In this document: one piece after another, positions 1 to 64,000 of the stretch
Position numbering within the stretch: the stretch's first letter is position 1
Layout of the letters: each line of letters opens with the position of its first letter
From: Candidatus Ruminococcus equi
Lineage (GTDB): Bacteria > Bacillota > Clostridia > Oscillospirales > Acutalibacteraceae
Direction: 5' to 3'
DNA length: 64,000 bases
Assembly: GCA_018065465.1 (NCBI GenBank)
Contig: JAGHTC010000009.1
Location: forward strand, 9,484 to 73,483
The notes under the pieces: model-generated
Seen by the model: the letters and a program-made list of their open reading frames with translations, nothing else
Told to the model about the DNA's origin: nothing
The model's database searches: none
Position numbers and translations under genes: made by a program

Positions 1-546
1 ATTGACGAGAATACGCCACTCAACCCGACTACTTTATACGGAAAAAGTAAGGCTGTGGCAGAGGAAAAACTTATTCCTCTTGAAGACGAAAATTTTACTG
101 TTTCGATTGTTCGTCCGCCAAATGTTTACGGAAAAAACTGCAAAGGCGGATATATCACTAATTTTACGGCAATCACAAGAAAAGTTCCTGTTATACCTAT
201 GGCTTTTGAAGATGCAAAGCAAAGTATGCTTTACATAGACAACCTTTGTGAACTTTGTCGGTTGATTGTTGAAAGCAAAGCGGCCGGAGTCTTTACGCCA
301 CAGGACGATATAAGTGTTTCCGCTGTAAAACTGATGGATTCCATTGGCAAAGGAATAGGTAAAAAAGTTAAATTTTCAAAGTTTTTCGGAAAATGCGTTA
401 CACCTTTTTTGGGAATATCTGTTGTAAAAAAAGTTTACGGCGGTTTGGAATATTCGAAAGAAAGCTCATCTTGTTTTGAAAATAAATATATAGTTGTTCC
501 TTTTGATGAAGCAATAATTCTTACTGTAAAACCTGATGAAAAGTAA
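1..546 (+). CDS. NAD-dependent epimerase/dehydratase (extended SDR), 5'-truncated by window edge
   Basis: Frame 1 is open from base 1 (IDENTPLNPTTLYGKSKAVAEEK); YxxxK motif YGKSK and 'IVRPPNVYG' are typical of extended SDRs. The track's start at 55 is internal. Confidence 0.85.
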   Translation: MDENTPLNPTTLYGKSKAVAEEKLIPLEDENFTVSIVRPPNVYGKNCKGGYITNFTAITRKVPVIPMAFEDAKQSMLYIDNLCELCRLIVESKAAGVFTPQDDISVSAVKLMDSIGKGIGKKVKFSKFFGKCVTPFLGISVVKKVYGGLEYSKESSSCFENKYIVVPFDEAIILTVKPDEK

Positions 547-607
547 TAGCAGATGTTTTCCTATTGATTTTATATGAAAGAATAAAGAAGGATGTTTTGG
601 AGGATAT

Positions 608-1987
608 ATGATTTTCTCTGTTTTTGTATTTTTGGTTGAAGGTTTACTGGTAAACTTAATGTTTCAACCAAACGGCGATACAAATATGAATGCGGTAGCA
701 ATTGTATTTTTGCTCATCAACATTGTTGTAGTCAGTTTAGCAATAAACTTTTCTATGAACGACGATGATGCTAAAAAATACAAAGGTATCATTATGTCTT
801 CTTTTATTGTCAGGATACTTATTCTGTTTTGGGATGTCTATGCAAGAGGAATATACATTCTTCCTAACAGTGAAGGTGACGCTGAATATTATTATTCAAT
901 GGGTGTCAGCTATGCTTTCGGTCAACGTGCGGATAAGGTAGAACTGAAAGACTATCGTTATTATGTCGGGCAAATTTTCAAATTTATCGGAGACCAAAAA
1001 ATTACAGTACAGTTTTTGCATGTCTTTTTTGCAATATGTTCTATCATTCTCATTTACCGAATACTGACTATGTTTGAAGTTAGTGAAAATGTTAAGAAAA
1101 CAACTATGATATTTGCTGCATTTTTGCCGAACTCTATGATGATTACCACTTTCTTTTTGCAGGAATCGTTTATTGCTTTCTGCCTTGTTCTGTCGCTTTA
1201 TCTATACACAAAATGGTGGTTTGGAGCGAGTGCTGTTAATTTTATTTTTGCAATAATTTTTTCACTTATAGGTGGACTTTTCCATATGGGTGGTACAGTG
1301 GGCGCTATCGTATATGTGGTATTCTACTTCCTCATTAACAATAAGGAGAGAAAACTAATGATTACGCCTTACAGAATAGTACTTATTGTAATAGTGTTAT
1401 TTGTTTCGCTGTATCTTTTGTCAACTTACGGTGAAGATTTCCTTGGTAAAATCGGCGGAGATATGTCGGCTGAATCATTGACAAAGAATGCAACCGGCTA
1501 CAACACGGGTGGTAGTGAATATACGATAGGAATACAGGGACTTCCTGCTGTTTTGGACCTTATTGTCAATACACCTATTCGAATTGTCTATTTTATTTGT
1601 TCGCCTATGCCGTGGCGTTGGAGAAGTATCGGAGATATTTTTGCATTTTTCAGTAGTGCTCTTTTCTACATTTATACAGTTATTGTTGTTATCAAAACCT
1701 ATGCAAACAAGAATACAAGAACCGTATCGGGAAAAGGAAATATCCGAAGTTACATGTTCATTCTCGTTATGTTATGTCTTGTAGCATCATTTATGTTCGG
1801 CTGGGGTGTATCAAATTCCGGTTCGGCATTACGGCACAGAGAGAAATTCACTTACATATTTGTTCTTCTATACGGTATAGCAAGTGAAATAACTGTTAGA
1901 GCAGGGGCGACAAATAAGACAACAGAAGAAAACATCGATAATAATATCAACATTAAAAGTAAAGAATTATCTCGAAAAATGTATTGA
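608..1987 (+). CDS. wzy: Polytopic membrane protein, probable polysaccharide polymerase (Wzy-like)
   Basis: 459 aa, about 10 hydrophobic segments, large loop near aa 280-310, C-terminal 'NSGSALRHREK'; RBS GGAGGA; lies among glycosyltransferase genes. Confidence 0.6.
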   Translation: MIFSVFVFLVEGLLVNLMFQPNGDTNMNAVAIVFLLINIVVVSLAINFSMNDDDAKKYKGIIMSSFIVRILILFWDVYARGIYILPNSEGDAEYYYSMGVSYAFGQRADKVELKDYRYYVGQIFKFIGDQKITVQFLHVFFAICSIILIYRILTMFEVSENVKKTTMIFAAFLPNSMMITTFFLQESFIAFCLVLSLYLYTKWWFGASAVNFIFAIIFSLIGGLFHMGGTVGAIVYVVFYFLINNKERKLMITPYRIVLIVIVLFVSLYLLSTYGEDFLGKIGGDMSAESLTKNATGYNTGGSEYTIGIQGLPAVLDLIVNTPIRIVYFICSPMPWRWRSIGDIFAFFSSALFYIYTVIVVIKTYANKNTRTVSGKGNIRSYMFILVMLCLVASFMFGWGVSNSGSALRHREKFTYIFVLLYGIASEITVRAGATNKTTEENIDNNINIKSKELSRKMY

Positions 1988-2024
1988 TATAATTTTAATT
2001 TGTTAAGTATAGTCAGGAGTAATT

Positions 2025-2753
2025 ATGATACCGAAAAAAATTCATTACTGTTGGTTCGGAAGAAATGAAAAATCCGGACTCATAAGAGATTGTATGGAAA
2101 GTTGGAAAAAGTATCTTCCCGATTATGAAATAATCGAATGGAACGAAGATAACTTTGATGTAAACATTTCGCTTTATACCAAACAGGCATATGAAGCAAA
2201 AAAATGGGCGTTTGTTTCCGATTATGCAAGACTTTATGCTTTGTATACTCAAGGCGGAATATATCTTGATACCGATGTTGAGGTATTAAAGCCCTTGGAT
2301 GAATTTTTGAATGATAATTCGTTTACGGGGTTTGAATCAAAAGACTCTCCCGTTACCGCCGTTATGGGTGCTAAAAAGGGAGATGCTTTGATAAAGAAAC
2401 TGCTTGATTACTATGAAACCGCAACCTTTATCAAAGAAGACGGAAGTTATGATATTACTACAAATACACATATTATTTCGGACGATTTTATTGCGAACGG
2501 TATACTTCTCAACGGAAAGAAGCAAACGATTGACGGGATGACAATTTATCCGCAAATCTATTTTTGTCCTAACAACTTTTCCAGAATATTTAACAAGCCA
2601 TCAAAGAAAAGCTATGCCATTCATCATTTTGACCAAAGTTGGAAGAGTGAGAAAAAAGAAGAAACAACACTCAAGGACCGTTTCAGAAGGTATATTGTCG
2701 GAGTGCTTCGAAATACTGTCGGCACAAAGAAACTTGAGAGTTTTAAGAAATAG
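2025..2753 (+). CDS. Glycosyltransferase, GT32/DXD (OCH1-like)
   Basis: 'MIPKKIHYCWFG', 'AFVSDYARLYALYTQGGIYLDTDVEV'. Confidence 0.92.
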   Translation: MIPKKIHYCWFGRNEKSGLIRDCMESWKKYLPDYEIIEWNEDNFDVNISLYTKQAYEAKKWAFVSDYARLYALYTQGGIYLDTDVEVLKPLDEFLNDNSFTGFESKDSPVTAVMGAKKGDALIKKLLDYYETATFIKEDGSYDITTNTHIISDDFIANGILLNGKKQTIDGMTIYPQIYFCPNNFSRIFNKPSKKSYAIHHFDQSWKSEKKEETTLKDRFRRYIVGVLRNTVGTKKLESFKK

Positions 2754-2800
2754 TTTTACGCACTAATAAAGAGTATTGCTTTATAACAACGGAGACAGAT

Positions 2801-3808
2801 ATGGAAGATAAAAAAATATCAATCATAGTACCGATTTACAACGTAGAAAATTATCTCAGAAAATGTATTGACAGTATTTTGTCACAGACATATAAAAATC
2901 TTGAAATCATATTAGTAGATGATGGTGCTGCGGATAACTGCCCCGCTATTTGTGACGAGTATGCAAAAAAAGACGACAGAATAGTTGTCGTTCATAAAGA
3001 AAACGGCGGTTTGTCTGACGCACGAAATGCCGGTATTGATGTATCAACAGGCGACTATATAGGCTTTGTTGACAGTGATGACTATATAGCCGTTGATATG
3101 TTTGAAATGCTGATAAATGCAGTTGAGAAATACGATGCAGATGTTTCGTGCTGTAGATATATACGCTTTTGGGAAGACGGCGAAACACAGGAAATCGGAA
3201 ACGATGGCAGTGAAGTCGTTTATGACGGAGTGGAAGCACTCAAAGAATATCTGTACGGAGTAACTTTAGATCCCTTTGCGTGGAATAAATTATACAAAGC
3301 ATCCTTTATCGGAAACAAAACTCACAGCGAAAATCATTTAAGATTTATCAAAGGGATTCTGGGTGAAGACAATCCTTTCTGTATTGAACTGTTTAAACAC
3401 ACCGAAAAGACGGTTGTTGTAGGTAAATCAAAATATTATTATCTGCAAAAGCGAACAGGTGCAATTACCAATTCGGGAGTTTCTCAAAAGAAAATTGACT
3501 CTGTATATTTTTGGGACGAGGTGCGACTTGATTGCAAAGAAAATTATCCCGAACTTGAGAAATATGCACTGCGTCGAGAAGTCCTCTTTTATGTTGGTCT
3601 GTATAATATGATTATCGGACAGAAAGAGTATGAGAAAGACGCACAAAAAATAAGAAGTTTTATAAAGGAGCATTTAGGAGAAATAAAGTCAAGTGATATA
3701 TGCGAAAAGACAGTAAAAACTTCTGCAACATTGCTTGCAAAAACGCCGCATTTATATAAAGTTGCTATGAAACTGTATAAAAAAGTAATCGGAGAAGCAA
3801 GGCTATGA
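2801..3808 (+). CDS. Glycosyltransferase family 2
   Basis: 'ISIIVPIYNVENYLRKCIDSIL..QTYKNLEIILVDDG', 'NGGLSDARNAG', 'FVDSDD'. Confidence 0.95.
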   Translation: MEDKKISIIVPIYNVENYLRKCIDSILSQTYKNLEIILVDDGAADNCPAICDEYAKKDDRIVVVHKENGGLSDARNAGIDVSTGDYIGFVDSDDYIAVDMFEMLINAVEKYDADVSCCRYIRFWEDGETQEIGNDGSEVVYDGVEALKEYLYGVTLDPFAWNKLYKASFIGNKTHSENHLRFIKGILGEDNPFCIELFKHTEKTVVVGKSKYYYLQKRTGAITNSGVSQKKIDSVYFWDEVRLDCKENYPELEKYALRREVLFYVGLYNMIIGQKEYEKDAQKIRSFIKEHLGEIKSSDICEKTVKTSATLLAKTPHLYKVAMKLYKKVIGEARL

Positions 3809-5106
3809 ATATTTTAGTTATCACACCTTTTTACAAACACGATAAAAACATTGCATCCGTACGCTGGACGAATATCTCAAAGCGTCTTGCAAAATCGCAT
3901 AATGTTATCGTTGTTACTCAGCCTTTTGACGATATGGATATGAAATTTGAGAAATACAAAGATGAAGACAATATCCTTGTCGCAAGAATAAACCAAAAAA
4001 CAGATTACGAGAAATTTGCCATTAATCACTTTTCGGCAGCAACAGGAGATGCTTGGCAAAATGTTGGGGAAGATGGCGGAAAAACATTTAGAGAAGATAA
4101 TGTGGATAGTGATAATGTCAAGAGAAAACTGAAAAATAAAATTTTATATTCATCTATGGAGAAAAAGGCAAAGGAATACGCTTCTTTTATCTGCAAGAAT
4201 GTTATTCCGAAAGATATGCAAATTGATGTCGTTATTTCTTCTGCTTGTCCCATTATTGAGATGATGTTCGGTTATGAGTTGAAGAAAAAACTCTCCTGCA
4301 AATGGATATGCGATTTTCGTGATTTGCCGTTTATCGAAGACAACTGTGACAGTACACACAGAATGAGAAATTATATGCAAAAACAATTATCAAAGGCAGA
4401 TGCGATTACTGTAGTAGTGCAAAAAATGAAAGAAGATTTATTAAAATCATTGACACTTGATGAGCATAAGATAAGCATTTTAACAAATGGCTTTTCTATG
4501 GATGAATACAGAAAAACTTCCACCATACAAGATGACGTTTTGCATATTATACATACTGGGGCGTTGTACGGAGGAGAAAGAAAAGCAGACTTGCTTTTTA
4601 TGGCTATAACAGAAGTGTTGAAAACACATCCCGATTATAAATTTTCCCTTGACTGCGCAGGAGGAAACAACGAAACACTTATTCAAACAGCCGAAAAATA
4701 CGGGTTGAAAGATGTTGTAAATGACAAAGGTTTTCTTCCCCGAGAAGAAGCACTTGATTTACAGAGTTCTGCAGATTGTTTACTTGTATTGGTGCATGAT
4801 ATGTTTGCAGCTAAACTCTTTGAATATATTTTATTCAAAAAACCAATTATCAGCATTACCTGCGGTAATAGAAAAAGAAGCGAAGCAACAAAATTTGTCG
4901 AGGAGCTCAATTTGGGTATTGCCACAGAAGAAGTGACTCAAAAAGAAGATGTAACGCGCCTTGCGGATTTTCTTGCTATACAATATGAAAGAAAAATTAC
5001 CGGCAAACCGCTTTTATATGAACCTAATGAAGAAAAGGTTGCTCAATATGACCATGACTGTATAACACAAAAACTTGAGCAAATGTGTCTTGATATACAA
5101 AAATGA
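3805..5106 (+). CDS. GT-B fold glycosyltransferase (GT4-like)
   Basis: 'WICDFRDLP', 'ILTNGF', 'IIHTGALYG', 'AKLFEYI..KKPII'; 4-bp overlap with the upstream stop. Confidence 0.75.
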   Translation: MNILVITPFYKHDKNIASVRWTNISKRLAKSHNVIVVTQPFDDMDMKFEKYKDEDNILVARINQKTDYEKFAINHFSAATGDAWQNVGEDGGKTFREDNVDSDNVKRKLKNKILYSSMEKKAKEYASFICKNVIPKDMQIDVVISSACPIIEMMFGYELKKKLSCKWICDFRDLPFIEDNCDSTHRMRNYMQKQLSKADAITVVVQKMKEDLLKSLTLDEHKISILTNGFSMDEYRKTSTIQDDVLHIIHTGALYGGERKADLLFMAITEVLKTHPDYKFSLDCAGGNNETLIQTAEKYGLKDVVNDKGFLPREEALDLQSSADCLLVLVHDMFAAKLFEYILFKKPIISITCGNRKRSEATKFVEELNLGIATEEVTQKEDVTRLADFLAIQYERKITGKPLLYEPNEEKVAQYDHDCITQKLEQMCLDIQK

Positions 5107-5128
5107 TATAGCATTCTGCGGAGGAAGT

Positions 5129-6220
5129 ATGAAAAAAATAATGGTAGTATTCGGTACAAGACCGGAAGCAATAAAAATGTGTCCGCTTGTAAACGAACTT
5201 AAAAGCAGAAAAGAAGTCAGCACAATAGTATGTGTAACAGGTCAGCACAGACAGATGCTCGACCAGGTTTTGGAGGCGTTCTCCGTTACTCCCGACTATG
5301 ACCTTTCGGTTATGAAGGACAAGCAGACACTTTTCGATATTACAACAAATATCTTGCAAAAAATCAAAGAAGTGCTTGAACAGGAAAAGCCCGATGTTGT
5401 TCTTGTTCACGGTGATACTTCTACTACTTTTGTTACCGCACTTGCTTGTTTTTATATGCAAATTCCCGTGGGACATGTCGAAGCGGGACTTCGCACTTAC
5501 AATATTTATTCACCTTACCCCGAAGAATTTAACCGTGAAGCGGTAAGTATTATCAGCAAATATAACTTTGCGCCCACCGAACTTTCAAAGCAGAATTTGC
5601 TCAAAGAGGGAAAAAATCCCGACGGTATTTATGTTACGGGAAACACCGTAATAGATGCGTTGAAAACCACAGTAAGAGACGACTACTATCATGAACAACT
5701 CGAATGGGCAAAAGACAGCAGGCTGATACTTATTACCGCCCACAGGAGAGAAAATCTCGGCGAGCCGATGAAAAATATGTTTAGGGCTATCAAGCGCGTT
5801 TTGGATGAACACGATGATGTTAAGGCTATCTATCCGATACATATGAACCCGCTTGTACGAGAAACCGCAAACGAGATTTTCGGCGACGATGACAGAATTC
5901 GTTTGATTGAACCGCTTGATGTTCTTGATTTCCATAATTTTATGAGCAGAAGTTACCTTATCCTTACAGATTCGGGCGGTATTCAGGAAGAGGCTCCGTC
6001 AATGGGCAAGCCTGTTTTGGTAATGCGCGATACAACAGAGCGTCCCGAGGGAATAGAAGCGGGAACACTAAAACTTGTCGGAACAAACGAAGAAACGATA
6101 TACAACGAGTTTTCAAAGTTGCTTAGTGATAAGACCGAATACGACAAAATGAGCAAAGCGTCAAACCCCTACGGTGACGGATTTGCCTGCAAAAGAATTG
6201 CAGATGTGCTTGTAAAATAA
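5129..6220 (+). CDS. wecB: UDP-N-acetylglucosamine 2-epimerase (non-hydrolysing)
   Basis: 'VFGTRPEAIKMCP', 'VLVHGDT', 'GHVEAGLRT', 'TDSGGIQEEAPS', 'NPYGDG'. Start moved to ATG 5129 after GGAGGA. Confidence 0.97.
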   Translation: MKKIMVVFGTRPEAIKMCPLVNELKSRKEVSTIVCVTGQHRQMLDQVLEAFSVTPDYDLSVMKDKQTLFDITTNILQKIKEVLEQEKPDVVLVHGDTSTTFVTALACFYMQIPVGHVEAGLRTYNIYSPYPEEFNREAVSIISKYNFAPTELSKQNLLKEGKNPDGIYVTGNTVIDALKTTVRDDYYHEQLEWAKDSRLILITAHRRENLGEPMKNMFRAIKRVLDEHDDVKAIYPIHMNPLVRETANEIFGDDDRIRLIEPLDVLDFHNFMSRSYLILTDSGGIQEEAPSMGKPVLVMRDTTERPEGIEAGTLKLVGTNEETIYNEFSKLLSDKTEYDKMSKASNPYGDGFACKRIADVLVK

Positions 6221-6242
6221 TTGCTTTTTAGGTTGTGATTTT

Positions 6243-7412
6243 TTGAAAATTTATGTTTTTCCACCATGGTATCCCAAAAATGAATTAGACAGAGAATCTT
6301 CATATTTTAAGGAACAGGTTGAAGCATTGTCAGAACGAGGTCACGAAGTTACCGTTATCAATATTAAAGCAATTTCTGTTTCCAGAATAGGCAAACAAAA
6401 AATGATAACAAAAAATGTGTGGCAAGATGGTAATGTTAAAACAATCAATTACGAGGTTATCATTCCTATAGTCGGAAAATTAAATAAATTGCAGGACAAA
6501 TATATATCCGATATTTACTATAAAATAATTAAAAATCAGATTGATGATGATATTGCTAATGGATTAAAAGCTCCCGATATAATGCACGCTCATTTTTCTC
6601 ATTGTTGTGCTTATTATTGTTTGAAAGCAAAAGAAAAGCTGAATATTCCGTTGGTTGTGACAGAGCATTATTCGGGGCTTTTGCTGGGGACTGCAACAGA
6701 TAATGACTACAAGCGAGTCAAAAAAACAATTGAGCAAAGTGATGCATTTATTTTTGTAGGAACTAACTTACAAAAAAAAGTATGTGATAAACTTGATGTA
6801 AAGAAGAATACATACTTTATTCCCAATCTTGTAGATACGGGAAATTTTTACATAAATGAGAACAAACAGAATGAAGATGAATTCCACTTTTTATCTGCAT
6901 GCGGATTAAAAAAGAATAAAAGTATTGATTTGGTAATAAGAGCATTTCACAATACTTTTTCGAAAGAGGAAAAAGTTAATCTTTTGATTGCCGGCGACGG
7001 AGTGGAGAGAGAGAAGCTCGAAAATCTTGTCAAAGAATTTGATGAAACCGATAGAATAAAATTTTTCGGAAGATATTCCAAAGAACAAAGTAAAGAGATT
7101 TTTGCAGATGCGGATGCTTTTGTCCTGACAAGTGAGGTTGAAACATTCGGTATTGTATATATTGAAGCGTTGTCAAGCGGCGTACCCTGTATTGCAACAA
7201 AAGGCCAGGGTGCAGAAGACATTATCGACGACTCAAACGGCATTAAGGTGGAATACGGAAACCTTGATGAGTTATCAAATGCAATGCGATATATCTACGA
7301 AAACCACGATAAATTTGACAAGAAAAAATTGCGTGAAGATTGTATAAATCGTTTTTCAAAAGATACAATCTGCAAGCAAATTGAAGAAGTTTATCAAAAA
7401 GTTTTGAATTGA
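6243..7412 (+). CDS. Glycosyltransferase family 4
   Basis: TTG start; 'MHAHF', 'VVTEH', 'ETFGIVYIEALSSGVPCIAT' (EX7E). Confidence 0.92.
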   Translation: MKIYVFPPWYPKNELDRESSYFKEQVEALSERGHEVTVINIKAISVSRIGKQKMITKNVWQDGNVKTINYEVIIPIVGKLNKLQDKYISDIYYKIIKNQIDDDIANGLKAPDIMHAHFSHCCAYYCLKAKEKLNIPLVVTEHYSGLLLGTATDNDYKRVKKTIEQSDAFIFVGTNLQKKVCDKLDVKKNTYFIPNLVDTGNFYINENKQNEDEFHFLSACGLKKNKSIDLVIRAFHNTFSKEEKVNLLIAGDGVEREKLENLVKEFDETDRIKFFGRYSKEQSKEIFADADAFVLTSEVETFGIVYIEALSSGVPCIATKGQGAEDIIDDSNGIKVEYGNLDELSNAMRYIYENHDKFDKKKLREDCINRFSKDTICKQIEEVYQKVLN

Positions 7413-7424
7413 GGAGAGCAAATT

Positions 7425-8471
7425 ATGAAGATTATTTCCACCAGTGGATATGGTGCAAGCGGTTCTTCTGCTGTGTATGATTTTGTTCGACAATTTAATG
7501 AAGTAAATTGCTTTAGCGGAAGCGAAGAATTCCAATTTATTCGTATGCCTGACGGTATAATGGACTTAAAGCATTTTTTGACCGACGGAAGCGGAATGAT
7601 AGCGTGTAATAATGCTATTATTCGATTTGAAAAAGCAATGAAAAAAGGCTTTTTTGCAGAAAACTGCAGGGGTGTATTAGGGAAAAAGTACGACGATATA
7701 ATTGACAACTATCTAAGCAAAATTATACAAGTGAAATGGAAAGGAAAAAGCATTTTCGATCCCTCCGATATTACGATAAGAAAAGAAAATGTTTTTTTCA
7801 GAAAAATTGATAATAAGATAGAGTCAGCATTAAGAAAAACAGTAAATAAAGAAGCCCATTTTCCTGCAATAAAGGAAAGATATTTTTCGATGATGTCGGA
7901 AAATGAATTTAATAAAATAACAAAAGAATTTGTTGAAGAATTTATATACGCTTTTCCCGGTATAAAAAGCGAAAAGCCCTTACTGATAGACCAAATTTTT
8001 CCTGCTACCGATTCGCAGAAGGGTACAGAATTTTTTGATGAAACGAAAGTAATAATTGTTAACAGAGACCCTCGATGCATGTATGTAGGTGCACACAGAA
8101 GTATTACCGAAAACGCATTTATGCCTTGTGATAATGTAGAGAACTTTGTAAAATATTATCGTGCCTTATGTGAAAATGAAGTAAGGTCCGACAAGGCCTT
8201 GTATGTAAACTATGATGAACTGATTTTTGATTATTATAATACGACACAAAAAATCATAGACTATTTGGGTTTTGATAAACGCCCCGAAAATGAGTTTAAG
8301 CATTTTAATCCGAATGTTTCTGTTACATATACATTGCCTATGCTTACATGTTATGACAAAAAAGATGTGGAGTATATTGAAAAGGAACTGGGCGATTATT
8401 TGTATGATTTTCCGGAGTATAAAAAAATCGAAAAAGCGGATGAATTATACGAAGAGCATGGGATTCAATAA
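7425..8471 (+). CDS. Sulfotransferase-fold protein
   Basis: N-terminal loop 'SGYGASGSSAVYD', 'IIVNRDPR', 'YVNYDELI', 'KIIDYLG' match the sulfotransferase pattern (5'-PSB-like loop, RDPR, YEDL, FLG). Confidence 0.6.
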   Translation: MKIISTSGYGASGSSAVYDFVRQFNEVNCFSGSEEFQFIRMPDGIMDLKHFLTDGSGMIACNNAIIRFEKAMKKGFFAENCRGVLGKKYDDIIDNYLSKIIQVKWKGKSIFDPSDITIRKENVFFRKIDNKIESALRKTVNKEAHFPAIKERYFSMMSENEFNKITKEFVEEFIYAFPGIKSEKPLLIDQIFPATDSQKGTEFFDETKVIIVNRDPRCMYVGAHRSITENAFMPCDNVENFVKYYRALCENEVRSDKALYVNYDELIFDYYNTTQKIIDYLGFDKRPENEFKHFNPNVSVTYTLPMLTCYDKKDVEYIEKELGDYLYDFPEYKKIEKADELYEEHGIQ

Positions 8472-8496
8472 ATGATATGATTTTTAGGAGAAAGCG

Positions 8497-10017
8497 ATGA
8501 AACAAAGAAATGAAATAAAAAGCGGAGTAATACTGTCGTATGTATATCTGTCTATCGCGATGATAGCAGGCTTGCTCTATACTCCGCAGATGCTGAGAAT
8601 GATGGGGCAAAGCGAATACGGCTTGTATTCAATAGCAAATTCTGTTATCAGTTACCTGTCGTTTTTGGGACTCGGTCTGGAAAGTGCGTTGATAAAATAT
8701 ACGGCAAAATATATTGCGCTCGAAGACAAAGAATCCGAAAGAAAATTAGGCGGCGGATTCATAAAAGTATATCTTATCATTGCTGCGGTAACTTTGGTTT
8801 GCGGTTTTGTTCTTGCAAATAACCTCGGCTTTTTGTCACAAAATCTTACAGCAACAGAAGCATCTCGTTTGAGAATTATTGTAATGATTATGACTGTAAA
8901 CCTTGCCGTCAGTTTTCCAATGGGTGTTTTCGGTGCGGTAATTACGGCGCATGAAAGATTTACTTTCAGAAAAACAGTTGATATAATCCGTGAGATTACT
9001 CTTCCGATTACCATATTGGTTTTCTTATCAATGGGTTACAGAGCAATCGGTTTGGTTGTTATACATACGGTATTTAACTTTATCGTATTGATATCTAATT
9101 TCATTTATGCCAGAAAAGTATTAGGATATAAACCCATATTTGCAAAATTTGATATACCACTCATTAAAGAAATAACGGGATATACTGTGTTCATTTTTAT
9201 CGGAACAGTTGTTGACAGAATAAGTGATGCAACAAACAGTATGGTTATTGCTGCGGTGTCCGGCGCTGCCGCTGTTGCGGTATTCGGAGTCAGTATACAA
9301 ATATATGGGTATTATCTGAATTTTTCATCTTCAATCTCTACTTTCTTTTTCCCGAGAGTTGTCGGAATGACATATAAAAATGCAAGCGATGAAGAAGTTA
9401 CCGATTTGTTTATCAAAGTCGGCAGAGTGCAACTCTATGTTATTGCGTTAATTTGTAGTGGATTTATTGTTATCGGCAGAGATTTTATTAATCTTTGGGC
9501 AGGACCCGAGTATAGTATGGCGTACTATATTATTGTAGTTTTGATGGTACCTACGCTGATTAACAGAAGTCAGTCACTCGGTGTACAGATTTTGCAAGCG
9601 AGGAACAAGCATAAATTCAGGGCAATTTTATTCTTGTTTATTACTTTGTTGGATATAGGAATAAGTATTCCGCTTGCTATGATGTGGGATGGTTTAGGTG
9701 CTGCTATCGGTACATTTATCGCTACACTTATCGGCCCGATAATTATTATGAATATTTATTATTCAAAGAAAATGCATTTGGATATGAAAAGATATTGGAA
9801 AAGAACAATTCCGATACTCTTGCTTGTAGCGGTTCTTGTTGCACTGGGACTTTTAATGAACTATTTCTGGAAAGCAGACAACTGGATTGTATTGCTTGCA
9901 CAGGGACTAATTTATCTGGTTGTTTACGCTTTTGTAATGTATTTTATTGCATTTAATGATTATGAAAAGGGCTTAATTACGGGATTTATTTCCAAATTCA
10001 AAAGGAAAAAGGCGTAA
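8497..10017 (+). CDS. wzx: Oligosaccharide flippase (Wzx/MOP family)
   Basis: 506 aa, 12-14 hydrophobic segments, 'LGQSEYGLYS'-like N-terminus 'MGQSEYGLYSIANS'. Confidence 0.88.
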   Translation: MKQRNEIKSGVILSYVYLSIAMIAGLLYTPQMLRMMGQSEYGLYSIANSVISYLSFLGLGLESALIKYTAKYIALEDKESERKLGGGFIKVYLIIAAVTLVCGFVLANNLGFLSQNLTATEASRLRIIVMIMTVNLAVSFPMGVFGAVITAHERFTFRKTVDIIREITLPITILVFLSMGYRAIGLVVIHTVFNFIVLISNFIYARKVLGYKPIFAKFDIPLIKEITGYTVFIFIGTVVDRISDATNSMVIAAVSGAAAVAVFGVSIQIYGYYLNFSSSISTFFFPRVVGMTYKNASDEEVTDLFIKVGRVQLYVIALICSGFIVIGRDFINLWAGPEYSMAYYIIVVLMVPTLINRSQSLGVQILQARNKHKFRAILFLFITLLDIGISIPLAMMWDGLGAAIGTFIATLIGPIIIMNIYYSKKMHLDMKRYWKRTIPILLLVAVLVALGLLMNYFWKADNWIVLLAQGLIYLVVYAFVMYFIAFNDYEKGLITGFISKFKRKKA

Positions 10018-10044
10018 AATATTATTGATAAGGGGAAGAAAAAT

Positions 10045-10914
10045 ATGAAAGGCATCATTCTTGCCGGTGGAAAAGGCACAAGACTTTATCCTATGACAAA
10101 GGTTGTATCAAAACAACTTTTACCTGTATATGATAAGCCGATGATATATTATCCGCTTTCTATGCTTATGCTTGCGGGCATCAGAGAAATTCTTATTATT
10201 TCCACACCTGAGGACACTCCTCTTTATGAACAACTGCTTAGTGATGGAAGTAAACTTGGGATTTCGATTACATATAAAATTCAAGATACTCCTCGGGGAC
10301 TTGCCGACGCTTTTGTACTTGGTAAAGATTTTATCAGTGACGACAGTGTTTGTCTTATTTTAGGTGACAATATTTTTTACGGACAAGATATGACAAATAT
10401 TCTCTGTCAGGCAAAAGAAAATTTAGACGGAGCAACGGTTTTCGGTTATCCGGTAAAAGACCCGACTGAATTTGGTGTAGTTGAATTTGATGAAAACAAT
10501 AAGGTCATTTCCATAGAAGAAAAGCCAAAAAACCCGAAGTCAAATTATGCAGTTCCCGGACTGTATTTTTATGATAACAGCGTTGTAGATATTGCAAAAA
10601 ATGTTAAGCCTTCCGCAAGAGGCGAAATCGAAATCACCGCGGTAAATGAAGCATATCTTAATATGGGAAAGCTCAATGTAGTTTTACTCGGCAGAGGTGT
10701 TGCGTGGCTCGATACGGGAACACCGACAGGACTTCTAAATGCTGCACAATATGTTGAAGCGGTGCAGTCAAGGCAAGGCTTTTATATGTCATGTATCGAA
10801 GAAATTGCATGGAGAAAAGGCTTTATTTCAAAAGAAGATTTACGAAAACTCGGCAAAGAATTAAAAATGACCGATTACGGAAAATATATTATTTCTCTTG
10901 CAAAGGAGGATTAA
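10045..10914 (+). CDS. rmlA: Glucose-1-phosphate thymidylyltransferase
   Basis: '[34 protein letters not shown]', '[10 protein letters not shown]', 'WLDTGT'. Confidence 0.97.
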
Positions 10915-10917
10915 CAA

Positions 10918-11937
10918 ATGAAAATTTTGGTAACAGGCGGTGCCGGATTTATCGGCTCGAATTTTGTATATTATATGTTGAAAAATTATCCCGATTACAA
11001 GATAATCTGCGTTGATTGTCTTACCTATGCGGGAAATCTTTCAACATTAAAAGAAGCGCTTGAAAATAAGAATTTCAAATTTTACAAAACGAATATCTGT
11101 GACCGCAAGGGTATATACGAAATTTTTGAAACGGAAAAACCCGATATAGTTGTAAATTTTGCGGCTGAAAGTCATGTTGACCGTTCAATCGAAAATCCCG
11201 AGGTTTTTTTGCAGACAAATATATTAGGTACACAGGTTCTTATGGACGCTTGCAGGAAATACGGCAATATTCGTTATCATCAGGTATCTACCGATGAAGT
11301 GTATGGCGATTTACCTCTTGACAGGCCTGATTTGTTTTTTACCGAAGAAACTCCTTTGCACACTTCAAGTCCGTATTCTTCTTCAAAAGCAAGTGCTGAT
11401 TTGCTTGTGCTTGCATATTACCGCACTTATGCGCTTCCGGTAACAATTAGCCGTTGTTCAAATAATTACGGGCCATTCCACTTTCCCGAAAAACTTATTC
11501 CGCTTATGATAGCGAATGCGTTAAATGACAAGCCACTTCCTGTATATGGAAAAGGCGAAAATGTCAGGGATTGGCTGTATGTAGAAGACCACTGCAAGGC
11601 GATTGACTTGATTATTCACAACGGAAGAATAGGCGAAGTTTATAATGTCGGCGGCCACAACGAAATGAGAAATATCGACATAGTAAAACTCATTTGTGAC
11701 AAACTCAATAAACCGCAAAGCCTTATTACCTTTGTAACCGACAGAAAAGGTCACGATATGCGATATGCTATCGACCCGACAAAAATTCACAACGAGCTTT
11801 CGTGGTTACCGGAGACTAAATTTGCCGACGGCATTGATAAAACAATAGATTGGTACTTGACTCACAGAGAATGGTGGGAAGAGATTATATCCGGCGAGTA
11901 TCAAAATTATTATGAGAAAATGTATAAAAACAGATAA
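10918..11937 (+). CDS. rmlB: dTDP-glucose 4,6-dehydratase
   Basis: 'VTGGAGFIGSN', 'NFAAESHVDRSI', 'STDEVYG', 'PYSSSKA', 'SNNYGP.HFPEKLIP'. Confidence 0.97.
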   Translation: MKILVTGGAGFIGSNFVYYMLKNYPDYKIICVDCLTYAGNLSTLKEALENKNFKFYKTNICDRKGIYEIFETEKPDIVVNFAAESHVDRSIENPEVFLQTNILGTQVLMDACRKYGNIRYHQVSTDEVYGDLPLDRPDLFFTEETPLHTSSPYSSSKASADLLVLAYYRTYALPVTISRCSNNYGPFHFPEKLIPLMIANALNDKPLPVYGKGENVRDWLYVEDHCKAIDLIIHNGRIGEVYNVGGHNEMRNIDIVKLICDKLNKPQSLITFVTDRKGHDMRYAIDPTKIHNELSWLPETKFADGIDKTIDWYLTHREWWEEIISGEYQNYYEKMYKNR

Positions 11938-11939
11938 TA

Positions 11940-12974
11940 ATGCAGGAGTTTATTATGAGAGATAATCAGGTGGAATTAAGCATTTCCATAACGGTATACA
12001 ATCATGAGAATTATCTTGAAAAGCTTTTTGACAGCATATTGTGCCAAAAGGTAAACTTCAATTATGAAGTTGTTATCGGAGAAGATTGCTCTACAGATAA
12101 TTCCAGAGAAATTATAAGAAGATACGCACAAAAATATGATTTTTTCAAGCCGATATTCCGTGAAAAAAACATCGGTGGCACAGCGAATGAATTTGATACA
12201 TATCAACATTGTACCGGAAAATATATGTGTATTATTGACGGTGATGATTTTATCATAGATGAAAACCGTCTGCAAAGGCAGTACGAATATATGGAGTCTC
12301 ATCCTGACGCTTACTGGGTTGGAGCAAGAGGGAAAATTGTTGATGAAAATAACAACATTTTACCATATAAGCATTTTGATAAAGTTGAAGTACTTACCCC
12401 GGAGTCGTTGAAAAAGTTTTCGAATATGCCGAATTTAGGTTGTTTTATGTTCAAAAATATTTTTTTGAATGATACGGACAGGGAAAATTTATCAAAACTT
12501 CTTTTTACACATACCATTATTGGAGATTGGACAATTCTTTTATATTATCTTGATAAATCAGATGTAGAAATTTTTCCCGATTATGTTCACTGTTACAGAA
12601 AAGTGGTAAACAGTACAGCAAGTAACTTTAATTCAATTTACAGACGGCAGAAAAATAAATACGATGTAATTGTTGAACGAATGCAATACGAACAAATGCT
12701 GAATGAATATAAGTTTGATCGTGTATCTGTAAATTATTTGCGGTCAAAAAAGGCTGCAGAATTATATGCTGCTTTAGTGCGCGATAAAAGTCTTTCGAGT
12801 AGAAAATACGGGAGAGAGGTTTATAAAAAAGAATTTAAGCCTTTTATGACAGCAAAGGAAAGATGGACTTTACCTATTGGTGTAATAAAGGAGTATTACT
12901 CATATTACAAAATTTTTAGGGAACATGGTATTCTCAAAAAAGAAACCGCAGATGAAATTGGTAAAAAGGTATAA
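11940..12974 (+). CDS. Glycosyltransferase family 2
   Basis: 'SITVYNHENYL', 'EVVIGEDCSTDNS', 'CIIDGDDF'. Confidence 0.88.
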   Translation: MQEFIMRDNQVELSISITVYNHENYLEKLFDSILCQKVNFNYEVVIGEDCSTDNSREIIRRYAQKYDFFKPIFREKNIGGTANEFDTYQHCTGKYMCIIDGDDFIIDENRLQRQYEYMESHPDAYWVGARGKIVDENNNILPYKHFDKVEVLTPESLKKFSNMPNLGCFMFKNIFLNDTDRENLSKLLFTHTIIGDWTILLYYLDKSDVEIFPDYVHCYRKVVNSTASNFNSIYRRQKNKYDVIVERMQYEQMLNEYKFDRVSVNYLRSKKAAELYAALVRDKSLSSRKYGREVYKKEFKPFMTAKERWTLPIGVIKEYYSYYKIFREHGILKKETADEIGKKV

Positions 12975-13000
12975 AATTTTTTCTTTTGGAGGACATTATT

Positions 13001-14371
13001 TTGCTTCAAAATGTTTGCAAATTGCTGGTTGATTCTTGGCAAAGAAATGACGGAACTGAAACAATTGATTCCATACTTTCATGGGTGCAAAAGCGAAACG
13101 AAACGCTTCATGTTGAAATTAATAAAGTGTCTTTGGACGAATGTGATGATTGGCACTACGATTGCAGTGACGGAACAATACACAACAAAAATCGCTCCTT
13201 CTTTTCTATTGCAGGAATGAAAAGCGTAAGCGGCAGTAATGTTGTTGAACAGCCTGTTCTGTTGCAAAAAGAAATCGGATATCTCGGCTTTATCTGTAAG
13301 CCGATAAACGGTGTTTTACATTTTCTCGTTCAAGCGAAAATTGAGCCGGGAAATGTAAATACAATACAACTTTCACCGACAATCCAAGCCACAAAAAGCA
13401 ATTTTACTCAAAAACACGGTGGCAAAAAGCCAATGTACTTACGATATTTTATCAATGCGAATAAAGACAATATTTTAGTTGACCAAATTCAATCGGAGCA
13501 ATCATCAAGATTTTTGAAAAAGAGGAACAGAAATATTATTATTGTCTTTGATGAAGATGAAAAAATAGAGTGTAAGCCATCGCACAAGTGGTTAACTTTG
13601 GGACAAATTAAGGCGTTAATGCATTATCCTAATTTAGTCAATATGGACACAAGAACGGTTCTGTCGTGTATTCCGTATGCTTTGCTTGACAGAAACGATG
13701 TTAATTGTGAAGATAATCCTGTTTTATTATCAGTATTTTCATTACCCGAAAGAGAAAAAATAGTGGAAATGTTTCACTCTGTTAATAATATGAAAATGTT
13801 TGAAAGCAGAGAAAACGAAATAGTTGATTTGTATTCTCTTTCCGATTGGGAAATGAAAGACGGAGAATATGTATGCAAAAAGCCTTATCCGATGAAAGTG
13901 ATTTTCTGTGATATTTCTATCGAAGAAAGGGAAGTAAGCCATTGGTGTCAACCGCTGTTTGAAGCAACAGGAAAAGCACTGTTTTGTCTGTTGTGTGCAG
14001 ATGTTGACGGAAAAAGAGAGTTTTTAGTCCGACTTACCCCTGAAATAGGCTGTTTTGATACCGTGGAAATAGGACCTACTTTGCAAAGAGAAGCAGTATA
14101 CAGCGGTGATGAAGATGAGGTTTCAAGACTTATCTTTTCAAAAATTGCAAACAAAGACTCAATTATTTTTGATTCGGTTTTATCTGAAGAGGGCGGACGT
14201 TTTTATCATGAAGAAAATCGGAACATAATAATCAAGATTGATAAAGATGAGATAAAGGATTTGCCAAGCGGATATTTTTGGTGTAATTTTGCTACACTTA
14301 ATTCACTGAATATGGTTAATAATTGTTTGAATATTCAACTAAGAAATTTGATGTCTTTATTGGAGATATAA
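13001..14371 (+). CDS. NDP-hexose 2,3-dehydratase (EvaA/SpnO/OleV/TylX3 family)
   Basis: Two internally repeated domains: 'FLVQAKIEPGN..QLSPTIQATKSN', 'QSEQSSRFLKKRNRN' and 'FLVRLTPEIG..EIGPTLQ', 'LSEEGGRFYHEENRN'. Start moved to TTG 13001, 7 nt after GGAGGA (12988-12993). Confidence 0.9.
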   Translation: MLQNVCKLLVDSWQRNDGTETIDSILSWVQKRNETLHVEINKVSLDECDDWHYDCSDGTIHNKNRSFFSIAGMKSVSGSNVVEQPVLLQKEIGYLGFICKPINGVLHFLVQAKIEPGNVNTIQLSPTIQATKSNFTQKHGGKKPMYLRYFINANKDNILVDQIQSEQSSRFLKKRNRNIIIVFDEDEKIECKPSHKWLTLGQIKALMHYPNLVNMDTRTVLSCIPYALLDRNDVNCEDNPVLLSVFSLPEREKIVEMFHSVNNMKMFESRENEIVDLYSLSDWEMKDGEYVCKKPYPMKVIFCDISIEEREVSHWCQPLFEATGKALFCLLCADVDGKREFLVRLTPEIGCFDTVEIGPTLQREAVYSGDEDEVSRLIFSKIANKDSIIFDSVLSEEGGRFYHEENRNIIIKIDKDEIKDLPSGYFWCNFATLNSLNMVNNCLNIQLRNLMSLLEI

Positions 14372-14372
14372 T

Positions 14373-15383
14373 ATGGATAAATTAAGAGTAGGAGTTTTGG
14401 CTCCTTCTGAAATTGCTTTTAGACGTTTTGTTCCGGCAATATTAAAAAGCGATAAACTTGAATTTGCCGGTGTTTCCTGTGCCACTGAAAAAGAGTGGGG
14501 AACAGACGACAGTAATGAAATAATCAAAAGTGAATTTGATAAAGCAAATAACTTTGTCGAAAATTTTGGCGGGAAAGTGTATTTGGGATATGAGGATATA
14601 CTTTCCGATGACAGTATTGATGCAGTTTATGTTCCGCTTCCTCCGGGATTGCATTACAAATGGGGTAAAAGGGTACTCGAAAGCAAAAAACACCTTTTGT
14701 TGGAAAAACCATTTTCCGATAGTGTTGAACATACAAAGGAATTACTTGAGACGGCAAAGTTAAATAATCTTGCCGTGCATGAAAACTTTGCCTTTGTATA
14801 TCACAAGCAAATTGACAAAATTTTGGAATTGGTAAATGATGGCGCAATTGGTGAAACGAGACTGATTAGGACAGCGTTTGGTTTTCCATATCGTGGGGAA
14901 AACGATTTCAGATACCATAAGAATATGGGCGGAGGAGCTTTGCTTGATTGCGGGGGCTATCCGACAAGACTTGCGTCTTTGTTGTTGGGTGAGAGTGCAA
15001 AAGTAGTTTGTTCATCACTGTGCGCTGCAAAAGGACATGATGTCGATGTTTTCGGAAGTGCGACTGTTCAGAATGATTCAAGATTGACTGCACAGATTTC
15101 TTTCGGTATGGACAACTCATATAAATGTGAGCTTGAAATTTGGGGAGAAAGAGGAGTCATTTATACACCGAGAGTCTTTACCCCAACAGCACAGATGAAT
15201 ACGGTTATAATGCTGAAAACCAATGAGGAACAGGAAATAGTAATAGAGCCGGATGACCAATTTTTTAATTCTGCTTTAGTATTACTTGATTGTGTTAACG
15301 ACAAAAATTTCAGAGAAAAAAGAATGACTGAAATACTGAATCAATCATTATTAATGAATGAAATCAGGGAGTGTGCAAAATGA
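14373..15383 (+). CDS. Gfo/Idh/MocA oxidoreductase, probable NDP-hexose 3-ketoreductase (KijD10/SpnN/OleW-like)
   Basis: 'RVGVLAPSEIAFRRFVPAI', 'VYVPLPPGLH', 'LLEKP', 'GGGALLDCGGYP'; starts 1 nt after the dehydratase stop. Confidence 0.82.
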   Translation: MDKLRVGVLAPSEIAFRRFVPAILKSDKLEFAGVSCATEKEWGTDDSNEIIKSEFDKANNFVENFGGKVYLGYEDILSDDSIDAVYVPLPPGLHYKWGKRVLESKKHLLLEKPFSDSVEHTKELLETAKLNNLAVHENFAFVYHKQIDKILELVNDGAIGETRLIRTAFGFPYRGENDFRYHKNMGGGALLDCGGYPTRLASLLLGESAKVVCSSLCAAKGHDVDVFGSATVQNDSRLTAQISFGMDNSYKCELEIWGERGVIYTPRVFTPTAQMNTVIMLKTNEEQEIVIEPDDQFFNSALVLLDCVNDKNFREKRMTEILNQSLLMNEIRECAK

Positions 15384-16471
15384 GCAAAATTCAAGTAGTT
15401 CGTTCGTCTATGCCTCCTTATGAGGAATATTGCGAAGAAATAAAAGATTTGTGGGAGAACAGATGGCTTACTCATCAAGGACCAAAACATCAGCAACTCG
15501 AAAAAGATTTGCGCAAATATCTTGATGTAGATAATATTACTTTATTTGCAAACGGACATCTTGCTTTGGAACTTGCAATAAAAGCATTCGGGCTTACCGG
15601 AGAAGTAATTACTACACCATATACTTTTGCGTCTACTACACAGGCTATTGTCAGAAATGGGCTTGTGCCGGTCTTTTGTGATATAAATCCGATTGATTAT
15701 ACTATTGATGTCAACAAGATAGAAGATTTGATTACAGAGAAAACTTCTGCAATTATTCCTGTCCATGTTTACGGTTCGATTTGTGACTATGAAAGAATTG
15801 AAAAAATCGCAAATAAATATAATTTGAAAGTAATTTATGATGCTGCGCATGCGTTCGGAATAAAAATCGGTTCAAAGCCTGTCGGTACACTCGGCGATGC
15901 ATCTATGTTCAGTTTTCACGCCACCAAGGTGTATCATACTGTTGAAGGTGGCGGACTTACTTACAGTGACAGTACGCTCACAGAAAAGTTAGACCAACTC
16001 AAGCAGTTCGGAATGTACGGAAAAGATGAAGTGCCGACTGTCGGAACAAATGCAAAGATGACAGAAGCACACGCCGCTATGGGTTTATGTAACCTTCGAC
16101 ATATAGATGAAGAAATTGCAAAGCGCAAAGTTGCTTTTGACAGATATATGGAAAATCTCGGTGGGATTGACGGGATTAAACTTATGAAAATTCAAGATTC
16201 AGTTAAGCATAATTATGCTTATTTTCCTGCTGTGTTCGATGGCTACAAATATTCAAGAGATGAAATAGAAAGAAAACTTGCTGAAAATGATATTTTCGCA
16301 AGAAAGTATTTCTATCCGATTACTAACGAGTTTGAAGCATATAAAGGTATGTTTGAAATTCAGCAAACACCGATTGCAAAGTATATTTCAGAACGGGTTT
16401 TAACTTTACCGCTGTATGCTGATTTATCGGTTGATGATGTTGATAGAATTTGCAAATTGATTATTGAGTAG
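15380..16471 (+). CDS. DegT/DnrJ/EryC1/StrS PLP aminotransferase (VioA-like sugar C4-aminotransferase)
   Basis: 'VITTPYTFAST', 'IYDAAHAFG', 'FSFHATK' (PLP Lys), 'GTNAKMTE'; ATGA overlap at 15380. Confidence 0.9.
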   Translation: MSKIQVVRSSMPPYEEYCEEIKDLWENRWLTHQGPKHQQLEKDLRKYLDVDNITLFANGHLALELAIKAFGLTGEVITTPYTFASTTQAIVRNGLVPVFCDINPIDYTIDVNKIEDLITEKTSAIIPVHVYGSICDYERIEKIANKYNLKVIYDAAHAFGIKIGSKPVGTLGDASMFSFHATKVYHTVEGGGLTYSDSTLTEKLDQLKQFGMYGKDEVPTVGTNAKMTEAHAAMGLCNLRHIDEEIAKRKVAFDRYMENLGGIDGIKLMKIQDSVKHNYAYFPAVFDGYKYSRDEIERKLAENDIFARKYFYPITNEFEAYKGMFEIQQTPIAKYISERVLTLPLYADLSVDDVDRICKLIIE

Positions 16472-16497
16472 TATTGATTTGCAGGCTGAGGTGTCAT

Positions 16498-17682
16498 ATG
16501 GGAATAAAAACGGCATTAAGAAAAACGGCTGAAAAGATTTTTCAGTCAAAGTGGTATCCAAACAAAAAAATACTTTTGGAAAGCAAACCCGATATGGGAT
16601 GTCAGACCTATCCTGTTTTTCAGTATATGCTAAAAGAAGGTTTGAATGAAAAGTACAAACTTATTTGGCTTGTTAGTAATAAGGACGAGTACAAAGATGT
16701 TCATATAAAAAATGTTAAATTTCTAAATTATGAGCCACAGAATTTCTTTGAGCGGTTTTACAGAAGATATCTTCTTTTTACGTCAAGAGCAATGATGTAT
16801 TCTAACAGGTATATTGGGAAAGTCTTTGATAAACAATTACTTGTATATTTGCGACATGGTACTGCATCAATTAAATCAAGAATAAAACACAGAAGAGAAA
16901 ACGATATTAACGAGAGTGATATAAGTATCAGTATATCTCATTTTTTTGATGACATTGATGTAATGGAACTGAATATCAGAAGAGAAAGTCTTTTTGAATC
17001 GGGCTGCCCGAGAAGCGACTATCTGTTTGAATCTGTTGATTATTGTGAAAAACTTTTTCCTGAAAACAAATATGATAAAATCATTATCTGGATGCCTACT
17101 TTCAGAAAAACTGATTCTAGTGACAGAATTGACTCAACTTTTGAATTCCCTTTGGGGTTGCCATGCTTATATTCAAATGAAGATTGTGAAAGATTAAATG
17201 AAGCATTGGCAAATAATAATATTTTGCTTGTACTAAAACCGCATCCTGCACAGGATTTATCTGTATTAAAATCAATGAACCTGTCTAACTTTGTTACAGT
17301 ATATGACAGTGATATAAAGAAAGCGGGTATTCAACTTTATCAGTTTTTGGGCTCAACGGATGCCTTGATTACCGACTATTCTTCGGTATATTATGATTAC
17401 CTTCTTACAGGAAAAAATATCGGCATTACCATTGATGATATTGATGAATATGTAAAAGATACAGGTTTTGTATTTGACAATGTTTTTGATATACTCGTCG
17501 GAGAATATATCAAAAATACCGATGAGTTTATTGAATTTGTAAAACATATTGCAAGCGGAGAAGACAGCAAAAAAGAACAAAGAGAAAAAGTTTGCAATTT
17601 AGTTCATAAATATAAAGACAATCAATCTACAAAAAGAGTCTATGAGCATATTGTAGAGGAACTTGAAAAAAGATACCAATAA
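16498..17682 (+). CDS. TagB/TagF-family (CDP-glycerol glycerophosphotransferase-like) protein
   Basis: 'YLRHGT', 'GCPRSD', 'WMPTFRK', 'LKPHP', 'DALITDYSSVYYDYLL'. Start moved to ATG 16498 after GAGGTG. Confidence 0.88.
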   Translation: MGIKTALRKTAEKIFQSKWYPNKKILLESKPDMGCQTYPVFQYMLKEGLNEKYKLIWLVSNKDEYKDVHIKNVKFLNYEPQNFFERFYRRYLLFTSRAMMYSNRYIGKVFDKQLLVYLRHGTASIKSRIKHRRENDINESDISISISHFFDDIDVMELNIRRESLFESGCPRSDYLFESVDYCEKLFPENKYDKIIIWMPTFRKTDSSDRIDSTFEFPLGLPCLYSNEDCERLNEALANNNILLVLKPHPAQDLSVLKSMNLSNFVTVYDSDIKKAGIQLYQFLGSTDALITDYSSVYYDYLLTGKNIGITIDDIDEYVKDTGFVFDNVFDILVGEYIKNTDEFIEFVKHIASGEDSKKEQREKVCNLVHKYKDNQSTKRVYEHIVEELEKRYQ

Positions 17683-17694
17683 CGGAGGGATAGT

Positions 17695-18474
17695 ATGAAA
17701 GTTGTAATTCTTGCCGGCGGTTACGGAACGAGAATTTCAGAGGAATCACACCAAAAGCCGAAGCCTATGATAGAAATAGGCGAAATGCCTATTCTTTGGC
17801 ACATTATGAAAGAGTATTCTCACTACGGAATAAATGAATTTATCATTTGTGCGGGATACAAACAACATGTAATCAAAGAGTGGTTTGCCGACTATTTTCT
17901 TCATACTTCGGATATCACCTTTGACTTTACAAACGGTGACGAAATTATCGTTCACAATAAGCGTGCCGAATCGTGGAAAGTTACTGTTGTTGATACGGGA
18001 CTAAATACTCAAACAGGCGGAAGAGTTAAGAGAATAAAAGACTATATCGGTGACGAAACTTTTATGCTTACCTACGGTGATGCTGTCGGTGATATCGATA
18101 TAGATGCATTGTTAAAGAAACATAAGGAAAGCAAGAAACTCGGTACTATATCTGTATATAATTTCGGACAGAACAAGGGTGTTGTGAAACTTAACCCCGA
18201 CGGCACTGTTGACAAATTCAGAGAAAAAAGCGGAATTGACGGCGACCTTATCAATATCGGATATATGGTTTTTGAACCGAAGATTTTTGACTACATTGAC
18301 GGCGACGACACCGTATTTGAGAAAGAGCCTATCGAGGCTTTGGTTGAGCAAAATCAACTGATAAGTTACCTCCACAAGGGTTATTGGCAGTGTATGGATA
18401 CATTAAGAGAAAAGCAGAAATTAGAAAGCCTTTGGGCAAGCGGTAATGCTCCGTGGAAAGTGTGGGAAGACTGA
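17695..18474 (+). CDS. rfbF: Glucose-1-phosphate cytidylyltransferase
   Basis: 'VILAGGYGTRISEES..KPKPMIEIG', 'VDTGLNTQTGGR', 'YWQCMDTLREK'. Confidence 0.96.
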   Translation: MKVVILAGGYGTRISEESHQKPKPMIEIGEMPILWHIMKEYSHYGINEFIICAGYKQHVIKEWFADYFLHTSDITFDFTNGDEIIVHNKRAESWKVTVVDTGLNTQTGGRVKRIKDYIGDETFMLTYGDAVGDIDIDALLKKHKESKKLGTISVYNFGQNKGVVKLNPDGTVDKFREKSGIDGDLINIGYMVFEPKIFDYIDGDDTVFEKEPIEALVEQNQLISYLHKGYWQCMDTLREKQKLESLWASGNAPWKVWED

Positions 18475-19529
18475 TGAATTTTGACCTTTCGTTTTATAAA
18501 GGAAAAAGAGTTTTTGTTACCGGACACACAGGATTCAAAGGCTCTTGGCTTTGCAAAATCCTGCAAAACGCAGGGGCAGAAGTTTTCGGCTATTCGCTTG
18601 AGCCTCCGACAAATCCCTCGTTATTTGAGATAGCCGACATTGAAAAAAATATGACTTCTTTTATCGGGGATATAAGAGATTACAAAGCCTTGAAAGAAGC
18701 GTTTGACAAAGCGCAACCCGAAATTGTTTTGCACCTTGCGGCACAGCCTATCGTCAGGGACAGTTACAAAGAGCCCGTGTATACTTATGAGACAAATGTT
18801 ATGGGTACAGTAAACATTCTCGAATGTGTGAGAACAACCGACTGTGTAAAATCTTTGCTGAATGTTACAACCGACAAGGTTTACTATAACAGAGAAGAAC
18901 AGGGACACGGCTATACTGAAGACGAAATGCTCGACGGCTACGACCCGTATTCGAACTCAAAGTCTTGTTCCGAACTTGTGACTCACAGTTATAAGAGAAG
19001 TTTTTTTGCTGACAGAGATATTGCCATTTCAACAGCAAGAGCGGGTAACGTTATCGGCGGCGGAGATTTTTCTAACGACAGAATTATTCCCGACTGTATC
19101 AGGGCGGCACAGAAAAAAGAAAACATTACCGTCCGTAACCCTTATTCAACAAGACCGTATCAACATGTGCTTGAACCGTTGTTTGCATATCTTATGATTG
19201 CGGCAAAGCAGTATGATGATATTACTCTTGCAGATTACTATAATGTCGGTCCCGATGATTGCGACTGCTTTGAAACCGGGGCTTTGGTAGATTTGTTTGT
19301 AAAGCACTGGGGCGATATTAAATGGGAAAACAAGAGCGACGGCGGTCCTCACGAGGCAAACTTCTTAAAACTCGACTGTACAAAATTGAAAAAGACTTTC
19401 TCTTGGCAGCCGAGGTGGAATCTAGATAAAGCAATAGAGAAAACAGTACAGTGGAGCAAATGCTGGCTTAGTGGCGGCGATGTCAGAATTTGTATGGATA
19501 AACAAATTGAAGAGTTTTTTAATTTATAA
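18474..19529 (+). CDS. rfbG: CDP-glucose 4,6-dehydratase
   Basis: 'VTGHTGFKGSWL', 'HLAAQPIVR.SY', 'TTDKVY', 'DPYSNSK', 'RAGNVIGGGD', 'RPYQHVLEPL'; TGATG overlap. Confidence 0.96.
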   Translation: MNFDLSFYKGKRVFVTGHTGFKGSWLCKILQNAGAEVFGYSLEPPTNPSLFEIADIEKNMTSFIGDIRDYKALKEAFDKAQPEIVLHLAAQPIVRDSYKEPVYTYETNVMGTVNILECVRTTDCVKSLLNVTTDKVYYNREEQGHGYTEDEMLDGYDPYSNSKSCSELVTHSYKRSFFADRDIAISTARAGNVIGGGDFSNDRIIPDCIRAAQKKENITVRNPYSTRPYQHVLEPLFAYLMIAAKQYDDITLADYYNVGPDDCDCFETGALVDLFVKHWGDIKWENKSDGGPHEANFLKLDCTKLKKTFSWQPRWNLDKAIEKTVQWSKCWLSGGDVRICMDKQIEEFFNL

Positions 19530-19543
19530 GGATAGATGATATT

Positions 19544-20467
19544 ATGAAAAAAGTAATTGTGACAGGTGCTAATGGCTTTATAGGTACTTCATTGCTCGAA
19601 CTTATGAGCAAAGAAGATGTTCTGATTTTTGCTATAATTAAAGATGAAAGTGAAGATATAAGCAAAATCAAAGATTATGATAATGTCAAGATAATTTACT
19701 GCGATTTCAACTACATAGAAAAATTGCCGAATTTAATAACCGACAGAGATATAGATTATTGTATTCATCTTGCTTGGGCAGGTTCATTTGGAGATGCTCG
19801 TGCCGACTATGACTGTCAACTGAATAATGTCAAAGCAACATTAGATTTGATTGAAGTTTTAAAAGAAATGAAAGTCAAAAGATTTGTCGGTGCCGGTACA
19901 CTTGCCGAAAAAGATGTACTGAATTATCATATGACAGACGGCGCAACACCCAATGCAGTAAGTATATATGGAATAGCAAAACTCACAAATCAGTTAATGA
20001 CAAAGGCATTATGTTCTAAATATGGGATTGAGCATATCTGGTGCTATTTGTCAAACACTTACGGTGTTGGCAATACCACAAATAATTTTGTGAATATGGC
20101 AAGCCGAAAAATGATACGCGGTGAACGGGCATCATTTACTTCCGGAGAACAGACATACGATTTTGTATATATTACCGATACAGTCAAAGCAATCAACTGT
20201 GTTGCAAAATTTGGAAAGAAAAACTGTTCCTATTATTTGGGAAGCACTAAAGAACGCCCGCTGAAAGAATACATCAAAATTATCAAAGATACTGTTGACC
20301 CGCATATAGAACTTTATTTAGGAGAGGTACCGTTTAACGGAAAAGCACTTTCTTGTGAAAACTACAGTGCTGAAAAACTTGTTGAACATACAGGATTTGT
20401 TCCGTCTGTTGATTTTGAAGACGGAATAAAAAAGACCGTTGAATGGCTAAAAGAACAGGAGAAATAA
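19544..20467 (+). CDS. Extended SDR, probable NDP-4-keto-6-deoxyhexose reductase/epimerase
   Basis: 'VTGANGFIG', 'HLAWAG', 'YGIAK'. Confidence 0.8.
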   Translation: MKKVIVTGANGFIGTSLLELMSKEDVLIFAIIKDESEDISKIKDYDNVKIIYCDFNYIEKLPNLITDRDIDYCIHLAWAGSFGDARADYDCQLNNVKATLDLIEVLKEMKVKRFVGAGTLAEKDVLNYHMTDGATPNAVSIYGIAKLTNQLMTKALCSKYGIEHIWCYLSNTYGVGNTTNNFVNMASRKMIRGERASFTSGEQTYDFVYITDTVKAINCVAKFGKKNCSYYLGSTKERPLKEYIKIIKDTVDPHIELYLGEVPFNGKALSCENYSAEKLVEHTGFVPSVDFEDGIKKTVEWLKEQEK

Positions 20468-21034
20468 ATGGTACAGAAATTTGAATTTACACCGCTTGAG
20501 CTTGAGGGCGCATATCTTATCAAGCCTTTTTATGCAACGGACGACCGCGGTGGTCTTATCAAAGATTATAATGTCGATACATTCAAAGCAAACGGAATTG
20601 ACCACGACTTAAAGGAAGTTTTCTACACTATTTCAAAGCGCGGCGTTATCCGTGCTACACATTTTCAACTGGTAAAACAGCAGGCTAAATTAGTCCGTTG
20701 TGTCAGCGGTCATGTCTATGATGTTATCGTTGACCTGCGAATTGATTCACCTACTTTCGGTAAGTGGCAGGGCTTTCACCTTACAGGTGAAAACACCAAT
20801 TCTTTGCTGGTGCCCCAGTATTTCGGTCACGGTTATCTTGTAATTGAAGACTCCGTTGTCAGTTACAAATGTGCCGAAGTGTTCTACGGTGAAGGTGATT
20901 CGGGCATTATGTATAATGACCCCGACATTGCTATAGAATGGCCTTTTGAACTTATCGGCGGAAAAGAAAATCTTATTATCAGCGAAAAGGACAAAGCCCT
21001 TATGTCGCTGAAGGATTATAAAAAATTATTCTGA
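20468..21034 (+). CDS. RmlC-family NDP-4-keto-6-deoxyhexose 3,5-epimerase
   Basis: 'RGVIRATHFQ..QAKLVRC..G.VYDVIVDLR.DSPTFGKW', 'FGHGY', 'SYKC'; His/Lys/Tyr catalytic positions present. Confidence 0.92.
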   Translation: MVQKFEFTPLELEGAYLIKPFYATDDRGGLIKDYNVDTFKANGIDHDLKEVFYTISKRGVIRATHFQLVKQQAKLVRCVSGHVYDVIVDLRIDSPTFGKWQGFHLTGENTNSLLVPQYFGHGYLVIEDSVVSYKCAEVFYGEGDSGIMYNDPDIAIEWPFELIGGKENLIISEKDKALMSLKDYKKLF

Positions 21035-21050
21035 TTTTGAGGAAAGCATA

Positions 21051-22196
21051 TTGACAGACAGAGAATTACTCGCACTCGGCTATGATATTATTTATCTTAT
21101 TTCGTGTGCGATAAAGGACGAAATTCCCGAAAAAGAAAAAGTCAATAATATGTCGTTTGCCGATATTTACAGTTTATCCGCAAAGCATACAGTAACCGCA
21201 CTTATCGGCTATCCGCTGTGTAAGTGCGACTTTCTTTCACAAGACGAAAAAGTGCCGTTTTCAAATGCTGTGGATATTGCAAAACTGCGTGCTGTTACCG
21301 TTGGTGCCGAAAGAGAAAGTATACTTTCATTTATGAGAGAAAACGGGATATGGTATCTTTTGATGAAAGGTCTTGTGATAAGAGATTTATATCCGAAAAG
21401 TTATCTTCGTGAAATGACCGATAACGATATTCTCTACAACTCGGATTTTTACGGAAAAGTTAAGCAGTTTATGCTCTCAAAGGGGTATAAAAGCGATACC
21501 GTAACTGCGGGTACGAGCGTAGATGAATACGAAGCAGAACCGTATTTTTACTTTGAACTTCACAAACGCTTTTTTATGGCTGATGAGGATTTGTATAACT
21601 CTTATTACGCCGATATGAGTAAGTTTTTAGTAAAAACCGACTCCGATTTTGAGTACAAACTTTCCGATGAGGATTTTTATGTATATATGGTGCTCCACAG
21701 CTTTAAGCATTATAAAAGCGGCGGTATCGGTATTCGTTTTTTGATAGACTGCTATCTTTACAACGAAAAGAAAAAGTCACTCGATAGAAGTTATATTGAC
21801 GAGCAACTGAAAATCTTGCAAATATACGATTTTGAAAAAGAGTTTTCACGCCTTGCAAAAAGCCTTTTTGAAAATGAAAAGCTTTCGAAAGACGATGAGG
21901 AAAAATTCCTTTGTTATCTAAAGTCGGATACTTTCGGAACACAAAGTCAAAGACTCAAAAAGAGCATTGAAAAAATATCGGGTAACGATAATTTTGGTGA
22001 CGAGGAAAAGAAAAAATATATAAAAAACAGGCTGTTTCCTGACTTGGAATGGTTTCGAGGGAATGTGCCGTTTTGCTACAATCACAGATGGGCTATACCT
22101 TTTTACGACATATACAGACTCTTTTCAAGAGGCATAAAAAACAGAAAAAAAATAAAAAAAGAAGTTAAAGAAATAAAAAAACTCGGTAGAGATTGA
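21051..22196 (+). CDS. Uncharacterised nucleotidyltransferase-fold protein (NTP_transf_5-like)
   Basis: TTG start; 'LMKGLVIRDLYP..LREMTDNDIL', 'FELH', 'HSFKHY..GGIGIRFLID'. Confidence 0.78.
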   Translation: MTDRELLALGYDIIYLISCAIKDEIPEKEKVNNMSFADIYSLSAKHTVTALIGYPLCKCDFLSQDEKVPFSNAVDIAKLRAVTVGAERESILSFMRENGIWYLLMKGLVIRDLYPKSYLREMTDNDILYNSDFYGKVKQFMLSKGYKSDTVTAGTSVDEYEAEPYFYFELHKRFFMADEDLYNSYYADMSKFLVKTDSDFEYKLSDEDFYVYMVLHSFKHYKSGGIGIRFLIDCYLYNEKKKSLDRSYIDEQLKILQIYDFEKEFSRLAKSLFENEKLSKDDEEKFLCYLKSDTFGTQSQRLKKSIEKISGNDNFGDEEKKKYIKNRLFPDLEWFRGNVPFCYNHRWAIPFYDIYRLFSRGIKNRKKIKKEVKEIKKLGRD

Positions 22197-22771
22197 TTAT
22201 GATTGACAGAATACTTGTATCTATTTATGATGCACCACTGCAAAAAACGCTTTTCGTAGTTGCCTTCTTTATAATATTATGGATTGTCTTTTCCGTTTTG
22301 TCGGTGAAAAAGGGAAAATTTGCTTTTGCTTTTAGGGTAATAAATTTTGCTGTTTTCTTTGTATCTGTTTTCGGGATAATTGCAATGACGGTTCTTTCAA
22401 GGCAAGAGGGAAGTTTTCAGAACAATTTTATTCCCTTTGCGTATCTGAAGGAAAATGAATTTTTGTTTGATCTAAAGCGTTCAATGCTTATGAACAGTAT
22501 TTTATTTATACCTTTCTCGTTAACTTTTCCCTTTGTTTTGGGCAGTAAGTTTTCGTGGAAAAACGCTATCCTTACCTTAGTGTTCGGTATTATGTTTTCC
22601 GTTTGTGTTGAGGCAGTGCAGTTGTTTTTATCAATCGGAAAAGCGGATATTGATGATGTGATTTTCAACACCTTGGGTGTCGTTATCGGCGAAATCCCGT
22701 ATATGATTTATGGTCTATTCAGCAGAAAGAACGGTGAGAAAAATAAACATAGAAGATATAAACATCAATAA
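22193..22771 (+). CDS. VanZ-family membrane protein
   Basis: Hydrophobic; 'NSILFIPF', 'VEAVQ..LSIGKADIDDVIFNTLG'. ATG 22199 is an alternative start. Confidence 0.85.
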   Translation: MIMIDRILVSIYDAPLQKTLFVVAFFIILWIVFSVLSVKKGKFAFAFRVINFAVFFVSVFGIIAMTVLSRQEGSFQNNFIPFAYLKENEFLFDLKRSMLMNSILFIPFSLTFPFVLGSKFSWKNAILTLVFGIMFSVCVEAVQLFLSIGKADIDDVIFNTLGVVIGEIPYMIYGLFSRKNGEKNKHRRYKHQ

Positions 22772-23264
22772 TGCACCCATAGAAACAGAAAGAAAATTTC
22801 TTATTGAATTTCCAGATATCGAAAAACTGTCTTTGATGCCATCATATTCTTGTGTTCATATTGAACAGACTTATCTGAAAAAAGAAAACGGCGACAAATG
22901 CAGAGTAAGAAAAATTATGGATAGTCAAGGGGTTAAGTATATATTTACACAAAAGGAAAAGATTTCCGAACTTTCGCGCTACGAGTTTGAAACTCAAATC
23001 AGTAAAGAAGAATACGAAAATCTGCTTTTATTAAAAATGCCACACTCAAATACGATAATAAAAGACAGGCATACGTTCTTTTACAATAATCAAAAATACG
23101 AAGTAGATATTTATGAATTTTGGACTGATAAAGCAACAATGGAAGCAGAAACAGAAAAGGAAGATACACAAGTGCTGATACCGCCTTGTGTTACGCTTAT
23201 AGAAGAAGTAACATTCGACAGGCGGTACAGAAATTCATCTCTTGCAAAAAATCATACATTTTAG
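22710..23264 (+). CDS. CYTH-domain (triphosphate tunnel) protein
   Basis: ExExK motif 'IETERKFLI', 'IEQTYL', 'RVRK', 'KDRHTF', 'YEVDIY', 'MEAE'; exact start uncertain. Confidence 0.85.
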   Translation: MVYSAERTVRKINIEDININNAPIETERKFLIEFPDIEKLSLMPSYSCVHIEQTYLKKENGDKCRVRKIMDSQGVKYIFTQKEKISELSRYEFETQISKEEYENLLLLKMPHSNTIIKDRHTFFYNNQKYEVDIYEFWTDKATMEAETEKEDTQVLIPPCVTLIEEVTFDRRYRNSSLAKNHTF

Positions 23265-23266
23265 TA

Positions 23267-23300
23267 AAAGCGACTTATCTTTTGATAGGTCGCTTTCTTT
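23267..23300 (+). terminator. Intrinsic terminator ending the polysaccharide operon
   Basis: AAAGCGACTTATC-TTTT-GATAGGTCGCTTT stem (one G.T pair) followed by CTTT. Confidence 0.8.
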
Positions 23301-23308
23301 ATATTTAG

Positions 23309-23337
23309 TTGACAATATACATAAAAAGTAATATAAT
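23309..23337 (+). promoter_or_regulatory. Consensus sigma-A promoter for capD-galE-glmS
   Basis: TTGACA (23309-14), 17 nt, TATAAT (23332-37). Confidence 0.85.
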
Positions 23338-23402
23338 CAATATGTATAATTATGAGTTATTTTGGGACAGTATGAATTTTTTTGAGATTTGGGGGAAACA
23401 AG

Positions 23403-25298
23403 ATGAAAAAGATAAATGCAAGAAAAATACTTTTGATGTTCACGGATATTATACTCGTTTCGGTATCATCGTGGCTTTCAAACAGCATTTTGATGATAGT
23501 TTGCCAGGCTATGAAAGTTAATCCCAGCAGAATAACCGTAAACCCGTACAGACTTTTCTGGGTTATTGCGCTGAATGTTTTGTTCTGCTTTTTCAGTATG
23601 TTTGTTTGCGGAGCATATACAAAAACCTGGCGTGAGTTTTCTAAAAGAGATTACCTTATGTCTATTTTGGGTATTGCCATCGGACTGGCACTCAGCCTTG
23701 TTTTCACTTTGCTTACCGGATATACGGCAACAGCGTGGTTTTATGTAGTTAACTTTGTGCTTACCTCTGCTGTTATTGTACTTTTCAGATTTATTTTCAA
23801 AAAGACTTTCCTCAACCTTACCGAAGCGGGCAGAAGCGAAAACTACGAACGCACTCTTATCGTCGGTGCGGGACAGGCAGCAAAGATTATCCTTACCGAT
23901 ATAAGAAGTGCAAGAAGCGACAACAACAACCCGTCAAGAAATATTCTTCCCGTATGTATGGTCGATGATGACGCCACAAAAAGGGGAAAAAGAATTCTCG
24001 GAATTGATGTTATCGGTACAACAAAAGATATACCTAAAATCTGTGATGAATGGAATATAGAACTGATTATTTTTGCCATTCCGTCTTGTGATGAAGAAGA
24101 ACGAAAGAGAATTATGGAAATTTGTTCTTCTACCGACTGCAAAATAAAAATGGTCCCATATCTTTCACAGATATTATTTGACGACAATGAAGGCCCTCAA
24201 CTTTTAAATCAGGTAAAAGATATAAAAATCGAAGACCTTTTGGGCAGAGACCCGATTACCTTTGATAAATCAAAAATAAGAAGTTTTATTGAAAATAAAG
24301 TATGTATGGTAACCGGTGGCGGCGGTTCAATCGGCTCCGAACTTGTCAGACAGATTGCAAAGTATAATCCAAAGCAGGTTATCATAGTAGATATTTACGA
24401 AAACAACGCCTATGATATCCAGCAGGAACTTTACATCGAATACGAAGACAAGCTGAATTTAGTAACGCTTATTGCTTCCGTTCGCGATTACAAAAAGATG
24501 GAAACGATATTCCAAAAATACAAGCCCGATATAGTTTTCCATGCTGCTGCACATAAGCATGTTCCGCTGATGGAAGTTTCACCCGCAGAAGCGGTGAAGA
24601 ACAATATCTTCGGCACATGGAACATGGTAACTCTTGCTGAACTTTACAGAGTAAAAAAATTCGTTATGATTTCCACCGATAAAGCCGTAAATCCGACAAA
24701 TGTTATGGGTGCGACAAAGCGTTGTTGCGAAATGATAGTTCAGTACAAATCACAGTCGGGCAGTGAGACTGAATTTGTTACAACAAGATTCGGTAATGTT
24801 TTGGGTTCAAACGGCTCCGTTATTCCGCTTTTCAGACGACAGATTGAAAGCGGTAAACCCGTTACGGTTACTCACCCCGACATCATCCGCTACTTTATGA
24901 CCATTCCCGAGGCTGTATCACTGGTACTTGAAGCAGGCTCTATCGCAAACGGCGGTGAGATTTTTGTTCTCGATATGGGCGACCCCGTAAAGATTACAAC
25001 TCTTGCAGAAAACCTTATCCGTATGTACGGCAAGGTACCTTACCGTGATGTTGAAATCAAGTTCACAGGTCTTCGTCCCGGCGAGAAACTTTTTGAAGAA
25101 TTGCTTATGGACGAAGAAGGCTTGAAATCGACAGAGAATAAAAAGATATTTATCGGAAATCAAATCAATATTGACGCACCCGTGCTTTTATCTCAACTTG
25201 AAACTTTGCAGGAATTTGCAGAAAACAATGAAGACGAAAAGGCAGTACAGTTGTTATCAGAAATAGTTCCTACTTTCAATCATAAAATAAACAGATAG
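23403..25298 (+). CDS. CapD/PglF-family membrane-anchored UDP-sugar 4,6-dehydratase
   Basis: Four N-terminal TM segments, 'LIVGAGQA', 'IEDLLGRD', 'VTGGGGSIGSEL', 'FHAAAHKHVPLME', 'ISTDKAVNPTNVMGATK', 'RFGNVLGSNGSVIPLF'. Confidence 0.93.
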   Translation: MKKINARKILLMFTDIILVSVSSWLSNSILMIVCQAMKVNPSRITVNPYRLFWVIALNVLFCFFSMFVCGAYTKTWREFSKRDYLMSILGIAIGLALSLVFTLLTGYTATAWFYVVNFVLTSAVIVLFRFIFKKTFLNLTEAGRSENYERTLIVGAGQAAKIILTDIRSARSDNNNPSRNILPVCMVDDDATKRGKRILGIDVIGTTKDIPKICDEWNIELIIFAIPSCDEEERKRIMEICSSTDCKIKMVPYLSQILFDDNEGPQLLNQVKDIKIEDLLGRDPITFDKSKIRSFIENKVCMVTGGGGSIGSELVRQIAKYNPKQVIIVDIYENNAYDIQQELYIEYEDKLNLVTLIASVRDYKKMETIFQKYKPDIVFHAAAHKHVPLMEVSPAEAVKNNIFGTWNMVTLAELYRVKKFVMISTDKAVNPTNVMGATKRCCEMIVQYKSQSGSETEFVTTRFGNVLGSNGSVIPLFRRQIESGKPVTVTHPDIIRYFMTIPEAVSLVLEAGSIANGGEIFVLDMGDPVKITTLAENLIRMYGKVPYRDVEIKFTGLRPGEKLFEELLMDEEGLKSTENKKIFIGNQINIDAPVLLSQLETLQEFAENNEDEKAVQLLSEIVPTFNHKINR

Positions 25299-25308
25299 GA
25301 GAAAGACT

Positions 25309-26325
25309 ATGAAAGTCTTACTGACAGGCGGAGCAGGATACATTGGCAGTCATACCTGCGTTGAGTTGATTAACTCAGGTTATGAACCCGTTATCGCCGA
25401 TAATCTTTCAAACAGTTCAATAAAGGTGCTTGACAGGATTGAGAAAATCACAGGCAAAAAGCCGATATTTTACGAAATTGATGTTGCGGACTTTGACTCT
25501 CTTGATAAACTGTTTTTTGAACAGGACATAGATGCTGTTATCCATTTTGCCGGATACAAGGCAGTCGGCGAAAGTTATATGTTCCCGGTAAAGTATTATA
25601 GAAATAATATAAATACAACTCTTACCCTGCTTGATGTAATGAAAAAGCACGGCGTTAACAAAATAGTTTTCAGTTCATCTGCAACGGTTTACGGTATTCC
25701 GAAAACTACTCCTTGTCTGGACGAAACAATGCCTACTTGTTGTGCAAATCCCTATGGATGGACAAAACTTTTTGTCGAGCAAATATTAAGGGATACAGCA
25801 ACTGCCGAAAAAGAATTTTCAGTGGTCCTTTTGAGATATTTTAACCCGATAGGTGCTCACGAAAGCGGACTTATCGGTGATAACCCGAACGGAATACCGA
25901 ATAACCTTATGCCCTATATTACTCAGGTTGCGGTAAAAAAACTGCCCTATCTGCGTGTTTTCGGAAATGACTATAACACAAAAGACGGTACAGGTGTGCG
26001 AGATTATATCCATGTTGTAGATTTGGCAAGGGGACACTTAAAAGCACTTGAATATGCAGATAAACACAATGGGACTGAGGTGTTTAATCTCGGAACCGGA
26101 AACGGATGCAGTGTTCTCGATGTGGTAAACGCTTTTTCAAAAGCAAATGATATGGAAATACCTTATCAAATTTGCGACAGACGCCCGGGAGATATTGACG
26201 AATATTTTGCAAATCCCAAAAAGGCAAATGAAATCCTTAATTGGAAAGCCGAATTTGACCTTTTTGATATGTGCAGAGATTCGTGGAATTGGCAAAAAAA
26301 TAATAAAAACGGTTATGATGATTAA
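25309..26325 (+). CDS. galE: UDP-glucose 4-epimerase
   Basis: 'TGGAGYIGSHT', 'IHFAGYKAVGES', 'FSSSATVYG', 'NPYGWTK', 'LRYFNP', 'PNNLMPY'. Confidence 0.96.
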   Translation: MKVLLTGGAGYIGSHTCVELINSGYEPVIADNLSNSSIKVLDRIEKITGKKPIFYEIDVADFDSLDKLFFEQDIDAVIHFAGYKAVGESYMFPVKYYRNNINTTLTLLDVMKKHGVNKIVFSSSATVYGIPKTTPCLDETMPTCCANPYGWTKLFVEQILRDTATAEKEFSVVLLRYFNPIGAHESGLIGDNPNGIPNNLMPYITQVAVKKLPYLRVFGNDYNTKDGTGVRDYIHVVDLARGHLKALEYADKHNGTEVFNLGTGNGCSVLDVVNAFSKANDMEIPYQICDRRPGDIDEYFANPKKANEILNWKAEFDLFDMCRDSWNWQKNNKNGYDD

Positions 26326-26371
26326 CTAAATCAATTATATATTATTAAATCTATTTTTAGGAGACTTTGTT

Positions 26372-28195
26372 ATGTGTGGAATAGTTGGATATGTTGGCCC
26401 CAGAGATTGCTCGGAAGTCCTTGTTTCGGCATTGTCGAAACTTGAATACAGAGGATATGACTCTGCGGGTATTGCTGTCTTTGATGACGGAAAAATCAAG
26501 GTGGCAAAATCAAAAGGCAGACTCAAAGACCTTGAAGATAAAATGGAGAAAGAGGGAAAGTTATCAGGTCACGCCGGTATAGGCCATACAAGATGGGCAA
26601 CTCACGGTGAACCTTCGGATATCAACTCTCATCCCCATTCGGGAAAAAATGTTACCATAGTACATAACGGTATTATTGAAAACTACAAGGACTTAAAGCA
26701 ATTTTTGCTTGATAAAGGTGTTATCTTCTTGAGTGATACCGATACAGAAGTTGTAGCACTTCTTCTTGATTACTACTATAACGGCAACCCCATTGAAACC
26801 ATAAAAAAGGTTTTATCGGAGATTCGAGGCTCTTTTGCACTCGGTATCGTTTTTGCCGATAAACCCGACACGGTCTATGCCGTAAGATGTGAAAGTCCCC
26901 TTATCGTTGGACAGGGACAGGATGAAAGTTTTATCGCTTCCGATGTTCCCGCTATTATTCAATACACAAAGAACTATTATCTCCTTGAAAAAGGCGAAAT
27001 CGCCATATTAAAAGACGGTTCTGTCAGCTTTTGCGATACAGACGGAAACAAGATTGAGAAGGAACTCAAAACAGCCGATTGGGACCAAGACGCAGCAGAA
27101 AAAGGCGGTTACGACCACTTTATGATAAAAGAAATCCACGAACAGCCCACTGCAGTTAAAACTACAATTACTCCGAGGATTGAGAACGGCTTGCCCTCAC
27201 TTTCCGAGTGCGGAATTACTCTTGACGCGCTTAAATCTTTCAAGCAGATTTTTGTTGTTGCCTGCGGTACCGCTATGCACGCAGGTATGGTCGGCAAATA
27301 TGTAATGGAAAAACTTGCCCGTGTACCCGTTATCGTTGATATCGCGTCGGAATTCCGCTATCGTGAGCCGATTGTCGGCGAAGGCGATTTGGTAATCATC
27401 ATTTCACAGTCCGGCGAAACGGCAGATTCCCTCGCCGCTTTGAAACTTTCAAAGAGCCTTGGCGCAAAGACACTTGCCATAGTAAATGTAAAGGGCAGTT
27501 CTATTGCAAGAGAAGCGGATATGGTTATCTATACTCACGCAGGCCCCGAGATTGCCGTTGCTTCTACAAAGGCTTATCTTGTTCAACTTTCAGTTATGTA
27601 TCTTCTCTCGTTTGAGATGGCTTTTGCCAAAGGAATGATTGACGAAAACGAATGCAGAAGATTGACAGAAATTTTGACAAAAACTCCCGAATATATTGAA
27701 GATACCATCAACAAAGTTGCTGATGACTGCAAATCGATTTCAGAACAACTTGTTGATACCGAAAGTATGCTTTATATCGGACGCGGACTTGACTATGCAC
27801 TTTCTATGGAAGGCTCCTTAAAACTTAAAGAGATTTCCTACATACATTCGGAAGCATACGCTGCAGGCGAACTCAAACACGGTACAATCTCGCTTATTAC
27901 TAATGGAATGCCCGTTGTAGCAATCGCAACACAAAACGCCTTACTTGAAAAAACCGTTTCCAATATCAAAGAAGTAAAAGCAAGAGGCGCGATGTCGATT
28001 ATCATCTGTGATGAATTTGCTAATATCGACCCCGAAGCCGCTGATTATATCATAAGAGTACAGCAGATTGAAGAAATACTCATGCCTTTAATTGCGGCTG
28101 TGCCTATGCAACTTCTTGCATACTATACATCCGTTAACAGAGGTAACGATGTAGATAAACCGAGAAACCTTGCTAAATCGGTTACTGTTGAATAA
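26372..28195 (+). CDS. glmS: Glutamine-fructose-6-phosphate aminotransferase
   Basis: 'MCGIVG', 'LEYRGYDSAG', 'GHTRWATHG', two SIS domains, C-terminal 'DKPRNLAKSVTVE'. Confidence 0.98.
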   Translation: MCGIVGYVGPRDCSEVLVSALSKLEYRGYDSAGIAVFDDGKIKVAKSKGRLKDLEDKMEKEGKLSGHAGIGHTRWATHGEPSDINSHPHSGKNVTIVHNGIIENYKDLKQFLLDKGVIFLSDTDTEVVALLLDYYYNGNPIETIKKVLSEIRGSFALGIVFADKPDTVYAVRCESPLIVGQGQDESFIASDVPAIIQYTKNYYLLEKGEIAILKDGSVSFCDTDGNKIEKELKTADWDQDAAEKGGYDHFMIKEIHEQPTAVKTTITPRIENGLPSLSECGITLDALKSFKQIFVVACGTAMHAGMVGKYVMEKLARVPVIVDIASEFRYREPIVGEGDLVIIISQSGETADSLAALKLSKSLGAKTLAIVNVKGSSIAREADMVIYTHAGPEIAVASTKAYLVQLSVMYLLSFEMAFAKGMIDENECRRLTEILTKTPEYIEDTINKVADDCKSISEQLVDTESMLYIGRGLDYALSMEGSLKLKEISYIHSEAYAAGELKHGTISLITNGMPVVAIATQNALLEKTVSNIKEVKARGAMSIIICDEFANIDPEAADYIIRVQQIEEILMPLIAAVPMQLLAYYTSVNRGNDVDKPRNLAKSVTVE

Positions 28196-28221
28196 AAATT
28201 GCATAGTAATATGCAAGAAAT

Positions 28222-28246
28222 AAAGGCGGGTAACATCCCGCCTTTT
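28222..28246 (+). terminator. Intrinsic terminator after glmS
   Basis: AAAGGCGGG-TAACAT-CCCGCCTTTT. Confidence 0.85.
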
Positions 28247-28276
28247 AGTATAAAAAACAATTTATTGCCCGATAAA

Positions 28277-28313
28277 TATTCATTTTTATCCTAATTTATT
28301 ATAAAAATGAATA
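28277..28313. promoter_or_regulatory. 13-bp inverted repeat upstream of the permease promoter (candidate operator)
   Basis: TATTCATTTTTAT (28277-89), 11 nt, ATAAAAATGAATA (28301-13). Confidence 0.45.
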
Positions 28314-28340
28314 AAATTAGTAAATATTTCGTAAAATTTC

Positions 28341-28369
28341 TTGACTTTCTGTTCTAAAAATGTTTTAAT
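28341..28369 (+). promoter_or_regulatory. Sigma-A promoter of the permease/HTH-LicC operon
   Basis: TTGACT, 17 nt, TTTAAT, with extended -10 TG at 28361-62. Confidence 0.65.
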
Positions 28370-28423
28370 TGTTATGCAAAATGAATTTTTTATTAACAAA
28401 ATTACATTTTTTGGGGGAAAATC

Positions 28424-29911
28424 ATGAACAAAGACAATCAAGGACAACATCTTGAGAAAAAACTCAATCCGATGAATGTTTGGGCTCTTGCGTTCGGATG
28501 TATTATCGGTTGGGGTGCATTCGTAAATCCCGGCAAGAAGTTCTTGCCGAAATCAGGTACCTTGGGTACGGCTATTGCTTTGGCTTTGGGCGCATTGATT
28601 ATGATAATCATTGCATTTTCGTACAGCTATATGGTGCCGAAATATCCGAAAGCAGGCGGTGAATTTACATTCACAAAAGTTTGCTTTGGCAAAAACTGCG
28701 CATATATCTGCGGTTGGTTTTTGATTATTGCTTATCTTGCAAATGTTCCGATGAACTCAACTGCTCTCGGACTTATTGTTGACGGACTTGACGGAGAAGC
28801 AAATATTCTGCGTTTTGGCTATCTTTATACGAGTGCGGGCTTTGACATTTACTTGGGTGAAATGCTCTTTGCTTTCCTGATTCTCATTCTGTTTGCCGTT
28901 TTCTCTATCAGAGGAGTAAAGGTCGCAGGTGTTATCCAAACTATTCTTGCAATTTTGCTTGCAGTAAGCGTGTTTGCACTTGTAATTGCCGCAATTATCA
29001 ATGTAATTAACGGTAATATAAAGATTGACAACATCAAGCCTTTCTGGGGATACGATAAAGAAGCCGCTCTTGCAGCAGGACAGTATTCGGAGGCTTTGGC
29101 AAATAACGACAAAATGTCGATTATGGCAGGTGTGCTTGCTACACTTTCAATAGCACCGTGGGCGTTTGTCGGCTTTGACACAATTCCGCAGGCTGCCGAA
29201 GAATTTAACTTCAAAACAAAGAAAGTAAACTTTATTATGATTATCGCCATTATTTTCGGCGGTTTCGTATATATAGCAAATAACACTATTGCGGCTGCTG
29301 CCGTTACTAATTACCCCGAACTGCTTACACAGGATTCCGGCAGATGGCTTTTGCTTGAAGCAGCAAGAAACCTGCTTGGTGTACCCGGTGTGGTTTTGGT
29401 CGGCGTTGCGGTATTTTCTGCCGTTCTTACAGGTATTATGGGCTTTTATATGGCATCTTCAAGACTTATGTATTCAATGTCAAAAGAAGGTTATCTGCCC
29501 AAGTTTTTCTCAAAACTTGACAAAAAGCACAACACACCGAAAGCCGCAATGATTTTCTGTATGATAGTATCCTTGTCAGGTCCTATTTTAGGCAGAGAAG
29601 CACTCGGATGGTTTGTTGATATGTCTGCTATCGGCGCTTCTATAGGCTATGGATTTACCTGCCTTTCTACACTTGTTACAATGAAAAGAGAAGGCGACAA
29701 AAAACCGATGCTTGCAATACTTGCAGTCCTTGGCTCGCTGTTCTCACTCATATTCCTGATTTTGCAGGTAGTTCCTATCCCCGGACTTGAGGGCGTACAT
29801 TTCGGAACAGAATCTTATATTATGCTTGCCGTATGGGTAGTTCTCGGTATCGTTTTCTATCTTTTCAAAGGCAAACAGTTTACAAATAAAGAGGAAAAAG
29901 CAGAGGTTTAA
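28424..29911 (+). CDS. APC-family amino acid/amine permease
   Basis: 'ALAFGCIIGWGAF', 'YSYMVPKYPKAGGEFTF', 'WAFVGFDTIPQAAEE', 'SRLMYSMS..G.LP'; about 12 TM segments. Confidence 0.92.
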   Translation: MNKDNQGQHLEKKLNPMNVWALAFGCIIGWGAFVNPGKKFLPKSGTLGTAIALALGALIMIIIAFSYSYMVPKYPKAGGEFTFTKVCFGKNCAYICGWFLIIAYLANVPMNSTALGLIVDGLDGEANILRFGYLYTSAGFDIYLGEMLFAFLILILFAVFSIRGVKVAGVIQTILAILLAVSVFALVIAAIINVINGNIKIDNIKPFWGYDKEAALAAGQYSEALANNDKMSIMAGVLATLSIAPWAFVGFDTIPQAAEEFNFKTKKVNFIMIIAIIFGGFVYIANNTIAAAAVTNYPELLTQDSGRWLLLEAARNLLGVPGVVLVGVAVFSAVLTGIMGFYMASSRLMYSMSKEGYLPKFFSKLDKKHNTPKAAMIFCMIVSLSGPILGREALGWFVDMSAIGASIGYGFTCLSTLVTMKREGDKKPMLAILAVLGSLFSLIFLILQVVPIPGLEGVHFGTESYIMLAVWVVLGIVFYLFKGKQFTNKEEKAEV

Positions 29912-29920
29912 TAAGAAAAA

Positions 29921-30811
29921 ATGGAAATTAACAAAAAAACATTTGACATTCTTGAACTTTTGAGTAATAATAGTAATTACTCACAACGAGAAATTTCGAA
30001 TGAACTCGGTATCAGCGTTGGCACTGTTAACAAGTATGTTGCCGAAATGACACAAGAAGGCTTGGTCTGTGACGGCAAGATTACAAAAAAGGGACTTAAT
30101 GCCTTAGAGCCGTACAGAGTTAAGCGTGCTGTGTTTATTGCTGCAGGCTTTGGCTCGCGACTTGTTCCTATTACGCTGAATACCCCGAAACCTCTTGTAA
30201 GGGTAAACGGCAAGAGAATTATCGACACTTTGCTTGATGCCGTTGTTGCCGCAGGGATTGAGGAAATTTACATTGTCAGAGGATATTTGGGCGAACAGTT
30301 CGACCAGTTAACCTACAAATATCCGATGATTAAATTTATCGAAAATCCTGTGTATAACGAAGCAAACAATATCAGTTCGGCTTCCTGTGCAAGTTATCTT
30401 TTGAAAAACGCCTATGTTTTGGAAGGCGACTTGATGCTCTACAATCCGAAACTGATAAAGAAATATCAATATCATTCAAACTACCTCGGTATCAAATGCG
30501 AGACCACCGACGACTGGTGTTTTAAGGTTAACGACAAAGGCATTATCAAAAAGATGGCTATCGGCGGAACGAAATGCTACCAGATGGTCGGTATATCCTA
30601 TTGGAATGAAACCGACGGCGCGAAACTTGTCGGTCATATCAAAAGCGTTTATCAGTCTCCGGGCGGTAAAGAACGCTACTGGGACCAGGTTGCTCTTGAA
30701 TATTTTATTGATGAATATGATGTTTATGTTCGAGAATGTCAGTTTGAAGATATAGTCGAAATCGATACATTCAACGAACTTAAGAAGCTTGACAAAACAT
30801 ACGATTTGTGA
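29921..30811 (+). CDS. Winged-HTH fused to a LicC-like (phosphocholine cytidylyltransferase-family) nucleotidyltransferase
   Basis: 'YSQREISNELGISVGTVNKYV' HTH, then 'AVFIAAGFGSRLVPITLNTPKPLVRVNG', 'NNISS', 'LEGD', 'EIDTFNEL'; no kinase domain. Confidence 0.85.
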   Translation: MEINKKTFDILELLSNNSNYSQREISNELGISVGTVNKYVAEMTQEGLVCDGKITKKGLNALEPYRVKRAVFIAAGFGSRLVPITLNTPKPLVRVNGKRIIDTLLDAVVAAGIEEIYIVRGYLGEQFDQLTYKYPMIKFIENPVYNEANNISSASCASYLLKNAYVLEGDLMLYNPKLIKKYQYHSNYLGIKCETTDDWCFKVNDKGIIKKMAIGGTKCYQMVGISYWNETDGAKLVGHIKSVYQSPGGKERYWDQVALEYFIDEYDVYVRECQFEDIVEIDTFNELKKLDKTYDL

Positions 30812-30870
30812 TGCTTGTTTCCTTTCTTTTTTAACGTTACGCGTTATAAATGGAAAGTCTCCAATAATAG

Positions 30871-30908
30871 TGCAAAGGCCACCCGCCAAAACCCGGGTGG
30901 CTTTTGTA
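30871..30908 (+). terminator. Hairpin/terminator downstream of the HTH-LicC gene
   Basis: CAAAGGCCACCCG-CCAAAACC-CGGGTGGCTTTTG. Confidence 0.7.
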
Positions 30909-30912
30909 TTTA

Positions 30913-31047
30913 GAAGAGCCGAGGTGCGAAGCCCTCAAATTACGACGGATGAGACGGGACTGTCCGAAGGACTTTGAAAAAGTCCGTAGGATGGTTAGTC
31001 GAATAGGAGTTATTTGAGGAACAGCGCAGCACAACGAGGCTTGACAT
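30913..31047 (+). repeat. Structured dispersed element, copy 1 (135 nt; ncRNA or REP/MITE-like)
   Basis: Homologous to 53228-53360(-): 32/40 identity at the 5' end, 38/43 at the 3' end, with compensatory changes in two helices. Confidence 0.85.
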
Positions 31048-31092
31048 AGAAGAACCGAGTCGCGAAACGAGGCTTGACATAGAAGAACCGAG
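31033..31092 (+). repeat. 27-bp direct repeat x2 (AACGAGGCTTGACATAGAAGAACCGAG), period 33
   Basis: Exact copies at 31033-31059 and 31066-31092 separated by TCGCGA. Confidence 0.95.
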
Positions 31093-31115
31093 CATCGCAG
31101 TGCGTTGCACTTCGT

Positions 31116-31170
31116 AATGAATGATTAATGATGAATAATGAATAATTAAGGGAAAATCGCTTCGCGATTT
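31116..31170 (+). repeat. Heptamer tandem array plus AAATCGC-TTC-GCGATTT hairpin
   Basis: AATGAAT GATTAAT GATGAAT AATGAAT AATTAAG, then GGAAAATCGCTTCGCGATTT; counterpart at 53179-53225(-). Confidence 0.8.
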
Positions 31171-31208
31171 ACGATTTATGTTTTCTTAACATTTAACACT
31201 TGTATATA

Positions 31209-31260
31209 CTCCCCCTCCGAAAAACCTAACGGTTTTCCGCATCCCCTCGCAAGGGGAGGC
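31209..31260. repeat. GC-rich REP-like double hairpin
   Basis: AAAACC-TAAC-GGTTTT and TCCCCT-CGCA-AGGGGA; single copy in the window. Confidence 0.45.
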
Positions 31261-31285
31261 TACAAGGTTTTTGAATTTATATTTT

Positions 31286-31320
31286 CTAAATACTAAAAAC
31301 TAAATACTAGGTACTACAAA
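31286..31320. repeat. Second heptamer array (CTA-N4 x5)
   Basis: CTAAATA CTAAAAA CTAAATA CTAGGTA CTACAAA. Confidence 0.7.
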
Positions 31321-31347
31321 AGGCTGTGACACTTGTCACAGCCTTTT
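31318..31347. terminator. Bidirectional palindromic terminator (GGCTGTGA family)
   Basis: AAAAGGCTGTGACA-CT-TGTCACAGCCTTTT, 6 nt beyond the stop of the minus-strand gene. Confidence 0.85.
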
Positions 31348-31353
31348 AAAAAA

Positions 31354-33438
31354 TCATTGTGTATAGATTTTGAAAGAATTGAAAGAAATTGTCATTGTGC
31401 GGTCATTTACATCTTCTTCCATTTCGCTTTCGTCGATATCATCAAAGTAGAAGTCGAGTGTTAATGTGCGGTTGGTCGGCATTATCTTTGTCGGAACAAG
31501 GACATTCAGCCCCGTGCTTTCGAGCGAACTGTCGATTTCTTCTTTGAAAATCTGTCTGCCGTTTGCTTCAATCGTACAGGTTGTTGGTTTGTCAACACTT
31601 TCAACTCCGAAGAAAACATGCAGGTCTATTGCATCTTTCGGAATGTTACTTATCGGAATGACCATCTGACCTCTCGGCCCTGCCATGGGAGTACGCCAGC
31701 CTGTTGTGTGCATAAAGCCCTCGGTGGTATAGAGGTTTGCCGTTGTATCCATATCAAACGAAAGCAAGGTTCCGAGCTTGTATTTTTCTACAACGCCGTT
31801 GTTGGTGTAGAAGCAGTCCATAAGTTCCATATTCTTGTACTTATCGGCAGAAGTTTTCAGCCTGTATTGCTCAACACGGGTATCTTTGTTTGCGCCTGCA
31901 TTAAGGAAGAAGTCTCTTTCTCTGCTTTCTTTTTCCTTAATGTCATAGTACGCTTTTCCCGAGCCGTATTCCGAGTAGGGTGCGTCGGTCAAAGTTTTTA
32001 CCAAAGTAGCGGGTAAATCAAAATGAGATACAGGAGCGGAAGAAGTTTTGTACCCGTGTTTTGCGCTTGCTTTCTTGATAAGAAGAACAGGATGTTGCAT
32101 AAGTTCCGTATCGCCGTGGTTAGCGGTTATGATGATAGTTGACTTGTCAAAGACACCGTTTTCTTTCATATTGTCTATCATATCAAAAAGATAGGTAAAG
32201 CAACCGTTAATCTGTTCATAAAGGTCTGTACCGTTCTCATCTTTTTGGGCGTCTTCTGTTAAAGTATAGGGTGCCTCGGCACCTTCAAGCGAGTAGATAC
32301 GCAGAGATTTGTCGTATTTATCGGTGTAGGTAAAGCCTTCTTTGTTTTTGTAATCTTCATAAAACTTTGCGTCGGATGAAGTATAGGTATTTTCGCTTTT
32401 ATAGTTATTAAACAGATTAGCGTCAGGCCAGAAGGGCATTTTAAGATAATGAGGCATATAAGTATATAATGTGTACTGGTATATGACCTTTGTCATAGCC
32501 TTGTATGCAGTGAAGTTTTCGGCTTGGCTGACAATATTTTCAACCGACTCCGTTGCACCTCTGCCGAAAAATGTTGATTCTGCGAAAATACGTGAGTCGA
32601 CATCATTATTTTTCAGCGTTAAGTATGCTGTATCACCGTCCCAGATATTGTCGATATAAGAACTGTATCTGCTTTCTTTTTTGTACGCCGTACCCGAAAG
32701 CATTGACGGGAGTGCTTCTATCTTACTTGCACCCGATGCAAGAGCGTTTGTATATTCTGTAAAGCAGTCAAGTTTTTCTTCATAATCTGGATGGTCTTCT
32801 TTGAAATCCTCAAAATACTTTTGGTCAAAAGAGTCCAGAATAAATACTACGGTATTTTTCTGATTGGAGAGTTCATACATACCGTCTGTTGTTACTTCAT
32901 AAGATGTTTTGTTGATAACATCACTGTTTTTGACAACAGTAACAGCAAGGGCAATACCCTGTACAATAATGAGCGTAAGCGAAGTGTAGATAAGTATTTT
33001 TCTCCATTGCTTTTTGAATACCATAATAAATGCAAACGGCAAAGCAAGGCACGCAGCCCACATAGCGGAGTCAATAGCGCCGTAGGTGGTGTAGTCCTCC
33101 CAAACGATTTTACTACCGTCAAGAACACCTGAGCCGTATTTTATGTTAAAGAAGTTACCCTGAATACAAAAGCCCAAAGCAAGCCCGAAAACAAGACAGC
33201 AAAGTGCTTTGTGAATAGCACTTTTCGGCAATGAACACACAAGGGTAGATAATACAAACGATACGACAAAAGCGACAGAAACGGGAACAAGCATCGAAAA
33301 GAAGCCAAACCAGAACTTGTCGTTATCTGCAATATAAAGATTCAGAGGACCGAAAAACACAAGCGAAAAAGTAAGAAAAAGGCTTACTGCTCCGCCGAGC
33401 ATAAATCGGTGCTTTAGTGAAAAATATTTATCATCCAT
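31354..33438 (-). CDS. Membrane protein with an extracellular sulfatase/alkaline-phosphatase-like (LTA-synthase-type) domain
   Basis: About 5 N-terminal TM segments, 'TVVFILDSFD', 'IIITANHG', 'PVLLIK', 'PVSHFDLPATL'. Start moved to ATG 33438 (GGAG upstream). Confidence 0.7.
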   Translation of the reverse strand: MDDKYFSLKHRFMLGGAVSLFLTFSLVFFGPLNLYIADNDKFWFGFFSMLVPVSVAFVVSFVLSTLVCSLPKSAIHKALCCLVFGLALGFCIQGNFFNIKYGSGVLDGSKIVWEDYTTYGAIDSAMWAACLALPFAFIMVFKKQWRKILIYTSLTLIIVQGIALAVTVVKNSDVINKTSYEVTTDGMYELSNQKNTVVFILDSFDQKYFEDFKEDHPDYEEKLDCFTEYTNALASGASKIEALPSMLSGTAYKKESRYSSYIDNIWDGDTAYLTLKNNDVDSRIFAESTFFGRGATESVENIVSQAENFTAYKAMTKVIYQYTLYTYMPHYLKMPFWPDANLFNNYKSENTYTSSDAKFYEDYKNKEGFTYTDKYDKSLRIYSLEGAEAPYTLTEDAQKDENGTDLYEQINGCFTYLFDMIDNMKENGVFDKSTIIITANHGDTELMQHPVLLIKKASAKHGYKTSSAPVSHFDLPATLVKTLTDAPYSEYGSGKAYYDIKEKESRERDFFLNAGANKDTRVEQYRLKTSADKYKNMELMDCFYTNNGVVEKYKLGTLLSFDMDTTANLYTTEGFMHTTGWRTPMAGPRGQMVIPISNIPKDAIDLHVFFGVESVDKPTTCTIEANGRQIFKEEIDSSLESTGLNVLVPTKIMPTNRTLTLDFYFDDIDESEMEEDVNDRTMTISFNSFKIYTQ

Positions 33439-34510
33439 TTTTGTTATCTCCGTCAATAAGTTTTCTCACAAAAGAGAGGTTAACATTCGGCTCTACAAAA
33501 GGCCTTGTTATTTTCCTTACGGGTTTGCTTGCAAACAGGAAACACATAATAATCGCAAATGCTATCAAAAGAATCGCATCAACAGTAACATCTTCTGCAT
33601 AAGGCAGTCTGTAGAGGTTGTAGAAATACTTCATTATTAATACTGCTTGCAAATGCAGTACAAAGATATAGAGTGAATACTGTCCGAGGTGGGACAAAAA
33701 GGTCTTTTTTCTCGGTGCGATAAGAATAACCCCGAATGAACACAAAATGCCGAGGATAAACGCGCCGACATTCAAAGCAATAAGGCGATTTGTGCTTACA
33801 TCAATTTCTTCCATTTGTTCGTAGATATTGTAACCGCGCCAAAAAACTTCACGCAGGTCAAGGTCAGATACTTTCAAAATGAGAAGGAAGACACCGACAA
33901 AGAATAAAAGCGCCAAGATTTTTGATAAAACGATAACGACTTTGCTCTTGTTGAATTTTTCCAAAGTATCTTTTTGCAGAAAATATCCGATAAGGAAGAA
34001 CGGATAGTAGGTAAGCACTCTGAAAAGTTGACCGCTTATTGCAAGATTAAAGGCATAGGCGCATATCATGATAACTACAGATATCCACATCATATGCTTG
34101 CCGAATTTGTCGATTAGCGCGGGGGTAATAAGCATAAATATTCCCAAAACAAGAATGTACCACATTCCGTAAGTAGGCTCAAGAAGATTAAATGTCATTG
34201 TGTCGCCGGTAAATCCTTGAATAATTATACCCACGCAGTAATAAAGCACATAGGGAATAAGAAGTCTTTTGAAAATTCCCGCATAGTCTTTTTCATCAAT
34301 TTTGCGTTTTGCAAAATATCCCGATATCATAATAAATGCGGGCATATGAAAAAGATTGATAAAATAGTATATTTGCCTTATTGCGAGAGAGTTATAAAAT
34401 ATTGTACCGATACAGTGAGCAACAACAACAAGAATAATAAGTATTCCTTTTACATTGTCGAGCCAGTAGTCGCGTTCTTTTATGTTTTTGTTTTCTGTTG
34501 ATAAAGTCAT
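33431..34510 (-). CDS. Acyltransferase family 3 (OafA-like O-acyltransferase)
   Basis: 'RDYWLDNVKGILIILVVVAH', 'FHMPAFIMISGYF', 'WYILVL', 'LGQYSLYIFVLH'. Start moved to ATG 34510. Confidence 0.9.
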   Translation of the reverse strand: MTLSTENKNIKERDYWLDNVKGILIILVVVAHCIGTIFYNSLAIRQIYYFINLFHMPAFIMISGYFAKRKIDEKDYAGIFKRLLIPYVLYYCVGIIIQGFTGDTMTFNLLEPTYGMWYILVLGIFMLITPALIDKFGKHMMWISVVIMICAYAFNLAISGQLFRVLTYYPFFLIGYFLQKDTLEKFNKSKVVIVLSKILALLFFVGVFLLILKVSDLDLREVFWRGYNIYEQMEEIDVSTNRLIALNVGAFILGILCSFGVILIAPRKKTFLSHLGQYSLYIFVLHLQAVLIMKYFYNLYRLPYAEDVTVDAILLIAFAIIMCFLFASKPVRKITRPFVEPNVNLSFVRKLIDGDNKNG

Positions 34511-34548
34511 ACAGAAACCCCTCATTTTCTTATTATAAACCATCTTAT

Positions 34549-34577
34549 ATAATACTAAAACGCAAGGTATTAGTCAA
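34549..34577 (-). promoter_or_regulatory. Sigma-A promoter for the acyltransferase operon
   Basis: Minus strand TTGACT, 17 nt, TATTAT. Confidence 0.65.
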
Positions 34578-34621
34578 CAACATAAAAGAATTATAAAGGT
34601 TACAACTTCAAGCGGGAAAAT

Positions 34622-34650
34622 TTGACTTTTGCTTATCGGTAATGTAAAAT
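34622..34650 (+). promoter_or_regulatory. Sigma-A promoter for FHA-FtsW/PBP
   Basis: TTGACT, 17 nt, TAAAAT. Confidence 0.7.
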
Positions 34651-34682
34651 TAGACTATATTTACAGTAAAAGAGGGAAGACA

Positions 34683-36374
34683 GTGAATTTTCAGGCTTTT
34701 CTTGATATAGCGGTGGTAGCGCTGCGATTTCTTATGCCTATATACGCTGTGGTAATCGTATATCAGTGCTATGCCTCAATGAGGCGTCACAGACGCCCCG
34801 AAAAACCCCTTGTTACTTTGCAGGTCAAGGGAGCAAAACAAAAAGTTCCCGTGCTGTTTTGGGAAAACTCGATAGGCAGGAGCAAGGGCTCGGATATCTG
34901 TGTACTGGACCCGTCTGTTTCCCGTGAGCATTGTGTACTTTTAAGACGACAGGAAGGCTGGTTTGTGTCCGATATCGGCTCAAAATCAGGTACTTTCGTC
35001 AACGAGAAAAAGGCTCGCGACAGAACAAGGGTGCTTATTGATGACGAAATCCGTGTCGGCAATACGACTTTTATACTAAAACGCGGTGACGAATACAAAG
35101 AGGGTTTGCGTCCGTCATGGTTTTTCTCAAAGGCGTCGAACAAAGGCTCGTTGCAGCCCTATAAACTTATGATACTTATTACTCTTTTCCATTTGTTTAT
35201 GGCGGTTGAAGCGTGTTTTTCCAATGAAGTAAAAGACTTTATGCCCTTGATGATATTTGTTTGTCTTGAAGTAATAATATGGGCGTTTTTCTTTGTTTCG
35301 TCTTTTGTTTTCAACAGAATCAATTTTGAGATTGAAGCACTGATGCTTTTCTTGTCGGGAATAGGAGTTATGCTATTGGTTCGTCAGGATGTGCGTTCTG
35401 CGTTTGTTCAACTTATCGCGATGACAGTAGGCATAGTTTTCTTCTGCTTCCTTGTCAAGTTTATCGAAAATCCCGACAGGGTTAACTCGTGGCGACTTGC
35501 CATTATGATAGGCGCTGTTGTACTTCTTTTGATTAACCTTGTATTCGGCAGAGTGCAAAACGGTGCTGCAAACTGGATAACGATAGGCTCTGTTTCCGTG
35601 CAGCCTTCGGAATTTGTTAAGGTTGCATACATCTTTGTCGGAGCAGCCGCCCTCGACAAATTACAGACAAAAAGAAACTTTATTGAATTTATCATCTTTT
35701 CGGCTATTTGTGTAGGTGCGCTCGCGATAATGGGCGACTTCGGTACGGCTCTTATCTTCTTTGCAACCTTCTTGATTATAGCGTTTATGCGTTCCGGCGA
35801 TTTTAAAACAGTTATACTTGCACTTGTCGGTGCGGTGTTCGCGGGACTTATCGTTTTGAAATTTAAACCCTATGTCGCAGAAAGATTTTCGTCATGGGGA
35901 CATGTTTGGGAAAATGCCCAGACTACAGCCTACCAGCAGGCAAGAGTGCTGACATATACCGCTTCGGGCGGTATCCCCGGCGTCGGTGTCGGAAACGGAT
36001 ATCTCAAGTACGTTGCAGCGTCCGAGTCCGACCTTGTTTTCGGCCTTGTAAGTGAGGAAATGGGCGTTGTTATCGCGTTTGTAATTGCGGCGGCTATTAT
36101 CGCACTTGCTTTTTATTCGAGAGCGATTACCACCCGTTCAAGAAGTACATTCTATTCTATCTCCGCTTGCTGTGCGGCAGGACTTATGATATTCCAGTCG
36201 GCACTCAACATTTTCGGTGCTACCGATATTCTTCCGCTTACAGGTGTAACGCTTCCGTTTGTAAGCGCAGGCGGTTCGAGTATAATTGCCTGTTTCGGGC
36301 TTATGGCGTTTATCAAGGCGGCTGATGAAAGAACTTATGCCGCAAAGCGTATCAGACCGAAAGAAGAAGTCTGA
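34683..36374 (+). CDS. FHA domain fused to a FtsW/RodA/SpoVE (SEDS) protein
   Basis: FHA 'NSIGRS..SDI..DPSVSREH..DIGSKSGTFVN'; SEDS 'NGAANWI..G..SVQPSEFVK', 'DFGTA', 'GVTLPFVSAGGSS'; GTG start 34683. Confidence 0.92.
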   Translation: MNFQAFLDIAVVALRFLMPIYAVVIVYQCYASMRRHRRPEKPLVTLQVKGAKQKVPVLFWENSIGRSKGSDICVLDPSVSREHCVLLRRQEGWFVSDIGSKSGTFVNEKKARDRTRVLIDDEIRVGNTTFILKRGDEYKEGLRPSWFFSKASNKGSLQPYKLMILITLFHLFMAVEACFSNEVKDFMPLMIFVCLEVIIWAFFFVSSFVFNRINFEIEALMLFLSGIGVMLLVRQDVRSAFVQLIAMTVGIVFFCFLVKFIENPDRVNSWRLAIMIGAVVLLLINLVFGRVQNGAANWITIGSVSVQPSEFVKVAYIFVGAAALDKLQTKRNFIEFIIFSAICVGALAIMGDFGTALIFFATFLIIAFMRSGDFKTVILALVGAVFAGLIVLKFKPYVAERFSSWGHVWENAQTTAYQQARVLTYTASGGIPGVGVGNGYLKYVAASESDLVFGLVSEEMGVVIAFVIAAAIIALAFYSRAITTRSRSTFYSISACCAAGLMIFQSALNIFGATDILPLTGVTLPFVSAGGSSIIACFGLMAFIKAADERTYAAKRIRPKEEV

Positions 36375-36398
36375 CAGGAAAGCAAAGGTGATTGATTT

Positions 36399-37781
36399 AT
36401 GAAAAGGATAATGCAGAGAAGTTACCTTATATTTTTTATCACGCTTGCGTTTTTTGCAGGTGTTGCTTTCCTTGCGGTTAAGCTTGTTTTAGGCTCGGCT
36501 GATTGGGTGTCAAAACCGTATAACGGCCATATGGCATCGTCAAGTGGTTTATCCCAGGCGGGCTCTATTCTCGACAGAAACGACAACGCTTTTGTCGAGT
36601 CCGACAAAGACGGAAAAAGAAAATATAACGGTGACTATGATACAAGGTGTTCATACCTTCATATAGTCGGCGATAATTCGCTTAATATCTCCACAGCGGT
36701 ACAAAGTATGTATCGTACCGAACTGACGGGTTACAGCCTGCTTTTCGGTTTGGGTATGCCAAAATCTTTGAAAACGAACTCTGACATAAAACTTACTGTT
36801 GATATAGACGCGACAAAGGCGGCATATCAAGCCTTAGACGGTAAAAAAGGCGCTTGTGTTGTTTATAATTACAAAACGGGCGAAATACTTTGCTCGACGA
36901 GTTCGCTTTCCTACGACCCCGCAGACCCGCCCGAAATAACAAAGGAAAACGAAGAAGAATACAGCGGTGTTTACCTTGACAATGTTGTGTCTTCCGCTTA
37001 CACTCCCGGCTCGATTTTCAAGACGGTCACTGCCGCCTGTGCTATCGAAAACATCCCCGATATTTATGAGCGAACATTTGACTGTTCCGGCGCTTACGAA
37101 ATTGAGGGCGACGATATTACCTGCGAAGACGCGCATGGTACTGTTACTTTCGAAGAAGCGTATGCTTACTCTTGTAACGTCGCTTTTGCAAAAATCGCAC
37201 AGGAACTCGGAACGGAAAAACTTACGAAAACCGCCGAGGAAATGGGCTTTAACAAACAATTTGTAATGAGCAATATCAATGTTCAAAAATCAAGTTTTGA
37301 TGTCAAAGAAGCAAACGACAACCAACTTGCGTGGTCGGGAATAGGTCAGCATACTGACCTTGCAAATCCGCTTCATATGGCTATGATGTGCGGCGCTATC
37401 GCAAACGACGGTACGCCCGTTGTACCCTATCATGTTTCGAACAACACCTCAATTTTTGCAAAACTCGGATTGACAAAAGGCGGTCAGACAGGCGAGAAAA
37501 TGCTCTCCCCCGATACGGCAGAAAAGGTAAAAGACCTTATGCGAAAAGCCGCTAATTACTATTACAATGTTCGCGGACTTAATATAGCGGGACTCGATTT
37601 TTGTGCAAAAACAGGTACTGCCGAAGTCGATAAAGAGAAACAGCCGAATGCGTGGTTTATCGGATTTACGGAAAGTGACGAACATCCATACGCGTTTGCG
37701 GTGGTTGTTGAAGAAGGCGGATACGGTATTTCCGCCGCAACCCCCGTTGCCGTAGCGGCAATAAATGAACTTGTAAACTGA
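36399..37781 (+). CDS. Class B penicillin-binding protein (PbpA-like transpeptidase)
   Basis: N-terminal TM; 'PGSIFK' (SxxK), 'YSCN' (SxN), 'AKTGTAE' (KTG). Confidence 0.92.
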   Translation: MKRIMQRSYLIFFITLAFFAGVAFLAVKLVLGSADWVSKPYNGHMASSSGLSQAGSILDRNDNAFVESDKDGKRKYNGDYDTRCSYLHIVGDNSLNISTAVQSMYRTELTGYSLLFGLGMPKSLKTNSDIKLTVDIDATKAAYQALDGKKGACVVYNYKTGEILCSTSSLSYDPADPPEITKENEEEYSGVYLDNVVSSAYTPGSIFKTVTAACAIENIPDIYERTFDCSGAYEIEGDDITCEDAHGTVTFEEAYAYSCNVAFAKIAQELGTEKLTKTAEEMGFNKQFVMSNINVQKSSFDVKEANDNQLAWSGIGQHTDLANPLHMAMMCGAIANDGTPVVPYHVSNNTSIFAKLGLTKGGQTGEKMLSPDTAEKVKDLMRKAANYYYNVRGLNIAGLDFCAKTGTAEVDKEKQPNAWFIGFTESDEHPYAFAVVVEEGGYGISAATPVAVAAINELVN

Positions 37782-37791
37782 AAACAACATA

Positions 37792-37819
37792 AAAAAGCAG
37801 GTCAAACGACCTGCTTTTT
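37792..37819. terminator. Bidirectional terminator
   Basis: AAAAAGCAGGTC-AAAC-GACCTGCTTTTT between convergent genes. Confidence 0.9.
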
Positions 37820-37829
37820 GTTATAAATA

Positions 37830-38705
37830 TTACTGTTTTCGAATTTCACTGATTTTCGGTTCTTCGTGGTAGATTTTTACATACTCAGAGGGGGCACAGC
37901 CATAGACACTTTTAAACACGCTGATAAATGACTTTACACTCGGAAAACCGTTGTCCAAAGCGGCGGTTGTTTCGTTTGCACCGTTGTTTTGAATGTCCCA
38001 CAAAGCGTTTTCAAGCCTGACAAGGTTCAGGTAATTTTTGAAAGTTTTCATAGTTGCCTGTTTGAAATATCTTGAAAAATAAGTGGGGGTAAGACCGACA
38101 TAAGAGGCGATATCTTCAAGAGAAATTTTCTCGCGGAAGTTCTCCTTGATAAACTCGGCTGCCTTTTTAGCGTATTCGAGTTCTTCCTGCTCTTTGTCAA
38201 TTACGATTTCTTTTTTTGTTTTGCATTTTGTGAAAAGATGAAGAAGTATCTGACCCATCGCACAGGAAATTATCAACTGCGAAAATTCGCTTTTGTTTTC
38301 AATTTCATAGACAATCGCTTTGAGCATTTCTTTGATGCGCAGTTTTGCCTGTTCGTTCTTTTCGATATCAAAAGTGTAGTTATCAAAATCGGGGAAGTAG
38401 GTTTTTATGTAATTGTACGAAAAAAGGACAACAAGATACTTGACCTTTTCTTCGGGGAATTTTCCGCAGGTCTGGTGAACATCTTCGCTGTTGACAACGA
38501 TATATTCACCGTCCGAAATATCTTTGTCAACACCGTTTTGCATTGTCCACATCTTGCCTTTTATGACAAAGTTGATTTCAAGATTTTTGTGCCAGTGTTT
38601 TTCGGTAAAGCATTTACTTCCGGGCTTGTCGTAGAGCATAACCTTTCCCGGTAAATTTTCGTCTGCTGTGACGATTTCATATTTACATCTGTAACCGTTA
38701 CCCAT
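37830..38705 (-). CDS. AraC-family regulator with a cupin sensor domain
   Basis: 'HWHKNLEINFV', 'ISLEDIASYVGLTPTYFSRYFK', 'GFPSVKSFISVFK'. Start moved to ATG 38705. Confidence 0.93.
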   Translation of the reverse strand: MGNGYRCKYEIVTADENLPGKVMLYDKPGSKCFTEKHWHKNLEINFVIKGKMWTMQNGVDKDISDGEYIVVNSEDVHQTCGKFPEEKVKYLVVLFSYNYIKTYFPDFDNYTFDIEKNEQAKLRIKEMLKAIVYEIENKSEFSQLIISCAMGQILLHLFTKCKTKKEIVIDKEQEELEYAKKAAEFIKENFREKISLEDIASYVGLTPTYFSRYFKQATMKTFKNYLNLVRLENALWDIQNNGANETTAALDNGFPSVKSFISVFKSVYGCAPSEYVKIYHEEPKISEIRKQ

Positions 38706-38865
38706 AACAACACCTCTTTTCTTTTTATGCATAATAGCATAAATTTGCCTTTTAGTCAAATTTTATCTTTTTTTCTAGATTTTTCGACATTGGCATAACT
38801 ATATATTGTTTTCCGTCTTGAAATACCACTACATTTGGTGTATAGTAATATTGGGAGTTGATTAT

Positions 38866-39942
38866 ATGAAAAAGAAACTTTCGGCACTTTTTCTCGCCGT
38901 AATATTTGTTCTTTCTTTATGTTCGTGCGATTATTCTTTCTCCGATACGCAGTCGGATATTATCCCTGAGCAAAGTGAAAATGCTCCGCTTTCGGTACAC
39001 TTTATTGATGTAGGGCAGGGCGATAGTATTCTTCTTGAGTCGAACGGAGAATTTGTCCTTGTTGATGCGGGAGAAAGTGACTACGGTTCTACGGTAGTGA
39101 ATTATATAAAATCGCAAAACGCAGACACCCTCAAATATGTAATAGCAACTCACCCGCACAGCGACCACTGCGGCGGACTTACAAAAGTTATCAATAAATT
39201 AGGATGCGAAAACTTCATCACAGTTGAAACCGACCAGAGTACAAAGACCTGGACGAATGTACTCAAAGCGGTTGACAAAGCAGATGCGAACTATATTGAT
39301 GCAAAAGTAGGGGAAACCTATTCTTTCGGCGAGAGCAGTTTTGAGATTATGGCTCCCTTATCCGACAATTACGAGGGCTATAATAACTACTCGGTAGTTA
39401 TCAAAGCAACATACAAAGACACTTCGTTTTTGCTTATGGGCGATGCCGAAAAGCAAAGCGAAAAAGAAATGCTCAAAGCAAAAGAAGACATTTCTGCCGA
39501 TGTTATCAAACTCGGACATCACGGCTCGTCGTCTTCGTCGTCAAAAGAGTTCTTAAAAGCGGTCAACCCCGACTATGCCGTTATAAGTTGCGGAAAAGAC
39601 AACGACTACGGCCATCCGCATAAGGAAACGATACAAACTTTATCAAAACTTTCAATTCCCTATTTTGAGACCGATATAGATGGCACTATTGTCGCCTGTT
39701 CGAACGGTACAGATATCAAATTTTATACTGAAAGAAACGGCGAAATAGCAACAAACCCGACTGTAAATGAAACCAAAACACAAACTGCGGATAACTATAT
39801 AGGAAACAAAAACAGCAAGGTTTTTCATACTCCCGACTGTTCCGGAGCAAAGACAATGAGCGAGAAAAACAAGGTGACTTTTTCATCCAGAGAAGAAGCC
39901 GAAAGCGAAGGATACAAGCCCTGCAAACAATGTAACCCATAA
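38866..39942 (+). CDS. Lipoprotein, ComEC/Rec2-type metallo-beta-lactamase fold with C-terminal Ada-like Zn-binding domain
   Basis: Lipobox 'LSLCSC'; 'HFIDVGQGDSIL', 'THPHSDH', 'KLGHHGS'; 'FHTPDC..GYKPCKQC'. Confidence 0.88.
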   Translation: MKKKLSALFLAVIFVLSLCSCDYSFSDTQSDIIPEQSENAPLSVHFIDVGQGDSILLESNGEFVLVDAGESDYGSTVVNYIKSQNADTLKYVIATHPHSDHCGGLTKVINKLGCENFITVETDQSTKTWTNVLKAVDKADANYIDAKVGETYSFGESSFEIMAPLSDNYEGYNNYSVVIKATYKDTSFLLMGDAEKQSEKEMLKAKEDISADVIKLGHHGSSSSSSKEFLKAVNPDYAVISCGKDNDYGHPHKETIQTLSKLSIPYFETDIDGTIVACSNGTDIKFYTERNGEIATNPTVNETKTQTADNYIGNKNSKVFHTPDCSGAKTMSEKNKVTFSSREEAESEGYKPCKQCNP

Positions 39943-39944
39943 TT

Positions 39945-40994
39945 ATGAATATAAGTTTTGATTATCCCTGTGTGTGGGATGTTTTGAAAAACGAAAAGAA
40001 GCCCATCATCCTCTACGGAATGGGTGACGGTGCCGATAAGGTGCTTTGCGAATTTCAAAAACGCAACATAAAAGCAAGCGGTGTTTTTGCAAGCGACGAC
40101 TTTGTGCGATACCAAAATTTTCGCGGCTTTACCGTGAAAAAACAAAGTGATATCGACAAAGAATTTTCTGACTACACGGTTGCCTTGTGCTTTGCATCGT
40201 CCCTGCCGAATGTGATGGAGCATATTGAAAAAGTCGCAAAAGAGCATACGCTTTTGGTCCCGAATGTGCCTGTTTTCGACAGCGAGATTATTGACGACAA
40301 CTTTATTGAAAAATACAAAGATGAAATAGCAAAAGCCGACTCGCTTTTGTGCGATGAAAAGTCAAAAGAAGTTTTTACCAATGTTCTTTCGTTTTTATAT
40401 ACGGGGCGACTTTCCTATCTCAAATCCGCCGAATGTGAGAAAGACGAAATTTTCGAAAGTGTTTTGAAACTCAAAGATGAAGTTTATCTCGACCTCGGTG
40501 CGTATCGTGGCGACACGGTTGATGAATTTCTGCACTATACAGACGGGTACAAAAAAATTGTTGCCGTTGAGCCTAACGAAAAAAATTATATTAAACTTTT
40601 AAAACATATAGAAAGTTTAGATAACGCCGTTGCAATAAACTGTGCAATCGGGGACGAGATTTCAACTGCCTATATATCAAAAGGCAGCGGACGACAGGCG
40701 AAACTGGGGGACACGGGACAGCAGAAAGTTGATATCATAACCGTTGACAAAATCGCAGAAAAAGAGCCCCCGACCTACATCAAAGCAGATGTCGAGGGTA
40801 TGGAATATGATATGCTCAAAGGTGCGAAAAAAACGCTTTTGACAAAACCGAAACTTAATATCGCCGCCTACCACAAAAGCACCGATTTTTTCAAATTGAT
40901 TTTACAGATAAACGAGTTAAACCCGAACTACAAAATCTATCTTCGCAAGCACCCGTATATCCCGTGCTGGGACTTGAATATCTATTGTGTGTAA
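39945..40994 (+). CDS. FkbM-family methyltransferase
   Basis: 'YLDLGAYRGDT', 'AVEPN', 'YIKADVEGME', 'AAYH'. Confidence 0.88.
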   Translation: MNISFDYPCVWDVLKNEKKPIILYGMGDGADKVLCEFQKRNIKASGVFASDDFVRYQNFRGFTVKKQSDIDKEFSDYTVALCFASSLPNVMEHIEKVAKEHTLLVPNVPVFDSEIIDDNFIEKYKDEIAKADSLLCDEKSKEVFTNVLSFLYTGRLSYLKSAECEKDEIFESVLKLKDEVYLDLGAYRGDTVDEFLHYTDGYKKIVAVEPNEKNYIKLLKHIESLDNAVAINCAIGDEISTAYISKGSGRQAKLGDTGQQKVDIITVDKIAEKEPPTYIKADVEGMEYDMLKGAKKTLLTKPKLNIAAYHKSTDFFKLILQINELNPNYKIYLRKHPYIPCWDLNIYCV

Positions 40995-41015
40995 ATCGAA
41001 TATACTGACAAAAAA

Positions 41016-41034
41016 CCGCTCTATTCAAGAGCGG
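41016..41034. terminator. Hairpin between convergent FkbM and EamA genes
   Basis: CCGCTCT-ATTCA-AGAGCGG flanked by A and T runs. Confidence 0.6.
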
Positions 41035-41914
41035 CTTTACTTTTTATGTTTATATTTACAAGGACGATTGAAAGGAGGACAAGGAAGATGCCGATATATC
41101 CGAAAATATCAATCTGTTCTGAGAAGAACAGCGCCCCCACAATCGTTGCCACAACCGGCTCAACGGACGCGATAACCGATGCTGTCGATGCACGGATGTT
41201 TTTCAAAGCGAGTGTGTATGTAAGATACGGCAGTACGCACGAAAGTACAGCAAACAAAAGGCAAATCCATATTTCGTTTGTGTCGGCTTTTACAATGTTT
41301 ACAATGGGTTTTACATCGGTTACAAGCAAAACGGAAGCAGTCGCAAAAATAAAGGTGTAGAGAGTTACCGTCAGCGGGCTGTAACCTTTGTCTATTGCAA
41401 CTCGTGAAAAGATTGAATACAGCGCGTAACATATTCCCGAAAGAAGTCCGAAAAGTATTCCGTAAAGTGTTACATTCATTTCGCCCGAGAATATTCCTGC
41501 TACGAAGCAACATCCCAAAAACGCAAGGACTATTGAAATTCCTTTTTGAAGTGTCAGTCGTTCCTTGAAAAATATGACGGAAAATATCATAACAAAGGTC
41601 GGTGCGGTGTAGAGAAGTACTGCTGCTACGGAAAGGGATGCAAGGTCAATTGCTTTGAAGTACGAAAACGAGAACATTGCAAGGCTTATTACACCCGTGC
41701 CGAGAAAACACCACAAATCTTTGAGTTTGATAACAAAAAGCTTTCTGTCATAAAAAAGTAAAAACAGAGTAAAGATGACACATGAAATTCCGACACGAAT
41801 TAGTACAATCTGCAAAGAGTCAAGGGATAATTCTTGAAAGTGTCTTACAAAAATTCCTATTATGCCCCAAAGTGTACCTGTGATAATTATAAGTAATACA
41901 GATAGTTTTTTCAT
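41021..41914 (-). CDS. DMT/EamA-family transporter
   Basis: 10 TM segments in two repeats, 'LWGIIG', 'LLYTAP', 'FFKERL', 'EPVVATIVG'. Confidence 0.92.
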   Translation of the reverse strand: MKKLSVLLIIITGTLWGIIGIFVRHFQELSLDSLQIVLIRVGISCVIFTLFLLFYDRKLFVIKLKDLWCFLGTGVISLAMFSFSYFKAIDLASLSVAAVLLYTAPTFVMIFSVIFFKERLTLQKGISIVLAFLGCCFVAGIFSGEMNVTLYGILFGLLSGICYALYSIFSRVAIDKGYSPLTVTLYTFIFATASVLLVTDVKPIVNIVKADTNEIWICLLFAVLSCVLPYLTYTLALKNIRASTASVIASVEPVVATIVGALFFSEQIDIFGYIGIFLVLLSIVLVNINIKSKAALE

Positions 41915-42861
41915 GATTTCATAAATTCCTCTACACTTATTTTATTTTGATTTACCGCTAAAAGCAATTTTATATATGCACAAGACGGCGAGATATCATA
42001 AAGCATAACAGCGCCTGCCTTAATCAGCGCAGCAGTTGAACTGTAAAATTTTTGTCCCGCCTTTGCAGAGCAAAGGAAAAATTGTTTACCGTTATCATTA
42101 CATTTTTTGATAAAGTCAACAGCGGATTTATCATCAGCCGTAGCAGAATGATACAAAGTATGAAGTACTGCTTTTGGTGCGATTATATCAAAGATATCGT
42201 AATTTTGCAAGGGATAAGGCTCTATCATCAAAACGGAATTATCAAGTTTCGGGGGTTCTTCTTTTGAAAATATACCCGAAGGTATTTTTTGAGCGAAATC
42301 GTCTAATACAGTCAGTCTATTATCAAAAAAACCGTACGGCTTGCAGAGAGAATAGAAATCGTCGTTAAAATCCGCTTGTAAAAGTTGCGTTCCTCTGTGA
42401 ACATACATAACACCATCGGAATTTTTGTACGGGACAAAAACGCCTTTTATATTGTTTTCGATAAGGTTTACTGCACAGCAAAAGTTTTCATATCCGTTTG
42501 AATTTTCATCATCGAGTATCTTATTTGACGCAACAAGGATAATCGGGATATCGGTGTCGCAAAAGAGAAGACCGATAAAAGACGAAATGTAAGAAAGCGT
42601 GTCACTACCGCAGGTGATGATAATACCGTCGGAAATATCTTTTTCATTATATACTGAAAGTGCGATTTTCTCGAAATCGGTTTTTGATATACTTTCGCTT
42701 AAGATACTGACGGGCGACTTTTCTGTAAAATCTATATCACATTTGTTGTGTTCAAGATATTTTTCAAGTACAAGCGAGTTTGTGCTTTTCTTTACATCTA
42801 TAGTTTTTCCGTCGAATGTGGACGCTATTGTACCGCCTGTACTTAGTACCGTGATTTTCAA
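41911..42861 (-). CDS. Asparaginase-fold protein with an atypical active site
   Basis: 'LSTGGTIAS', 'ITCGSDTL' (canonical HGTDT), 'HRGTQLLQ'. Confidence 0.75.
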   Translation of the reverse strand: MKITVLSTGGTIASTFDGKTIDVKKSTNSLVLEKYLEHNKCDIDFTEKSPVSILSESISKTDFEKIALSVYNEKDISDGIIITCGSDTLSYISSFIGLLFCDTDIPIILVASNKILDDENSNGYENFCCAVNLIENNIKGVFVPYKNSDGVMYVHRGTQLLQADFNDDFYSLCKPYGFFDNRLTVLDDFAQKIPSGIFSKEEPPKLDNSVLMIEPYPLQNYDIFDIIAPKAVLHTLYHSATADDKSAVDFIKKCNDNGKQFFLCSAKAGQKFYSSTAALIKAGAVMLYDISPSCAYIKLLLAVNQNKISVEEFMKS

Positions 42862-42896
42862 ATTATCACCTCGATAATAGTATATGTCATTTTATA

Positions 42897-42922
42897 AAGA
42901 AACACTCTCCAAAGGAGAGTGC
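42897..42922 (-). terminator. Terminator of the tkt-GNAT-aminotransferase unit
   Basis: CACTCTCC-AAA-GGAGAGTG with a T-rich tail on the minus strand. Confidence 0.75.
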
Positions 42923-42929
42923 TTATAGT

Positions 42930-44033
42930 TTATGACAGAATAATATCGCAGATACGGTCAACATCAGAAAGTGACAAGTCTGCATATATAGGCAGGCAAA
43001 GGACATTTTCGCACAAGATTTTTGAGATAGGTGTTGCACCGTTTTGTTCTGATGTGGGAAGGTCTTTGTAGTACTCAAAGCTGTTGGTAGCAGGGGCAAA
43101 ATATTTTCTTGCCAAGATACCTTGTTCTCCCAACCTATGTGCGATTTCGTCTCTGCTATATTTATATCCCTTTGTAACCATGGGGAAATAAGCATAGTTA
43201 GATACAACGCCCTCTTGAATAGGCGTAAGTTGTATTTCGGGTATGTTGCCCAGTCTTTCTCTGTATCTTCCTGCAACATTCTTTCTCTTTGCGATTTCTT
43301 CCTCGATATGGCGAAGATTGCAAATACCCATAGCAGCCTGAAACTCGTTCATTTTTGCGTTACCGCCACATAGTTGAGAACAATTGTTTTTATATCCGAA
43401 ATTTTTCATCATATAAAGCTTTTCTTCAAAACTGTCATCGCTGTAGCACAACGCTCCGCCTTCGATAGTATGAAAAACTTTTGTCGCATGGAAACTGAAC
43501 ATCGAAAAATCACCGAATGCGGCAACACTTTTACCGCATTTTGTTTCATAGAAAGCGTGAGCGGCGTCATAGATGACTTTCAGTCCGTATTTGTCGGCAA
43601 TTTTTTGTATCTTTTCAACATCACAGATTGTACCGTAAACATGAACAGGCATGACAGCAACGGTTTTATCGGTGATAAGTGCCTCGATTTTTTCGGGGTT
43701 TATGGTAAAGTCGTCTTCATTGACATCACAAAACACGGGGGTAAGCCCGCTTCTACTTATGGCGTGAGTAGTAGACGCAAAAGTAAACGGGGTTGTGATT
43801 ACTTCACTGCCTTTTGGAAAAGAGAATACCGACAAAGCATTTTCAAGTGCTAAATGACCGTTTGTATATAAGGTCACATTTGGCACGCCGAGTATATTTT
43901 CAAGTTTTTCTTCAAATTCTCTGTGCTTTATTCCGTTGTTTGTCAGCCATCTTGAGTCCCAAAGTTCCTTGATTTCTTCACAGTATTCTTCAAACGGGGG
44001 CATTGATGACCTTGTTACGTTTATATTTGACAT
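42930..44033 (-). CDS. Second DegT/VioA-like sugar aminotransferase
   Basis: 'VITTPFTFAST', 'YDAAHAF', 'FSFHATK'; 23/30 N-terminal residues identical to 15380-16471. Confidence 0.92.
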   Translation of the reverse strand: MSNINVTRSSMPPFEEYCEEIKELWDSRWLTNNGIKHREFEEKLENILGVPNVTLYTNGHLALENALSVFSFPKGSEVITTPFTFASTTHAISRSGLTPVFCDVNEDDFTINPEKIEALITDKTVAVMPVHVYGTICDVEKIQKIADKYGLKVIYDAAHAFYETKCGKSVAAFGDFSMFSFHATKVFHTIEGGALCYSDDSFEEKLYMMKNFGYKNNCSQLCGGNAKMNEFQAAMGICNLRHIEEEIAKRKNVAGRYRERLGNIPEIQLTPIQEGVVSNYAYFPMVTKGYKYSRDEIAHRLGEQGILARKYFAPATNSFEYYKDLPTSEQNGATPISKILCENVLCLPIYADLSLSDVDRICDIILS

Positions 44034-44096
44034 AAAAGGCTCCGATGTTTTGATGTGTTTTTATGCTTGAAATTTGCCTGCTACGGATGTGAATTA

Positions 44097-44561
44097 TTAC
44101 AGTACTTTTTCTACTATTATTGTTTTGCCGTGTATGGATTTCATTGTGAACCCCAACTTTCTGAAAAGTGAGAGTATCTTTTTGTTTACTATATACGGTC
44201 TCGCATTAACATATCTCATACCGTGTTCGGAAGATACCTTTATCGCCTCATTAAACAATGAGAGTGAAAGTCCTTTTTTTCGATATTCTATTGAAGTGCC
44301 GGCAAATGTAAAATATGCTATTTTATTTGTTATGTCATTACAGTAAAACATAATAAGGGAAATGATTTTTTCGCCTTCAAGAATCGCAAGGGCGTAGCCG
44401 TTGACTACGACCTTTTCTGCATATTCGTGAAAGTCAACACGGGCTGCCAAAGACTCGGGCAGATAAGGCTCTATTTCCCACAAAAAATCAACTATTTTTT
44501 CAATATCCTTACAAACTACGATAGGATATTCTTTTTCTATATTGGTATTATCAATAGACAT
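44097..44561 (-). CDS. GNAT-family N-acetyltransferase
   Basis: 'AGTSIEYRKKGLSLSL' (acetyl-CoA motif A), 'LFRKLGF'. Start moved to ATG 44561 (GAGG 6 nt upstream); the track's extension overlaps tkt. Confidence 0.8.
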   Translation of the reverse strand: MSIDNTNIEKEYPIVVCKDIEKIVDFLWEIEPYLPESLAARVDFHEYAEKVVVNGYALAILEGEKIISLIMFYCNDITNKIAYFTFAGTSIEYRKKGLSLSLFNEAIKVSSEHGMRYVNARPYIVNKKILSLFRKLGFTMKSIHGKTIIVEKVL

Positions 44562-44580
44562 AGTAAACCTCACGCAAAAC

Positions 44581-45525
44581 TTATTTTCCGAGTTCTTCTT
44601 TGATAACTTTCTCAATATTCGGTTGAGTAAGTCCGAAGATGTTGAGCAGTTCTTTTGCAGGTCCTGAGTAGCCAAAACGGTCATATACGCCGATTCTTCT
44701 GATCGGAACAGGACATTCCCTTGATGTTACTTCGCAGACAGCGTCTGCAAGACCGCCGATAACATTGTGTTCTTCGATTGTAATAATCTTTCCTGTTTCT
44801 TTTGCGGCTTTGATGATGATATCTTTGTCAATCGGCTTGATTGTATGGATATCGATAAGGCGAACATTGATGCCTTCTTTTTCGAGATTAAGCACTGCTT
44901 TTCTTGCTTCGTTTACGGGAAGACCTGTAGCGATAACGGTGATATCATTACCCTCGTGCATGGTAATACCTTTTCCGAGTTCGAATGAATAGGTTTCGGG
45001 GTCGTTGAAAGAGTCGATAGCAAGTCTGCCGAGTCTTATATATACAGGGCCTTCGTAGGCGATAGCGGCTTTTGTTGCTTCAATCATTTCGTAGTGGTCG
45101 GCAGGATTTAGGACAACCATATTCGGGATAGTACGCATAATGCCGATATCTTCAAGGCACTGATGAGTTGCACCGTCTTCACCTGTAGAAATTCCTGCGT
45201 GTGAGCCTGCGATTTTTACATTAAGGTTAGGATAAGCAACTGAGTTTCTTATCTGCTCAAAGGCTCTGCCTGTTGCAAACATAGCAAAAGAGGCGGCAAC
45301 GGGAATTTTGTTACAGGCGGCAAGACCGGCTGCAACGCCTATCATATTGGCTTCCGAAATTCCGCAGTCAAAAAACCTGTCGGGATATTCTTTTGCAAAA
45401 ATTGAGGTTTTTGTAGCGGCAGAAAGGTCGGCATCCAAAACGACAATTCTGTCATCATTTTTAGCGAGTTCACACAAAGCCTCGCCAAAACTTTCTCTGG
45501 TCGCTTTTGTAATTATCTGTGCCAT
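44581..45525 (-). CDS. Transketolase, C-terminal subunit
   Basis: 'ATRESFG', 'DADLS', 'GISEANMIG', 'GEDGATHQ', 'HTIKP', 'EEHNVIGGL'. Confidence 0.95.
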   Translation of the reverse strand: MAQIITKATRESFGEALCELAKNDDRIVVLDADLSAATKTSIFAKEYPDRFFDCGISEANMIGVAAGLAACNKIPVAASFAMFATGRAFEQIRNSVAYPNLNVKIAGSHAGISTGEDGATHQCLEDIGIMRTIPNMVVLNPADHYEMIEATKAAIAYEGPVYIRLGRLAIDSFNDPETYSFELGKGITMHEGNDITVIATGLPVNEARKAVLNLEKEGINVRLIDIHTIKPIDKDIIIKAAKETGKIITIEEHNVIGGLADAVCEVTSRECPVPIRRIGVYDRFGYSGPAKELLNIFGLTQPNIEKVIKEELGK

Positions 45526-45527
45526 AA

Positions 45528-46370
45528 TCAACCCTCCAAATCTGCAAGTTTTGCTTTGAGTTCATTCAAAGCGATTTCGTATTCTTCGGCATTCGGGGCT
45601 TTTCCGTGCCAGCCGACTTGATTTTCCATATATGAAACGCCCTTGCCTTTTATTGTTTTTGCAATAATTGCGGTGGGCTTACCTTTGATTTCTTTTGCTT
45701 TATTCAAAGCGCTTTCAATATCGTCAAAGTTGTGACCGTCAATCTTTATTGTTTCAAAACCGAACGCCTCGAATTTTTTGTCGAGAGGCTCAATGCCCGC
45801 AACTTCTTCGGTAGTGCCGTCGATTTGGAGTCCGTTAGCGTCTACGATGACAACGAGGTTATCGAGGTTGTTGTGAGAAGCAAACATAGCGGCCTCCCAA
45901 ACCTGACCTTCTTCACATTCACCGTCACCCAAAACGGTATATACACGGTAGTCTTGGTTATTTATCTTTGCAGACAAAGCCATACCGCAGGCAGCGGATA
46001 CGCCCTGTCCCAAAGAACCCGTGCTCATATCAACACCGGGTGTGCTTTTCATATCGGGGTGGCCCTGGAGCATAGCACCGACATGACGAAGTTTTTCAAG
46101 TTCATCAAAATCAAAAAAGCCTTTAAGCGCGAGTATTGAGTAAAGACTCGGACAACAATGACCTTTTGACAAAACAAAACGGTCTCTGTCTTCCCATTGT
46201 GGGTTAGCGGCGTCGACATTCATTTCACAGAAATACAGGTATGTGAAAATATCAGCCGCAGACAAAGAACCGCCCGGATGTCCCGATTTAGCGTTAAATG
46301 TACCGATAATAGTGCCTATTCTCGCTTTGGTTGCAAGAATTTCGAGTTCTCTTTTTTGAGTCGGATTCAT
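45528..46370 (-). CDS. Transketolase, N-terminal subunit
   Basis: 'SGHPGGSLS', 'RDRFVLSKGH', 'STGSLGQG', 'GDGECEEGQVWEA' (ThDP motif). Confidence 0.95.
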   Translation of the reverse strand: MNPTQKRELEILATKARIGTIIGTFNAKSGHPGGSLSAADIFTYLYFCEMNVDAANPQWEDRDRFVLSKGHCCPSLYSILALKGFFDFDELEKLRHVGAMLQGHPDMKSTPGVDMSTGSLGQGVSAACGMALSAKINNQDYRVYTVLGDGECEEGQVWEAAMFASHNNLDNLVVIVDANGLQIDGTTEEVAGIEPLDKKFEAFGFETIKIDGHNFDDIESALNKAKEIKGKPTAIIAKTIKGKGVSYMENQVGWHGKAPNAEEYEIALNELKAKLADLEG

Positions 46371-46484
46371 AGCAAAAGCCCTCCCGAAAAATTTTTGTAT
46401 GATTTTCCTTGATTATTCTATCATACAAAATGTGACCTATTTTTCATTTTTTGCAAAAAGGACAAAAATATAGAAAGAATAATC

Positions 46485-46520
46485 TTGAAAACCACAGGGA
46501 AAAATTGTATAATTATACAA
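46485..46520 (+). promoter_or_regulatory. coaX promoter with a perfect 16-bp palindrome over the -10 box
   Basis: TTGAAA, 17 nt, TATAAT (46508-13); TTGTATAATTATACAA at 46505-46520. Confidence 0.7.
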
Positions 46521-46537
46521 ACAAAGGGAGTGATTTT

Positions 46538-47299
46538 ATGCTTCTTACGATTGATGTCGGCAATACGAACATAAAACTCGGCATCTTTGACAGAGAAAAT
46601 CTTATCCACGAGTTTCGTTTTTCAACGGTTGTGAAAACTGCGGATGAATATTCTTTTGAACTTTTTTCTCTGTTCAATATGATAAATTTGGATATAAAAG
46701 AAATAACAGGTTGTGCAATAAGTTCGGTTGTTCCCGCTGTTACCCACAGGCTCAGCAAAGCTATTGCTGGGCTGTTAAATATTGAGCCGCTTGTTGTCGG
46801 TCCCGGAGTGAAAACAGGACTCAACATCACGATTGATGACCCCTCAACTTTGGGTTCCGATTTGGTTGCAGGCTGTGTCGCAATGTCAAAACTTTATTCC
46901 ACACCGTGTATTTTTATTTCAATGGGAACCGCTACCGTACTGTCTGTTCTTGACAAAAACAGCAATATGTGCGGATGTATTATCTCGCCCGGTGTCAGAA
47001 TATCTTTAAACGCTTTGACTTCTTCCGGCGCGTTGCTTTCGAGCGTTGCAATGACACCGCCAGAACACGCAATAGGAAAGAACACAGGCGACTCAATCAA
47101 GAGCGGTATCGTTTTGGGTAACGCCTGTATGATTGACGGTCTTATTGAAAAAATCGAGGAGCAACTCGGTGAACCTTGCTCTGTTGTTGCGTCGGGCGGA
47201 TATGCCGAAACGGTTATCAAAATCTGCTCACATAAGATTGACATAAAAGACGACCTTATTATGCACGGTCTGCGTATTATCTACGAAAAGAATACATAA
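46538..47299 (+). CDS. coaX: Type III pantothenate kinase
   Basis: 'LTIDVGNTNIK', 'ISSVVP', 'LGSDL', 'MGTAT', 'ISPG', 'ASGG'. Start moved to ATG 46538. Confidence 0.95.
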   Translation: MLLTIDVGNTNIKLGIFDRENLIHEFRFSTVVKTADEYSFELFSLFNMINLDIKEITGCAISSVVPAVTHRLSKAIAGLLNIEPLVVGPGVKTGLNITIDDPSTLGSDLVAGCVAMSKLYSTPCIFISMGTATVLSVLDKNSNMCGCIISPGVRISLNALTSSGALLSSVAMTPPEHAIGKNTGDSIKSGIVLGNACMIDGLIEKIEEQLGEPCSVVASGGYAETVIKICSHKIDIKDDLIMHGLRIIYEKNT

Positions 47300-47361
47300 A
47301 ATATAAAGTCATATTTCATAAGCGTCTTATCCTTACGGAAAGGCAGCAGGAGGAATTTTCT

Positions 47362-47976
47362 ATGACAAACAAAAAATTATCAAATACAGTTTACCTTGTA
47401 TCTCTCGCTATGTTGGCGGCAATTATTATTATGCTGACCTTTACGGGGCTTGGGTACATTCCCTTGGGAGTAGGCTTTACCGTTTCCATACTGACTTTAC
47501 CCGTTACTATCGGTGCGGTTGTTTTGGGACCTATGGCGGGAGCCATACTCGGTCTTGTTTTCGGCATTACATCGTTTTTGACCTGTATACTCGGTATGGA
47601 TGCCCTGGGTGCTTTGTTGCTCACGATATCCCCGATAAAACTCCTTATCATGTGCATAGTTCCGAGAGTAATAACGGGACTTCTTTGCGGATATATTTTT
47701 AAGGGACTTCAAAAAATCGATAAAACAAAAATTATATCTTTTGCCGTTTCGTCACTTGCATGCCCGATTATGAACACCCTGTTCTTCCTTTCGACTTTGT
47801 GGCTGTTTTTCGGCAACGACCCTGCTGTTACGCAGTACACAAACGGCTCAACGAGTATTTTTGTTATCATTTTTGCGCTCGGCGGAATTAACGCTGTAAT
47901 CGAAGCGGCGGCAGGATTGATACTCGGCACGGCTATTACCAAATCACTTTCATCTGCGATAAAAAGAATACACTAA
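47362..47976 (+). CDS. ECF transporter S component (PanT-like by context)
   Basis: 6 TM segments, 'LGYIPLG..TILTLPVTIGAVVLGP..GAILGLVFG', 'VPRVITG'. Confidence 0.85.
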   Translation: MTNKKLSNTVYLVSLAMLAAIIIMLTFTGLGYIPLGVGFTVSILTLPVTIGAVVLGPMAGAILGLVFGITSFLTCILGMDALGALLLTISPIKLLIMCIVPRVITGLLCGYIFKGLQKIDKTKIISFAVSSLACPIMNTLFFLSTLWLFFGNDPAVTQYTNGSTSIFVIIFALGGINAVIEAAAGLILGTAITKSLSSAIKRIH

Positions 47977-47987
47977 GGAGAGATATT

Positions 47988-48488
47988 ATGTTTAGAGAAA
48001 TCACACCCGAAAGTCTTGAGAAAACATCTTTTGAAATGATAGGAAAAGACTGGATGCTCATAACCGCAGGGGATGAAAATAAACTCAACACAATGACGGC
48101 ATCGTGGGGTGCTATGGGCGTTTTGTGGAACAAAAATGTACTCATCGCCTTTGTCAGACCTTCACGATACACCTTTGATTTTCTCATGAAAAACGAAAAG
48201 TTTTCCTGCACATTCTATAACGGGGAATACAGAAAAGCACTTACCCTTTGCGGTACAAAAAGCGGTCGTGATATCGACAAAGTGAAAGAGTGTAATTTTA
48301 CTCCCGATTTTTCACAAGACGCACCGTTTTTTGATGAAGCGGACACCGTAGTAATTTGCAAAAAACTTTATGTTCAGCCGATGAAAAGCGAGTTTGCACT
48401 AACAGATGAAGTAAAGAAAAACTACAACGACGACAGCGAATACCACTATGTTTTCGTTGCCGAAATTGAAAAAGTGCTGAAAAAATAA
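47988..48488 (+). CDS. Flavin reductase-like protein
   Basis: 'WMLITAG..NTMTASWG', 'VRPSRYT', 'CGTKSGRD.DK'. Confidence 0.9.
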   Translation: MFREITPESLEKTSFEMIGKDWMLITAGDENKLNTMTASWGAMGVLWNKNVLIAFVRPSRYTFDFLMKNEKFSCTFYNGEYRKALTLCGTKSGRDIDKVKECNFTPDFSQDAPFFDEADTVVICKKLYVQPMKSEFALTDEVKKNYNDDSEYHYVFVAEIEKVLKK

Positions 48489-48497
48489 ACAAACACA

Positions 48498-48526
48498 AAG
48501 CCTTGAATCAAATTGATTCAAGGCTT
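48498..48526. terminator. Bidirectional terminator
   Basis: AAGCCTTGAATCAA-A-TTGATTCAAGGCTT. Confidence 0.85.
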
Positions 48527-49240
48527 ATTTTTTTCGTCTGTATTTTCTTTTTTATTTAATGTTTTCCTGCCGATTACTATTCCGATAAAAACTAAAACGC
48601 AAACCAAAAGTGCAAGAGCAATAAAAGCTAAAATCATATTGATTTTATTACTGCTTTTATTTTCAAAAAAGTTTTCTGTTCTCTCAACTTGAGTTTCATC
48701 AATTGTCGAAATTTTTGATTTCTCTGCTGCTTTTGATGTTTTGCTTTTCTTTTGGGTTTTTGTTACTTTGACATTTTTGCCGTTGACATCGATTTCACTT
48801 TGAAAGCCGTCTTCCGTGTTAAGATAATCAAGGCCCTCGGATACCGCTTCGACGCAGAATATATCCATATATGATGAGCCTTCTTTTTGGCTCTTAAACT
48901 GCAACGAACAAACTGCATCTTTGCTCTTGAAGTTTACTGCATCGGAAGAAGCAAAAATAATTTTTACTTCGCCGTTTTCTTCTGTTGCTTTTACAAAAGC
49001 GTTGTTGTCAGCACAAGTGACTTTTCTATACTCAAAACAGTTTTTGTCGTAAGAAACGGTAAATTCTGCAGAACAAAGGGAAACATCATTTTGTGCGACA
49101 ACATCCATATAGAAAAGCCTGTTGTTATCGATATTCGTGTCACAGGAAAGTCCAAATGAAGCCGAACTTTCTGCCCCTGCATATATCGTAAATGATAAAA
49201 CAAACAGCAGGGCAAAGAGTAAGGAAAATACCTTTCTCAT
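48518..49240 (-). CDS. Exported cohesin-like protein with a C-terminal TM anchor
   Basis: Signal peptide (..YAGA), 'FYMDVVA..SLCSAEFTVSYDKNCFEY', 'GEVKIIF', 'VCSLQFK', Lys/Thr linker, TM and basic tail. Confidence 0.6.
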   Translation of the reverse strand: MRKVFSLLFALLFVLSFTIYAGAESSASFGLSCDTNIDNNRLFYMDVVAQNDVSLCSAEFTVSYDKNCFEYRKVTCADNNAFVKATEENGEVKIIFASSDAVNFKSKDAVCSLQFKSQKEGSSYMDIFCVEAVSEGLDYLNTEDGFQSEIDVNGKNVKVTKTQKKSKTSKAAEKSKISTIDETQVERTENFFENKSSNKINMILAFIALALLVCVLVFIGIVIGRKTLNKKENTDEKNKP

Positions 49241-49971
49241 ATCAAGATACCGCCGTTTACCGAAAGGACCTGACCTGTGATAAATTTTGCTTTTTCACTG
49301 CACAAAAAGACAACGCTGTCGGCTACATCTTTTGGAGTGCCCAAACAGGAAAGGGGAGTTTCGTCTTTGAGTTCTTCTACCGCTTTTTCGTCAAAACCGT
49401 TCATCATATCGGTCGTAATCACGCCCGGTGCGACACAGTTGACGCGGATATTACTCGGTCCGACTTCCTTAGAGAGTGCCTTTGTAAGTCCGATAACACC
49501 TGCTTTTGATGTGCTGTATGCAACTTCACATGACGCGCCCGTTTGTCCCCACATCGAACTGATGTTGACAATAATACCGCTGTGGTTTTTTATCATCTGC
49601 GGCAAAACGCATTTACAGCAGTAGTAGACAGAATTAAGGTTAGTTGAAATAACTTTGTCCCATTCGTCTTTTTCGGTGTCGGTAAAAAGCATATAACTTG
49701 AAATTCCCGCATTGTTGACAAGAACATCAATGTTGCCAAAATGAGAATATGCCTTTTCAAACATAGCACGAACTTGTTCGTAGTCCGACACATCCGCCTT
49801 TATGCATATGCAATCGACATTGTAACTGTCTTTTATGATTTTTTCAAGACTTTTTGCTTTTTCTTCGCTGTTGTTATAGTTTATCACAACATTGTATCCC
49901 GCTTTGGCAAAGTTGACGGCACACGAAGCACCGATACCACGGGAAGCACCTGTTATCAGCACAGTCTTCAT
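49237..49971 (-). CDS. Classical SDR (FabG-like 3-oxoacyl-ACP reductase)
   Basis: 'TGASRGIG', 'LVNNAG', 'YSTSK', 'NCVAPG'. Confidence 0.9.
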   Translation of the reverse strand: MKTVLITGASRGIGASCAVNFAKAGYNVVINYNNSEEKAKSLEKIIKDSYNVDCICIKADVSDYEQVRAMFEKAYSHFGNIDVLVNNAGISSYMLFTDTEKDEWDKVISTNLNSVYYCCKCVLPQMIKNHSGIIVNISSMWGQTGASCEVAYSTSKAGVIGLTKALSKEVGPSNIRVNCVAPGVITTDMMNGFDEKAVEELKDETPLSCLGTPKDVADSVVFLCSEKAKFITGQVLSVNGGILI

Positions 49972-49979
49972 AAAGTCAC

Positions 49980-51680
49980 CTATTTTTTCTTAAATCCGTC
50001 TTTGAGGCTTACTGCACGGTTGAATATGAGTTTATCTTTTGTTGAGTCTTTGTCAAGACAGAAATAACCTGTTCTCATAAACTGAAAACTCTTCGGAGCG
50101 TCGTCGAAAAATGTTGCGATAGAAGCTTCGACCTTGCAATCTTCTTTAACGATAAGCGACTTTTCGTTTATGCAGGAAAGGAAATCGTCACCGTAGGCAT
50201 CGGGGTCGGGAACTTTGAAAAGGTTGTCGTAAAGGTTTACGGTTGCTTCGACGAAGTTGTTGGCGTCTACCCAGTGGATAGTACCTCTGACTTTTCTGCC
50301 GTCGGGAGTGTTTCCGCCTCGTGTTTCGGGGTCGTACTCTGCATATACTTCGGTTACTATTCCGTTTTCATCTTTTTTACAGCCTGTGCATTTTACGATA
50401 TAGGCTGATTTAAGTCTTACCTCGTTACCGGGGTACAAACGCTGGTAGCCTTTGAACGGTTCTTCAAGGAAGTCCGAGCCCTCGATATAGCACTCGCGGG
50501 AGAAAGTGATGGTGCGCTTTCCGTCGTCTTCGTTGTTCGGGTTGTTTTCTATATCAAAAGTTTCGGTTTTGCCTTCGGGGTAGTTAGTGATAATAAGTTT
50601 TATCGGGTCAATTACAGCCATAACACGCATTGCTCTTTCGTTGAGGTCTTCTCTCAAGCAATGCTCAAGAAAGCTGTATTCAACGGTAGAATTTACTTTT
50701 GAAACGCCGATTCTGTCACAGAAATTACGGATAGAACGGGGAGTATAACCACGCCTTCTTAATCCGCAGAGGGTGGGCATTCTCGGGTCGTCCCAACCGT
50801 TGACATAGCCGCCCTCGACCATAGCACGAAGTTTACGCTTTGACATAACTGTATTGTTGATACCGAGGCGGGCAAACTCAATCTGTCTGGGATTTCCGGG
50901 CAGAGTACAGTTATTTATTACCCATTCATAAAGCGGTCTGTGGTCTTCAAATTCGAGCGAGCAAAGCGAATGAGTAATATTTTCCATCGCGTCTTCAATC
51001 GGATGAGCAAAGTCGTACATCGGATAGATACACCACTTGTCGCCGGTACGGTGATGGGAAATCTTGTTTATTCTGTAAATAACGGGGTCGCGCATATTGA
51101 AGTTACCGGATGCCAGGTCGATTTTCGCCCTTAAGGTCATTTTGCCTTCTTCAAATTCGCCGTTTTTCATTCTTTCAAAAAGAGCAAGGCTTTCTTCAAT
51201 CGGTCTGTCGCGATACGGACTTGTTGCAGGGGTTGATAAATCGCCTCTGTAGTCGTGCATCTGCTGTGCAGAAAGTTCACAGACATAGGCAAGTCCTTTG
51301 TTGATAAGTTCAACGGCACATTCATACATCTTGTCAAAATATTCGGATGCATAGTAGAACCTGTCGTCCCAGTCAAAACCGAGCCAGTGTATATCCTCTT
51401 TTATTGCGTCGACATACTCGACATCTTCTTTTGTCGGGTTGGTGTCGTCCATACGCAGGTTGCAAAGACCGTTGTACTTTTGAGCAGTACCGAAGTCAAT
51501 ACAGATAGCCTTTGCGTGACCGATATGCAGATATCCGTTAGGCTCCGGCGGGAAACGGGTGTGGACTTTTTTGCCGTAGTAGTTTCCGTCTTCGCTTATG
51601 TCGTTGTCTATCATGGTATGGATAAAGTTTGACGCCATTTCTTCTTCGTTTTCAATTTCTTTTATAATTTCGTCTGACAT
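49980..51680 (-). CDS. glnS: Glutamine-tRNA ligase
   Basis: '[17 protein letters not shown]', 'YPMYDFAH', 'MSKRK', 'DDPRMPT..GLRRRG'. Confidence 0.98.
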
Positions 51681-51705
51681 TGTAATTCCTTCTTTTTTAT
51701 AAAAG

Positions 51706-53151
51706 TTATGCTAGTTTTTCAAGACCGATTTTCATTCTGTTAAGACTTTCTTCACGGCCTAAAATATCGAGTATTTCTACCGCTCCGCCGGGGGTTACCG
51801 TTTTTCCCGCTACGGAAATTCGAGCAGGCCACATAACGGTGCCGTTTTTGACTTCGAGTTTCTCTGAAAGAGAGATAAGCGCATCGTGGATACTGTCGTG
51901 GTCCCAAGAGGGTAAAGCGGACAGTTCATCAAAGACTGCTTTGAGCATAATCGGAGCGTTTTCGAAATTTGTTTTACTTTTCTTGTTAACAAAAAGTTCT
52001 TTGTCGTAGTCGGGAAGTTCCTTGAAGAAGTCAATTTTTTCTTCAATATCGGTGAGTTTTGTTGTTCTTTGTTGCAAAATTCCCGCAAGTTTTTTGTAGT
52101 CGATATCCAAGTCCCCCAAAGCCTTTTCAAAATACGGTTTTGCAACTTCGACAAACTCATCTTCGCTCATCGCTTTGATGTATTCGCCGTTGAACCACTC
52201 AAGTTTATCGTAATCAAATACGGCGGGGGATTTTGAGATACCGCTGATATCAAAAACTTTTGTCAGTTCATCAAGGGTGAATATTTCCGTGTTATCTTTC
52301 GGACACCAGCCCAAAAGCGCGATATAGTTTATTATCGCTTGTGGGAGATAGCCTTCGTTAATAAGGTCATAAAAACCTGTTGAGCCGTGGCGTTTTGAAA
52401 GTTTTGAAACATTACCGTCTGCGTCTTTGCCGTTAATCAAAGGCAGGTGGATATAGGTCGGAATTTCCCACGAAAAAGCCTCGTAAAGGAGGTTATATTT
52501 CGGTGTGGAACTCAGGTACTCCGAGCCACGAAGTACATGGGTAATGCCCATTGTATGGTCGTCGATTACATTTGCAAAATTATAGGTAGGGTAGCCGTCG
52601 GCTTTAATAAGAATCTGGTCTTGAAGTTCCTCGTTATCAACTGTGATTTCGCCGAAAACCGCATCGACAAAAGTTGTCTTTCCGGTAATCGGCATCTTTT
52701 GTCGTATTACATAGGGGACGCCTTGTGCTAACAATCTGTCTATTTCTTCTTGCGATAAATCGCGACAATGTCTGTCGTAGCCGCCGCCTACTGTTTCACT
52801 TTGGATTTTTTCCAGACGCTCTTTGGTGCAGAAACAACGGTATGCTTTGCCTTCTTTAATCAGTTGTTCGGCATAGGGAAGGTACATATCCTTACGTTCT
52901 GACTGAACATAGGGGCCGTAGTCACCGCCTACATCGGGGCCTTCGTCGTGAGTAAGTCCTGCTGTTTTCAGCGTTTCGTAGATAACATCGACAGCACCTT
53001 CGACAATGCGTTCCTGGTCGGTGTCTTCGATACGCAGGATAAATTTTCCGCCCTGCGATTTAGCAACGAGATATTCATATAAAGCCGTCCTGAGGTTTCC
53101 GACATGCATAAAACCTGTCGGTGACGGCGCAAACCGTGTTCTGACTTCCAT
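51706..53151 (-). CDS. gltX: Glutamate-tRNA ligase
   Basis: '[15 protein letters not shown]', 'RIEDTD', 'KLSKRHG'. Confidence 0.98.
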
Positions 53152-53178
53152 AATTTTTTCCTTTCAATACTATAATCA

Positions 53179-53225
53179 AAAATGCGAAGCATTTTCCCTT
53201 AATTATCAATTGTCAATTATCAATT
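53179..53225 (-). repeat. Heptamer array plus hairpin, counterpart of 31116-31170
   Basis: Minus strand AATTGAT AATTGAC AATTGAT AATTAAG GGAAAATGC-TTC-GCATTTT. Confidence 0.8.
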
Positions 53226-53227
53226 TG

Positions 53228-53360
53228 ATGTCAAGCCTCGTTTCGCTCCGCTGTTCTTGAAATAACTCCTGCTCTCGTGAATTTTTACACAGACTTTTGG
53301 TCTGCTCCAAAATTCATGGCTCGCCCGTCGTAATTTCAAGGCTACGCGACTTGGCTCTTC
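53228..53360 (-). repeat. Structured dispersed element, copy 2 (133 nt)
   Basis: Begins 4 nt after the secA stop; GAAGAGCC...CGAGGCTTGACAT ends shared with 30913-31047. Confidence 0.85.
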
Positions 53361-53364
53361 TTAT

Positions 53365-56238
53365 TCATTCATCCCGCCCGCAGCACTTCTTATATTTCTT
53401 TCCGCTTCCGCAGGGGCAGGGGTCGTTTCTGCCGACTTTCTTTTTCTTTACTACTGTTCTGTTTGTCGAAACAGTACCGTCACCCGAAAACTCAACGGGT
53501 TTTGCTACCTGCTCACGCTTTAATGCAAGTGTTACTGCGTTGGGCTTTTCAGCTTGTTCGCCGTTATTGAGGATAACCTGATGTGCGGCTGCTGCTTTTT
53601 GTTCCATTTCTTTTCTTTGTCGCTCAATTTCAGCCTGTCTTCTCTGGATTTCAAGTACGCGTTTAGGTGCAACAAGCATAAGTTTTGCAGTATCCTGACG
53701 GATGGATTCAACCATTTCGTCAAACATATCGAAGCCTTCTATTCTGTACTCAACAACGGGGTCATGCTGACCGTAAGCACGAAGTCTGATACCGTTTTTG
53801 AGTTGTTCCATATTGTCGATATGTTCCATCCAGTAGGTATCAACCGATTTGAGAAGATAGACACGCTCCATTTCGCGCATAGTATCATCATCAAAGAGAG
53901 CTTCGTTCTCTTTGTACATATCCATAGCACGGTTTGTTAAGGTGTCAATAAGGTCTTGTCTTGTTACCTCTTCAAGTTCGTCAACGGTAAACGAGAACTT
54001 GTTATCGTCAGTAATGAGCCAACCTCTGTAAAATTCGTTAAGTCCCGAGAGATTCCATTCGTCTTTTTGGATATCATCGGCACAGAACATATTTACATTA
54101 TTTTCTATTGTACTTTCAACCATCTTGATAATAGTATCGTGGATGTTTTCGCCGTTTAATACTTGGTCACGCTGACCGTAGATGATTTCACGCTGACGGT
54201 TCATAACATCGTCATAGTCAAGTACGGATTTACGAATAGCAAAGTTCCTTGATTCGACTTTTTGCTGTGAACTTTCGATAATGCTCGAAATGGTTTTGCT
54301 TTCAATCGGCATGGTTTCGTCTATGTTCATACGCTCCAAAATCATACCCATTCGCTCGCCGCCGAAAATACGCATAAGGTCGTCTTCGCATGAAAGGAAA
54401 AATCTCGACATACCGGGGTCACCCTGACGGCCTGAACGACCTCTCAACTGGTTATCAATACGGCGTGATTCGTGGCGTTCTGTACCGATAATGTAAAGAC
54501 CGCCTGCATCTCGAACTTTCTTTGCTTCTTCTTCGATTTCAACTTTATATTTGTCGTGATATTCGGAGAAAGTTTTTCTTGCATTTATAATATCTTCGTC
54601 ATCTGTATCAGCAAAGCCTGTTGCTTCGACTATGAGTTCTTCGTCAAAGCCTTCTTTACGCATAGCGGTCTTTGCCATATATTCGGCGTTACCGCCCAAA
54701 ACGATATCGGTACCACGACCTGCCATATTTGTAGCGATTGTTACAGCACCGTATTTACCCGCTTGGGCAACGATTTCGGCTTCTTTTTCGTGGTGTTTAG
54801 CGTTCAATACATTGTGGTCAATGCCCTGCTTTTTCAGCAGTTTTGAAAGTTGCTCGGATTTTTCAATTGAAATAGTACCGACAAGGACGGGCTGCCCTTT
54901 TTCGTGAGCCTCTTTTATCTCGTCAATAATGGCATAGAATTTACCTTTTTCGGTTTTGAATATAGCATCGGGGCAGTCGTCTCTGATGACTTCTTTGTTG
55001 GTGGGAATTTCAACAACATCAAGTCTGTATATCTCTTGAAATTCGGTTTCTTCGGTTTTTGCTGTACCTGTCATACCGGAAAGTTTCTTGTAAAGGCGGA
55101 AGAAATTTTGGAAAGTGATAGTCGCAAGAGTTTTTGACTCGCTTTCGACCTTAACGCCTTCTTTTGCTTCAATAGCCTGATGAAGTCCCTCGTTGTATCG
55201 CCTTCCGTACATAAGACGGCCTGTAAATTCGTCAACGATGATAACTTCGCCGTCTTTTACAACATAGTTTACTTCGTTTTTCATACAGCCGTAGGCTTTG
55301 ATAGCCTGGTTAACATGGTGCTGAATGGTGATATTTTCGGGGTCGGTGAGATTTTCAAGAGAGAAAAATTCCTCTGCTTTCTTAACGCCTACTTGGGTAA
55401 GAGTTGCTGTCTTTGCTTTCTCGTCAACAACATAGTCAATGTTGTTTTCCTTATAGAAAGATTCCATATCTTCTTTGTTGTCGATTTCGGTGAAGACATG
55501 CTTTTTGAGTCTTCTCGCAAAAGCGTCTGCTTTTTCGTACAAATCGGATGCTTTGTCACCTCTGCCCGAAATGATAAGAGGAGTTCTCGCTTCATCTATC
55601 AAAATGGAGTCAACCTCGTCGACGATGGCAAAAGCGTGTTCACGCTGAACTTTCTGTTCTTTATATACAACCATATTGTCACGAAGATAGTCAAAGCCGA
55701 GCTCGTTGTTTGTGCCGTAGGTGATATCGGCTTCATACATTTGTTTTCTCTCATCTGCGGGGACATCGTGGATAATAAGTCCGACAGAGAGTCCCAAGAA
55801 GCGATAGAGTTTTCCCATCCATTCGGAGTCACGCTTTGCAAGGTAGTCGTTGACGGTAACGATGTGAACGCCTTTACCTGTAAGACCGTTTAAGTATGCG
55901 GGCAAAGTAGCGACCAAAGTTTTACCTTCACCTGTTTTCATTTCGGCAATTCTGCCTTCGTGCAAAACGATACCGCCGATAATCTGAACGGGGAAGTGTT
56001 TCATACCGAGAACGCGGTACGATGCCTCTCGACAAACGGCAAAAGCGTCGGGCAGGATGTCGTCTGTTGTTTCTCCGTTTTTCAGTCTTTCTTTCAATAT
56101 ATCAGTTTGACTTTTAAGTTCTTTATCATCCATAGCCTGATATTTCGGCTCAAGTTCAAGTACCTTGTCGCAGATAGGCTGGATTTTTTTGAGTTCTCTT
56201 TTGGAGTAATCTCCGAACAATACTTTAAAAAGTCCCAT
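53365..56238 (-). CDS. secA: Preprotein translocase ATPase SecA
   Basis: 'MKTGEGKT', '[19 protein letters not shown]', '[11 protein letters not shown]', SEC-C '[13 protein letters not shown]'. Start moved to ATG 56238 (AAAGGA RBS). Confidence 0.98.
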
Positions 56239-56377
56239 ATTATCGTGTCCTTTCGAAAAAAATGTTTCTGTTTTGGGTAACAAATAACCACTTGTACCCA
56301 TTATAAAAAGCATTATAACATATATATTGCAAAAAATAAAGTCTATTCTTTAAAGTTGTGATATTTCTATAAAGTTA

Positions 56378-56406
56378 TTGATTTTGGTAGAAAAATATAG
56401 TAAAAT
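56378..56406 (+). promoter_or_regulatory. Sigma-A promoter for trkAH
   Basis: TTGATT, 17 nt, TAAAAT. Confidence 0.6.
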
Positions 56407-56439
56407 CAGTATGATTTTTAATACTAGGAAGGCGAAATT

Positions 56440-57798
56440 ATGGATATTATTATTGTCGGTTGCGGTAGAGTAGGTCGTTCGATAGCCGAACAACTTAACA
56501 CCGAATCTCATTCGATAACCATTATCGACCCAAAACAAACGGCACTTGATAAGATTTCCGATACCCAAAACATTATGACAATACAGGGCAACGGTGCTAC
56601 TTTTTCAACGCTTAAGGAAGCGGGAATAGACACCTGTGATTTGCTTATTGCCGTTACCGCGGCTGATGAACTCAACCTCTACACCTGCCTTATCGCAAAG
56701 ACAGCAGGCGTAAAAAGTACAATAGCAAGAGTAAGAAATCCGCAGTACATCAGCGATATCTCTCTTGTTAAAGATGAACTCAAACTTTCTATGGCGATAA
56801 ATCCCGAACTCACCTGTGCAAATGAGATGGCAAGGCTTTTGAAGTTTTCGGGCGTAAATAAAATTGATTCTTTCGCAAAAGGTGCTGTTGACCTTATCAA
56901 GATTAAACTTTCAGATAATTCACCCCTTAGTGAAAAAAGACTTGCCGACTGTGCAAATGTACTCAAAGACGGTGTGCGTATTTGTATGGTTGAGCGTGAC
57001 GGCGAGTGCATTATACCAAACGGCGATTTTGTATTAAATTCGGGTGACTATATTGCGATTGTTGCATCTTCATCATCTGCTGCAAAATTACTGAAAAAAC
57101 TTGCGATTATGTCAAATCGTACCCGTTCAGTTATCATTTTGGGCGGAAGCAAGATTGGCTTTTACCTTGCAAAGGAACTCGACAGAGCAGGTGTCAGTGT
57201 AAAGATTATTGAGAAAGACACCGATAGATGTGAACATCTTTCAGAAGAACTTGACGGCGTTATCGTTATCAACGGCGATGCTATGGATGAAGATTTGCTT
57301 TTGCAGGAAGGTATTGAAACTGCTGACGGAATAGTCACGCTTATGAATACCGATGAAGAAAACATCCTTGCATCTTTGTATGCAAAAAAAGTTAATCCGA
57401 AAGCGAAAACAATAACTGAACTCGGTAACTTGAAATTCACTTCTGTTTTTGATTCACTTCCCCTTGACAGCGTTATAAGACCGAAACAACTCACAGGAGA
57501 ATTTATCATCCGTTATGTTCGCGGTATGCAAAATTCTTTGGGCAGTAATGTCGAAACAATGTACAAGGTGTCTTCAGGACAGGCAGAGGCTCTTGAGTTT
57601 CGTGTTAAAAACGAAAGCGAAGTTACATCTACTCCGCTGTCAAAACTCAACCTTCTTGATAATTTACAAATTGTCTGTATATACAGAGATAACAAACTTA
57701 TCATACCAAACGGCAGTGATACCATTGAAGTCGGCGATACGGTTATTGTTATCACAAAGCACCAAGGTCTAACTGACTTGACGAATATTTTGAGATAG
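56440..57798 (+). CDS. trkA: Trk potassium uptake NAD-binding subunit
   Basis: Two RCK repeats, 'IIVGCGRVG' and 'ILGGSKIG'. Confidence 0.95.
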   Translation: MDIIIVGCGRVGRSIAEQLNTESHSITIIDPKQTALDKISDTQNIMTIQGNGATFSTLKEAGIDTCDLLIAVTAADELNLYTCLIAKTAGVKSTIARVRNPQYISDISLVKDELKLSMAINPELTCANEMARLLKFSGVNKIDSFAKGAVDLIKIKLSDNSPLSEKRLADCANVLKDGVRICMVERDGECIIPNGDFVLNSGDYIAIVASSSSAAKLLKKLAIMSNRTRSVIILGGSKIGFYLAKELDRAGVSVKIIEKDTDRCEHLSEELDGVIVINGDAMDEDLLLQEGIETADGIVTLMNTDEENILASLYAKKVNPKAKTITELGNLKFTSVFDSLPLDSVIRPKQLTGEFIIRYVRGMQNSLGSNVETMYKVSSGQAEALEFRVKNESEVTSTPLSKLNLLDNLQIVCIYRDNKLIIPNGSDTIEVGDTVIVITKHQGLTDLTNILR

Positions 57799-57824
57799 TT
57801 TTACTCAATTCGAGGTATGAATAT

Positions 57825-59282
57825 ATGAACAAACGCATTATTTTCTACATTTTGGGCTGGGTACTTCTTATCGAAGGTGTTGCGATGCAACTTCCTATGA
57901 TTATCGGACTTGTCTGTGGTGAAAGTGAATTTAAATATTTCATTTTTATCGGCTTAGGTCTTATTTTACTCGGTACCTTGCTCGTAATAAAAAAGCCGAA
58001 AAATCCGACAATGTATATCCGCGACGGCTTTGCTTCAACTGCACTTTCGTGGATTGTATTATCCCTGGCGGGTGCTTTGCCGTTTTTTATCAGCAAAACC
58101 ATTCCGTCTTATATTGACGCATTTTTTGAAACGGTTTCGGGCTTTACGACAACCGGTGCTACCATTTTGACCGAGATAGAAAGTCTGCCTCGCTGTATGC
58201 TCTTTTGGCGCAGTTTCTCTCACTGGTTAGGCGGTATGGGCGTTATCGTCTTTTTACTTGCTATTATTCCGAAACTCGGCGGAAACCAAAGTATCAACCT
58301 TATGAAAGCCGAGTCGACAGGACCTTCGGTAGGAAAAAGCCTGCCGAAACTTCGCAACTATGCCGCATTACTCTATTCGATATATTTAGGACTTACGCTT
58401 TTGGAATTTGTGCTTTTGCTGTTCGGCGGAATGACTGCTTTCGACGCGATTACCACTTCATTCTCGACAGCGGGTACAGGCGGATTTATGGTCTATAACG
58501 ACTCGATGGGGCATTTCTCATCCTGGGCAACAGGGCACTATCTGCAAACCGTCGTAGCGGTCTTTATGATGCTTTTCGGCATCAATTTCTATGTCTATAT
58601 TGCTATATTGACAAAGAAATTCAAGCTTGCATTCAAAAACGAAGAGTTATGGGTTTACCTCGGTCTTGTGTTCGCTTCTACCTTGGTTATCGCAATAAAT
58701 ATCAACAGTATCTACGGCTCGTTCTCGGAATCTCTGCACCAAAGTTATTTCTATGTTACCTCGATTATGTCAACAACGGGTGCGGCGGTCGTTGATACGA
58801 ATATCTGGCCGGAGTTTTCAAAGGTGCTGATACTGTTTATCACCTGTGTCGGTGCGTGTGCAGGCTCGACGGGCGGCGGTTTCAAGGTTTCGCGTATTAT
58901 CATCCTGTTCAAAGAAATCAAAAAGGAATTTACCCTTTTGCTTCACCCGAGAACTGTGCAGACAGTAAAGGTTGACGGCAAAAAAATTACTCACGAAGTT
59001 TCCCGTTCCGTCAGCATTTTCTTTGCAATTTATGTCCTGATTATGATAATCACAACTATACTGGTTGCTTTTGACGGCTATGATTATATGACCTGTTTTT
59101 CATCGGTACTTGCTACTTTGAATAATACAGGACCGGGATTTTCGGTAGTCGGCAGTGCAGGAAACTATGCTTCCTTCAGCGTATTTTCAAAATTGGTTTT
59201 CTGCTTTAATATGCTTGCAGGACGACTTGAACTTTATCCGTTTATACTTTTATTCATTCCCACAACCTGGAGAAAAAATTAA
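57825..59282 (+). CDS. trkH: Trk potassium uptake membrane subunit
   Basis: 'ETVSGFTTTG', 'WLGGMG', 'TAGTGG', 'GSTGGG', 'NNTGPG', 'GRLEL'. Confidence 0.95.
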   Translation: MNKRIIFYILGWVLLIEGVAMQLPMIIGLVCGESEFKYFIFIGLGLILLGTLLVIKKPKNPTMYIRDGFASTALSWIVLSLAGALPFFISKTIPSYIDAFFETVSGFTTTGATILTEIESLPRCMLFWRSFSHWLGGMGVIVFLLAIIPKLGGNQSINLMKAESTGPSVGKSLPKLRNYAALLYSIYLGLTLLEFVLLLFGGMTAFDAITTSFSTAGTGGFMVYNDSMGHFSSWATGHYLQTVVAVFMMLFGINFYVYIAILTKKFKLAFKNEELWVYLGLVFASTLVIAININSIYGSFSESLHQSYFYVTSIMSTTGAAVVDTNIWPEFSKVLILFITCVGACAGSTGGGFKVSRIIILFKEIKKEFTLLLHPRTVQTVKVDGKKITHEVSRSVSIFFAIYVLIMIITTILVAFDGYDYMTCFSSVLATLNNTGPGFSVVGSAGNYASFSVFSKLVFCFNMLAGRLELYPFILLFIPTTWRKN

Positions 59283-59297
59283 GACAAAAATAAAAAG

Positions 59298-59327
59298 GGC
59301 TGTGACAAACTATTGTTTGTCACAGCC
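59298..59327. terminator. Bidirectional palindromic terminator (GGCTGTGA family)
   Basis: GGCTGTGACAAAC-TATT-GTTTGTCACAGCC. Confidence 0.85.
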
Positions 59328-59331
59328 TGTT

Positions 59332-59369
59332 TTTTATATTTAGAAAATTGTTTTATATTTAGAAAATTG
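59332..59369. repeat. Perfect 19-bp tandem duplication
   Basis: TTTTATATTTAGAAAATTG x2, including the stop codon of the minus-strand gene. Confidence 0.9.
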
Positions 59370-60276
59370 TTATCATCGGGCTTTGGCTTTTGTCGAGCCA
59401 TTGTAAAACGGAGATAAGTTCGTTTTCGCTGATACCGATACCGCCGTTTGTTTCGCCGTAACTGACATGCAGGAATTTTGCACAGCCTGCTGATTTACTT
59501 ACGGGATCGCGGTTGTAGTCAAAGACTACTGCGTAAGGATAGGATACTGTATATTCATAGAGCCACTGTGCGTCCGACCAATCGCGGGTTGCCGCAGAGC
59601 CGTCGACAAGGCGGTTGTAGTTTACTGAGTTCGGGTCGGTTATCCAGTAGGTTGAATAATCAACGGGAGTGTAGTCAAGTTTTGTACCCGGATTTGAATT
59701 TGTACCGAAAGCAAACTCGATGTTAAATGTACCTTTCGGAGTATAGTTGTCATACGGCCCCATTTCGGTTTTGATACCGCTTGAACTTACATATCCGTTT
59801 ATAGGCTGTTTTTCTTCTTCCCATTTGCTGTCGGAGTTTTTCTGATAGCAATACAGCGTGCAGGATGTGCCTTCGTTATATGCAAAAATTATCTGCGAAC
59901 CTTTGACATCTTTTTCGGTAAGTCCTGCACCGTTTAGAAGTGAAGCAAAGTTATCTTCAAGCGGGGCTTGTGTCGGTGCTTCGGTAGGTTTCTCTGTCGG
60001 CTTTTCTGTAGGAGCGACTGTACTTTCAATAGTGCTTTGGGTAACATCTTGATGTGTTTCAATATTCGGCTCAAGATTGCTTGAAATAAAGGAGTATATC
60101 CTGTCGCCGAACGCAAAGACAACGACTACCGCCGCAATTACTATGAAAGTAATAGATGCAACGATAATTGCAACACGGGTTTGCGATGCAGAGCGTTTTG
60201 TTTTGTAATTATGTGCATTACGATAACGGGATTTGTATCTCCGTCTGTTTTGAGTTTTGTTGTTTTTGTAAGCCAT
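59359..60276 (-). CDS. Membrane-anchored YkuD/L,D-transpeptidase-like protein, catalytic Cys apparently absent
   Basis: Basic N-tail, TM, Thr/Pro linker, 'TPKGTF', 'YAVVFDYN', 'FLHV..ETNGGIG'. Confidence 0.65.
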   Translation of the reverse strand: MAYKNNKTQNRRRYKSRYRNAHNYKTKRSASQTRVAIIVASITFIVIAAVVVVFAFGDRIYSFISSNLEPNIETHQDVTQSTIESTVAPTEKPTEKPTEAPTQAPLEDNFASLLNGAGLTEKDVKGSQIIFAYNEGTSCTLYCYQKNSDSKWEEEKQPINGYVSSSGIKTEMGPYDNYTPKGTFNIEFAFGTNSNPGTKLDYTPVDYSTYWITDPNSVNYNRLVDGSAATRDWSDAQWLYEYTVSYPYAVVFDYNRDPVSKSAGCAKFLHVSYGETNGGIGISENELISVLQWLDKSQSPMITIF

Positions 60277-60285
60277 ATTATTTCC

Positions 60286-61059
60286 CTATCTGCGGACTTT
60301 TCCGCTGTGGACTTGAAGGACGATTGCGGTTGCGTTGTCAATGCCGCCGACTTCGAGTGCCTTGTTAACTAAATCCCTTGCTGCTTGTCTTGCTTCGTTT
60401 TCACTGTTTAATATCGAAAGAATCTCATCTTCACTTAGCATATCCGTAATGCCGTCTGTGCATATAAGATATGTATCTCCTGCTTTGTATTTTCCCATTG
60501 CTATATAGGGCTTTAGCTTTTCATCTTTACTGTCAAGACCGAGAAATTTTGTCAGCGGAGCCTTTCCGCGGTAGCCGTAGGCTACATGGTCCTGTGAAAT
60601 CATATTCATCTTTTTTCGAGATACTTTGTATATTCTTGAATCGCCGACATTGAGCACATAAACGGCATTTTTGCCGAACTGTACCATAGCGGCTGTTGTA
60701 CCCATCATAACCAGTGAGCGGTTTTCGGTTTCTTCACATACTTTTCTGTTTAGGATGTCACAAAGTTCGTAAAGATATTCTTCATACTGTTCTTTATCTT
60801 TGCAGAAATCTTTGCAGTAGGATGCAGCAATAAAAGATGCAACTTCACCACAGGCTTCTCCGCCCATACCGTCAAAAACAGCAAAAAGCTCATTGTCCGA
60901 ACTTGATACATTTCCGAAAAATTCTGCATCTTCGTTTGACATTACATTGGTTCTTATTTCTCCTGCAGTATAGAAATTGTCTTCGTTGTTCTTTCTTACT
61001 TTTCCGACAGAACAGCAGACAGCATAGTCAATGTTATAAAGTCGTCTGATATTGCTCAC
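60286..61059 (-). CDS. PP2C-family Ser/Thr phosphatase
   Basis: 'GKVRKNNED', 'AVFDGMGG', 'NVGDSRIY', 'CTDG', 'GGIDNAT'. Confidence 0.93.
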   Translation of the reverse strand: MSNIRRLYNIDYAVCCSVGKVRKNNEDNFYTAGEIRTNVMSNEDAEFFGNVSSSDNELFAVFDGMGGEACGEVASFIAASYCKDFCKDKEQYEEYLYELCDILNRKVCEETENRSLVMMGTTAAMVQFGKNAVYVLNVGDSRIYKVSRKKMNMISQDHVAYGYRGKAPLTKFLGLDSKDEKLKPYIAMGKYKAGDTYLICTDGITDMLSEDEILSILNSENEARQAARDLVNKALEVGGIDNATAIVLQVHSGKVRR

Positions 61060-61088
61060 CTCCTGTAGTGATGATTGATATAATATAT

Positions 61089-62072
61089 TTATTTTGTTCC
61101 CTCGGGTGTGATGTTCGCTGCGGCGAAAAATCCGTCCGGAATTGTAACTTCGGTTTTGGAGAAATCCGACATCGAAACTGCGATAGCGTAGGACTTGCCA
61201 TTTGTCGCAACGGACAAAGAGAAGTCGGTCAAATAATCGTTTTTATCGAGTGAATAACTTATAACACATGTGCTTGAACGAAGGTTTTCCGCGTTGATAC
61301 TGACTTTTTCTTTGAAAACATTGTAGTCTGTTGCACGGGAAAAGGCGGGACCGAGGTTTTCATCTAAAATATCAAATACATCATTCATACTCGGGGTAAA
61401 AGTGCGAACGGTTTTGTCACCGTCTACCTTTTCCGAATAATTTACACCTGTTTCTATTTGGCTTAAAAGATTACGGTATACTTTGTCAAAAGAAGATTGG
61501 AATGCGTCGGAAGAAAAAGTTGATGACATATTCAAAAGGCGCAAGAGAGGAGCCGCCCATTCACCGCTTTTTCTTGATGTGCGAATAAATTCAAAGAGGT
61601 CGACAGCATCATCGTATGCATCGGATACGGTCCATTGTCCCGAATAATAGTTACCGGTGTAAGCATTTCCTGATTTTGCATAGGCGACATTTGAATAAAT
61701 ATAATCTTTGTATTCAGCATCATAGTAAAGAGATAACTCCTGACGCCCTGTATTTATATTGAGGTTTCCGTTATATGTCATATAGCGTTCGCCGTCAAAA
61801 TCGGCAGTAAGAGTAAACGCAAAACTACCGCTGTCGATATTTTTATCCATTGCGGTTTTCATATCGGACAAGGGGTTTTTTCCGTTACGGATTGAAATAA
61901 CAATAAGAAGCACGACAATCAAAAGGCAAACAGCACCGATAATAGTGCAGGTAAAAATATGGGTTTTAATATATTCTTTCAAAGAGAATCTAGGCTCTTC
62001 GTCTTCGTAGTACCTTACCGTTTTTGGCAAAGGCTTTTTATTTTTATTAAAAAATTTAAAAAGCGGGGCCAT
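61089..62072 (-). CDS. Hypothetical single-TM protein
   Basis: 327-aa ORF, RBS AAAGGAG, one hydrophobic segment at about aa 39-60, own consensus promoter. Confidence 0.75.
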   Translation of the reverse strand: MAPLFKFFNKNKKPLPKTVRYYEDEEPRFSLKEYIKTHIFTCTIIGAVCLLIVVLLIVISIRNGKNPLSDMKTAMDKNIDSGSFAFTLTADFDGERYMTYNGNLNINTGRQELSLYYDAEYKDYIYSNVAYAKSGNAYTGNYYSGQWTVSDAYDDAVDLFEFIRTSRKSGEWAAPLLRLLNMSSTFSSDAFQSSFDKVYRNLLSQIETGVNYSEKVDGDKTVRTFTPSMNDVFDILDENLGPAFSRATDYNVFKEKVSINAENLRSSTCVISYSLDKNDYLTDFSLSVATNGKSYAIAVSMSDFSKTEVTIPDGFFAAANITPEGTK

Positions 62073-62137
62073 AGCAATCTCCTTTCAAAAATTTTCCGAC
62101 AAAAACTTCATTATTATTGCAATTTATACCTATTTTG

Positions 62138-62166
62138 ATTATATAAAAGACAAGATAGATTGTCAA
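62138..62166 (-). promoter_or_regulatory. Consensus sigma-A promoter for the hypothetical-PP2C-YkuD operon
   Basis: Minus strand TTGACA, 17 nt, TATAAT. Confidence 0.8.
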
Positions 62167-62204
62167 TATTATATGTTCTTTTGTAAGTTTTTTGTAATGG
62201 AGTG

Positions 62205-62233
62205 TTGAAAAAGAAAAATTTTGCTGATATAAT
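62205..62233 (+). promoter_or_regulatory. Sigma-A promoter for the dockerin-esterase gene
   Basis: TTGAAA, 17 nt, TATAAT, with extended -10 TG. Confidence 0.75.
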
Positions 62234-62276
62234 TTTTATATTGACAGATTTATTATAATAAAAAGGATGTGATTTT

Positions 62277-63803
62277 ATGAAAAGAAATACACTTTTTGCT
62301 TTTATATTCAGCGTAGTGCTTATAGCAGTAATGTTGATTATTTTGCCGCTTTCGGCTTTTGCCGCCTCTTTTGGTGATGTAGATAAAGACGGAAGCCTTA
62401 CAATCGTAGATGCTACCTATGTCCAAAAGGCACTTGCACAGATGATTGTTTTGGACGATGAGGCACTCAAAGCGGCTAAAGTTGACGGCACCGATGAACT
62501 GAACATTGTCGATGCTACTCTTATTCAGAAAAAGCTTGCAAATCTTATCGACAAATTTCCAGTAGAAGAAAAGCCGACAGAAACCACAGAGAGTACAACG
62601 CAAACAGAATCGACAACAGAATATACTCAGCCGACAACCGTGGCACCTACACAGCCGACAACAGCCCCCACACAACCCCAAACTCAGAAAGAGACGGTGA
62701 CACCAGTGAAAAAGCAGATAAATATTTATTTTTCCAATAATATGAACTGGTCAAATGTATATGCCTATCTCTATAATAACGCTACAGGCACACCGAAAAC
62801 CGCCTGGCCCGGTGCAAAAATGACATATAAAGAAACCAACGAGTACGGCGAAGATATATACACAATGCCTGTTGATACCGAAAAATACGACAGAATTATC
62901 TTTACAGACGGCAAGGTCCAGACAACAGACACTCCCGTAACCGTTGCTAATTCCGGATATTTCATTATGCAGAAAACCAATAATGCCAAATACGGTGTCG
63001 GTCTTTATCCTTACGGCGTAAGCGATGAGGGCAAAATCACTACAGTAAACCTCGAGTATTCAACAGGCTATAAAAAGCCCATATATATCTGGACACCGTC
63101 TGACTATTCACCGAAGAAAAAGTATTCGGTTTTGTATATGACAGACGGACAAAATCTTTTCGGCAATCTCAAAACAATGTCGGGAAATGAATGGGAATGC
63201 GACGAAACCGTGCTTTCATATATGAAAAACGGCGGTGACGGTATTATTGTTGTCGGAATAGATAACTCAAACAATAAGCGCGACAGCGAACTTACCCCGA
63301 TGATAGGAAAGATTTCACCAAAACACAAGGGCGAAGGTTTTGACAACGGAACAGGGGATGTGTTCTCAAAATTCGTTGTTGATACCGTTATTCCGTATGT
63401 CGAGAAGAATTACAGCACTAACTCAATAAGAGGAATTACAGGCTCATCCTCGGGCGGAATCGAGGCATTTTATATCGGTATTGAAAATCCCGACAAGTTC
63501 GATTATATCGGAGCAATGTCACCTGCATTTTTGCTCTTTGAAGAATCCACCTGGCAGACCTATCTTTCAAAATTCGATTTCAAAAACGCAAAAGATTTGC
63601 CGAAAATCTATTTCTACAGTGGCAACTTCAACGACGGTCTTGAGCCGACAATATACCCGCTGTCGGTTGCTATGCAGGGCATACTCGAAAAGAAAGGCTA
63701 TCCGAAGGAACTTATGAAAACCGCTTTCGATAACGACGCTAACCATACCGAGATTTTCTGGGCGATATATTTCCCCGAATCGCTTTCATTCGGACTTGAA
63801 TAA
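62277..63803 (+). CDS. Secreted dockerin + starch-binding module (CBM26-like) + alpha/beta-hydrolase esterase
   Basis: Signal peptide; duplicated 'GDVDKDGSLTIVDAT.VQ' / 'VDGTDELNIVDATLIQ'; T/P/Q linker; 'IYFSNNMNWSNVYAY..WPGAKM..IIF.DG..QT.D'; 'VLYMTDGQNLF', 'GSSSGG', 'NHTEIFW'. Confidence 0.88.
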   Translation: MKRNTLFAFIFSVVLIAVMLIILPLSAFAASFGDVDKDGSLTIVDATYVQKALAQMIVLDDEALKAAKVDGTDELNIVDATLIQKKLANLIDKFPVEEKPTETTESTTQTESTTEYTQPTTVAPTQPTTAPTQPQTQKETVTPVKKQINIYFSNNMNWSNVYAYLYNNATGTPKTAWPGAKMTYKETNEYGEDIYTMPVDTEKYDRIIFTDGKVQTTDTPVTVANSGYFIMQKTNNAKYGVGLYPYGVSDEGKITTVNLEYSTGYKKPIYIWTPSDYSPKKKYSVLYMTDGQNLFGNLKTMSGNEWECDETVLSYMKNGGDGIIVVGIDNSNNKRDSELTPMIGKISPKHKGEGFDNGTGDVFSKFVVDTVIPYVEKNYSTNSIRGITGSSSGGIEAFYIGIENPDKFDYIGAMSPAFLLFEESTWQTYLSKFDFKNAKDLPKIYFYSGNFNDGLEPTIYPLSVAMQGILEKKGYPKELMKTAFDNDANHTEIFWAIYFPESLSFGLE

Positions 63804-63823
63804 TTGATTAGTTAAGTAAAAAT

Positions 63824-63847
63824 GGCTGTGAAGAAGTCTTCACAGCC
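63824..63847. terminator. Palindromic terminator (GGCTGTGA family)
   Basis: GGCTGTGAAGA-AG-TCTTCACAGCC with A/T flanks. Confidence 0.8.
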
Positions 63848-64000
63848 GTTTTGCATTGTACTATAATGCACGGAGTATTTCTTGTGCTATTCGATAAATA
63901 ACTGATACGCAAACAGAGTTTCCGGCTTGTTTATACAATCTTGCATCACTCATATTATTAGGTAATTTAAAATCTTTTGGAAACCCTTGTGCGTTAAAAC

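Follow-up and report, generated by a model that had tools for sequence, protein, structure and literature searches.

A predicted 4-amino-2,4,6-trideoxyhexose pathway in a cell-surface polysaccharide operon of a gut Clostridia-type bacterium

Relation to described sugar pathways

Forosamine, a sugar of spinosyn, is made through the actions of SpnO (a 2,3-dehydratase), SpnN (a Gfo-type 3-ketoreductase), SpnQ, SpnR (a C4 aminotransferase), and SpnS. Kedarosamine and pyrrolosamine are related 4-amino-2,4,6-trideoxy sugars, likewise from actinomycete natural products. We have analyzed a window of 64,000 nucleotides (the whole stretch of DNA under study) from a horse-gut Clostridia-type bacterium, in which genes for a comparable route reside within a cell-surface polysaccharide operon. 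Like the forosamine route, the predicted pathway begins with dTDP-4-keto-6-deoxyglucose and proceeds through 2,3-dehydration and Gfo-type C3 reduction, with C4 transamination coming last. Unlike that route, it has neither SpnQ-type 3-deoxygenation nor an N-methyltransferase, its genes belong to a Bacillota envelope-glycan operon of the Wzx type rather than lying beside a PKS, and its predicted acceptor is a glycan rather than an aglycone.

The routes to dTDP-viosamine and dTDP-Fuc4N(Ac), which include VioA and WecE and serve O-antigens and ECA, also combine RmlA and RmlB with a C4 aminotransferase in an envelope-glycan context, frequently with N-acyltransferase partners. A 'Fuc4N' capsule cluster of this kind has been predicted in Clostridium botulinum and pathogenic Clostridium butyricum (PMC12342839), and is represented here by locus L025. 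These routes keep the 2-hydroxyl group, whereas the window and approximately 11 other loci insert a dehydratase-reductase pair ahead of the aminotransferase. Similarly, AATGal (2-acetamido-4-amino-2,4,6-trideoxygalactose), present in Bacteroides fragilis PSA and the pneumococcal type 1 capsule, is a 4-amino-trideoxyhexose of a Wzx/Wzy surface polymer, and its free 4-amine confers zwitterionic character. However, AATGal carries a 2-acetamido group and is derived in UDP-linked form from GlcNAc with no need for 2-deoxygenation, whereas the sugar predicted here would carry CH2 at C2 and form an acid-labile glycosidic bond.

Gene content of the operon

Six ORFs fill positions 10045 to 16471 of the + strand, with the coordinates given in a first-pass annotation of this DNA (Table 1). 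The last three of these genes are translationally coupled, as that annotation had indicated: the TAA codon of the dehydratase gene (14369-14371) lies one nucleotide from the ATG of the reductase gene (14373), and the reductase and aminotransferase genes share an ATGA overlap (15380-15383), both junctions being read directly from the sequence.

Table 1. Features of the window discussed in the text.
Feature	Coordinates	Strand	Basis
Polytopic membrane protein, candidate Wzy polymerase or GT-C-type transferase	608..1987	+	~10 hydrophobic segments
Wzx-type flippase	8497..10017	+	PF01943 Polysacc_synt 45 bits; 11 hydrophobic segments
RmlA, glucose-1-phosphate thymidylyltransferase	10045..10914	+	TIGR01207 469 bits (cut-off 361)
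RmlB, dTDP-glucose 4,6-dehydratase	10918..11937	+	TIGR01181 484 bits (cut-off 365)
GT2 glycosyltransferase, soluble	11940..12974	+	PF00535 89.5 bits; 0 TM segments
NDP-hexose 2,3-dehydratase, EvaA type, two Nudix-like domains	13001..14371	+	PF03559 in two stretches, 387 bits
Gfo/Idh/MocA dTDP-3,4-diketo-2,6-dideoxyhexose 3-ketoreductase, KijD10 type	14373..15383	+	GFO_IDH_MocA N- and C-terminal domains
PLP-dependent sugar C4 aminotransferase, DesI/VioA type	15380..16471	+	PF01041 (DegT/DnrJ/EryC1) 319 bits
TagF-like CDP-alcohol phosphotransferase	16498..17682	+	PF04464 141 bits
RfbF (glucose-1-phosphate cytidylyltransferase) and RfbG (CDP-glucose 4,6-dehydratase)	17695..19529	+	TIGR02623 362 bits, TIGR02622 443 bits, both above cut-off
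SDR	19544..20467	+	Epimerase/SDR Pfam matches
RmlC-family epimerase	20468..21034	+	TIGR01221 164.2 bits (equivalog cut-off 155.75)
Operon end: terminator 23267-23296 (13-bp stem), then promoter 23309-23337	23267..23337	+
Second DesI-type aminotransferase	42930..44033	-	DesI top NCBIfam; 60% identity to operon aminotransferase
GNAT adjoining second aminotransferase	44097..44684	-	PF00583 21.6 bits (cut-off 20.7)

The enzyme identities proposed earlier are upheld by full-length structural relatives that share catalytic residues. Specifically, the dehydratase (P0001; 456 aa, starting at TTG 13001 with GGAGGA 7 nt ahead) has EvaA (4J7G) as its sole PDB match (264 bits, E 2.4e-77), which spans both domains. 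It retains the equivalents of EvaA Glu139 (in QAKIEPGN) and Glu190 (in QSEQSS); of 27 homologues, 26 keep the former, the remaining sequence being truncated there, and all 27 keep the latter. The reductase matches KijD10 (3RBV) over its full length with 186 bits (E 9e-54), versus 77 bits for the next Gfo-family structure. Its EKP lysine, pinpointed through the KijD10 K-to-E mutant structure 3RCB, and its GGY tyrosine are present in 27 of 27 homologues. For the aminotransferase, the top PDB match is DesI (2PO3, 196 bits), followed by perosamine synthases (~160 bits) and the C3 enzymes QdtB and WlaRG (~147 bits); its SFHATK PLP-lysine motif lines up with DesI, and all of its leading NCBIfams are C4 enzymes. 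The first of these is DesI (TIGR04427), at 296 bits under an equivalog cut-off of 650. These proteins of low-GC anaerobes have diverged from their structural counterparts.

Directly downstream, the TagF-like ORF opens at TTG 16474, with its likely start at ATG 16498 behind GAGGTG; this gene adjoins RfbF-RfbG in three other loci as well (L013, L027, and L028). By family assignment, RfbF-RfbG constitutes a second, CDP-linked sugar branch that the SDR and RmlC-family genes most likely complete, although they could divert a 2-deoxy 4-keto intermediate. The earlier statement that rmlC/rmlD do not follow rmlA-rmlB therefore applies to the genes that come directly next, since an RmlC-family gene is found further along; no RmlD-family gene was found.

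The operon begins approximately 2.7 kb upstream of the window, where locus L020 includes genes for a Bac_transf phosphoglycosyl transferase, a GT4 protein, and an SDR ahead of ORF 608-1987. It ends at a terminator followed by a perfect TTGACA-17-TATAAT promoter, each the top-scoring site of its type in a scan of positions 8000-27990. The best reading of this long operon, with its phosphoglycosyl transferase, Wzx protein, and several glycosyltransferases, is that it makes a surface glycan. Of the Wzx/Wzy locus originally proposed, the Wzx assignment stands (a counterpart in L013 is 66% identical), whereas the Wzy protein is a weak candidate: a Pfam scan of ORF 608-1987 gave nothing above threshold and no Wzy_C match, with PMT (GT-C) sub-threshold at E 0.0055. 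Pfam scans of essentially all window ORFs of at least 150 aa revealed no PKS or NRPS, in agreement with the first-pass annotation.

The GT2 protein had been proposed to transfer the new sugar. Its family assignment holds, but its role is a guess that makes it a candidate: a 49% identical homologue lies immediately 5′ of the dehydratase gene in L013, whereas those of other trio loci are 28-36% identical, differently placed, or absent. No acyltransferase gene was found in the operon. However, the GNAT beside the paralogous aminotransferase, 27 kb away, shares homology with the GNAT portion of a protein in which a GNAT and an aminotransferase are fused (P0345, E 4e-9), and it is possible that it N-acetylates the amino sugar in trans.

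Recurrence of the cassette in other genomes

The order dehydratase-reductase-aminotransferase is shared by at least 11 other loci (L013, L014, L016 from Adlercreutzia, L018, L021, L022 from Trichococcus shcherbakoviae, L023 from Schinkia azotoformans, L024/L026 from C. butyricum, L027, and L028), with 45-73% identity and, in every case, with rmlA/rmlB and wall-glycan genes. Trichococcus, Schinkia, and C. butyricum are cultured bacteria, and the C. butyricum cassette is found in hundreds of assemblies. Chance falls far short of explaining this arrangement: the dehydratase and reductase genes are neighbors in 27 of 27 loci examined, and independent occurrences of the trio number at least 11. In L014 the reductase and aminotransferase form a single fusion protein, a singleton among 5.8 billion proteins that may be an assembly artefact. 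Relatives also carry adjoining or fused N-acyltransferases (Hexapep, GNAT, ATP-grasp, or GT56-LbH), consistent with an amine product.

Two variant arrangements are informative. An uncharacterized dehydratase-reductase-RmlC-like-SDR cassette occurs in MAGs of gut Clostridia, Oscillospiraceae, and Erysipelotrichales (L001-L012, L015, L017, and L019). It shares the 2-deoxygenation pair with the window (52-60% identity for the dehydratase, 45-52% for the reductase), as well as rmlA/rmlB partners and glycosyltransferase-rich surroundings, but it ends in epimerization and 4-ketoreduction, predicted to yield a neutral 2,6-dideoxy-L-hexose, rather than in transamination. Conversely, the C. botulinum locus L025 carries a 69% identical aminotransferase with RmlA and RmlB only, and this protein groups as sister to the C. 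butyricum aminotransferase, which is accompanied by the dehydratase and reductase. Since this aminotransferase operates without the deoxygenation pair, the C4 chemistry appears fixed and the pair an add-on, behaving as a plug-in 2-deoxygenation module on an ordinary 4-amino-4,6-dideoxyhexose route. The first-pass annotation described an antibiotic-type pathway embedded in a glycan locus; this overstated its oddity, as envelope loci of Bacillota commonly carry the cassette. By these comparisons, the window belongs to a large uncharacterized group and is not a singular event.

Proposed pathway and alternative readings

We consider it likely that the trio supplies dTDP-4-amino-2,4,6-trideoxyhexose for a surface glycan, with the deoxygenation pair as a plug-in. 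From enzyme family and gene order we infer the following series of steps. RmlA and RmlB would produce dTDP-4-keto-6-deoxy-D-glucose, from which the EvaA-type dehydratase would remove the 2-hydroxyl group to give a 3,4-diketo-2,6-dideoxy sugar. The KijD10-type enzyme would then reduce C3, leaving an equatorial 3-OH by analogy with Gfo-type reductases, and the DesI-type enzyme would aminate C4 of the resulting dTDP-4-keto-2,6-dideoxy-D-glucose. This order of steps is unchanged from the earlier proposal, but the D-arabino configuration it named, which an equatorial amine of the DesI kind would give, is only weakly suggested by DesI as the nearest structure. The sugar would provide one building block of an undecaprenyl-phosphate-linked oligosaccharide that is built by the operon's enzymes, flipped by Wzx, probably polymerized, and perhaps acylated at the amine. 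That the aminotransferase takes a 2-deoxy substrate is a judgment from context, because its score falls short of the DesI cut-off and its clade serves 2-hydroxy substrates too. In this regard, nothing within 10 kb of four trio loci (L016, L018 from a Clostridia MAG, L022, and L023) was recognized as a candidate sugar epimerase or 4-ketoreductase, and therefore the aminotransferase is the only possible consumer there of the 4-keto-2,6-dideoxy intermediate, which fits the first of two products originally put forward.

Might the pathway instead split into two branches? The RmlC-family protein and the SDR would convert the 4-keto-2,6-dideoxy intermediate to a 2,6-dideoxy-L-hexose, while the aminotransferase makes viosamine or Fuc4N from dTDP-4-keto-6-deoxyglucose. 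This matches the second product alternative of the first-pass annotation, a dideoxy sugar plus viosamine. Such branching is in keeping with the 14 of 19 genome loci (gut loci) that have the RmlC-like-SDR cassette without an aminotransferase, with an RmlC-family gene in the window that exceeds its cut-off and shares a transcription unit with the trio, and with the C. botulinum aminotransferase that operates without 2-deoxygenation. We nevertheless regard it as rather unlikely. The RmlC-like and SDR genes are conserved beside RfbF-RfbG, and therefore a CDP-linked substrate is available to both. Moreover, L027 and L028 exchange the SDR for a DegT protein while retaining RfbF-RfbG, the RmlC-like gene, and an unaltered trio; the window's RmlC-like protein is just 36-41% identical to those of epimerase-type loci; some trio loci have no epimerase or reductase of this kind; and translation of the aminotransferase is coupled to that of the reductase. 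It is unlikely, too, that the proposed sugar enters an Und-PP-linked oligosaccharide that the GT-C-type 608-1987 protein moves once to a protein (S-layer, flagellin, or pilin) or lipid. The Pfam results for this ORF would suit such a transfer, as would the fact that neither a Wzz/CpsCD-type chain-length regulator nor an LCP ligase was seen in Pfam scans of the operon. However, Wzy proteins are often missed by Pfam, the syntenic Schinkia locus encodes a clear Wzy_C protein, the TagF-like enzyme and many glycosyltransferases suit a polymer, and the C. butyricum cassette is in a teichoic-acid-like locus with adjoining dlt genes.

The chemistry of the trio could also be read differently. Sugars of the daunosamine and epivancosamine classes classically arise by pairing a 2,3-dehydratase with an aminotransferase acting at C3, and C3 enzymes still reach ~147 bits against the aminotransferase. 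If it acted at C3 of the 3,4-diketo product in the manner of EvaB or DnrJ, with the Gfo protein reducing elsewhere, a 3-amino-2,3,6-trideoxyhexose would result. This is highly improbable given that the best relatives are C4 enzymes, that the C. botulinum clade member acts straight after RmlB with no isomerase or dehydratase, and that the Gfo protein is specifically KijD10-like and accompanies the dehydratase even in loci without an aminotransferase. Gfo-DegT pairs that oxidize and then aminate another nucleotide sugar, in the style of WbpB/WbpE or NtdC/NtdA, are common in surface-glycan loci, and the reductase has weak NCBIfam matches to UDP-GlcNAc 3-dehydrogenase. We find such a pair, with an irrelevant or inactive dehydratase homologue, scarcely credible: those matches reach 49 bits where the cut-off is 450, the dehydratase retains both catalytic glutamates, and it is the aminotransferase that is optional in the 27 loci where dehydratase and Gfo genes adjoin.

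The preferred product, dTDP-4-amino-2,4,6-trideoxyhexose, had been put forward with the remark that no characterized Firmicute surface polymer is known to contain such a residue, and our literature search found no paper on a surface polymer with one. A 2-deoxy 4-amino sugar so far known only from antibiotics is predicted here for a cell-surface polysaccharide, and the cassette for it, though unstudied, is widespread in other Gram-positive bacteria, C. butyricum among them.

A dTDP-sugar gene array and its predicted product

Six genes run without interruption along the plus strand of the window between 10045 and 16471, and profile matches confirm the families that the first-pass annotation had assigned to them. 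The junctions also read as it described them. Specifically, the dehydratase frame opens with a TTG codon behind GGAGGA, its TAA stop is separated by one base from the ATG of the reductase, and the reductase stop and aminotransferase start share the ATGA at 15380-15383. Domain scans across the 64 kb of the window likewise find no PKS or NRPS domain, as had been claimed. Its remark that rmlC/rmlD do not follow rmlA-rmlB needs one correction: there is no rmlD, but an RmlC-family gene further downstream passes the curated rmlC cut-off.

Features of the glycan operon, of other window genes and of related loci
Locus	Feature	Coordinates	Strand	Match or remark
Window	10-TM protein	608-1987		Wzy candidate
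Window	Putative glycan-modifying enzyme	7425-8471		Sulfotransfer_3, 24.9 bits, below cut-off
Window	Wzx flippase	8497-10017		PF01943
Window	RmlA	10045-10914	+	TIGR01207, 469 bits, above cut-off
Window	RmlB	10918-11937	+	TIGR01181, 484 bits
Window	GT2, soluble	11940-12974	+	
Window	Two-domain NDP-hexose 2,3-dehydratase	13001-14371	+	PF03559, two stretches, 387 bits
Window	Gfo/Idh/MocA oxidoreductase	14373-15383	+	PF01408 and PF22725
Window	DegT/DnrJ/EryC1 aminotransferase	15380-16471	+	PF01041, 319 bits
Window	TagF-like phosphotransferase with RfbF-RfbG	16474-19529		
Window	RfbF/RfbG	up to 19529		CDP-glucose and its 4,6-dehydratase
Window	SDR	19544-20467		
Window	RmlC-family gene	20468-21034		Behind SDR
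Window	Terminator-like hairpin	23267-23296		13-bp stem
Window	Consensus promoter	23309-23337		TTGACA-17-TATAAT
Window	700-aa ORF and Acyl_transf_3 gene	31354-34543	-	
Window	FHA-SEDS protein and class B PBP	34629-37781		
Window	Second aminotransferase cluster	42930-46370	-	
Window	Second aminotransferase, DesI-type	42930-44033	-	60% identical to operon copy
Window	GNAT	44097-44684	-	Adjoins second aminotransferase
Window	PP2C phosphatase	60286-61059		
L003	Epimerase-type cassette	10001-13787		
L013	TagF-like phosphotransferase with RfbF-RfbG	12854-15873		
L014	Reductase-aminotransferase ORF	2550-4679		709 aa
L024/L026	Teichoic-acid-like locus	1-18090		
L027	TagF-like phosphotransferase with RfbF-RfbG	12987-16058		
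L027	DegT between RfbG and RmlC-like gene	16078-17793		32% identical to operon aminotransferase
L028	TagF-like phosphotransferase with RfbF-RfbG	13017-16045		
L028	DegT between RfbG and RmlC-like gene	16067-17765		32% identical to operon aminotransferase

The trio formed by the dehydratase, reductase and aminotransferase probably makes dTDP-4-amino-2,4,6-trideoxyhexose for a surface glycan. The first two enzymes, hereafter the pair, would strip the 2-hydroxyl from the RmlB product before the aminotransferase acts at C4. We infer the activities, the order of substrates and the stereochemistry throughout. EvaA, KijD10 and DesI are the structural prototypes of the three enzymes, and the scheme shares its chemistry with the opening reactions of deoxy-aminosugar routes in actinomycetes, such as that to forosamine (SpnO/SpnN, then SpnR), and its frame with the O-antigen viosamine and Fuc4N routes. 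Unlike the actinomycete antibiotic routes, the genes here belong to a primary envelope-glycan operon of a member of the Bacillota, with 4-amino-2,4,6-trideoxyhexose as the predicted residue.

The dehydratase carries two tandem Nudix-like Hexose_dehydrat domains in a single chain of about 460 aa, and its only relative in the PDB is EvaA (4J7G, E 2.4e-77), with which both halves align. Mutation of the pocket-A catalytic glutamates Glu139 and Glu190 inactivates EvaA (PMC8987622). Their counterparts in the 4J7G alignment are the glutamates of QAKIEPGN and QSEQSS. Of 27 homologues, 26 keep the first, the remaining one being truncated at that site, and every one keeps the second. The predicted reaction is 2,3-dehydration of dTDP-4-keto-6-deoxyglucose.

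The reductase matches the sugar 3-ketoreductase KijD10 over its full length with 186 bits, against 77 bits for the second-best structure of the Gfo family. The lysine of an EKP motif (KijD10 Lys102), identified from the K-to-E mutant chain 3RCB, is retained in the window protein, as is the tyrosine of GGY (KijD10 Tyr186, a position obtained by counting along the KijD10 alignment). Both residues are kept in 27/27 homologues, and in each of the 27 related loci, as in the window, a 2,3-dehydratase gene adjoins that of the reductase. Gfo-type 3-ketoreductases yield an equatorial 3-hydroxyl, and by analogy we assume that the new hydroxyl would have this D-gluco orientation.

Position and fate of the amine

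DesI is the C4 aminotransferase of dTDP-4-keto-6-deoxyglucose. It is also the closest structure to the operon aminotransferase (2PO3, 196 bits), whose SFHATK aligns with the DesI PLP-lysine motif; perosamine synthases score about 160 bits, and the C3 enzymes QdtB and WlaRG about 147 bits. The top NCBIfam model is again DesI (TIGR04427), at 296 bits against an equivalog cut-off of 650, and we therefore file the protein as DesI-like rather than as a DesI orthologue. Thus, the best scores in both the NCBIfam and PDB comparisons belong to C4 enzymes. After C3 reduction, C4 would be the sole remaining ketone. Score margins and gene context argue against amination at C3, and likewise a WbpB/WbpE-like reading of the Gfo protein and aminotransferase.

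A locus of C. botulinum offers a useful comparison. Its sister aminotransferase (69% identical) adjoins RmlA and RmlB, with no dehydratase, reductase or isomerase, and in a small tree it is sister to the dehydratase-associated enzyme of C. butyricum. This arrangement suggests that the clade acts at C4 of the RmlB product and that the pair would be a plug-in that removes the 2-hydroxyl. In the same tree, the dehydratase-associated aminotransferases do not form a separate clade, and sequence therefore offers no marker of 2-deoxy specificity. Given that DesI is the nearest structure and that the 3-hydroxyl is taken to be equatorial, a D-arabino product is a tentative assignment by analogy.

In relatives, the aminotransferase often adjoins or is fused to an N-acyltransferase (Hexapep, GT56-LbH, GNAT or ATP-grasp), a partnership that fits a predicted amino-sugar product. 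Fusions within this aminotransferase clade join it to GNAT, hexapeptide acyltransferase, ATP-grasp or GT2 domains (P0249, P0254, P0345, P0352, P0355, P0356, P0266, P0282, P0309, P0341, P0354 and P0297) and point to varied N-acylation of the amino sugar, including aminoacylation.

The window operon contains no N-acyltransferase, and the TagF-like gene directly follows the aminotransferase gene. These two features raise the possibility of a polymer that carries free 4-amino-2,4,6-trideoxyhexose beside phosphodiesters. Gut Clostridia would then have a surface glycan that is both zwitterionic and acid-labile and that contains a residue class not known from any cell-surface polymer. We consider such a polymer unlikely, because a GNAT gene beside a second aminotransferase gene (42930-44684) could supply acetylation in trans, so that a free amine is not assured. 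This GNAT shows homology to the corresponding domain of a protein in which a GNAT is fused to an aminotransferase. The GNAT and a split transketolase, with its N and C halves in separate genes, precede the second aminotransferase, and genes for an asparaginase-like protein and an EamA transporter come after it. This is a small cluster of its own, for an amino sugar or a branched sugar.

The operon and its CDP-sugar branch

The start of the window is matched exactly by a Logan contig (L020) that reaches further upstream and shows, in order, a divergent spoIIID, a Bac_transf phosphoglycosyl transferase, a GT4, an SDR and the 10-TM protein. This puts the beginning of the glycan operon some 2.7 kb upstream of the window. 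The operon continues with glycosyltransferases (at least five in the operon), a UDP-GlcNAc 2-epimerase, Wzx, the dTDP block and the TagF-like phosphotransferase, followed by RfbF/RfbG, the SDR, the RmlC-like gene, an NTP_transf_5 protein, VanZ and a CYTH protein. It ends after the CYTH gene, where the single strong terminator-like site of the region is followed by a perfect sigma-70 consensus promoter that precedes a CapD-like gene. An initiating phosphoglycosyl transferase thus shares one unit with a Wzx flippase and several glycosyltransferases, as expected of a Wzx/Wzy locus. A Pfam scan gives no Wzy_C match to the 10-TM protein, which is a weak candidate for Wzy, and no Wzz/CpsCD or LCP gene is seen in the operon. 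Among metagenomes, the window sequence is best represented in those from horse gut.

Could the 2-deoxy 4-keto intermediate also be drawn into a second branch? In principle, the RmlC-like gene and the SDR before it might take it. Yet in the three related loci L013, L027 and L028 the SDR slot and RmlC-like gene stay with RfbF-RfbG, and in two of them the SDR is swapped for a DegT gene. For these reasons we think that both genes probably belong to the CDP branch. Moreover, no sugar epimerase or 4-ketoreductase candidate is seen within 10 kb of the trio in L016 (Adlercreutzia agrestimuris), L018, L022 (Trichococcus shcherbakoviae) or L023 (Schinkia azotoformans), so that there the aminotransferase is the sole visible consumer of the reductase product.

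The DegT genes of L027 and L028, the closest relatives, suggest a CDP-linked 4-amino-6-deoxyhexose in those loci, as opposed to a CDP-6-deoxyhexose in the window. In the window, L013, L027 and L028 alike, the TagF-like gene adjoins RfbF-RfbG. Because the operon lacks a synthase for CDP-glycerol or CDP-ribitol, the TagF-like enzyme might take a derivative of a CDP-hexose as donor instead of CDP-glycerol. The first-pass annotation had also cast the interposed GT2 as the transferase of the new sugar. This was a guess, and we set it aside since the gene is too poorly conserved across trio loci.

The product of 7425-8471, inside the operon, has no NCBIfam match and may be a glycan-modifying enzyme. 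Beyond the terminator, the promoter precedes genes for a 638-aa CapD/PglF-like dehydratase and GalE, which form their own transcription unit and may provide a first sugar linked to UDP. Just past the glycan region, a 700-aa ORF with no Pfam match sits beside an Acyl_transf_3 membrane O-acyltransferase. The gene for an FtsW/RodA (SEDS) protein with an N-terminal FHA domain precedes one for a class B PBP transpeptidase, and with the PP2C phosphatase elsewhere in the window this arrangement hints that phospho-threonine may control the synthesis of the wall.

A predicted 2-deoxygenation cassette in Bacillota

Relatives of the dehydratase fall into 7,422 clusters at E <= 1e-20, and the nearest named ones come from Bacillota, not actinomycetes. 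Reference genomes and MAGs supplied 19 loci, and in each the dehydratase and reductase genes are adjacent. In 14 of these the pair is followed by an RmlC-like epimerase with one or two SDRs, and rmlA/rmlB are present (L001-L012, L015, L017 and L019, except L011, where an SDR alone follows). The hosts of these gut MAG loci are Clostridia, Oscillospiraceae, Ruminococcus, Erysipelotrichales and Bacilli, and the genes predict a neutral 2,6-dideoxy-L-hexose in surface glycans that is likewise undescribed. The other four have the aminotransferase as in the window: L013 (Clostridiales Firm_08), which is syntenic with the window along almost the entire operon, L014 (Acetatifactor), L016 and L018.

Look-ups of additional homologues find the trio again in cultured Bacillota and in three further metagenomic loci. 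In T. shcherbakoviae the order is Wzx, Hexapep, trio, RmlA, RmlB, and in S. azotoformans MEV2011 it is Wzy_C, GT2, Wzx, a Hexapep-ACPS fusion and the trio. Clostridium butyricum, whose trio protein is found in hundreds of assemblies, has Glf, GT2, a GT2-TagF fusion, IspD, ATP-grasp, the trio, RmlA, RmlB and dlt-like genes. Its loci (L024/L026) resemble teichoic-acid loci (Glf, GT2-TagF fusion, IspD, aldolase II, ATP-grasp), place the trio directly upstream of dlt-like genes for an MBOAT protein, an AMP-binding protein and a small carrier protein, and are a good culturable test case. The Acetatifactor MAG joins reductase and aminotransferase in one ORF. No second such fusion occurs among 5.8 billion proteins, so this singleton, which may be a rare real fusion or an assembly artefact, counts as weak Rosetta-stone evidence of coupling.

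The predicted 2-deoxygenation cassette is widespread but uncharacterised in surface-glycan loci of Bacillota, and the window carries one example of it; the original interpretation, supported in part, broadens accordingly. A review of nucleotide-sugar dehydratases places 2,3-dehydratases only in antibiotic pathways, in line with a literature that regards EvaA-type 2-deoxygenation as a trait of actinomycetes (PMC8987622), a 2025 catalogue of gut-commensal glycan monosaccharides lists no 2-deoxy sugars (PMC12413058), and a C. butyricum genomics paper describes only a dehydratase-free 'Fuc4N' cluster (PMC12342839). In agreement with the first-pass annotation, which knew of no characterised Firmicute surface polymer with such a residue, our full-text search, whose coverage of subscription journals is incomplete, found no paper in which a surface polymer of Bacillota is tied to a 2,3-dehydratase or a 2-deoxy sugar.

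The culturable carriers make the claim directly testable. Glycosidic bonds of 2-deoxy sugars are acid-labile, and loss of such residues during hydrolysis-based analysis could explain the missing reports. If the amine were free, the glycan might resemble PSA in its immune interactions, and standard composition analysis by acid hydrolysis would miss it. On a broader reading, 2-deoxy sugars, whether amino or neutral, would be common and overlooked in Bacillota envelopes. The residue would matter as an antigenic and phage-receptor determinant and for survival of the polymer in gastric or lysosomal acid, and the easily expressed, non-actinomycete enzymes would serve glyco-engineering. If the trio acts as proposed, 2-deoxy and 4-amino-2,4,6-trideoxy hexoses would be ordinary envelope residues of many Bacillota, including the probiotic and pathogen Clostridium butyricum.

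Follow-up and report, generated by a model that had tools for sequence, protein, structure and literature searches.

Two groups of described systems bear on the locus presented here. The first is the capsule of Campylobacter jejuni HS:41, in which the enzymes HS41.21-HS41.17 lead to CDP-D-fucofuranose/CDP-6-deoxy-L-altrofuranose (Simons, Narindoshvili, Raushel 2025, PMC12369002). It has been shown biochemically for HS:41 that an RfbF/RfbG-type pair with an epimerase and a reductase, and without E1 and E3, gives a CDP-6-deoxyhexose; in the same pathway the GLF-type enzyme HS41.17 can act as a CDP-6-deoxyhexose mutase, and HS41.19 is annotated as RmlC yet acts on a CDP-sugar (PMC12369002). The CDP-sugars of the HS:41 capsule are joined through glycosidic bonds only. 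The second group are TagF-like transferases that use donors other than CDP-polyols. The TagF-like domains of CslB, Cps12B, Cps1B and Ccs2 transfer hexose-1-phosphate and release UMP (Litschko et al. 2018, PMC5974469), and FtaD of Clostridioides difficile is a TagF-like CDP-N-methylthreonine:GlcNAc phosphotransferase (bioRxiv 10.64898/2026.02.12.704994). Phosphate-bridged transfer of a sugar from a CDP-6-deoxyhexose has not yet been described. What is new here is a comparative result, the tie of a TagF-like gene to CDP-6-deoxyhexose genes in nearly all contexts of its clade.

Results

A five-gene cassette in a glycan operon

The window, by which we mean the whole 64-kb stretch of DNA analysed, includes a Wzx/Wzy-type glycan locus whose features are collected in Table 1. 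Pfam and equivalog scores bear out both the identities and the order (tagF-like, rfbF, rfbG, SDR, RmlC-like) given in the original prediction. RfbF and RfbG score above their equivalog cut-offs (362.2 bits versus 300.25 for TIGR02623, and 442.8 bits versus 278.45 for TIGR02622), the extended SDR matches PF01370 (109.8 bits) and no equivalog, and the RmlC-like protein matches PF00908 (178 bits) and TIGR01221 (164 versus 155.75). The TagF-like protein matches PF04464 (Glyphos_transf) with 140.9 bits for a gathering cut-off of 22.1, in a match that spans positions 13-366 of the 367 in the profile, and falls far below the cut-off of the TarF equivalog NF041712 (39.5 bits versus 550). Its ATG is preceded by a GAGGTG ribosome-binding site, in a frame open from TTG 16474. 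These five genes are one cassette.

Table 1. Features of the glycan locus, in positions of the window.
Feature	Position	Strand	Assignment
TagF-like	16498..17682	+	PF04464 single-domain phosphotransferase, 394 aa; proposed CDP-6-deoxyhexose:glycan 6-deoxyhexose-1-phosphotransferase
RfbF	17695..18474	+	Glucose-1-phosphate cytidylyltransferase, predicted product CDP-glucose (TIGR02623 equivalog)
RfbG	18453..19529	+	CDP-glucose 4,6-dehydratase, predicted product CDP-4-keto-6-deoxy-D-glucose (TIGR02622 equivalog)
Extended SDR	19544..20467	+	Proposed NAD(P)H-dependent C4-ketoreductase of the CDP-sugar (PF01370)
RmlC-fold epimerase	20468..21034	+	Proposed CDP-4-keto-6-deoxyglucose 3,5- (or mono-) epimerase (PF00908, TIGR01221)
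Co-transcribed tail	21051..23264	+	NTP_transf_5 21051-22196, VanZ 22193-22771, CYTH 22710-23264 (Pfam)
Intrinsic-terminator-like hairpin	23267..23296	+	13-bp stem; operon end
Consensus promoter	23309-23337		3' of the terminator-like hairpin
Separate dTDP cassette	10045..16471	+	RmlA, RmlB, GT2, 2,3-dehydratase, Gfo-type 3-ketoreductase, DegT aminotransferase
wzx	8497-10017		Phosphoglycosyl transferase upstream; Wzx/Wzy-type locus

All genes of the operon share the plus strand and either overlap or are 0-15 nt apart. The first strong terminator is the hairpin of Table 1, so that 16498-21034 makes up the 3' portion of a single long glycan operon. The co-transcribed tail is probably outside the sugar pathway; its NTP_transf_5 and VanZ genes recur at the ends of related loci (L021, L027, L029, L127, L163-L165). 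The dTDP cassette is an insertion that separates wzx from the TagF-like gene, and it is missing from several related loci that retain the CDP cassette. As originally predicted, genes of UDP (UDP-GlcNAc 2-epimerase, GalE and a CapD-like gene), dTDP (RmlA, RmlB) and CDP (RfbF, RfbG) pathways occur side by side in the window. Six classical glycosyltransferases are also encoded in the glycan locus.

The TagF-like gene travels with CDP-6-deoxyhexose genes

The TagF-like protein groups with proteins from gut Clostridia MAGs in a well-supported clade, with identities of 51-64%. In the tree, the enzymes linked to RfbF or GLF form one clade (SH-aLRT 96) that includes a GLF-linked subclade (99), and more distant homologues, of at most 47% identity, mostly adjoin IspD-like or TagD-like genes. 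We compared 16 distinct clade contexts, which are not fully independent, given the narrowness and partial synteny of the clade. In 13 of them RfbF-RfbG-(SDR or aminotransferase)-RmlC-like directly follows the TagF-like gene, in two cases with a GLF mutase in between; GLF is inserted inside the module in loci L029 and L030. Two other contexts (L028/L024 and L140) pair the TagF-like gene only with GLF, in a housekeeping neighbourhood, and their GLFs share 63-77% identity with the in-module GLFs of L029 and L030. In the genome of L028 (G003), the only genome of this split type that could be checked, RfbF-RfbG-SDR-RmlC-like-VanZ is found in a glycan locus on a different contig. The one exception is locus L168, where an NDP-heptose-type module adjoins the clade member and RfbF is not in view. 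The upstream neighbour of the clade TagF-like gene varies, and can be wzx, a glycosyltransferase (GT2 or GT4), rmlB or a DegT aminotransferase. The phylogenetic profile follows the same pattern: RfbF scores above cut-off in all seven genomes with a member of the clade or its sister, in none of the four of the nearest outgroup, and in 30 of 200 (15%) of the own family, and a genome of the same genus (G104) is without both the clade gene and RfbF.

It seems to us very improbable that this adjacency is meaningless, a product of co-inheritance in a variable glycan locus, or else that the RmlC-like/SDR pair serves a dTDP pathway (L-rhamnose-type) and RfbF/RfbG something else. Several of the loci are indeed syntenic, with wzx upstream and VanZ, NTP_transf_5, FtsW and PBP downstream, but the linkage outlasts the change of upstream gene, the insertion of GLF, the translocation of the TagF-like/GLF pair, and the exchange of the SDR for an aminotransferase at no fewer than two places in the tree. 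The dTDP role, which the original prediction had kept as an alternative, fits the RmlC score of the RmlC-like protein (just above the TIGR01221 cut-off), its closest resemblance among solved structures, which is to dTDP-type RmlC, and the presence of RmlA and RmlB in the window. It is nevertheless disfavoured, because the same pair adjoins RfbF/RfbG in genomes G001 and G002 (RmlC-like copies 78-86% identical), in which RmlA is not found. HS41.19 also argues against it, as an annotated RmlC that acts on a CDP-sugar, and if the pair were not available to it, CDP-4-keto-6-deoxyglucose would lack an enzyme for the next step. The RmlC-like gene is the sole one of its kind in its own genome. The lack of RmlD there, together with G001 and G002, where no RmlA turned up, suggests that the pair may be specific for CDP-sugars.

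The predicted sugar of the cassette

RfbF and RfbG would give CDP-glucose and then CDP-4-keto-6-deoxy-D-glucose. Searches find no tagD/tarIJ, E1-type dehydrase or GLF within the window, in agreement with what had been noted for tagD/tarIJ and for E1 (DdhC). The nearby DegT gene (15371-16471) scores 131.9 with the RfbH model, whose cut-off is 423, and nothing in the own genome exceeds 29% identity to an E1-like query; with no E1 (RfbH/DdhC), C3 would not be deoxygenated. Neither a PF03275 search nor tblastn with a related GLF finds a mutase in the own genome, so the sugar would remain a pyranose. The end product of the cassette would be a CDP-6-deoxyhexopyranose, and the route that the original prediction had proposed to a CDP-6-deoxyhexose is the one shown for HS:41 (PMC12369002).

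By analogy with HS41.18-21, the product may be CDP-D-fucose and/or CDP-6-deoxy-L-altrose. Because the window reductase is of a different type, its product may differ from that of HS:41 in C4 configuration. RfbF is 75-81% identical to the module copies of related loci having the same four-gene module. The SDR, which we call type I, is confined to this window and locus L138; its identity to the L138 copy is 72%, against only 34-42% for the SDRs that occupy this position elsewhere. Four loci have an aminotransferase there instead.

Fold and catalytic residues of the TagF-like protein

The AF2 model of the TagF-like protein (pLDDT 91.9, pTM 0.90) predicts a GT-B-like TagF fold. Foldseek ranks 1-20 are TarL, TagF, the Cps3D entry 8QOY and the related capsule multienzyme entries 8A0C/8A0M, with E 1e-13 to 1e-21 and TMq 0.63-0.69. 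H128 (in HGT) and H257 (in KPHP) are invariant across 34 homologues and align to the catalytic His pair of the family (TagF H444/H584; TarL H300/H433), with H257 matching TarL H433 and the HGT motif matching the HGTP motif of Cps3D. The cytidine-pocket motif TDYSS is also conserved. The protein is a single domain, with no multi-domain GT-A/TagF-like(/TPR) architecture.

A GT-B-like fold in Foldseek is also what a glycosyltransferase would have, one that takes the cassette CDP-sugar, lets the anomeric carbon be attacked, releases CDP and forms a glycosidic bond. The linkage evidence is identical for that reading, and CDP-6-deoxyhexoses do serve as glycosyl donors in HS:41, with its exclusively glycosidic capsule. 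We consider it improbable all the same: both phosphotransfer His residues are invariant, in TagF and TarL the beta-phosphate and not the adjacent carbon faces the acceptor, and our literature search found no PF04464 glycosyltransferase. The known sugar-transferring TagF-like domains (CslB, Cps12B, Cps1B, Ccs2; PMC5974469), to which the original prediction had rightly pointed, move hexose-1-phosphate and release a nucleoside monophosphate.

An atypical donor loop and the supply of CDP-polyols

The donor loop (TarL residues 299-308) follows the catalytic His; in it, PL goes with CDP-glycerol (TagF/TarF) and GAF with CDP-ribitol (TarL/TarK) (PMC10901376). In the window protein the loop is HGTASIK, and the alignment shows neither motif in this protein or in the whole clade, where the Pro is absent and K[SA][RK]xxH (mostly KSRLxH) is present. 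TagD-adjoining relatives mostly retain HG[TS]PLK, the glycerol PL motif of TagF. The loop differs between C4-enzyme and mutase classes, in a correlation that covers few cases and is not strict: the sampled loci with SDR type II have HGT[CA][IL]K, the GLF-linked subclade has HG[ST]FIK, modules with an aminotransferase have HGTS[LY]K or HGACIK, and SDR type I, the type found in this window, goes with HGTA[SC]IK, longer by one residue. The loop could mirror the acceptor instead of donor recognition.

The lack of CDP-glycerol and CDP-ribitol genes, one ground of the original prediction, holds for the window and not genome-wide. The own genome (1.73 Mb, 100% complete) has tarI (NF001183, 379 bits versus 166) with a tarJ-like gene on contig C83, next to a LicD of their own and TagGH, as well as a second, CDP-alditol-like module (putative CDP-hexitol, C1) with an adjacent LicD transferase. 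TagD, the other gene to be looked for, is absent from it (best 25.6 bits versus a cut-off of 165.4). TarI is also found in genomes G001, G004 and G005. In two of the seven clade-or-sister genomes, G002 and G003, neither TarI nor TagD is found, the sole IspD-like gene adjoining ispF in each, although these are MAGs of unestablished completeness and the absences are weak.

The own genome would make CDP-ribitol, and a polyol donor in trans is thus possible. The TagF-like enzyme would then be a conventional polyol- or alcohol-phosphate transferase whose CDP-alcohol is made elsewhere in the genome (CDP-ribitol, the putative CDP-hexitol, or a donor of CDP-choline or CMP-phosphonate type), with a glycosyltransferase-placed 6-deoxyhexose as acceptor. 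Several observations fit. The Gram-positive TagF-family members characterised in the literature that we compared all use CDP-alcohols (polyols, or the amino acid of FtaD) and none a CDP-sugar, any of the six classical glycosyltransferases of the locus could place the CDP-sugar, and coupling to the acceptor would also account for the co-variation with tailoring enzymes. Genomes G042 and G108 have the four-gene module without a close TagF-like gene, followed by GT8 and GT4, which together with the glycosidic-only HS:41 indicates that ordinary glycosyltransferases can use such a sugar. We still regard a conventional transferase as unlikely, given the donor loop without PL and GAF, the missing TagD, the failure to find TarI or TagD in G002 and G003, and the split configuration, which keeps the enzyme with the donor-making mutase and not with any glycosyltransferase. 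That the tarIJ and CDP-alditol-like modules each have a LicD transferase beside them likewise favours a CDP-sugar as donor.

Proposed transfer of 6-deoxyhexose-1-phosphate

Comparative evidence lends substantial support to use of the cassette CDP-sugar by the TagF-like enzyme: the linkage in three configurations, the phylogenetic profile, the genomes without TarI and TagD, and the loop. Since the gene travels with CDP-6-deoxysugar genes in relatives, the enzyme probably attaches that sugar via a phosphate bridge, and it may well do so by transferring 6-deoxyhexose-1-phosphate from the CDP-sugar. It would be the dedicated transferase of the cassette, with the cytidine pocket and the His pair kept. 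After binding of the CDP-sugar, H128 would activate a hydroxyl group on the lipid-linked repeat unit, and this hydroxyl would attack the beta-phosphate, and CMP would depart with the assistance of H257, leaving 6-deoxyhexose-1-phosphate in phosphodiester linkage. This transfer would take place at the cytoplasmic face, prior to flipping by Wzx.

Comparison with known systems

Likened by enzyme class, the cassette and HS:41 both cluster a Glc-1-P cytidylyltransferase, a CDP-glucose 4,6-dehydratase, an RmlC-fold 3,5-epimerase and an SDR C4-reductase, and both are without E1. The GLF-type mutase of HS:41 has its counterpart in relatives only (L029, L030), whereas the own genome is without it and the predicted product is a pyranose. 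The window reductase is also of a distinct type, and C4 stereochemistry may differ. The Campylobacter linkage is glycosidic, whereas the transferase tied to this cassette is TagF-like and belongs to a Gram-positive bacterium whose glycan locus is of the Wzx/Wzy type. CDP-3,6-dideoxyhexose pathways (Ddh/Asc/Rfb, in Yersinia and Salmonella) share the first two steps (RfbF/DdhA and RfbG/DdhB), and the ascarylose branch likewise employs an RmlC-like epimerase and an SDR reductase. They differ from the window in having E1 (RfbH/DdhC) and in transfer by classical glycosyltransferases.

With TagF, TarF and TarL (PDB 3L7I-M, 8VA1) the TagF-like enzyme shares PF04464, the GT-B-like fold (Foldseek TM about 0.67-0.69), the His pair, the TDYSS motif and an N-terminal helix. 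The identity is only 17-20%, the donor loop is different, and the enzyme is without the N-terminal polymerase domain, outside a wall teichoic acid locus and in a genome without tagD. CslB, Cps12B, Cps1B and Ccs2 have the TagF fold and the conserved His pair, and they move a sugar-1-phosphate onto a sugar hydroxyl, a nucleoside monophosphate leaving, to give a phosphodiester-bridged glycan. Their TagF-like domains are parts of large GT-A/TagF-like/TPR polymerases of Gram-negative, ABC-transporter group 2 capsules, whereas the window enzyme is a 394-aa single domain in a Clostridia Wzx/Wzy locus, linked to a CDP-6-deoxyhexose pathway, and each repeat unit probably receives a single residue from it. 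FtaD differs in its donor, a CDP-amino acid, and in its acceptor, the O-GlcNAc of flagellin; by description, it is likewise a TagF-like enzyme that takes a non-polyol CDP donor from neighbouring genes and places a single phospho-substituent on a glycan.

A five-gene cassette in the 3' part of a glycan operon

The Candidatus Ruminococcus equi genome (1.73 Mb in 98 contigs) is 100% complete by marker genes. In the window, 16474-21034 is filled by five ORFs, all in the same direction, and Pfam and NCBIfam scores confirm the original prediction of a tagF-like gene followed by rfbF, rfbG, an SDR and an RmlC-like gene at 16498-21034. Among NCBIfam models, the TagF-like protein matches the TarF equivalog alone, scoring 39.5 bits versus a cut-off of 550. 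Its true start is the ATG at 16498, which has a GAGGTG ribosome-binding site ahead of it, and a near-identical database protein of 394 aa matches the length from that ATG. On the 5' side of the TagF-like gene we find wzx, RmlA, RmlB, a GT2, a 2,3-dehydratase, a Gfo-type ketoreductase and a DegT aminotransferase, and the RmlC-like gene is followed by NTP_transf_5, VanZ and CYTH genes. The five genes are the 3' portion of a single Wzx/Wzy-type glycan operon. A perfect TTGACA-17-TATAAT promoter, ahead of a CapD-like gene, directly follows the terminator, and the two together (23267-23337) form a clean operon boundary within the glycan region.

Features of the cassette and of the end of its operon, in window coordinates
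Feature	Coordinates	Strand	Evidence
TagF-like	16498-17682	+	PF04464, 140.9 bits vs cut-off 22.1
RfbF	17695-18474	+	TIGR02623, 362 bits vs 300
RfbG	18453-19529	+	TIGR02622, 443 bits vs 278
Extended SDR, 307 aa	19544-20467	+	no equivalog model matching
RmlC-like epimerase	20468-21034	+	TIGR01221, 164 bits vs 155.75
Terminator, 13-bp stem	23267-23296	+	3' of CYTH gene

Elsewhere in the window, the gene at 7425-8471, flanked by a GT4 gene and wzx, has a weak Sulfotransfer_3 match (24.9 bits, under the cut-off of 27), and a gene directly 3' of an amino-acid permease gene (29921-30811) encodes a fusion of a winged-helix HTH with an NTP_transferase/LicC-like domain. Comparison of 31354-37781 with 16270-21188 of locus L021, from the Oscillospiraceae MAG SIG552, places the two glycan loci at a syntenic chromosomal site, sharing a 3' flank with an opposite-strand protein of ~700 aa without a Pfam match, an FHA-FtsW fusion and a PBP. 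The content of the glycan locus is unlike between the two, as in a serotype-type variable locus.

Gene contexts of the TagF-like clade

Homologues 51-64% identical to the TagF-like protein form a clade. Clustered at 90% identity they give ~53 clusters, for which gut metagenomes are the main source. Among species-representative genomes, the clade occurs in five Clostridia MAGs (Oscillospiraceae, Acutalibacteraceae, Eubacteriales, an uncultured Clostridia bacterium and an uncultured Eubacterium sp.). We counted linkage in 16 distinct contexts inspected, which share ancestry. Seven have the order TagF-like-RfbF-RfbG-SDR-RmlC-like (window, L021/L026, L027, L138, L139, L164, L167). Four keep that order with an aminotransferase replacing the SDR. 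Two (L029, L030) place a pyranose/furanose mutase of the GLF type between the TagF-like gene and RfbF, and another two (L028/L024, L140) have the TagF-like-GLF pair alone among housekeeping genes (pnp, rpsO ... ksgA, pth, mfd). The sole exception found is the metagenome contig L168 (1/16), with an NDP-heptose-type module and not RfbF/RfbG; there, the clade gene encodes an HGSFIK loop and precedes a GT4, a nucleotidyltransferase-HAD fusion, a GHMP kinase and a SIS isomerase.

The genome of L028 (G003) carries RfbF-RfbG-SDR-RmlC-like-VanZ in a glycan locus of a different contig, and the GLFs of the lone pairs are 63-77% identical to those inside modules. Where the cassette is split, the TagF-like gene keeps company with the last donor-making enzyme and with no glycosyltransferase. 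Its upstream neighbour is variable: wzx, a glycosyltransferase (GT2 or GT4), rmlB or DegT. Two genomes (G042, G108) have the same CDP module with no close TagF-like gene, followed by GT8 and GT4.

Phylogenetic profile and trees

Since 200 genomes sampled from the own GTDB family contain no close TagF-like homologue (the best has 39% identity), we drew the phylogenetic profile from the homologue set and not from a taxonomic sample. RfbF is over the cut-off in all seven genomes with the clade or its sister lineage, in none of the four nearest-outgroup genomes, and in 30 of the 200 family genomes; G104, of the same genus, has neither RfbF nor a TagF-like clade gene. TarI is over its cut-off in three of the clade genomes (G001, G004, G005). 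In G002 and G003 TarI is under the cut-off, the sole IspD-like gene adjoining ispF, and TagD has no match; both are MAGs, so that these absences are weak evidence.

We built a quick maximum-likelihood tree (SH-aLRT) and a FastTree tree. In the former, a single clade (SH-aLRT 96) unites all RfbF- or GLF-linked enzymes and contains a subclade of GLF-linked ones (SH-aLRT 99). Homologues at or below 47% identity have mostly IspD-like or TagD-like genes as neighbours, or nothing recognisable. RfbF is also present in five of the seven family genomes with TagF-like homologues at 37-39% identity. We do not use this weak association as support because these are different systems: the enzyme of G078 is TarI-linked, and G026 and G204 have a yersiniose-like CDP pathway. 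In the latter two (loci L153 and L154, respectively), the gene set of RfbF, RfbG, a 443-aa DegT (E1-like), an SDR and a 603-aa ThDP-dependent enzyme resembles a branched CDP-sugar pathway of the yersiniose type. It is oriented divergently from GT2 genes and from one or two genes for TagF-like proteins with 38% identity to the window protein. The sister lineage is locus L031 (8282-12109), from an uncultured Lachnospiraceae MAG (G206). It has a Gln at the catalytic His of the TagF-like protein, its wzx is in three ORFs, and the SDR alone is retained beside the TagF-like gene; the locus appears to be decaying, and we set it aside as evidence beyond the presence of RfbF.

The predicted sugar product of the cassette

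The closest characterised system for the four sugar genes is that of Campylobacter jejuni HS:41 (PMC12369002), with a cytidylyltransferase (HS41.21), a 4,6-dehydratase (HS41.20), an RmlC-annotated 3,5-epimerase acting on CDP-4-keto-6-deoxyglucose (HS41.19), a C4-reductase (HS41.18) and a furanose-making GLF-type mutase (HS41.17). Compared by class, the window has the first four enzymes without the mutase, and therefore the expected product is a CDP-6-deoxyhexopyranose. A furanose and a 3,6-dideoxyhexose are both rejected, as neither a GLF nor an E1-type dehydrase is found in the own complete genome.

The original prediction also offered a role for the RmlC-like/SDR pair on dTDP intermediates. 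We reject this as the main reading: the pair adjoins RfbF/RfbG in two MAGs (G001, G002) in which no RmlA is found, so its substrate is probably a CDP-sugar. In the own complete genome, we find no RmlD and no second RmlC-like copy. Use of dTDP-sugars, or mere co-inheritance of the genes, ranks third among the rival explanations and is very unlikely.

RfbF, RfbG and RmlC-like are 72-99% identical across loci with the four-gene module. The window SDR has 72% identity to the L138 copy, its only match, and 34-42% to the SDRs of other loci; within the module, it is the reductase that varies. In the four metagenome or MAG contigs where a DegT aminotransferase replaces it (L162, L163, L165, L166), the expected product is a CDP-4-amino-4,6-dideoxyhexose. 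The DegT copies of the three compared (L162, L163, L165) are mutually 76-77% identical. These variants keep the TagF-like gene in first position and occupy at least two places within the clade in the FastTree tree. With the reductase this variable, the window sugar could have either C4 configuration.

CDP-polyol genes outside the window

The absence of CDP-polyol genes holds inside the window and not genome-wide. TagD is not found in the own complete genome, where its best match (25.6 bits) is a cytidylyltransferase-PEP mutase fusion, but tarI is present on contig C83 (NF001183, 379 bits versus a cut-off of 166), adjoined by a tarJ-like dehydrogenase, a 601-aa LicD protein and TagH/TagG. A second IspD-like cytidylyltransferase, on contig C1, scores 137 bits on the TarI model, under its cut-off. 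It lies in a row of genes at 36622-41491 (minus strand; L016 6623-11492) for a 579-aa LicD, the IspD-like protein, a GatZ/KbaZ-like protein, a galactitol-1-phosphate 5-dehydrogenase-like protein and an Acyl_transf_3, a module that may provide decoration with a CDP-hexitol-derived (galactitol- or tagatose-derived) phosphate.

These genes bear on the main rival, in which the TagF-like enzyme is a polyol- or alcohol-phosphate transferase and the 6-deoxyhexose is its acceptor. The own genome is able to make CDP-ribitol, but the C83 and C1 modules each have a LicD-type transferase of their own beside them, and we consider this rival unlikely.

A fusion of a cytidylyltransferase with PEP mutase on contig C86 (1233-2528, L019; TIGR02320, 412 bits) suggests phosphonate decoration of a glycan, for example of the CMP-aminoethylphosphonate type. 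Contig C47 (4907-6985, L018) encodes a 692-aa protein of unusual architecture, which joins the C-terminal half of a TagF-like PF04464 domain to an N-terminal YidC/60KD_IMP domain, and contig C26 has a 20-bit match. We regard neither as a likely alternative partner for the CDP module.

The donor loop

The AlphaFold model of the TagF-like protein is confident (pLDDT 91.9), and its best 20 PDB matches comprise TarL and TagF, together with 8QOY (Cps3D) and the related capsule multienzymes of 8A0C/8A0M. H128 is invariant, as is H257, which aligns with TarL H433; the HGT motif of H128 aligns with the HGTP motif of Cps3D, the other family His position (TarL H300). The TDYSS cytidine motif is retained. 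In TarL the loop after the first His (residues 299-308) is the donor polyol site, with "PL" in glycerol enzymes and "GAF" in ribitol enzymes (PMC10901376). TagD-adjacent relatives mostly have HG[TS]PLK; in the clade the Pro is absent and K[SA][RK]xxH, mostly KSRLxH, is present. The loop is HGT[CA][IL]K where a sampled locus has the common SDR, HG[ST]FIK in 9 of 10 sampled members of the GLF-linked subclade, and HGTS[LY]K or HGACIK in the aminotransferase loci. In the window and L138, which alone have the type I SDR, it is HGTA[SC]IK, one residue longer. This pattern fits a donor loop that reads the sugar moiety, in a correlation with the tailoring enzyme that comes from few, related cases and is not strict. 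L168 has the HG[ST]FIK-type motif but shows no GLF.

Proposed activity and comparison with known systems

Linkage, profile and loop lend partial support to the original interpretation, a transfer of 6-deoxyhexose-1-phosphate by the TagF-like enzyme, and the CDP-polyol genes outside the window weaken it. We think it rather probable that the CDP-sugar of the cassette is, in some form, the TagF-like donor; that the chemistry is sugar-1-phosphate transfer we regard as evenly balanced. CDP-glucose would be converted to CDP-4-keto-6-deoxyglucose and, by epimerisation and C4 reduction, to the CDP-6-deoxyhexopyranose, from which the TagF-like enzyme would move 6-deoxyhexose-1-phosphate onto a hydroxyl of the undecaprenyl-linked repeat unit, releasing CMP. 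Its length of 394 aa, the lack of an N-terminal polymerase domain and its place in a Wzx/Wzy locus make the addition of a single residue per repeat unit most likely. For the clade we tentatively propose, at slightly less than even confidence, single-domain CDP-hexose:glycan hexose-1-phosphotransferases of gut Clostridia, which would place the 6-deoxy- or 4-amino-4,6-dideoxy-hexoses of the adjacent RfbF/RfbG-based cassette (pyranose or furanose) in phosphodiester linkage in Wzx/Wzy polysaccharides, the loop being tuned to C4 substituent and ring form. Against sugar-1-phosphate transfer from the cassette sugar we count the own CDP-ribitol supply, the TagF-like-less modules, the L168 exception, the weak MAG absences, the shared ancestry of the contexts and the glycosidic bond by which the CDP-sugar is attached in Campylobacter HS:41 (PMC12369002). 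The last of these favours the second-ranked rival, glycosyl transfer from the CDP-sugar by the TagF-like enzyme, which we hold to be improbable.

If the clade uses CDP-6-deoxyhexoses, a recurrent surface-glycan cassette of gut Clostridia is currently mis-read: TagF-family proteins are by default annotated as CDP-glycerol glycerophosphotransferases, and their presence is taken as "teichoic-acid-like polyol phosphate". The ~5 kb with four pathway enzymes and one transferase, and with natural reductase, aminotransferase and mutase swaps, is a test bed that could reveal how the donor loop controls specificity, for use in glyco-engineering of phosphodiester-linked antigens. In the literature searched, which included fucofuranose and 6-deoxy-altrose in the context of phosphodiesters and teichoic structures, we find no paper linking a TagF-like enzyme to a CDP-glucose-derived sugar.

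Known systems offer precedents for such chemistry: the TagF-like domains of CslB, Cps12B, Cps1B and Ccs2 transfer hexose-1-phosphate (PMC5974469), and the donor of the TagF-like FtaD is CDP-N-methylthreonine (bioRxiv 10.64898/2026.02.12.704994). The clade-wide reading, if true, would give the TagF family its first CDP-sugar donor and Gram-positives a new way of building capsules with sugar-phosphate bridges. Donors of the fold would then range over CDP-polyols, UDP-hexoses, a CDP-amino acid and CDP-deoxysugars, and the CDP-fucose/6-deoxy-altrose pathway recently described in Campylobacter would extend to commensal Firmicutes.

Follow-up and report, generated by a model that had tools for sequence, protein, structure and literature searches.

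What does a bacterium take up and activate with an operon that joins a permease to a cytidylyltransferase, and what is the role of the DNA-binding domain at the N-terminus of that enzyme? A locus of Candidatus Ruminococcus equi raises both questions. Within the window (the whole stretch of 64,000 nucleotides that was analysed), the features on which the answer depends, several of them related to 2-aminoethylphosphonate (AEP), are the following.

28222-28245, + strand: intrinsic terminator of the glmS-like gene upstream (9-bp G+C stem, then a T run)
28278-28312, no strand assigned: putative operator unit 1, ATTCA-N25-TGAAT, built like the family element GTTCA-N25/26-TGAAC
28341-28369, + strand: promoter read by eye, -35 TTGACT (28341-28346) and -10 TTTAAT (28364-28369)
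28351-28386, no strand assigned: putative operator unit 2, GTTCT-N26-TGAAT, which spans the -10 box
28424-29911, + strand: APC-superfamily permease, candidate AEP importer (495 aa; AA_permease_2, 1.9e-43)
29921-30106, + strand: winged helix-turn-helix (wHTH) domain of the fusion protein, residues 1-62 (HTH_24, 2.6e-13)
30107-30811, + strand: LicC-fold cytidylyltransferase domain of the fusion protein, probable PntC (1jyk at E 3e-32)
31354-33456, - strand: convergent gene for a multi-TM protein whose outward-facing domain belongs to the alkaline-phosphatase/sulfatase superfamily (LtaS/EptA-like), de novo cluster c9

The fusion ORF (29921-30811, 296 aa, + strand) begins with an ATG placed 9 nt (TAAGAAAAA) after the TAA stop codon that ends the permease ORF (28424-29911), in agreement with the two-gene operon described by the sequence-only reading, and the terminator at 28222-28245 forms the 5' boundary of the unit. 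The same reading had seen a wHTH fused to a LicC-type enzyme lacking a kinase domain, and the domain matches bear this out: HTH_24 covers residues 4-49 of the second protein, which also matches MarR_2 and HTH_IclR, the enzyme part matches NTP_transferase and NTP_transf_3 (the LicC/PntC-type class, PF00483/PF12804), and no kinase domain is found among the matches.

Residues 63-292 of the fusion align end to end with Streptococcus pneumoniae LicC (1jyk, 32% identity). In the AF2 model (pLDDT 95.3), the wHTH is predicted as three helices and a wing (pLDDT > 87), and a Foldseek comparison of this model retrieves LicC 1jyk (target-normalised TM-score 0.90, rmsd 2.2 A), followed in rank by PntC-AEPT 6pd1/6pd2. 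In both sequence and fold, the enzyme is nearer to LicC, a phosphocholine enzyme, than to Tde-PntC, and Ari-PntC is likewise LicC-like (Rice et al. 2019, PMC6697681). The known PntC enzymes are Ari1348 of Atopobium rimae and the PntC-AEPT fusion Tde1415 (PDB 6PD1/6PD2; Rice et al. 2019, PMC6697681), with which the present protein shares the LicC-type fold and the catalytic residues; kinetically, Ari-PntC favours AEP over phosphocholine by 100-fold or more. Its nucleotide-binding loop G-x-G-[ST]-R-[LM] is present as AAGFGSRL, together with PKPLV and its conserved Lys; R80 and K90 do not vary across 38 sequences, nor do D170, E280, and D282, which align to the metal-binding D107, E216, and D218 of LicC. 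A homodimer prediction made with two copies of the fusion and a 38-row alignment (0.02 vs. a mark of 0.42) speaks neither for nor against dimerisation.

The residues of the amine pocket are mixed, which indicates that the choline pocket as a whole is not LicC-like. Trp199 (LicC W136) and Asp255 (LicC D192 position) are kept, Tyr85 of the LicC aromatic box is replaced by Ala148, and LicC D105 has Glu168 as its counterpart, a nearly invariant residue of the family that is also the Glu found at the position of Tde-PntC E104. At the second amine-contacting position (Tde-PntC E196), the fusion differs from PntC in having Asp, as do most members of the family, with Glu in L097, L101, L103, and L104; the amine-contacting Glu residues are not established as strict determinants (Rice et al. 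2019, PMC6697681).

On these grounds, one could picture a Lic-type pathway for phosphocholine or phosphoethanolamine, in which the permease would take up choline or ethanolamine, an unrecognised kinase would phosphorylate it, and the enzyme would make CDP-choline for decoration by LicD. The best match by sequence and by fold is indeed pneumococcal LicC, the Trp199 and Asp255 positions are retained, the genome holds three LicD genes, and carriers of ethanolamine and of choline are known within the APC family; the order of import, CMP activation, and LicD-type transfer would moreover be that of the Lic pathway of S. pneumoniae and Haemophilus influenzae. However, the substitutions of Y85 and D105 speak against it, as does the gene content of the genome, which is 100% complete by marker genes and in which the fusion (P0002) is the sole LicC/PntC-like gene. 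No licA or choline kinase reaches the Pfam cut-off there: PF01633 scores 19 bits only, inside a STAS-APH fusion, which is also the only gene with PF01636 above cut-off and lies in an unrelated context. A search of the genome for licA, licD, and pepM, suggested by the sequence-only reading, thus returned the LicD genes and a ppm gene, the latter within an aepZ-ppm-ppd operon on a separate contig (C86), and no licA. Two of the three LicD genes furthermore adjoin IspD/TarI-like enzymes, pointing to ribitol-phosphate. The operon therefore departs from the Lic pathway by the lack of a LicA kinase, by an APC (or, in orthologous loci, ABC) carrier in place of LicB, by its pocket residues, and by a gene context that is one of phosphonate rather than choline.

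This context is best seen in 74 orthologous loci. Within four genes of the fusion gene, a PhnS2/T2/U2-like ABC importer is found in 36 loci, an APC permease in 14, the AEP synthesis trio aepZ-ppm-ppd in 17, an APC gene together with the trio in 2 (L053 and L065), and none of these in 5. The linkage to ppm, ppd, and the AEP aminotransferase that characterises PntC is thus found in the 19 loci with the trio adjacent. All three bit scores of the trio exceed their curated cut-offs (TIGR03301, 450; TIGR02320, 405; TIGR03297, 466), and the synthesis clusters also carry a second CTP_transf_like domain fused to Ppm, as known Pnt clusters do (PMC6697681). The ABC genes have putative AEP transporter models (PhnS2/T2/U2) as their best match; the PhnU2 model scores 396 bits vs. 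107 for the next family, although the ABC matches, this one included, stay below their curated cut-offs. No kinase recurs among the neighbour families of the orthologues.

The proposal of import followed by CTP activation without a kinase, made from the letters of the operon, fits with a fusion gene that nearly always adjoins a transporter or AEP biosynthesis genes, and with the lack of a licA in the present genome. The substrates that this proposal had left side by side (an amine, a phospho-amine, or an aminophosphonate) can be narrowed by the comparison, which favours an aminophosphonate, probably AEP, and disfavours choline; adding that the operator described below is common to aepZ-ppm-ppd, we regard the Lic-type pathway as very improbable. 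The enzyme domain is probably a PntC, predicted to convert CTP and AEP into CMP-AEP and PPi. It would differ from known PntC enzymes by its N-terminal wHTH, which goes unmentioned in the main text of Rice et al. (PMC6697681), and by its frequent linkage to importers in genomes without ppm.

The cargo of the permease requires separate consideration. AA_permease_2 (PF13520) spans its residues 15-471, and no NCBIfam equivalog reaches its cut-off on it. The known AEP importers are the ABC systems PhnSTUV, AepXVW, and AepSTU and the MFS protein AepP (Murphy et al. 2021, PMC8316502), and we found no precedent in the literature for AEP transport within the APC superfamily. Since, in addition, this genome makes AEP itself, so that the operon is not its only source and import is not strictly required, and since L053 and L065 have their APC gene next to the synthesis genes, the regulation and the enzyme could be correctly read while the true cargo of the permease is another compound (for example, an amino acid or ethanolamine), or while it exports a by-product. 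We consider this unlikely, albeit less so than the Lic-type pathway. Among the 151 genomes of the family sample, the permease subtype occurs in G000 and G076 only, beside the fusion gene in both; conversely, 4 of 4 permease orthologues, chosen by the length of their contigs, adjoin a wHTH-NTP_transferase gene, in unrelated contexts. The APC permease also holds the slot that the AEP-type ABC importer fills in other loci, and G076, a 100% complete genome, carries LicD, fusion, and APC genes behind two operator units, yet no PEP mutase.

G076 is not isolated in this respect. PEP mutase is absent from 13 of the 17 genomes of the sample that carry the full fusion, including 9 that are at least 93% complete and one closed genome. 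Among these genomes, G076 and G011 have a transporter beside the fusion gene, and in G005, G009, and G053 an ABC permease is encoded elsewhere in the genome. The presence of the fusion without PEP mutase in at least 9 near-complete related genomes implies AEP scavenging. If so, the predicted uptake would resemble that of the known AEP importers, with PhnS2/T2/U2 as best match of the orthologue-linked ABC genes, and would differ from it in its end: whereas those importers feed catabolism, for phosphorus or nitrogen, uptake here would serve anabolic CMP activation, in the window through a carrier of the APC superfamily.

Why, then, would such an enzyme carry a wHTH? Its recognition helix, S-[LV]-G-[TS]-[VI]-N-[KR], hardly varies among orthologues, and we pair it with the conserved DNA half-site. 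Conservation upstream of orthologues, one of the checks named by the sequence-only reading, led to 74 units of the form GTTC[AC]-N24-27-[TG]GAAC at most 260 nt upstream of HTH-PntC, ABC, APC, or aepZ genes, with the family consensus TGTTCA-N25/26-TGAACA and a distance of about 30 bp between half-site centres. TGTTCAA/TTGAACA is found in 27 of 66 operon-upstream regions vs. 19 of 251 other intergenic regions (p 7e-10). The units straddle the -10 or start right after strong promoters, often overlapping or abutting consensus promoters, and those that straddle the -10 have their left half-site upstream of the transcription start. Tandem units keep a phase of 80-82 bp, which is exactly 81 bp in 14 pairs. 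Units are also present at unlinked genes: in the aepZ-ppm-ppd operon of this genome, a GTTCT-N26 unit separates the consensus promoter from the RBS, and two units precede the unlinked ABC operon of G005. Conversely, no unit scoring > 15 was found in 11 ppm loci (118 kb) of related genomes without the fusion, and the other best genome-wide matrix matches fall inside genes, except C78:365-399. A putative cognate operator is hence found at the promoters of the pathway, co-occurs with its candidate regulator, and, as judged from sequence, is shared by dozens of Clostridia from gut and rumen.

In the window, the perfect inverted repeat reported at 28277-28289/28301-28313 (13/13, 11-nt spacer) is real, and corresponds to unit 1 plus its A/T flanks (28277-28313). 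Its geometry has to be redrawn, the functional unit being probably [G/A]TTCA-N25-TGAA[C/T] rather than a 13-bp arm with an 11-nt spacer. Likewise, the repeat core AAAATGAAT does recur at 28378-28386, just past the -10, as had been noted, though as part of a full unit (unit 2) whose left half-site lies inside the promoter spacer and whose right half-site lies just past the -10. That spacer is 17 nt long, with a TG at 28361-28362 (-15/-14); a stricter promoter consensus scan, which required A at position 2 of the -10, did not flag this promoter. The -10 begins 13 nt after the left half-site of unit 2, and the same distance is 13-15 nt in L006, L017, L018, L032, L034, L048, L060, L063, and L065. 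In the 97%-identical relative L008, the promoter is 100% conserved, and the half-sites of unit 1 are kept while its spacer has diverged. A perfect repeat of at least 13 bp arises in 9 of 2,000 dinucleotide shuffles of the 228-nt intergenic region, and the three other such repeats of the window are terminator-like hairpins containing G+C. Taken alone, the short 5+5 core pattern is no more frequent in the window than expected by chance (2 vs. 2.0). What makes the repeat significant is its extended length, its placement, and the fact that orthologues conserve it. The window half-sites are degenerate, A replacing the otherwise fixed G in three of four, and their scores are < 14 with a position weight matrix that had strict GTTC cores as its training set, which suggests that binding may be weak; the assignment of these A-variant sites as putative operators rests on their architecture, their position, and the L008 footprint. 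Unit 1 was also considered as an RNA and set aside, since it folds weakly (-8.6 kcal/mol, z -1.4). The self-repression suggested from this repeat gains plausibility from the family, where a conserved element of two half-sites, of which the repeat appears to be a diverged copy, accompanies the fusion and overlaps promoters.

The two cores of the element are complementary, which raises the alternative that it works as RNA (a leader, an attenuator, or a small riboswitch) and is not read by the fused HTH. About 20 units do sit in strong terminator-like hairpins, which a pure DNA-operator model leaves unexplained: of 17 first-of-two units, 11 have a 10-18-bp hairpin (z < -3) built from the spacer and the sequence 3' of it, with TGAAC in the loop and a U-rich tail after the hairpin, the stem sequences varying by species, and in the hairpin loci a strong promoter ends just 5' of the left core. 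These hairpins are ruled out as terminators of the upstream gene at least in L039, where that gene's own terminator precedes the promoter. However, in at least 9 loci and in unit 2 of the window, the left half-site lies between the -35 and the -10 and is thus not transcribed; an RNA also sits poorly with the 80-82-bp phase of tandem units, with second and single units that are unstructured (median z near 0), with the existence of non-complementary GTTCC/TGAAC pairs, and with the absence of the element where the fusion gene is absent. An Rfam scan of eight orthologous loci at gathering thresholds returned tRNAs only, and RNAalifold gave 5-bp core pairing alone for 17 hairpin-bearing units, whose stems are out of register in the MAFFT alignment. 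A purely RNA-based element is in our view improbable, and we retain the DNA operator as the preferred reading.

We interpret the protein as a BirA-like enzyme-repressor of the PntC type, and find it fairly likely that the operon couples AEP import and CTP activation for surface decoration with repression of AEP supply genes by the wHTH. According to this scheme, the APC permease would bring in AEP or a very close aminophosphonate and, since AEP already contains its phosphorus, no kinase would be needed before the LicC-fold domain, as PntC, condenses it with CTP into CMP-AEP, which may serve as donor when a teichoic-type polymer or surface glycan is decorated. For this transfer, the genome offers as candidates a LicD, a YidC-TagF fusion, and LtaS/EptA-like proteins. 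The wHTH at the N-terminus would bind the two-half-site operators at its own promoter and at the unlinked aepZ-ppm-ppd promoter, and because these operators overlap or abut the promoters of both operons, the protein is predicted to repress AEP supply, most plausibly when its active site holds product or substrate, in a BirA-like feedback.

A potential, if loosely linked, candidate for the transfer of the head group is the convergent c9 neighbour. Members of this cluster occur in 14 orthologous loci, in 8 of which they lie within four genes of the fusion gene. One member matches PF00884 Sulfatase over its full length (41.8 bits); the window copy has a weak Phosphodiest match only, shows TM segments at its N-terminus, and found no match in a PDB sequence search.

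Fusions of enzymes and repressors have well-known precedents in BirA (a biotin ligase with biotinyl-AMP as co-repressor), NadR, PutA, and the MocR-type wHTH-aminotransferase regulators. As in these proteins, a DNA-binding domain and an enzymatic (or enzyme-like) domain of the pathway that the former would control share one polypeptide, and the putative operator overlaps the promoter of supply genes; control by a nucleotidylated intermediate is plausible. The differences from BirA-type systems lie in the class of enzyme and in half-sites about 30 bp apart, often in two units about 81 bp apart. We found no published description of a wHTH-PntC enzyme-repressor system. It is possible, and we advance it only tentatively, that the family forms an undescribed and widespread class, in which a PntC sensing CMP-AEP or its substrate would use phased half-site units, one of them in a leader terminator, to shut off both AEP synthesis and import, with many ppm-less carriers scavenging AEP from neighbours or diet, some of them through the first AEP transporter of the APC type.

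What is known of phosphonate decoration on bacterial surfaces stems from genomics and from a handful of enzymes. To our knowledge, its regulation, as well as the anabolic salvage of phosphonates by bacteria, is essentially unexplored, and the present family supplies a defined candidate regulator, operator, and regulon. For the thousands of proteins concerned (> 8,000 homologue clusters), now named "NTP transferase domain-containing protein" or "winged helix-turn-helix transcriptional regulator," it would also provide a better name. The APC permease is a candidate for a new class of AEP transporters, and genomes holding the activating enzyme and an importer, and no C-P bond-forming enzyme, outline a candidate route for phosphonate cross-feeding in the gut and rumen.

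The two-gene operon that the sequence-only reading had proposed, with a permease gene followed after a 9-nt gap by a gene for a winged-HTH (wHTH) protein fused to a LicC-type enzyme, is upheld by the ORFs, the domain matches and the alignment with a solved LicC structure (1jyk). Its two genes are:

28424-29911, + strand: APC-superfamily permease, 495 aa (AA_permease_2, 1.9e-43)
29921-30811, + strand: wHTH–NTP-transferase fusion, 296 aa (HTH_24 at residues 4-49, 2.6e-13, then the NTP-transferase domain)

An AGAGG motif lies 13 nt ahead of the ATG of the fusion gene, and no NCBIfam equivalog came near its cut-off with the permease. Residues 63-292 of the fusion match pneumococcal LicC from their first to their last (1jyk, E 3e-32), the second-best match being the PntC domain of Tde1415 (6pd1, 2.6e-13), PntC being the cytidylyltransferase specific for 2-aminoethylphosphonate (AEP). 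The AlphaFold2 model of the fusion is confident throughout (pLDDT 95.3, pTM 0.91) and superposes its enzyme domain on LicC with a target-normalised TM-score of 0.90 and an rmsd of 2.2 Å, PntC-AEPT chains ranking next; the structure search with this model returned no solved structure spanning both domains. Because the nucleotide loop, a conserved Lys and three metal-binding acidic residues are invariant across 38 homologues, the domain is predicted to be catalytic and looks like an active enzyme, not like a sensor that has lost its activity.

The two domains occur together in more than 8000 database clusters (~295 aa), which bear generic names and come for the most part from metagenome-assembled genomes of Oscillospirales and Lachnospirales. 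To place the fusion in its genomic contexts, we clustered de novo all ORFs neighbouring it in 80 orthologous loci (62-97% identity) from Ruminococcus, Acutalibacteraceae, Oscillospiraceae, Lachnospiraceae, Christensenellales, Negativicutes and Erysipelotrichales. At a distance of up to four genes from the fusion, we found a three-gene ABC importer (36/74 loci), an APC permease of the window type (14/74), the AEP biosynthesis trio aepZ-ppm-ppd (17/74), the permease together with the trio (2/74), or none of these (5/74). The trio is assigned as AEP aminotransferase (TIGR03301, 450 bits for a cut-off of 361), PEP mutase (TIGR02320, 405 bits for 320) and phosphonopyruvate decarboxylase (TIGR03297, 466 bits for 312), while the ABC genes are best matched, by a wide margin yet below the cut-offs, by the "putative 2-aminoethylphosphonate ABC transporter" models PhnS2, PhnT2 and PhnU2. 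Among the substrates first envisaged (an amine, a phospho-amine or an aminophosphonate), these neighbours favour the last. As for the pocket, the LicC-like PntC enzymes of ppm clusters prefer AEP more than 400-fold, and two of their positions that contact the amine were singled out for carrying Glu where LicC has Asp (Rice et al., PMC6697681). In the fusion, the first position is a nearly invariant Glu168, the second is Asp in most family members and Glu in some, and the position of LicC Tyr85 is Ala. The predicted amine pocket is a hybrid that is insufficient by itself to decide the substrate, and gene context carries most of the weight; taken together, the substrate is probably AEP or a close aminophosphonate. 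In another genome (G051, locus L103:5006-11337), three LicC-like genes are consecutive, with a wHTH fusion of normal size between two ~600-aa ORFs that match it at 27-30% identity and may be larger multi-domain relatives.

The genome to which the window belongs (1.73 Mb; marker-gene completeness 100%) was searched for licA, licD and pepM, as the sequence-only reading had suggested. It has no choline kinase and no LicC-like gene besides the fusion, but it has three LicD genes, two of them adjoining TarI-like cytidylyltransferases, and a PEP mutase within the AEP trio on contig C86. This bacterium can make AEP and probably imports it as well. Its sole APH-family gene, in an unrelated context, encodes a 402-aa STAS–APH-type kinase fusion adjoining an HD-domain protein (contig C70:9696-10904; L004:868-2076). 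The PEP mutase on C86 (1233-2528, locus L088), like that of L031:10042-11346, carries an N-terminal CTP_transf_like domain (PF01467), so that genomes able to make AEP have two distinct nucleotidyltransferases; such a second, Ppm-fused domain is known from Pnt clusters (Rice et al. 2019, PMC6697681).

Across 151 sampled genomes of the same family, the full fusion occurs in 17, PEP mutase in 16 and both in four. The 13 fusion carriers devoid of PEP mutase would scavenge AEP; nine of them reach 93% completeness or more, and one is closed as a single contig. Among such carriers, the gene order is LicD, an unassigned gene, fusion, APC gene in G076 and ABC genes, fusion in G011, and an ABC importer is encoded at another genomic place in G005, G009 and G053. 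In PEP-mutase carriers lacking the fusion, Ppm is often longer (668-680 aa for the ORFs in G018, G042 and G081), which fits the published Ppm–PntC fusions. The APC subtype of the window is present in two of the 151 genomes, beside the fusion in both, and in the reverse test all four permease orthologues, chosen solely for the length of their contigs, adjoin a wHTH–NTP_transferase gene, the other surrounding genes differing each time. Permease and enzyme therefore form a mobile and tightly coupled pair, the simplest reading being that the permease supplies the substrate of the enzyme; that its cargo is AEP itself is somewhat favoured.

The intergenic region ahead of the operon holds the following elements:

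28222-28245: terminator of the glmS-like gene, upstream of the operon
28277-28313: perfect 13-bp inverted repeat, between this terminator and the promoter
28278-82 / 28308-12: unit 1, ATTCA, 25 nt, TGAAT (symmetric G-to-A and C-to-T change)
28341-28369: promoter, TTGACT, 17-nt spacer containing TG, TTTAAT
28351-55 / 28382-86: unit 2, GTTCT, 26 nt, TGAAT

The inverted repeat noticed earlier ahead of the promoter is thus real, a perfect repeat of at least this size arising in 9 of 2000 shuffles of the same region, and its core, AAAATGAAT, does recur past the -10, at 28378-28386, as the right half-site of unit 2. The repeat also shares its architecture with a family-wide element found upstream of orthologues. 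TGTTCAA/TTGAACA-type k-mers are found upstream of 27/66 orthologous operons versus 19/251 other intergenic regions (p 7e-10), arranged as GTTCA-N25/26-TGAAC, often in two units whose starts lie 80-82 bp apart, with T-GTTCA-WWWW as half-site consensus. In 78 loci, 74 strict units lie at most 260 nt upstream of fusion, ABC binding-protein, APC or aepZ genes, and the remaining 23 strict matches in 1.12 Mb compare with ~17 expected by chance. The 13-bp arms of unit 1 arise from the A/T flanks of its half-sites; a relative with 97% identity (L008) keeps the half-sites and the entire promoter/unit-2 block but differs in the unit 1 spacer. From the left half-site of unit 2 to the start of the -10 there are 13 nt, a distance that falls in the 13-15-nt range of nine other loci.

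The element also reaches genes unlinked to the fusion. On C86, the stretch from a consensus promoter (TTGACA, 17 nt, TATAAT) to the ribosome-binding site of aepZ-ppm-ppd contains GTTCT-N26-TGAAC, a unit that ranks seventh by score in the genome, and in G005 two high-scoring units precede an ABC operon apart from the fusion. As a negative control, 11 ppm loci (118 kb) of related fusion-less genomes contained no unit scoring above 15, and the recognition helix hardly varies within the family (S-[LV]-G-[TS]-[VI]-N-[KR]); the element therefore follows the HTH-bearing gene and not phosphonate genes as such. On these sequence grounds, it marks a predicted regulon that comprises the gene of the activating enzyme as well as import and synthesis of AEP, and we consider it likely that the HTH of the fusion binds it. 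The top operator-like unit of the genome (GTTCA-N25-TGAAC, score 23.9; C78:365-399), intergenic, with a 509-aa ORF (765-2294) beginning ~370 nt further downstream, could be a further member or a chance match.

Because the two cores are complementary, we also examined whether the element could act as RNA rather than as a DNA operator. In about 20 units, typically the first of two, a strong promoter ends immediately before the left core and the spacer pairs with sequence beyond the right core into a 10-18-bp hairpin with TGAAC in its loop and a U-rich tail; the median z is -4.1 for first-of-two units versus ~0 for second and single units, and the stem sequences vary between species, so that the hairpin itself appears to be under selection. 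However, in nine or more loci, as in unit 2 of the window, the left half-site precedes the transcription start, the 80-82-bp spacing resembles phasing along the DNA helix, there are GTTCC/TGAAC pairs, which lack complementarity, no Rfam family matches, and the element is missing where the fusion is missing. We conclude that it is a predicted DNA operator, joined in a subset of loci to a leader terminator. There, first units lie inside strong terminator-like hairpins (e.g., L016:4432-4496, L043:6917-6981, L031:7855-7920 and L057:7887-7951), with the 5' arm in the 25-nt spacer, a near-consensus promoter directly before and the second unit ~81 bp further; the hairpin may serve as an attenuator linked to the regulator on the DNA.

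Under the proposed mechanism, AEP would be taken up by the APC permease and, for this bacterium, also produced by the C86 operon, the PntC domain would produce CMP-AEP, and LicD-, TagF- or LtaS-like enzymes would move the head group, candidates being the convergent neighbour (31354-33456), a YidC–TagF fusion on C47, a second LtaS-like gene on C91 and one of the LicD genes, on C40. The wHTH would repress the supply operons: repression rather than activation is suggested by operators sitting over the -10 and +1, and end-product or substrate co-repression by the pathway logic of a regulon that includes biosynthesis genes, a sign and ligand to which we give an even chance. The YidC–TagF protein joins a YidC-like insertase (60KD_IMP) to a TagF-like CDP-glycerol glycerophosphotransferase (~690-770 aa; L005:5389-7698, C47:4907-6982); a candidate CMP-AEP:polymer transferase, it is present in 17 orthologous loci and often adjoins an LtaS/EptA-like membrane protein. 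Upstream, the + strand operon at 17695-28195 encodes sugar-nucleotide enzymes (NTP transferase, 4,6-dehydratases, 3,5-epimerase) with NTP_transf_5, VanZ, CYTH, CapD-like and GlmS-like proteins. The AEP module hence abuts a surface-polysaccharide locus, whose product is a plausible head-group acceptor. Further on (34629-37781), a 581-aa fusion of FHA, a phospho-threonine-reading domain, with an FtsW/RodA/SpoVE-family peptidoglycan polymerase precedes a class B penicillin-binding protein.

Both PntC enzymes and nucleotidyltransferases fused to Ppm have been published (PMC6697681, PMC8942020), in papers that do not mention an HTH fusion, regulation or importer linkage, and full-text searches of the open-access literature found no paper on a wHTH–PntC/LicC-type fusion. 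What is new here is the operator consensus with its architecture and a predicted regulon reaching aepZ-ppm-ppd, together with the control on fusion-less ppm loci, the reverse test of the permease and a genome that combines AEP synthesis with probable AEP import. With regard to uptake, the AEP importers on record, either of the ABC type or the MFS protein AepP, serve catabolism (PMC8316502); an APC-type AEP importer serving anabolism would, if true, be new.
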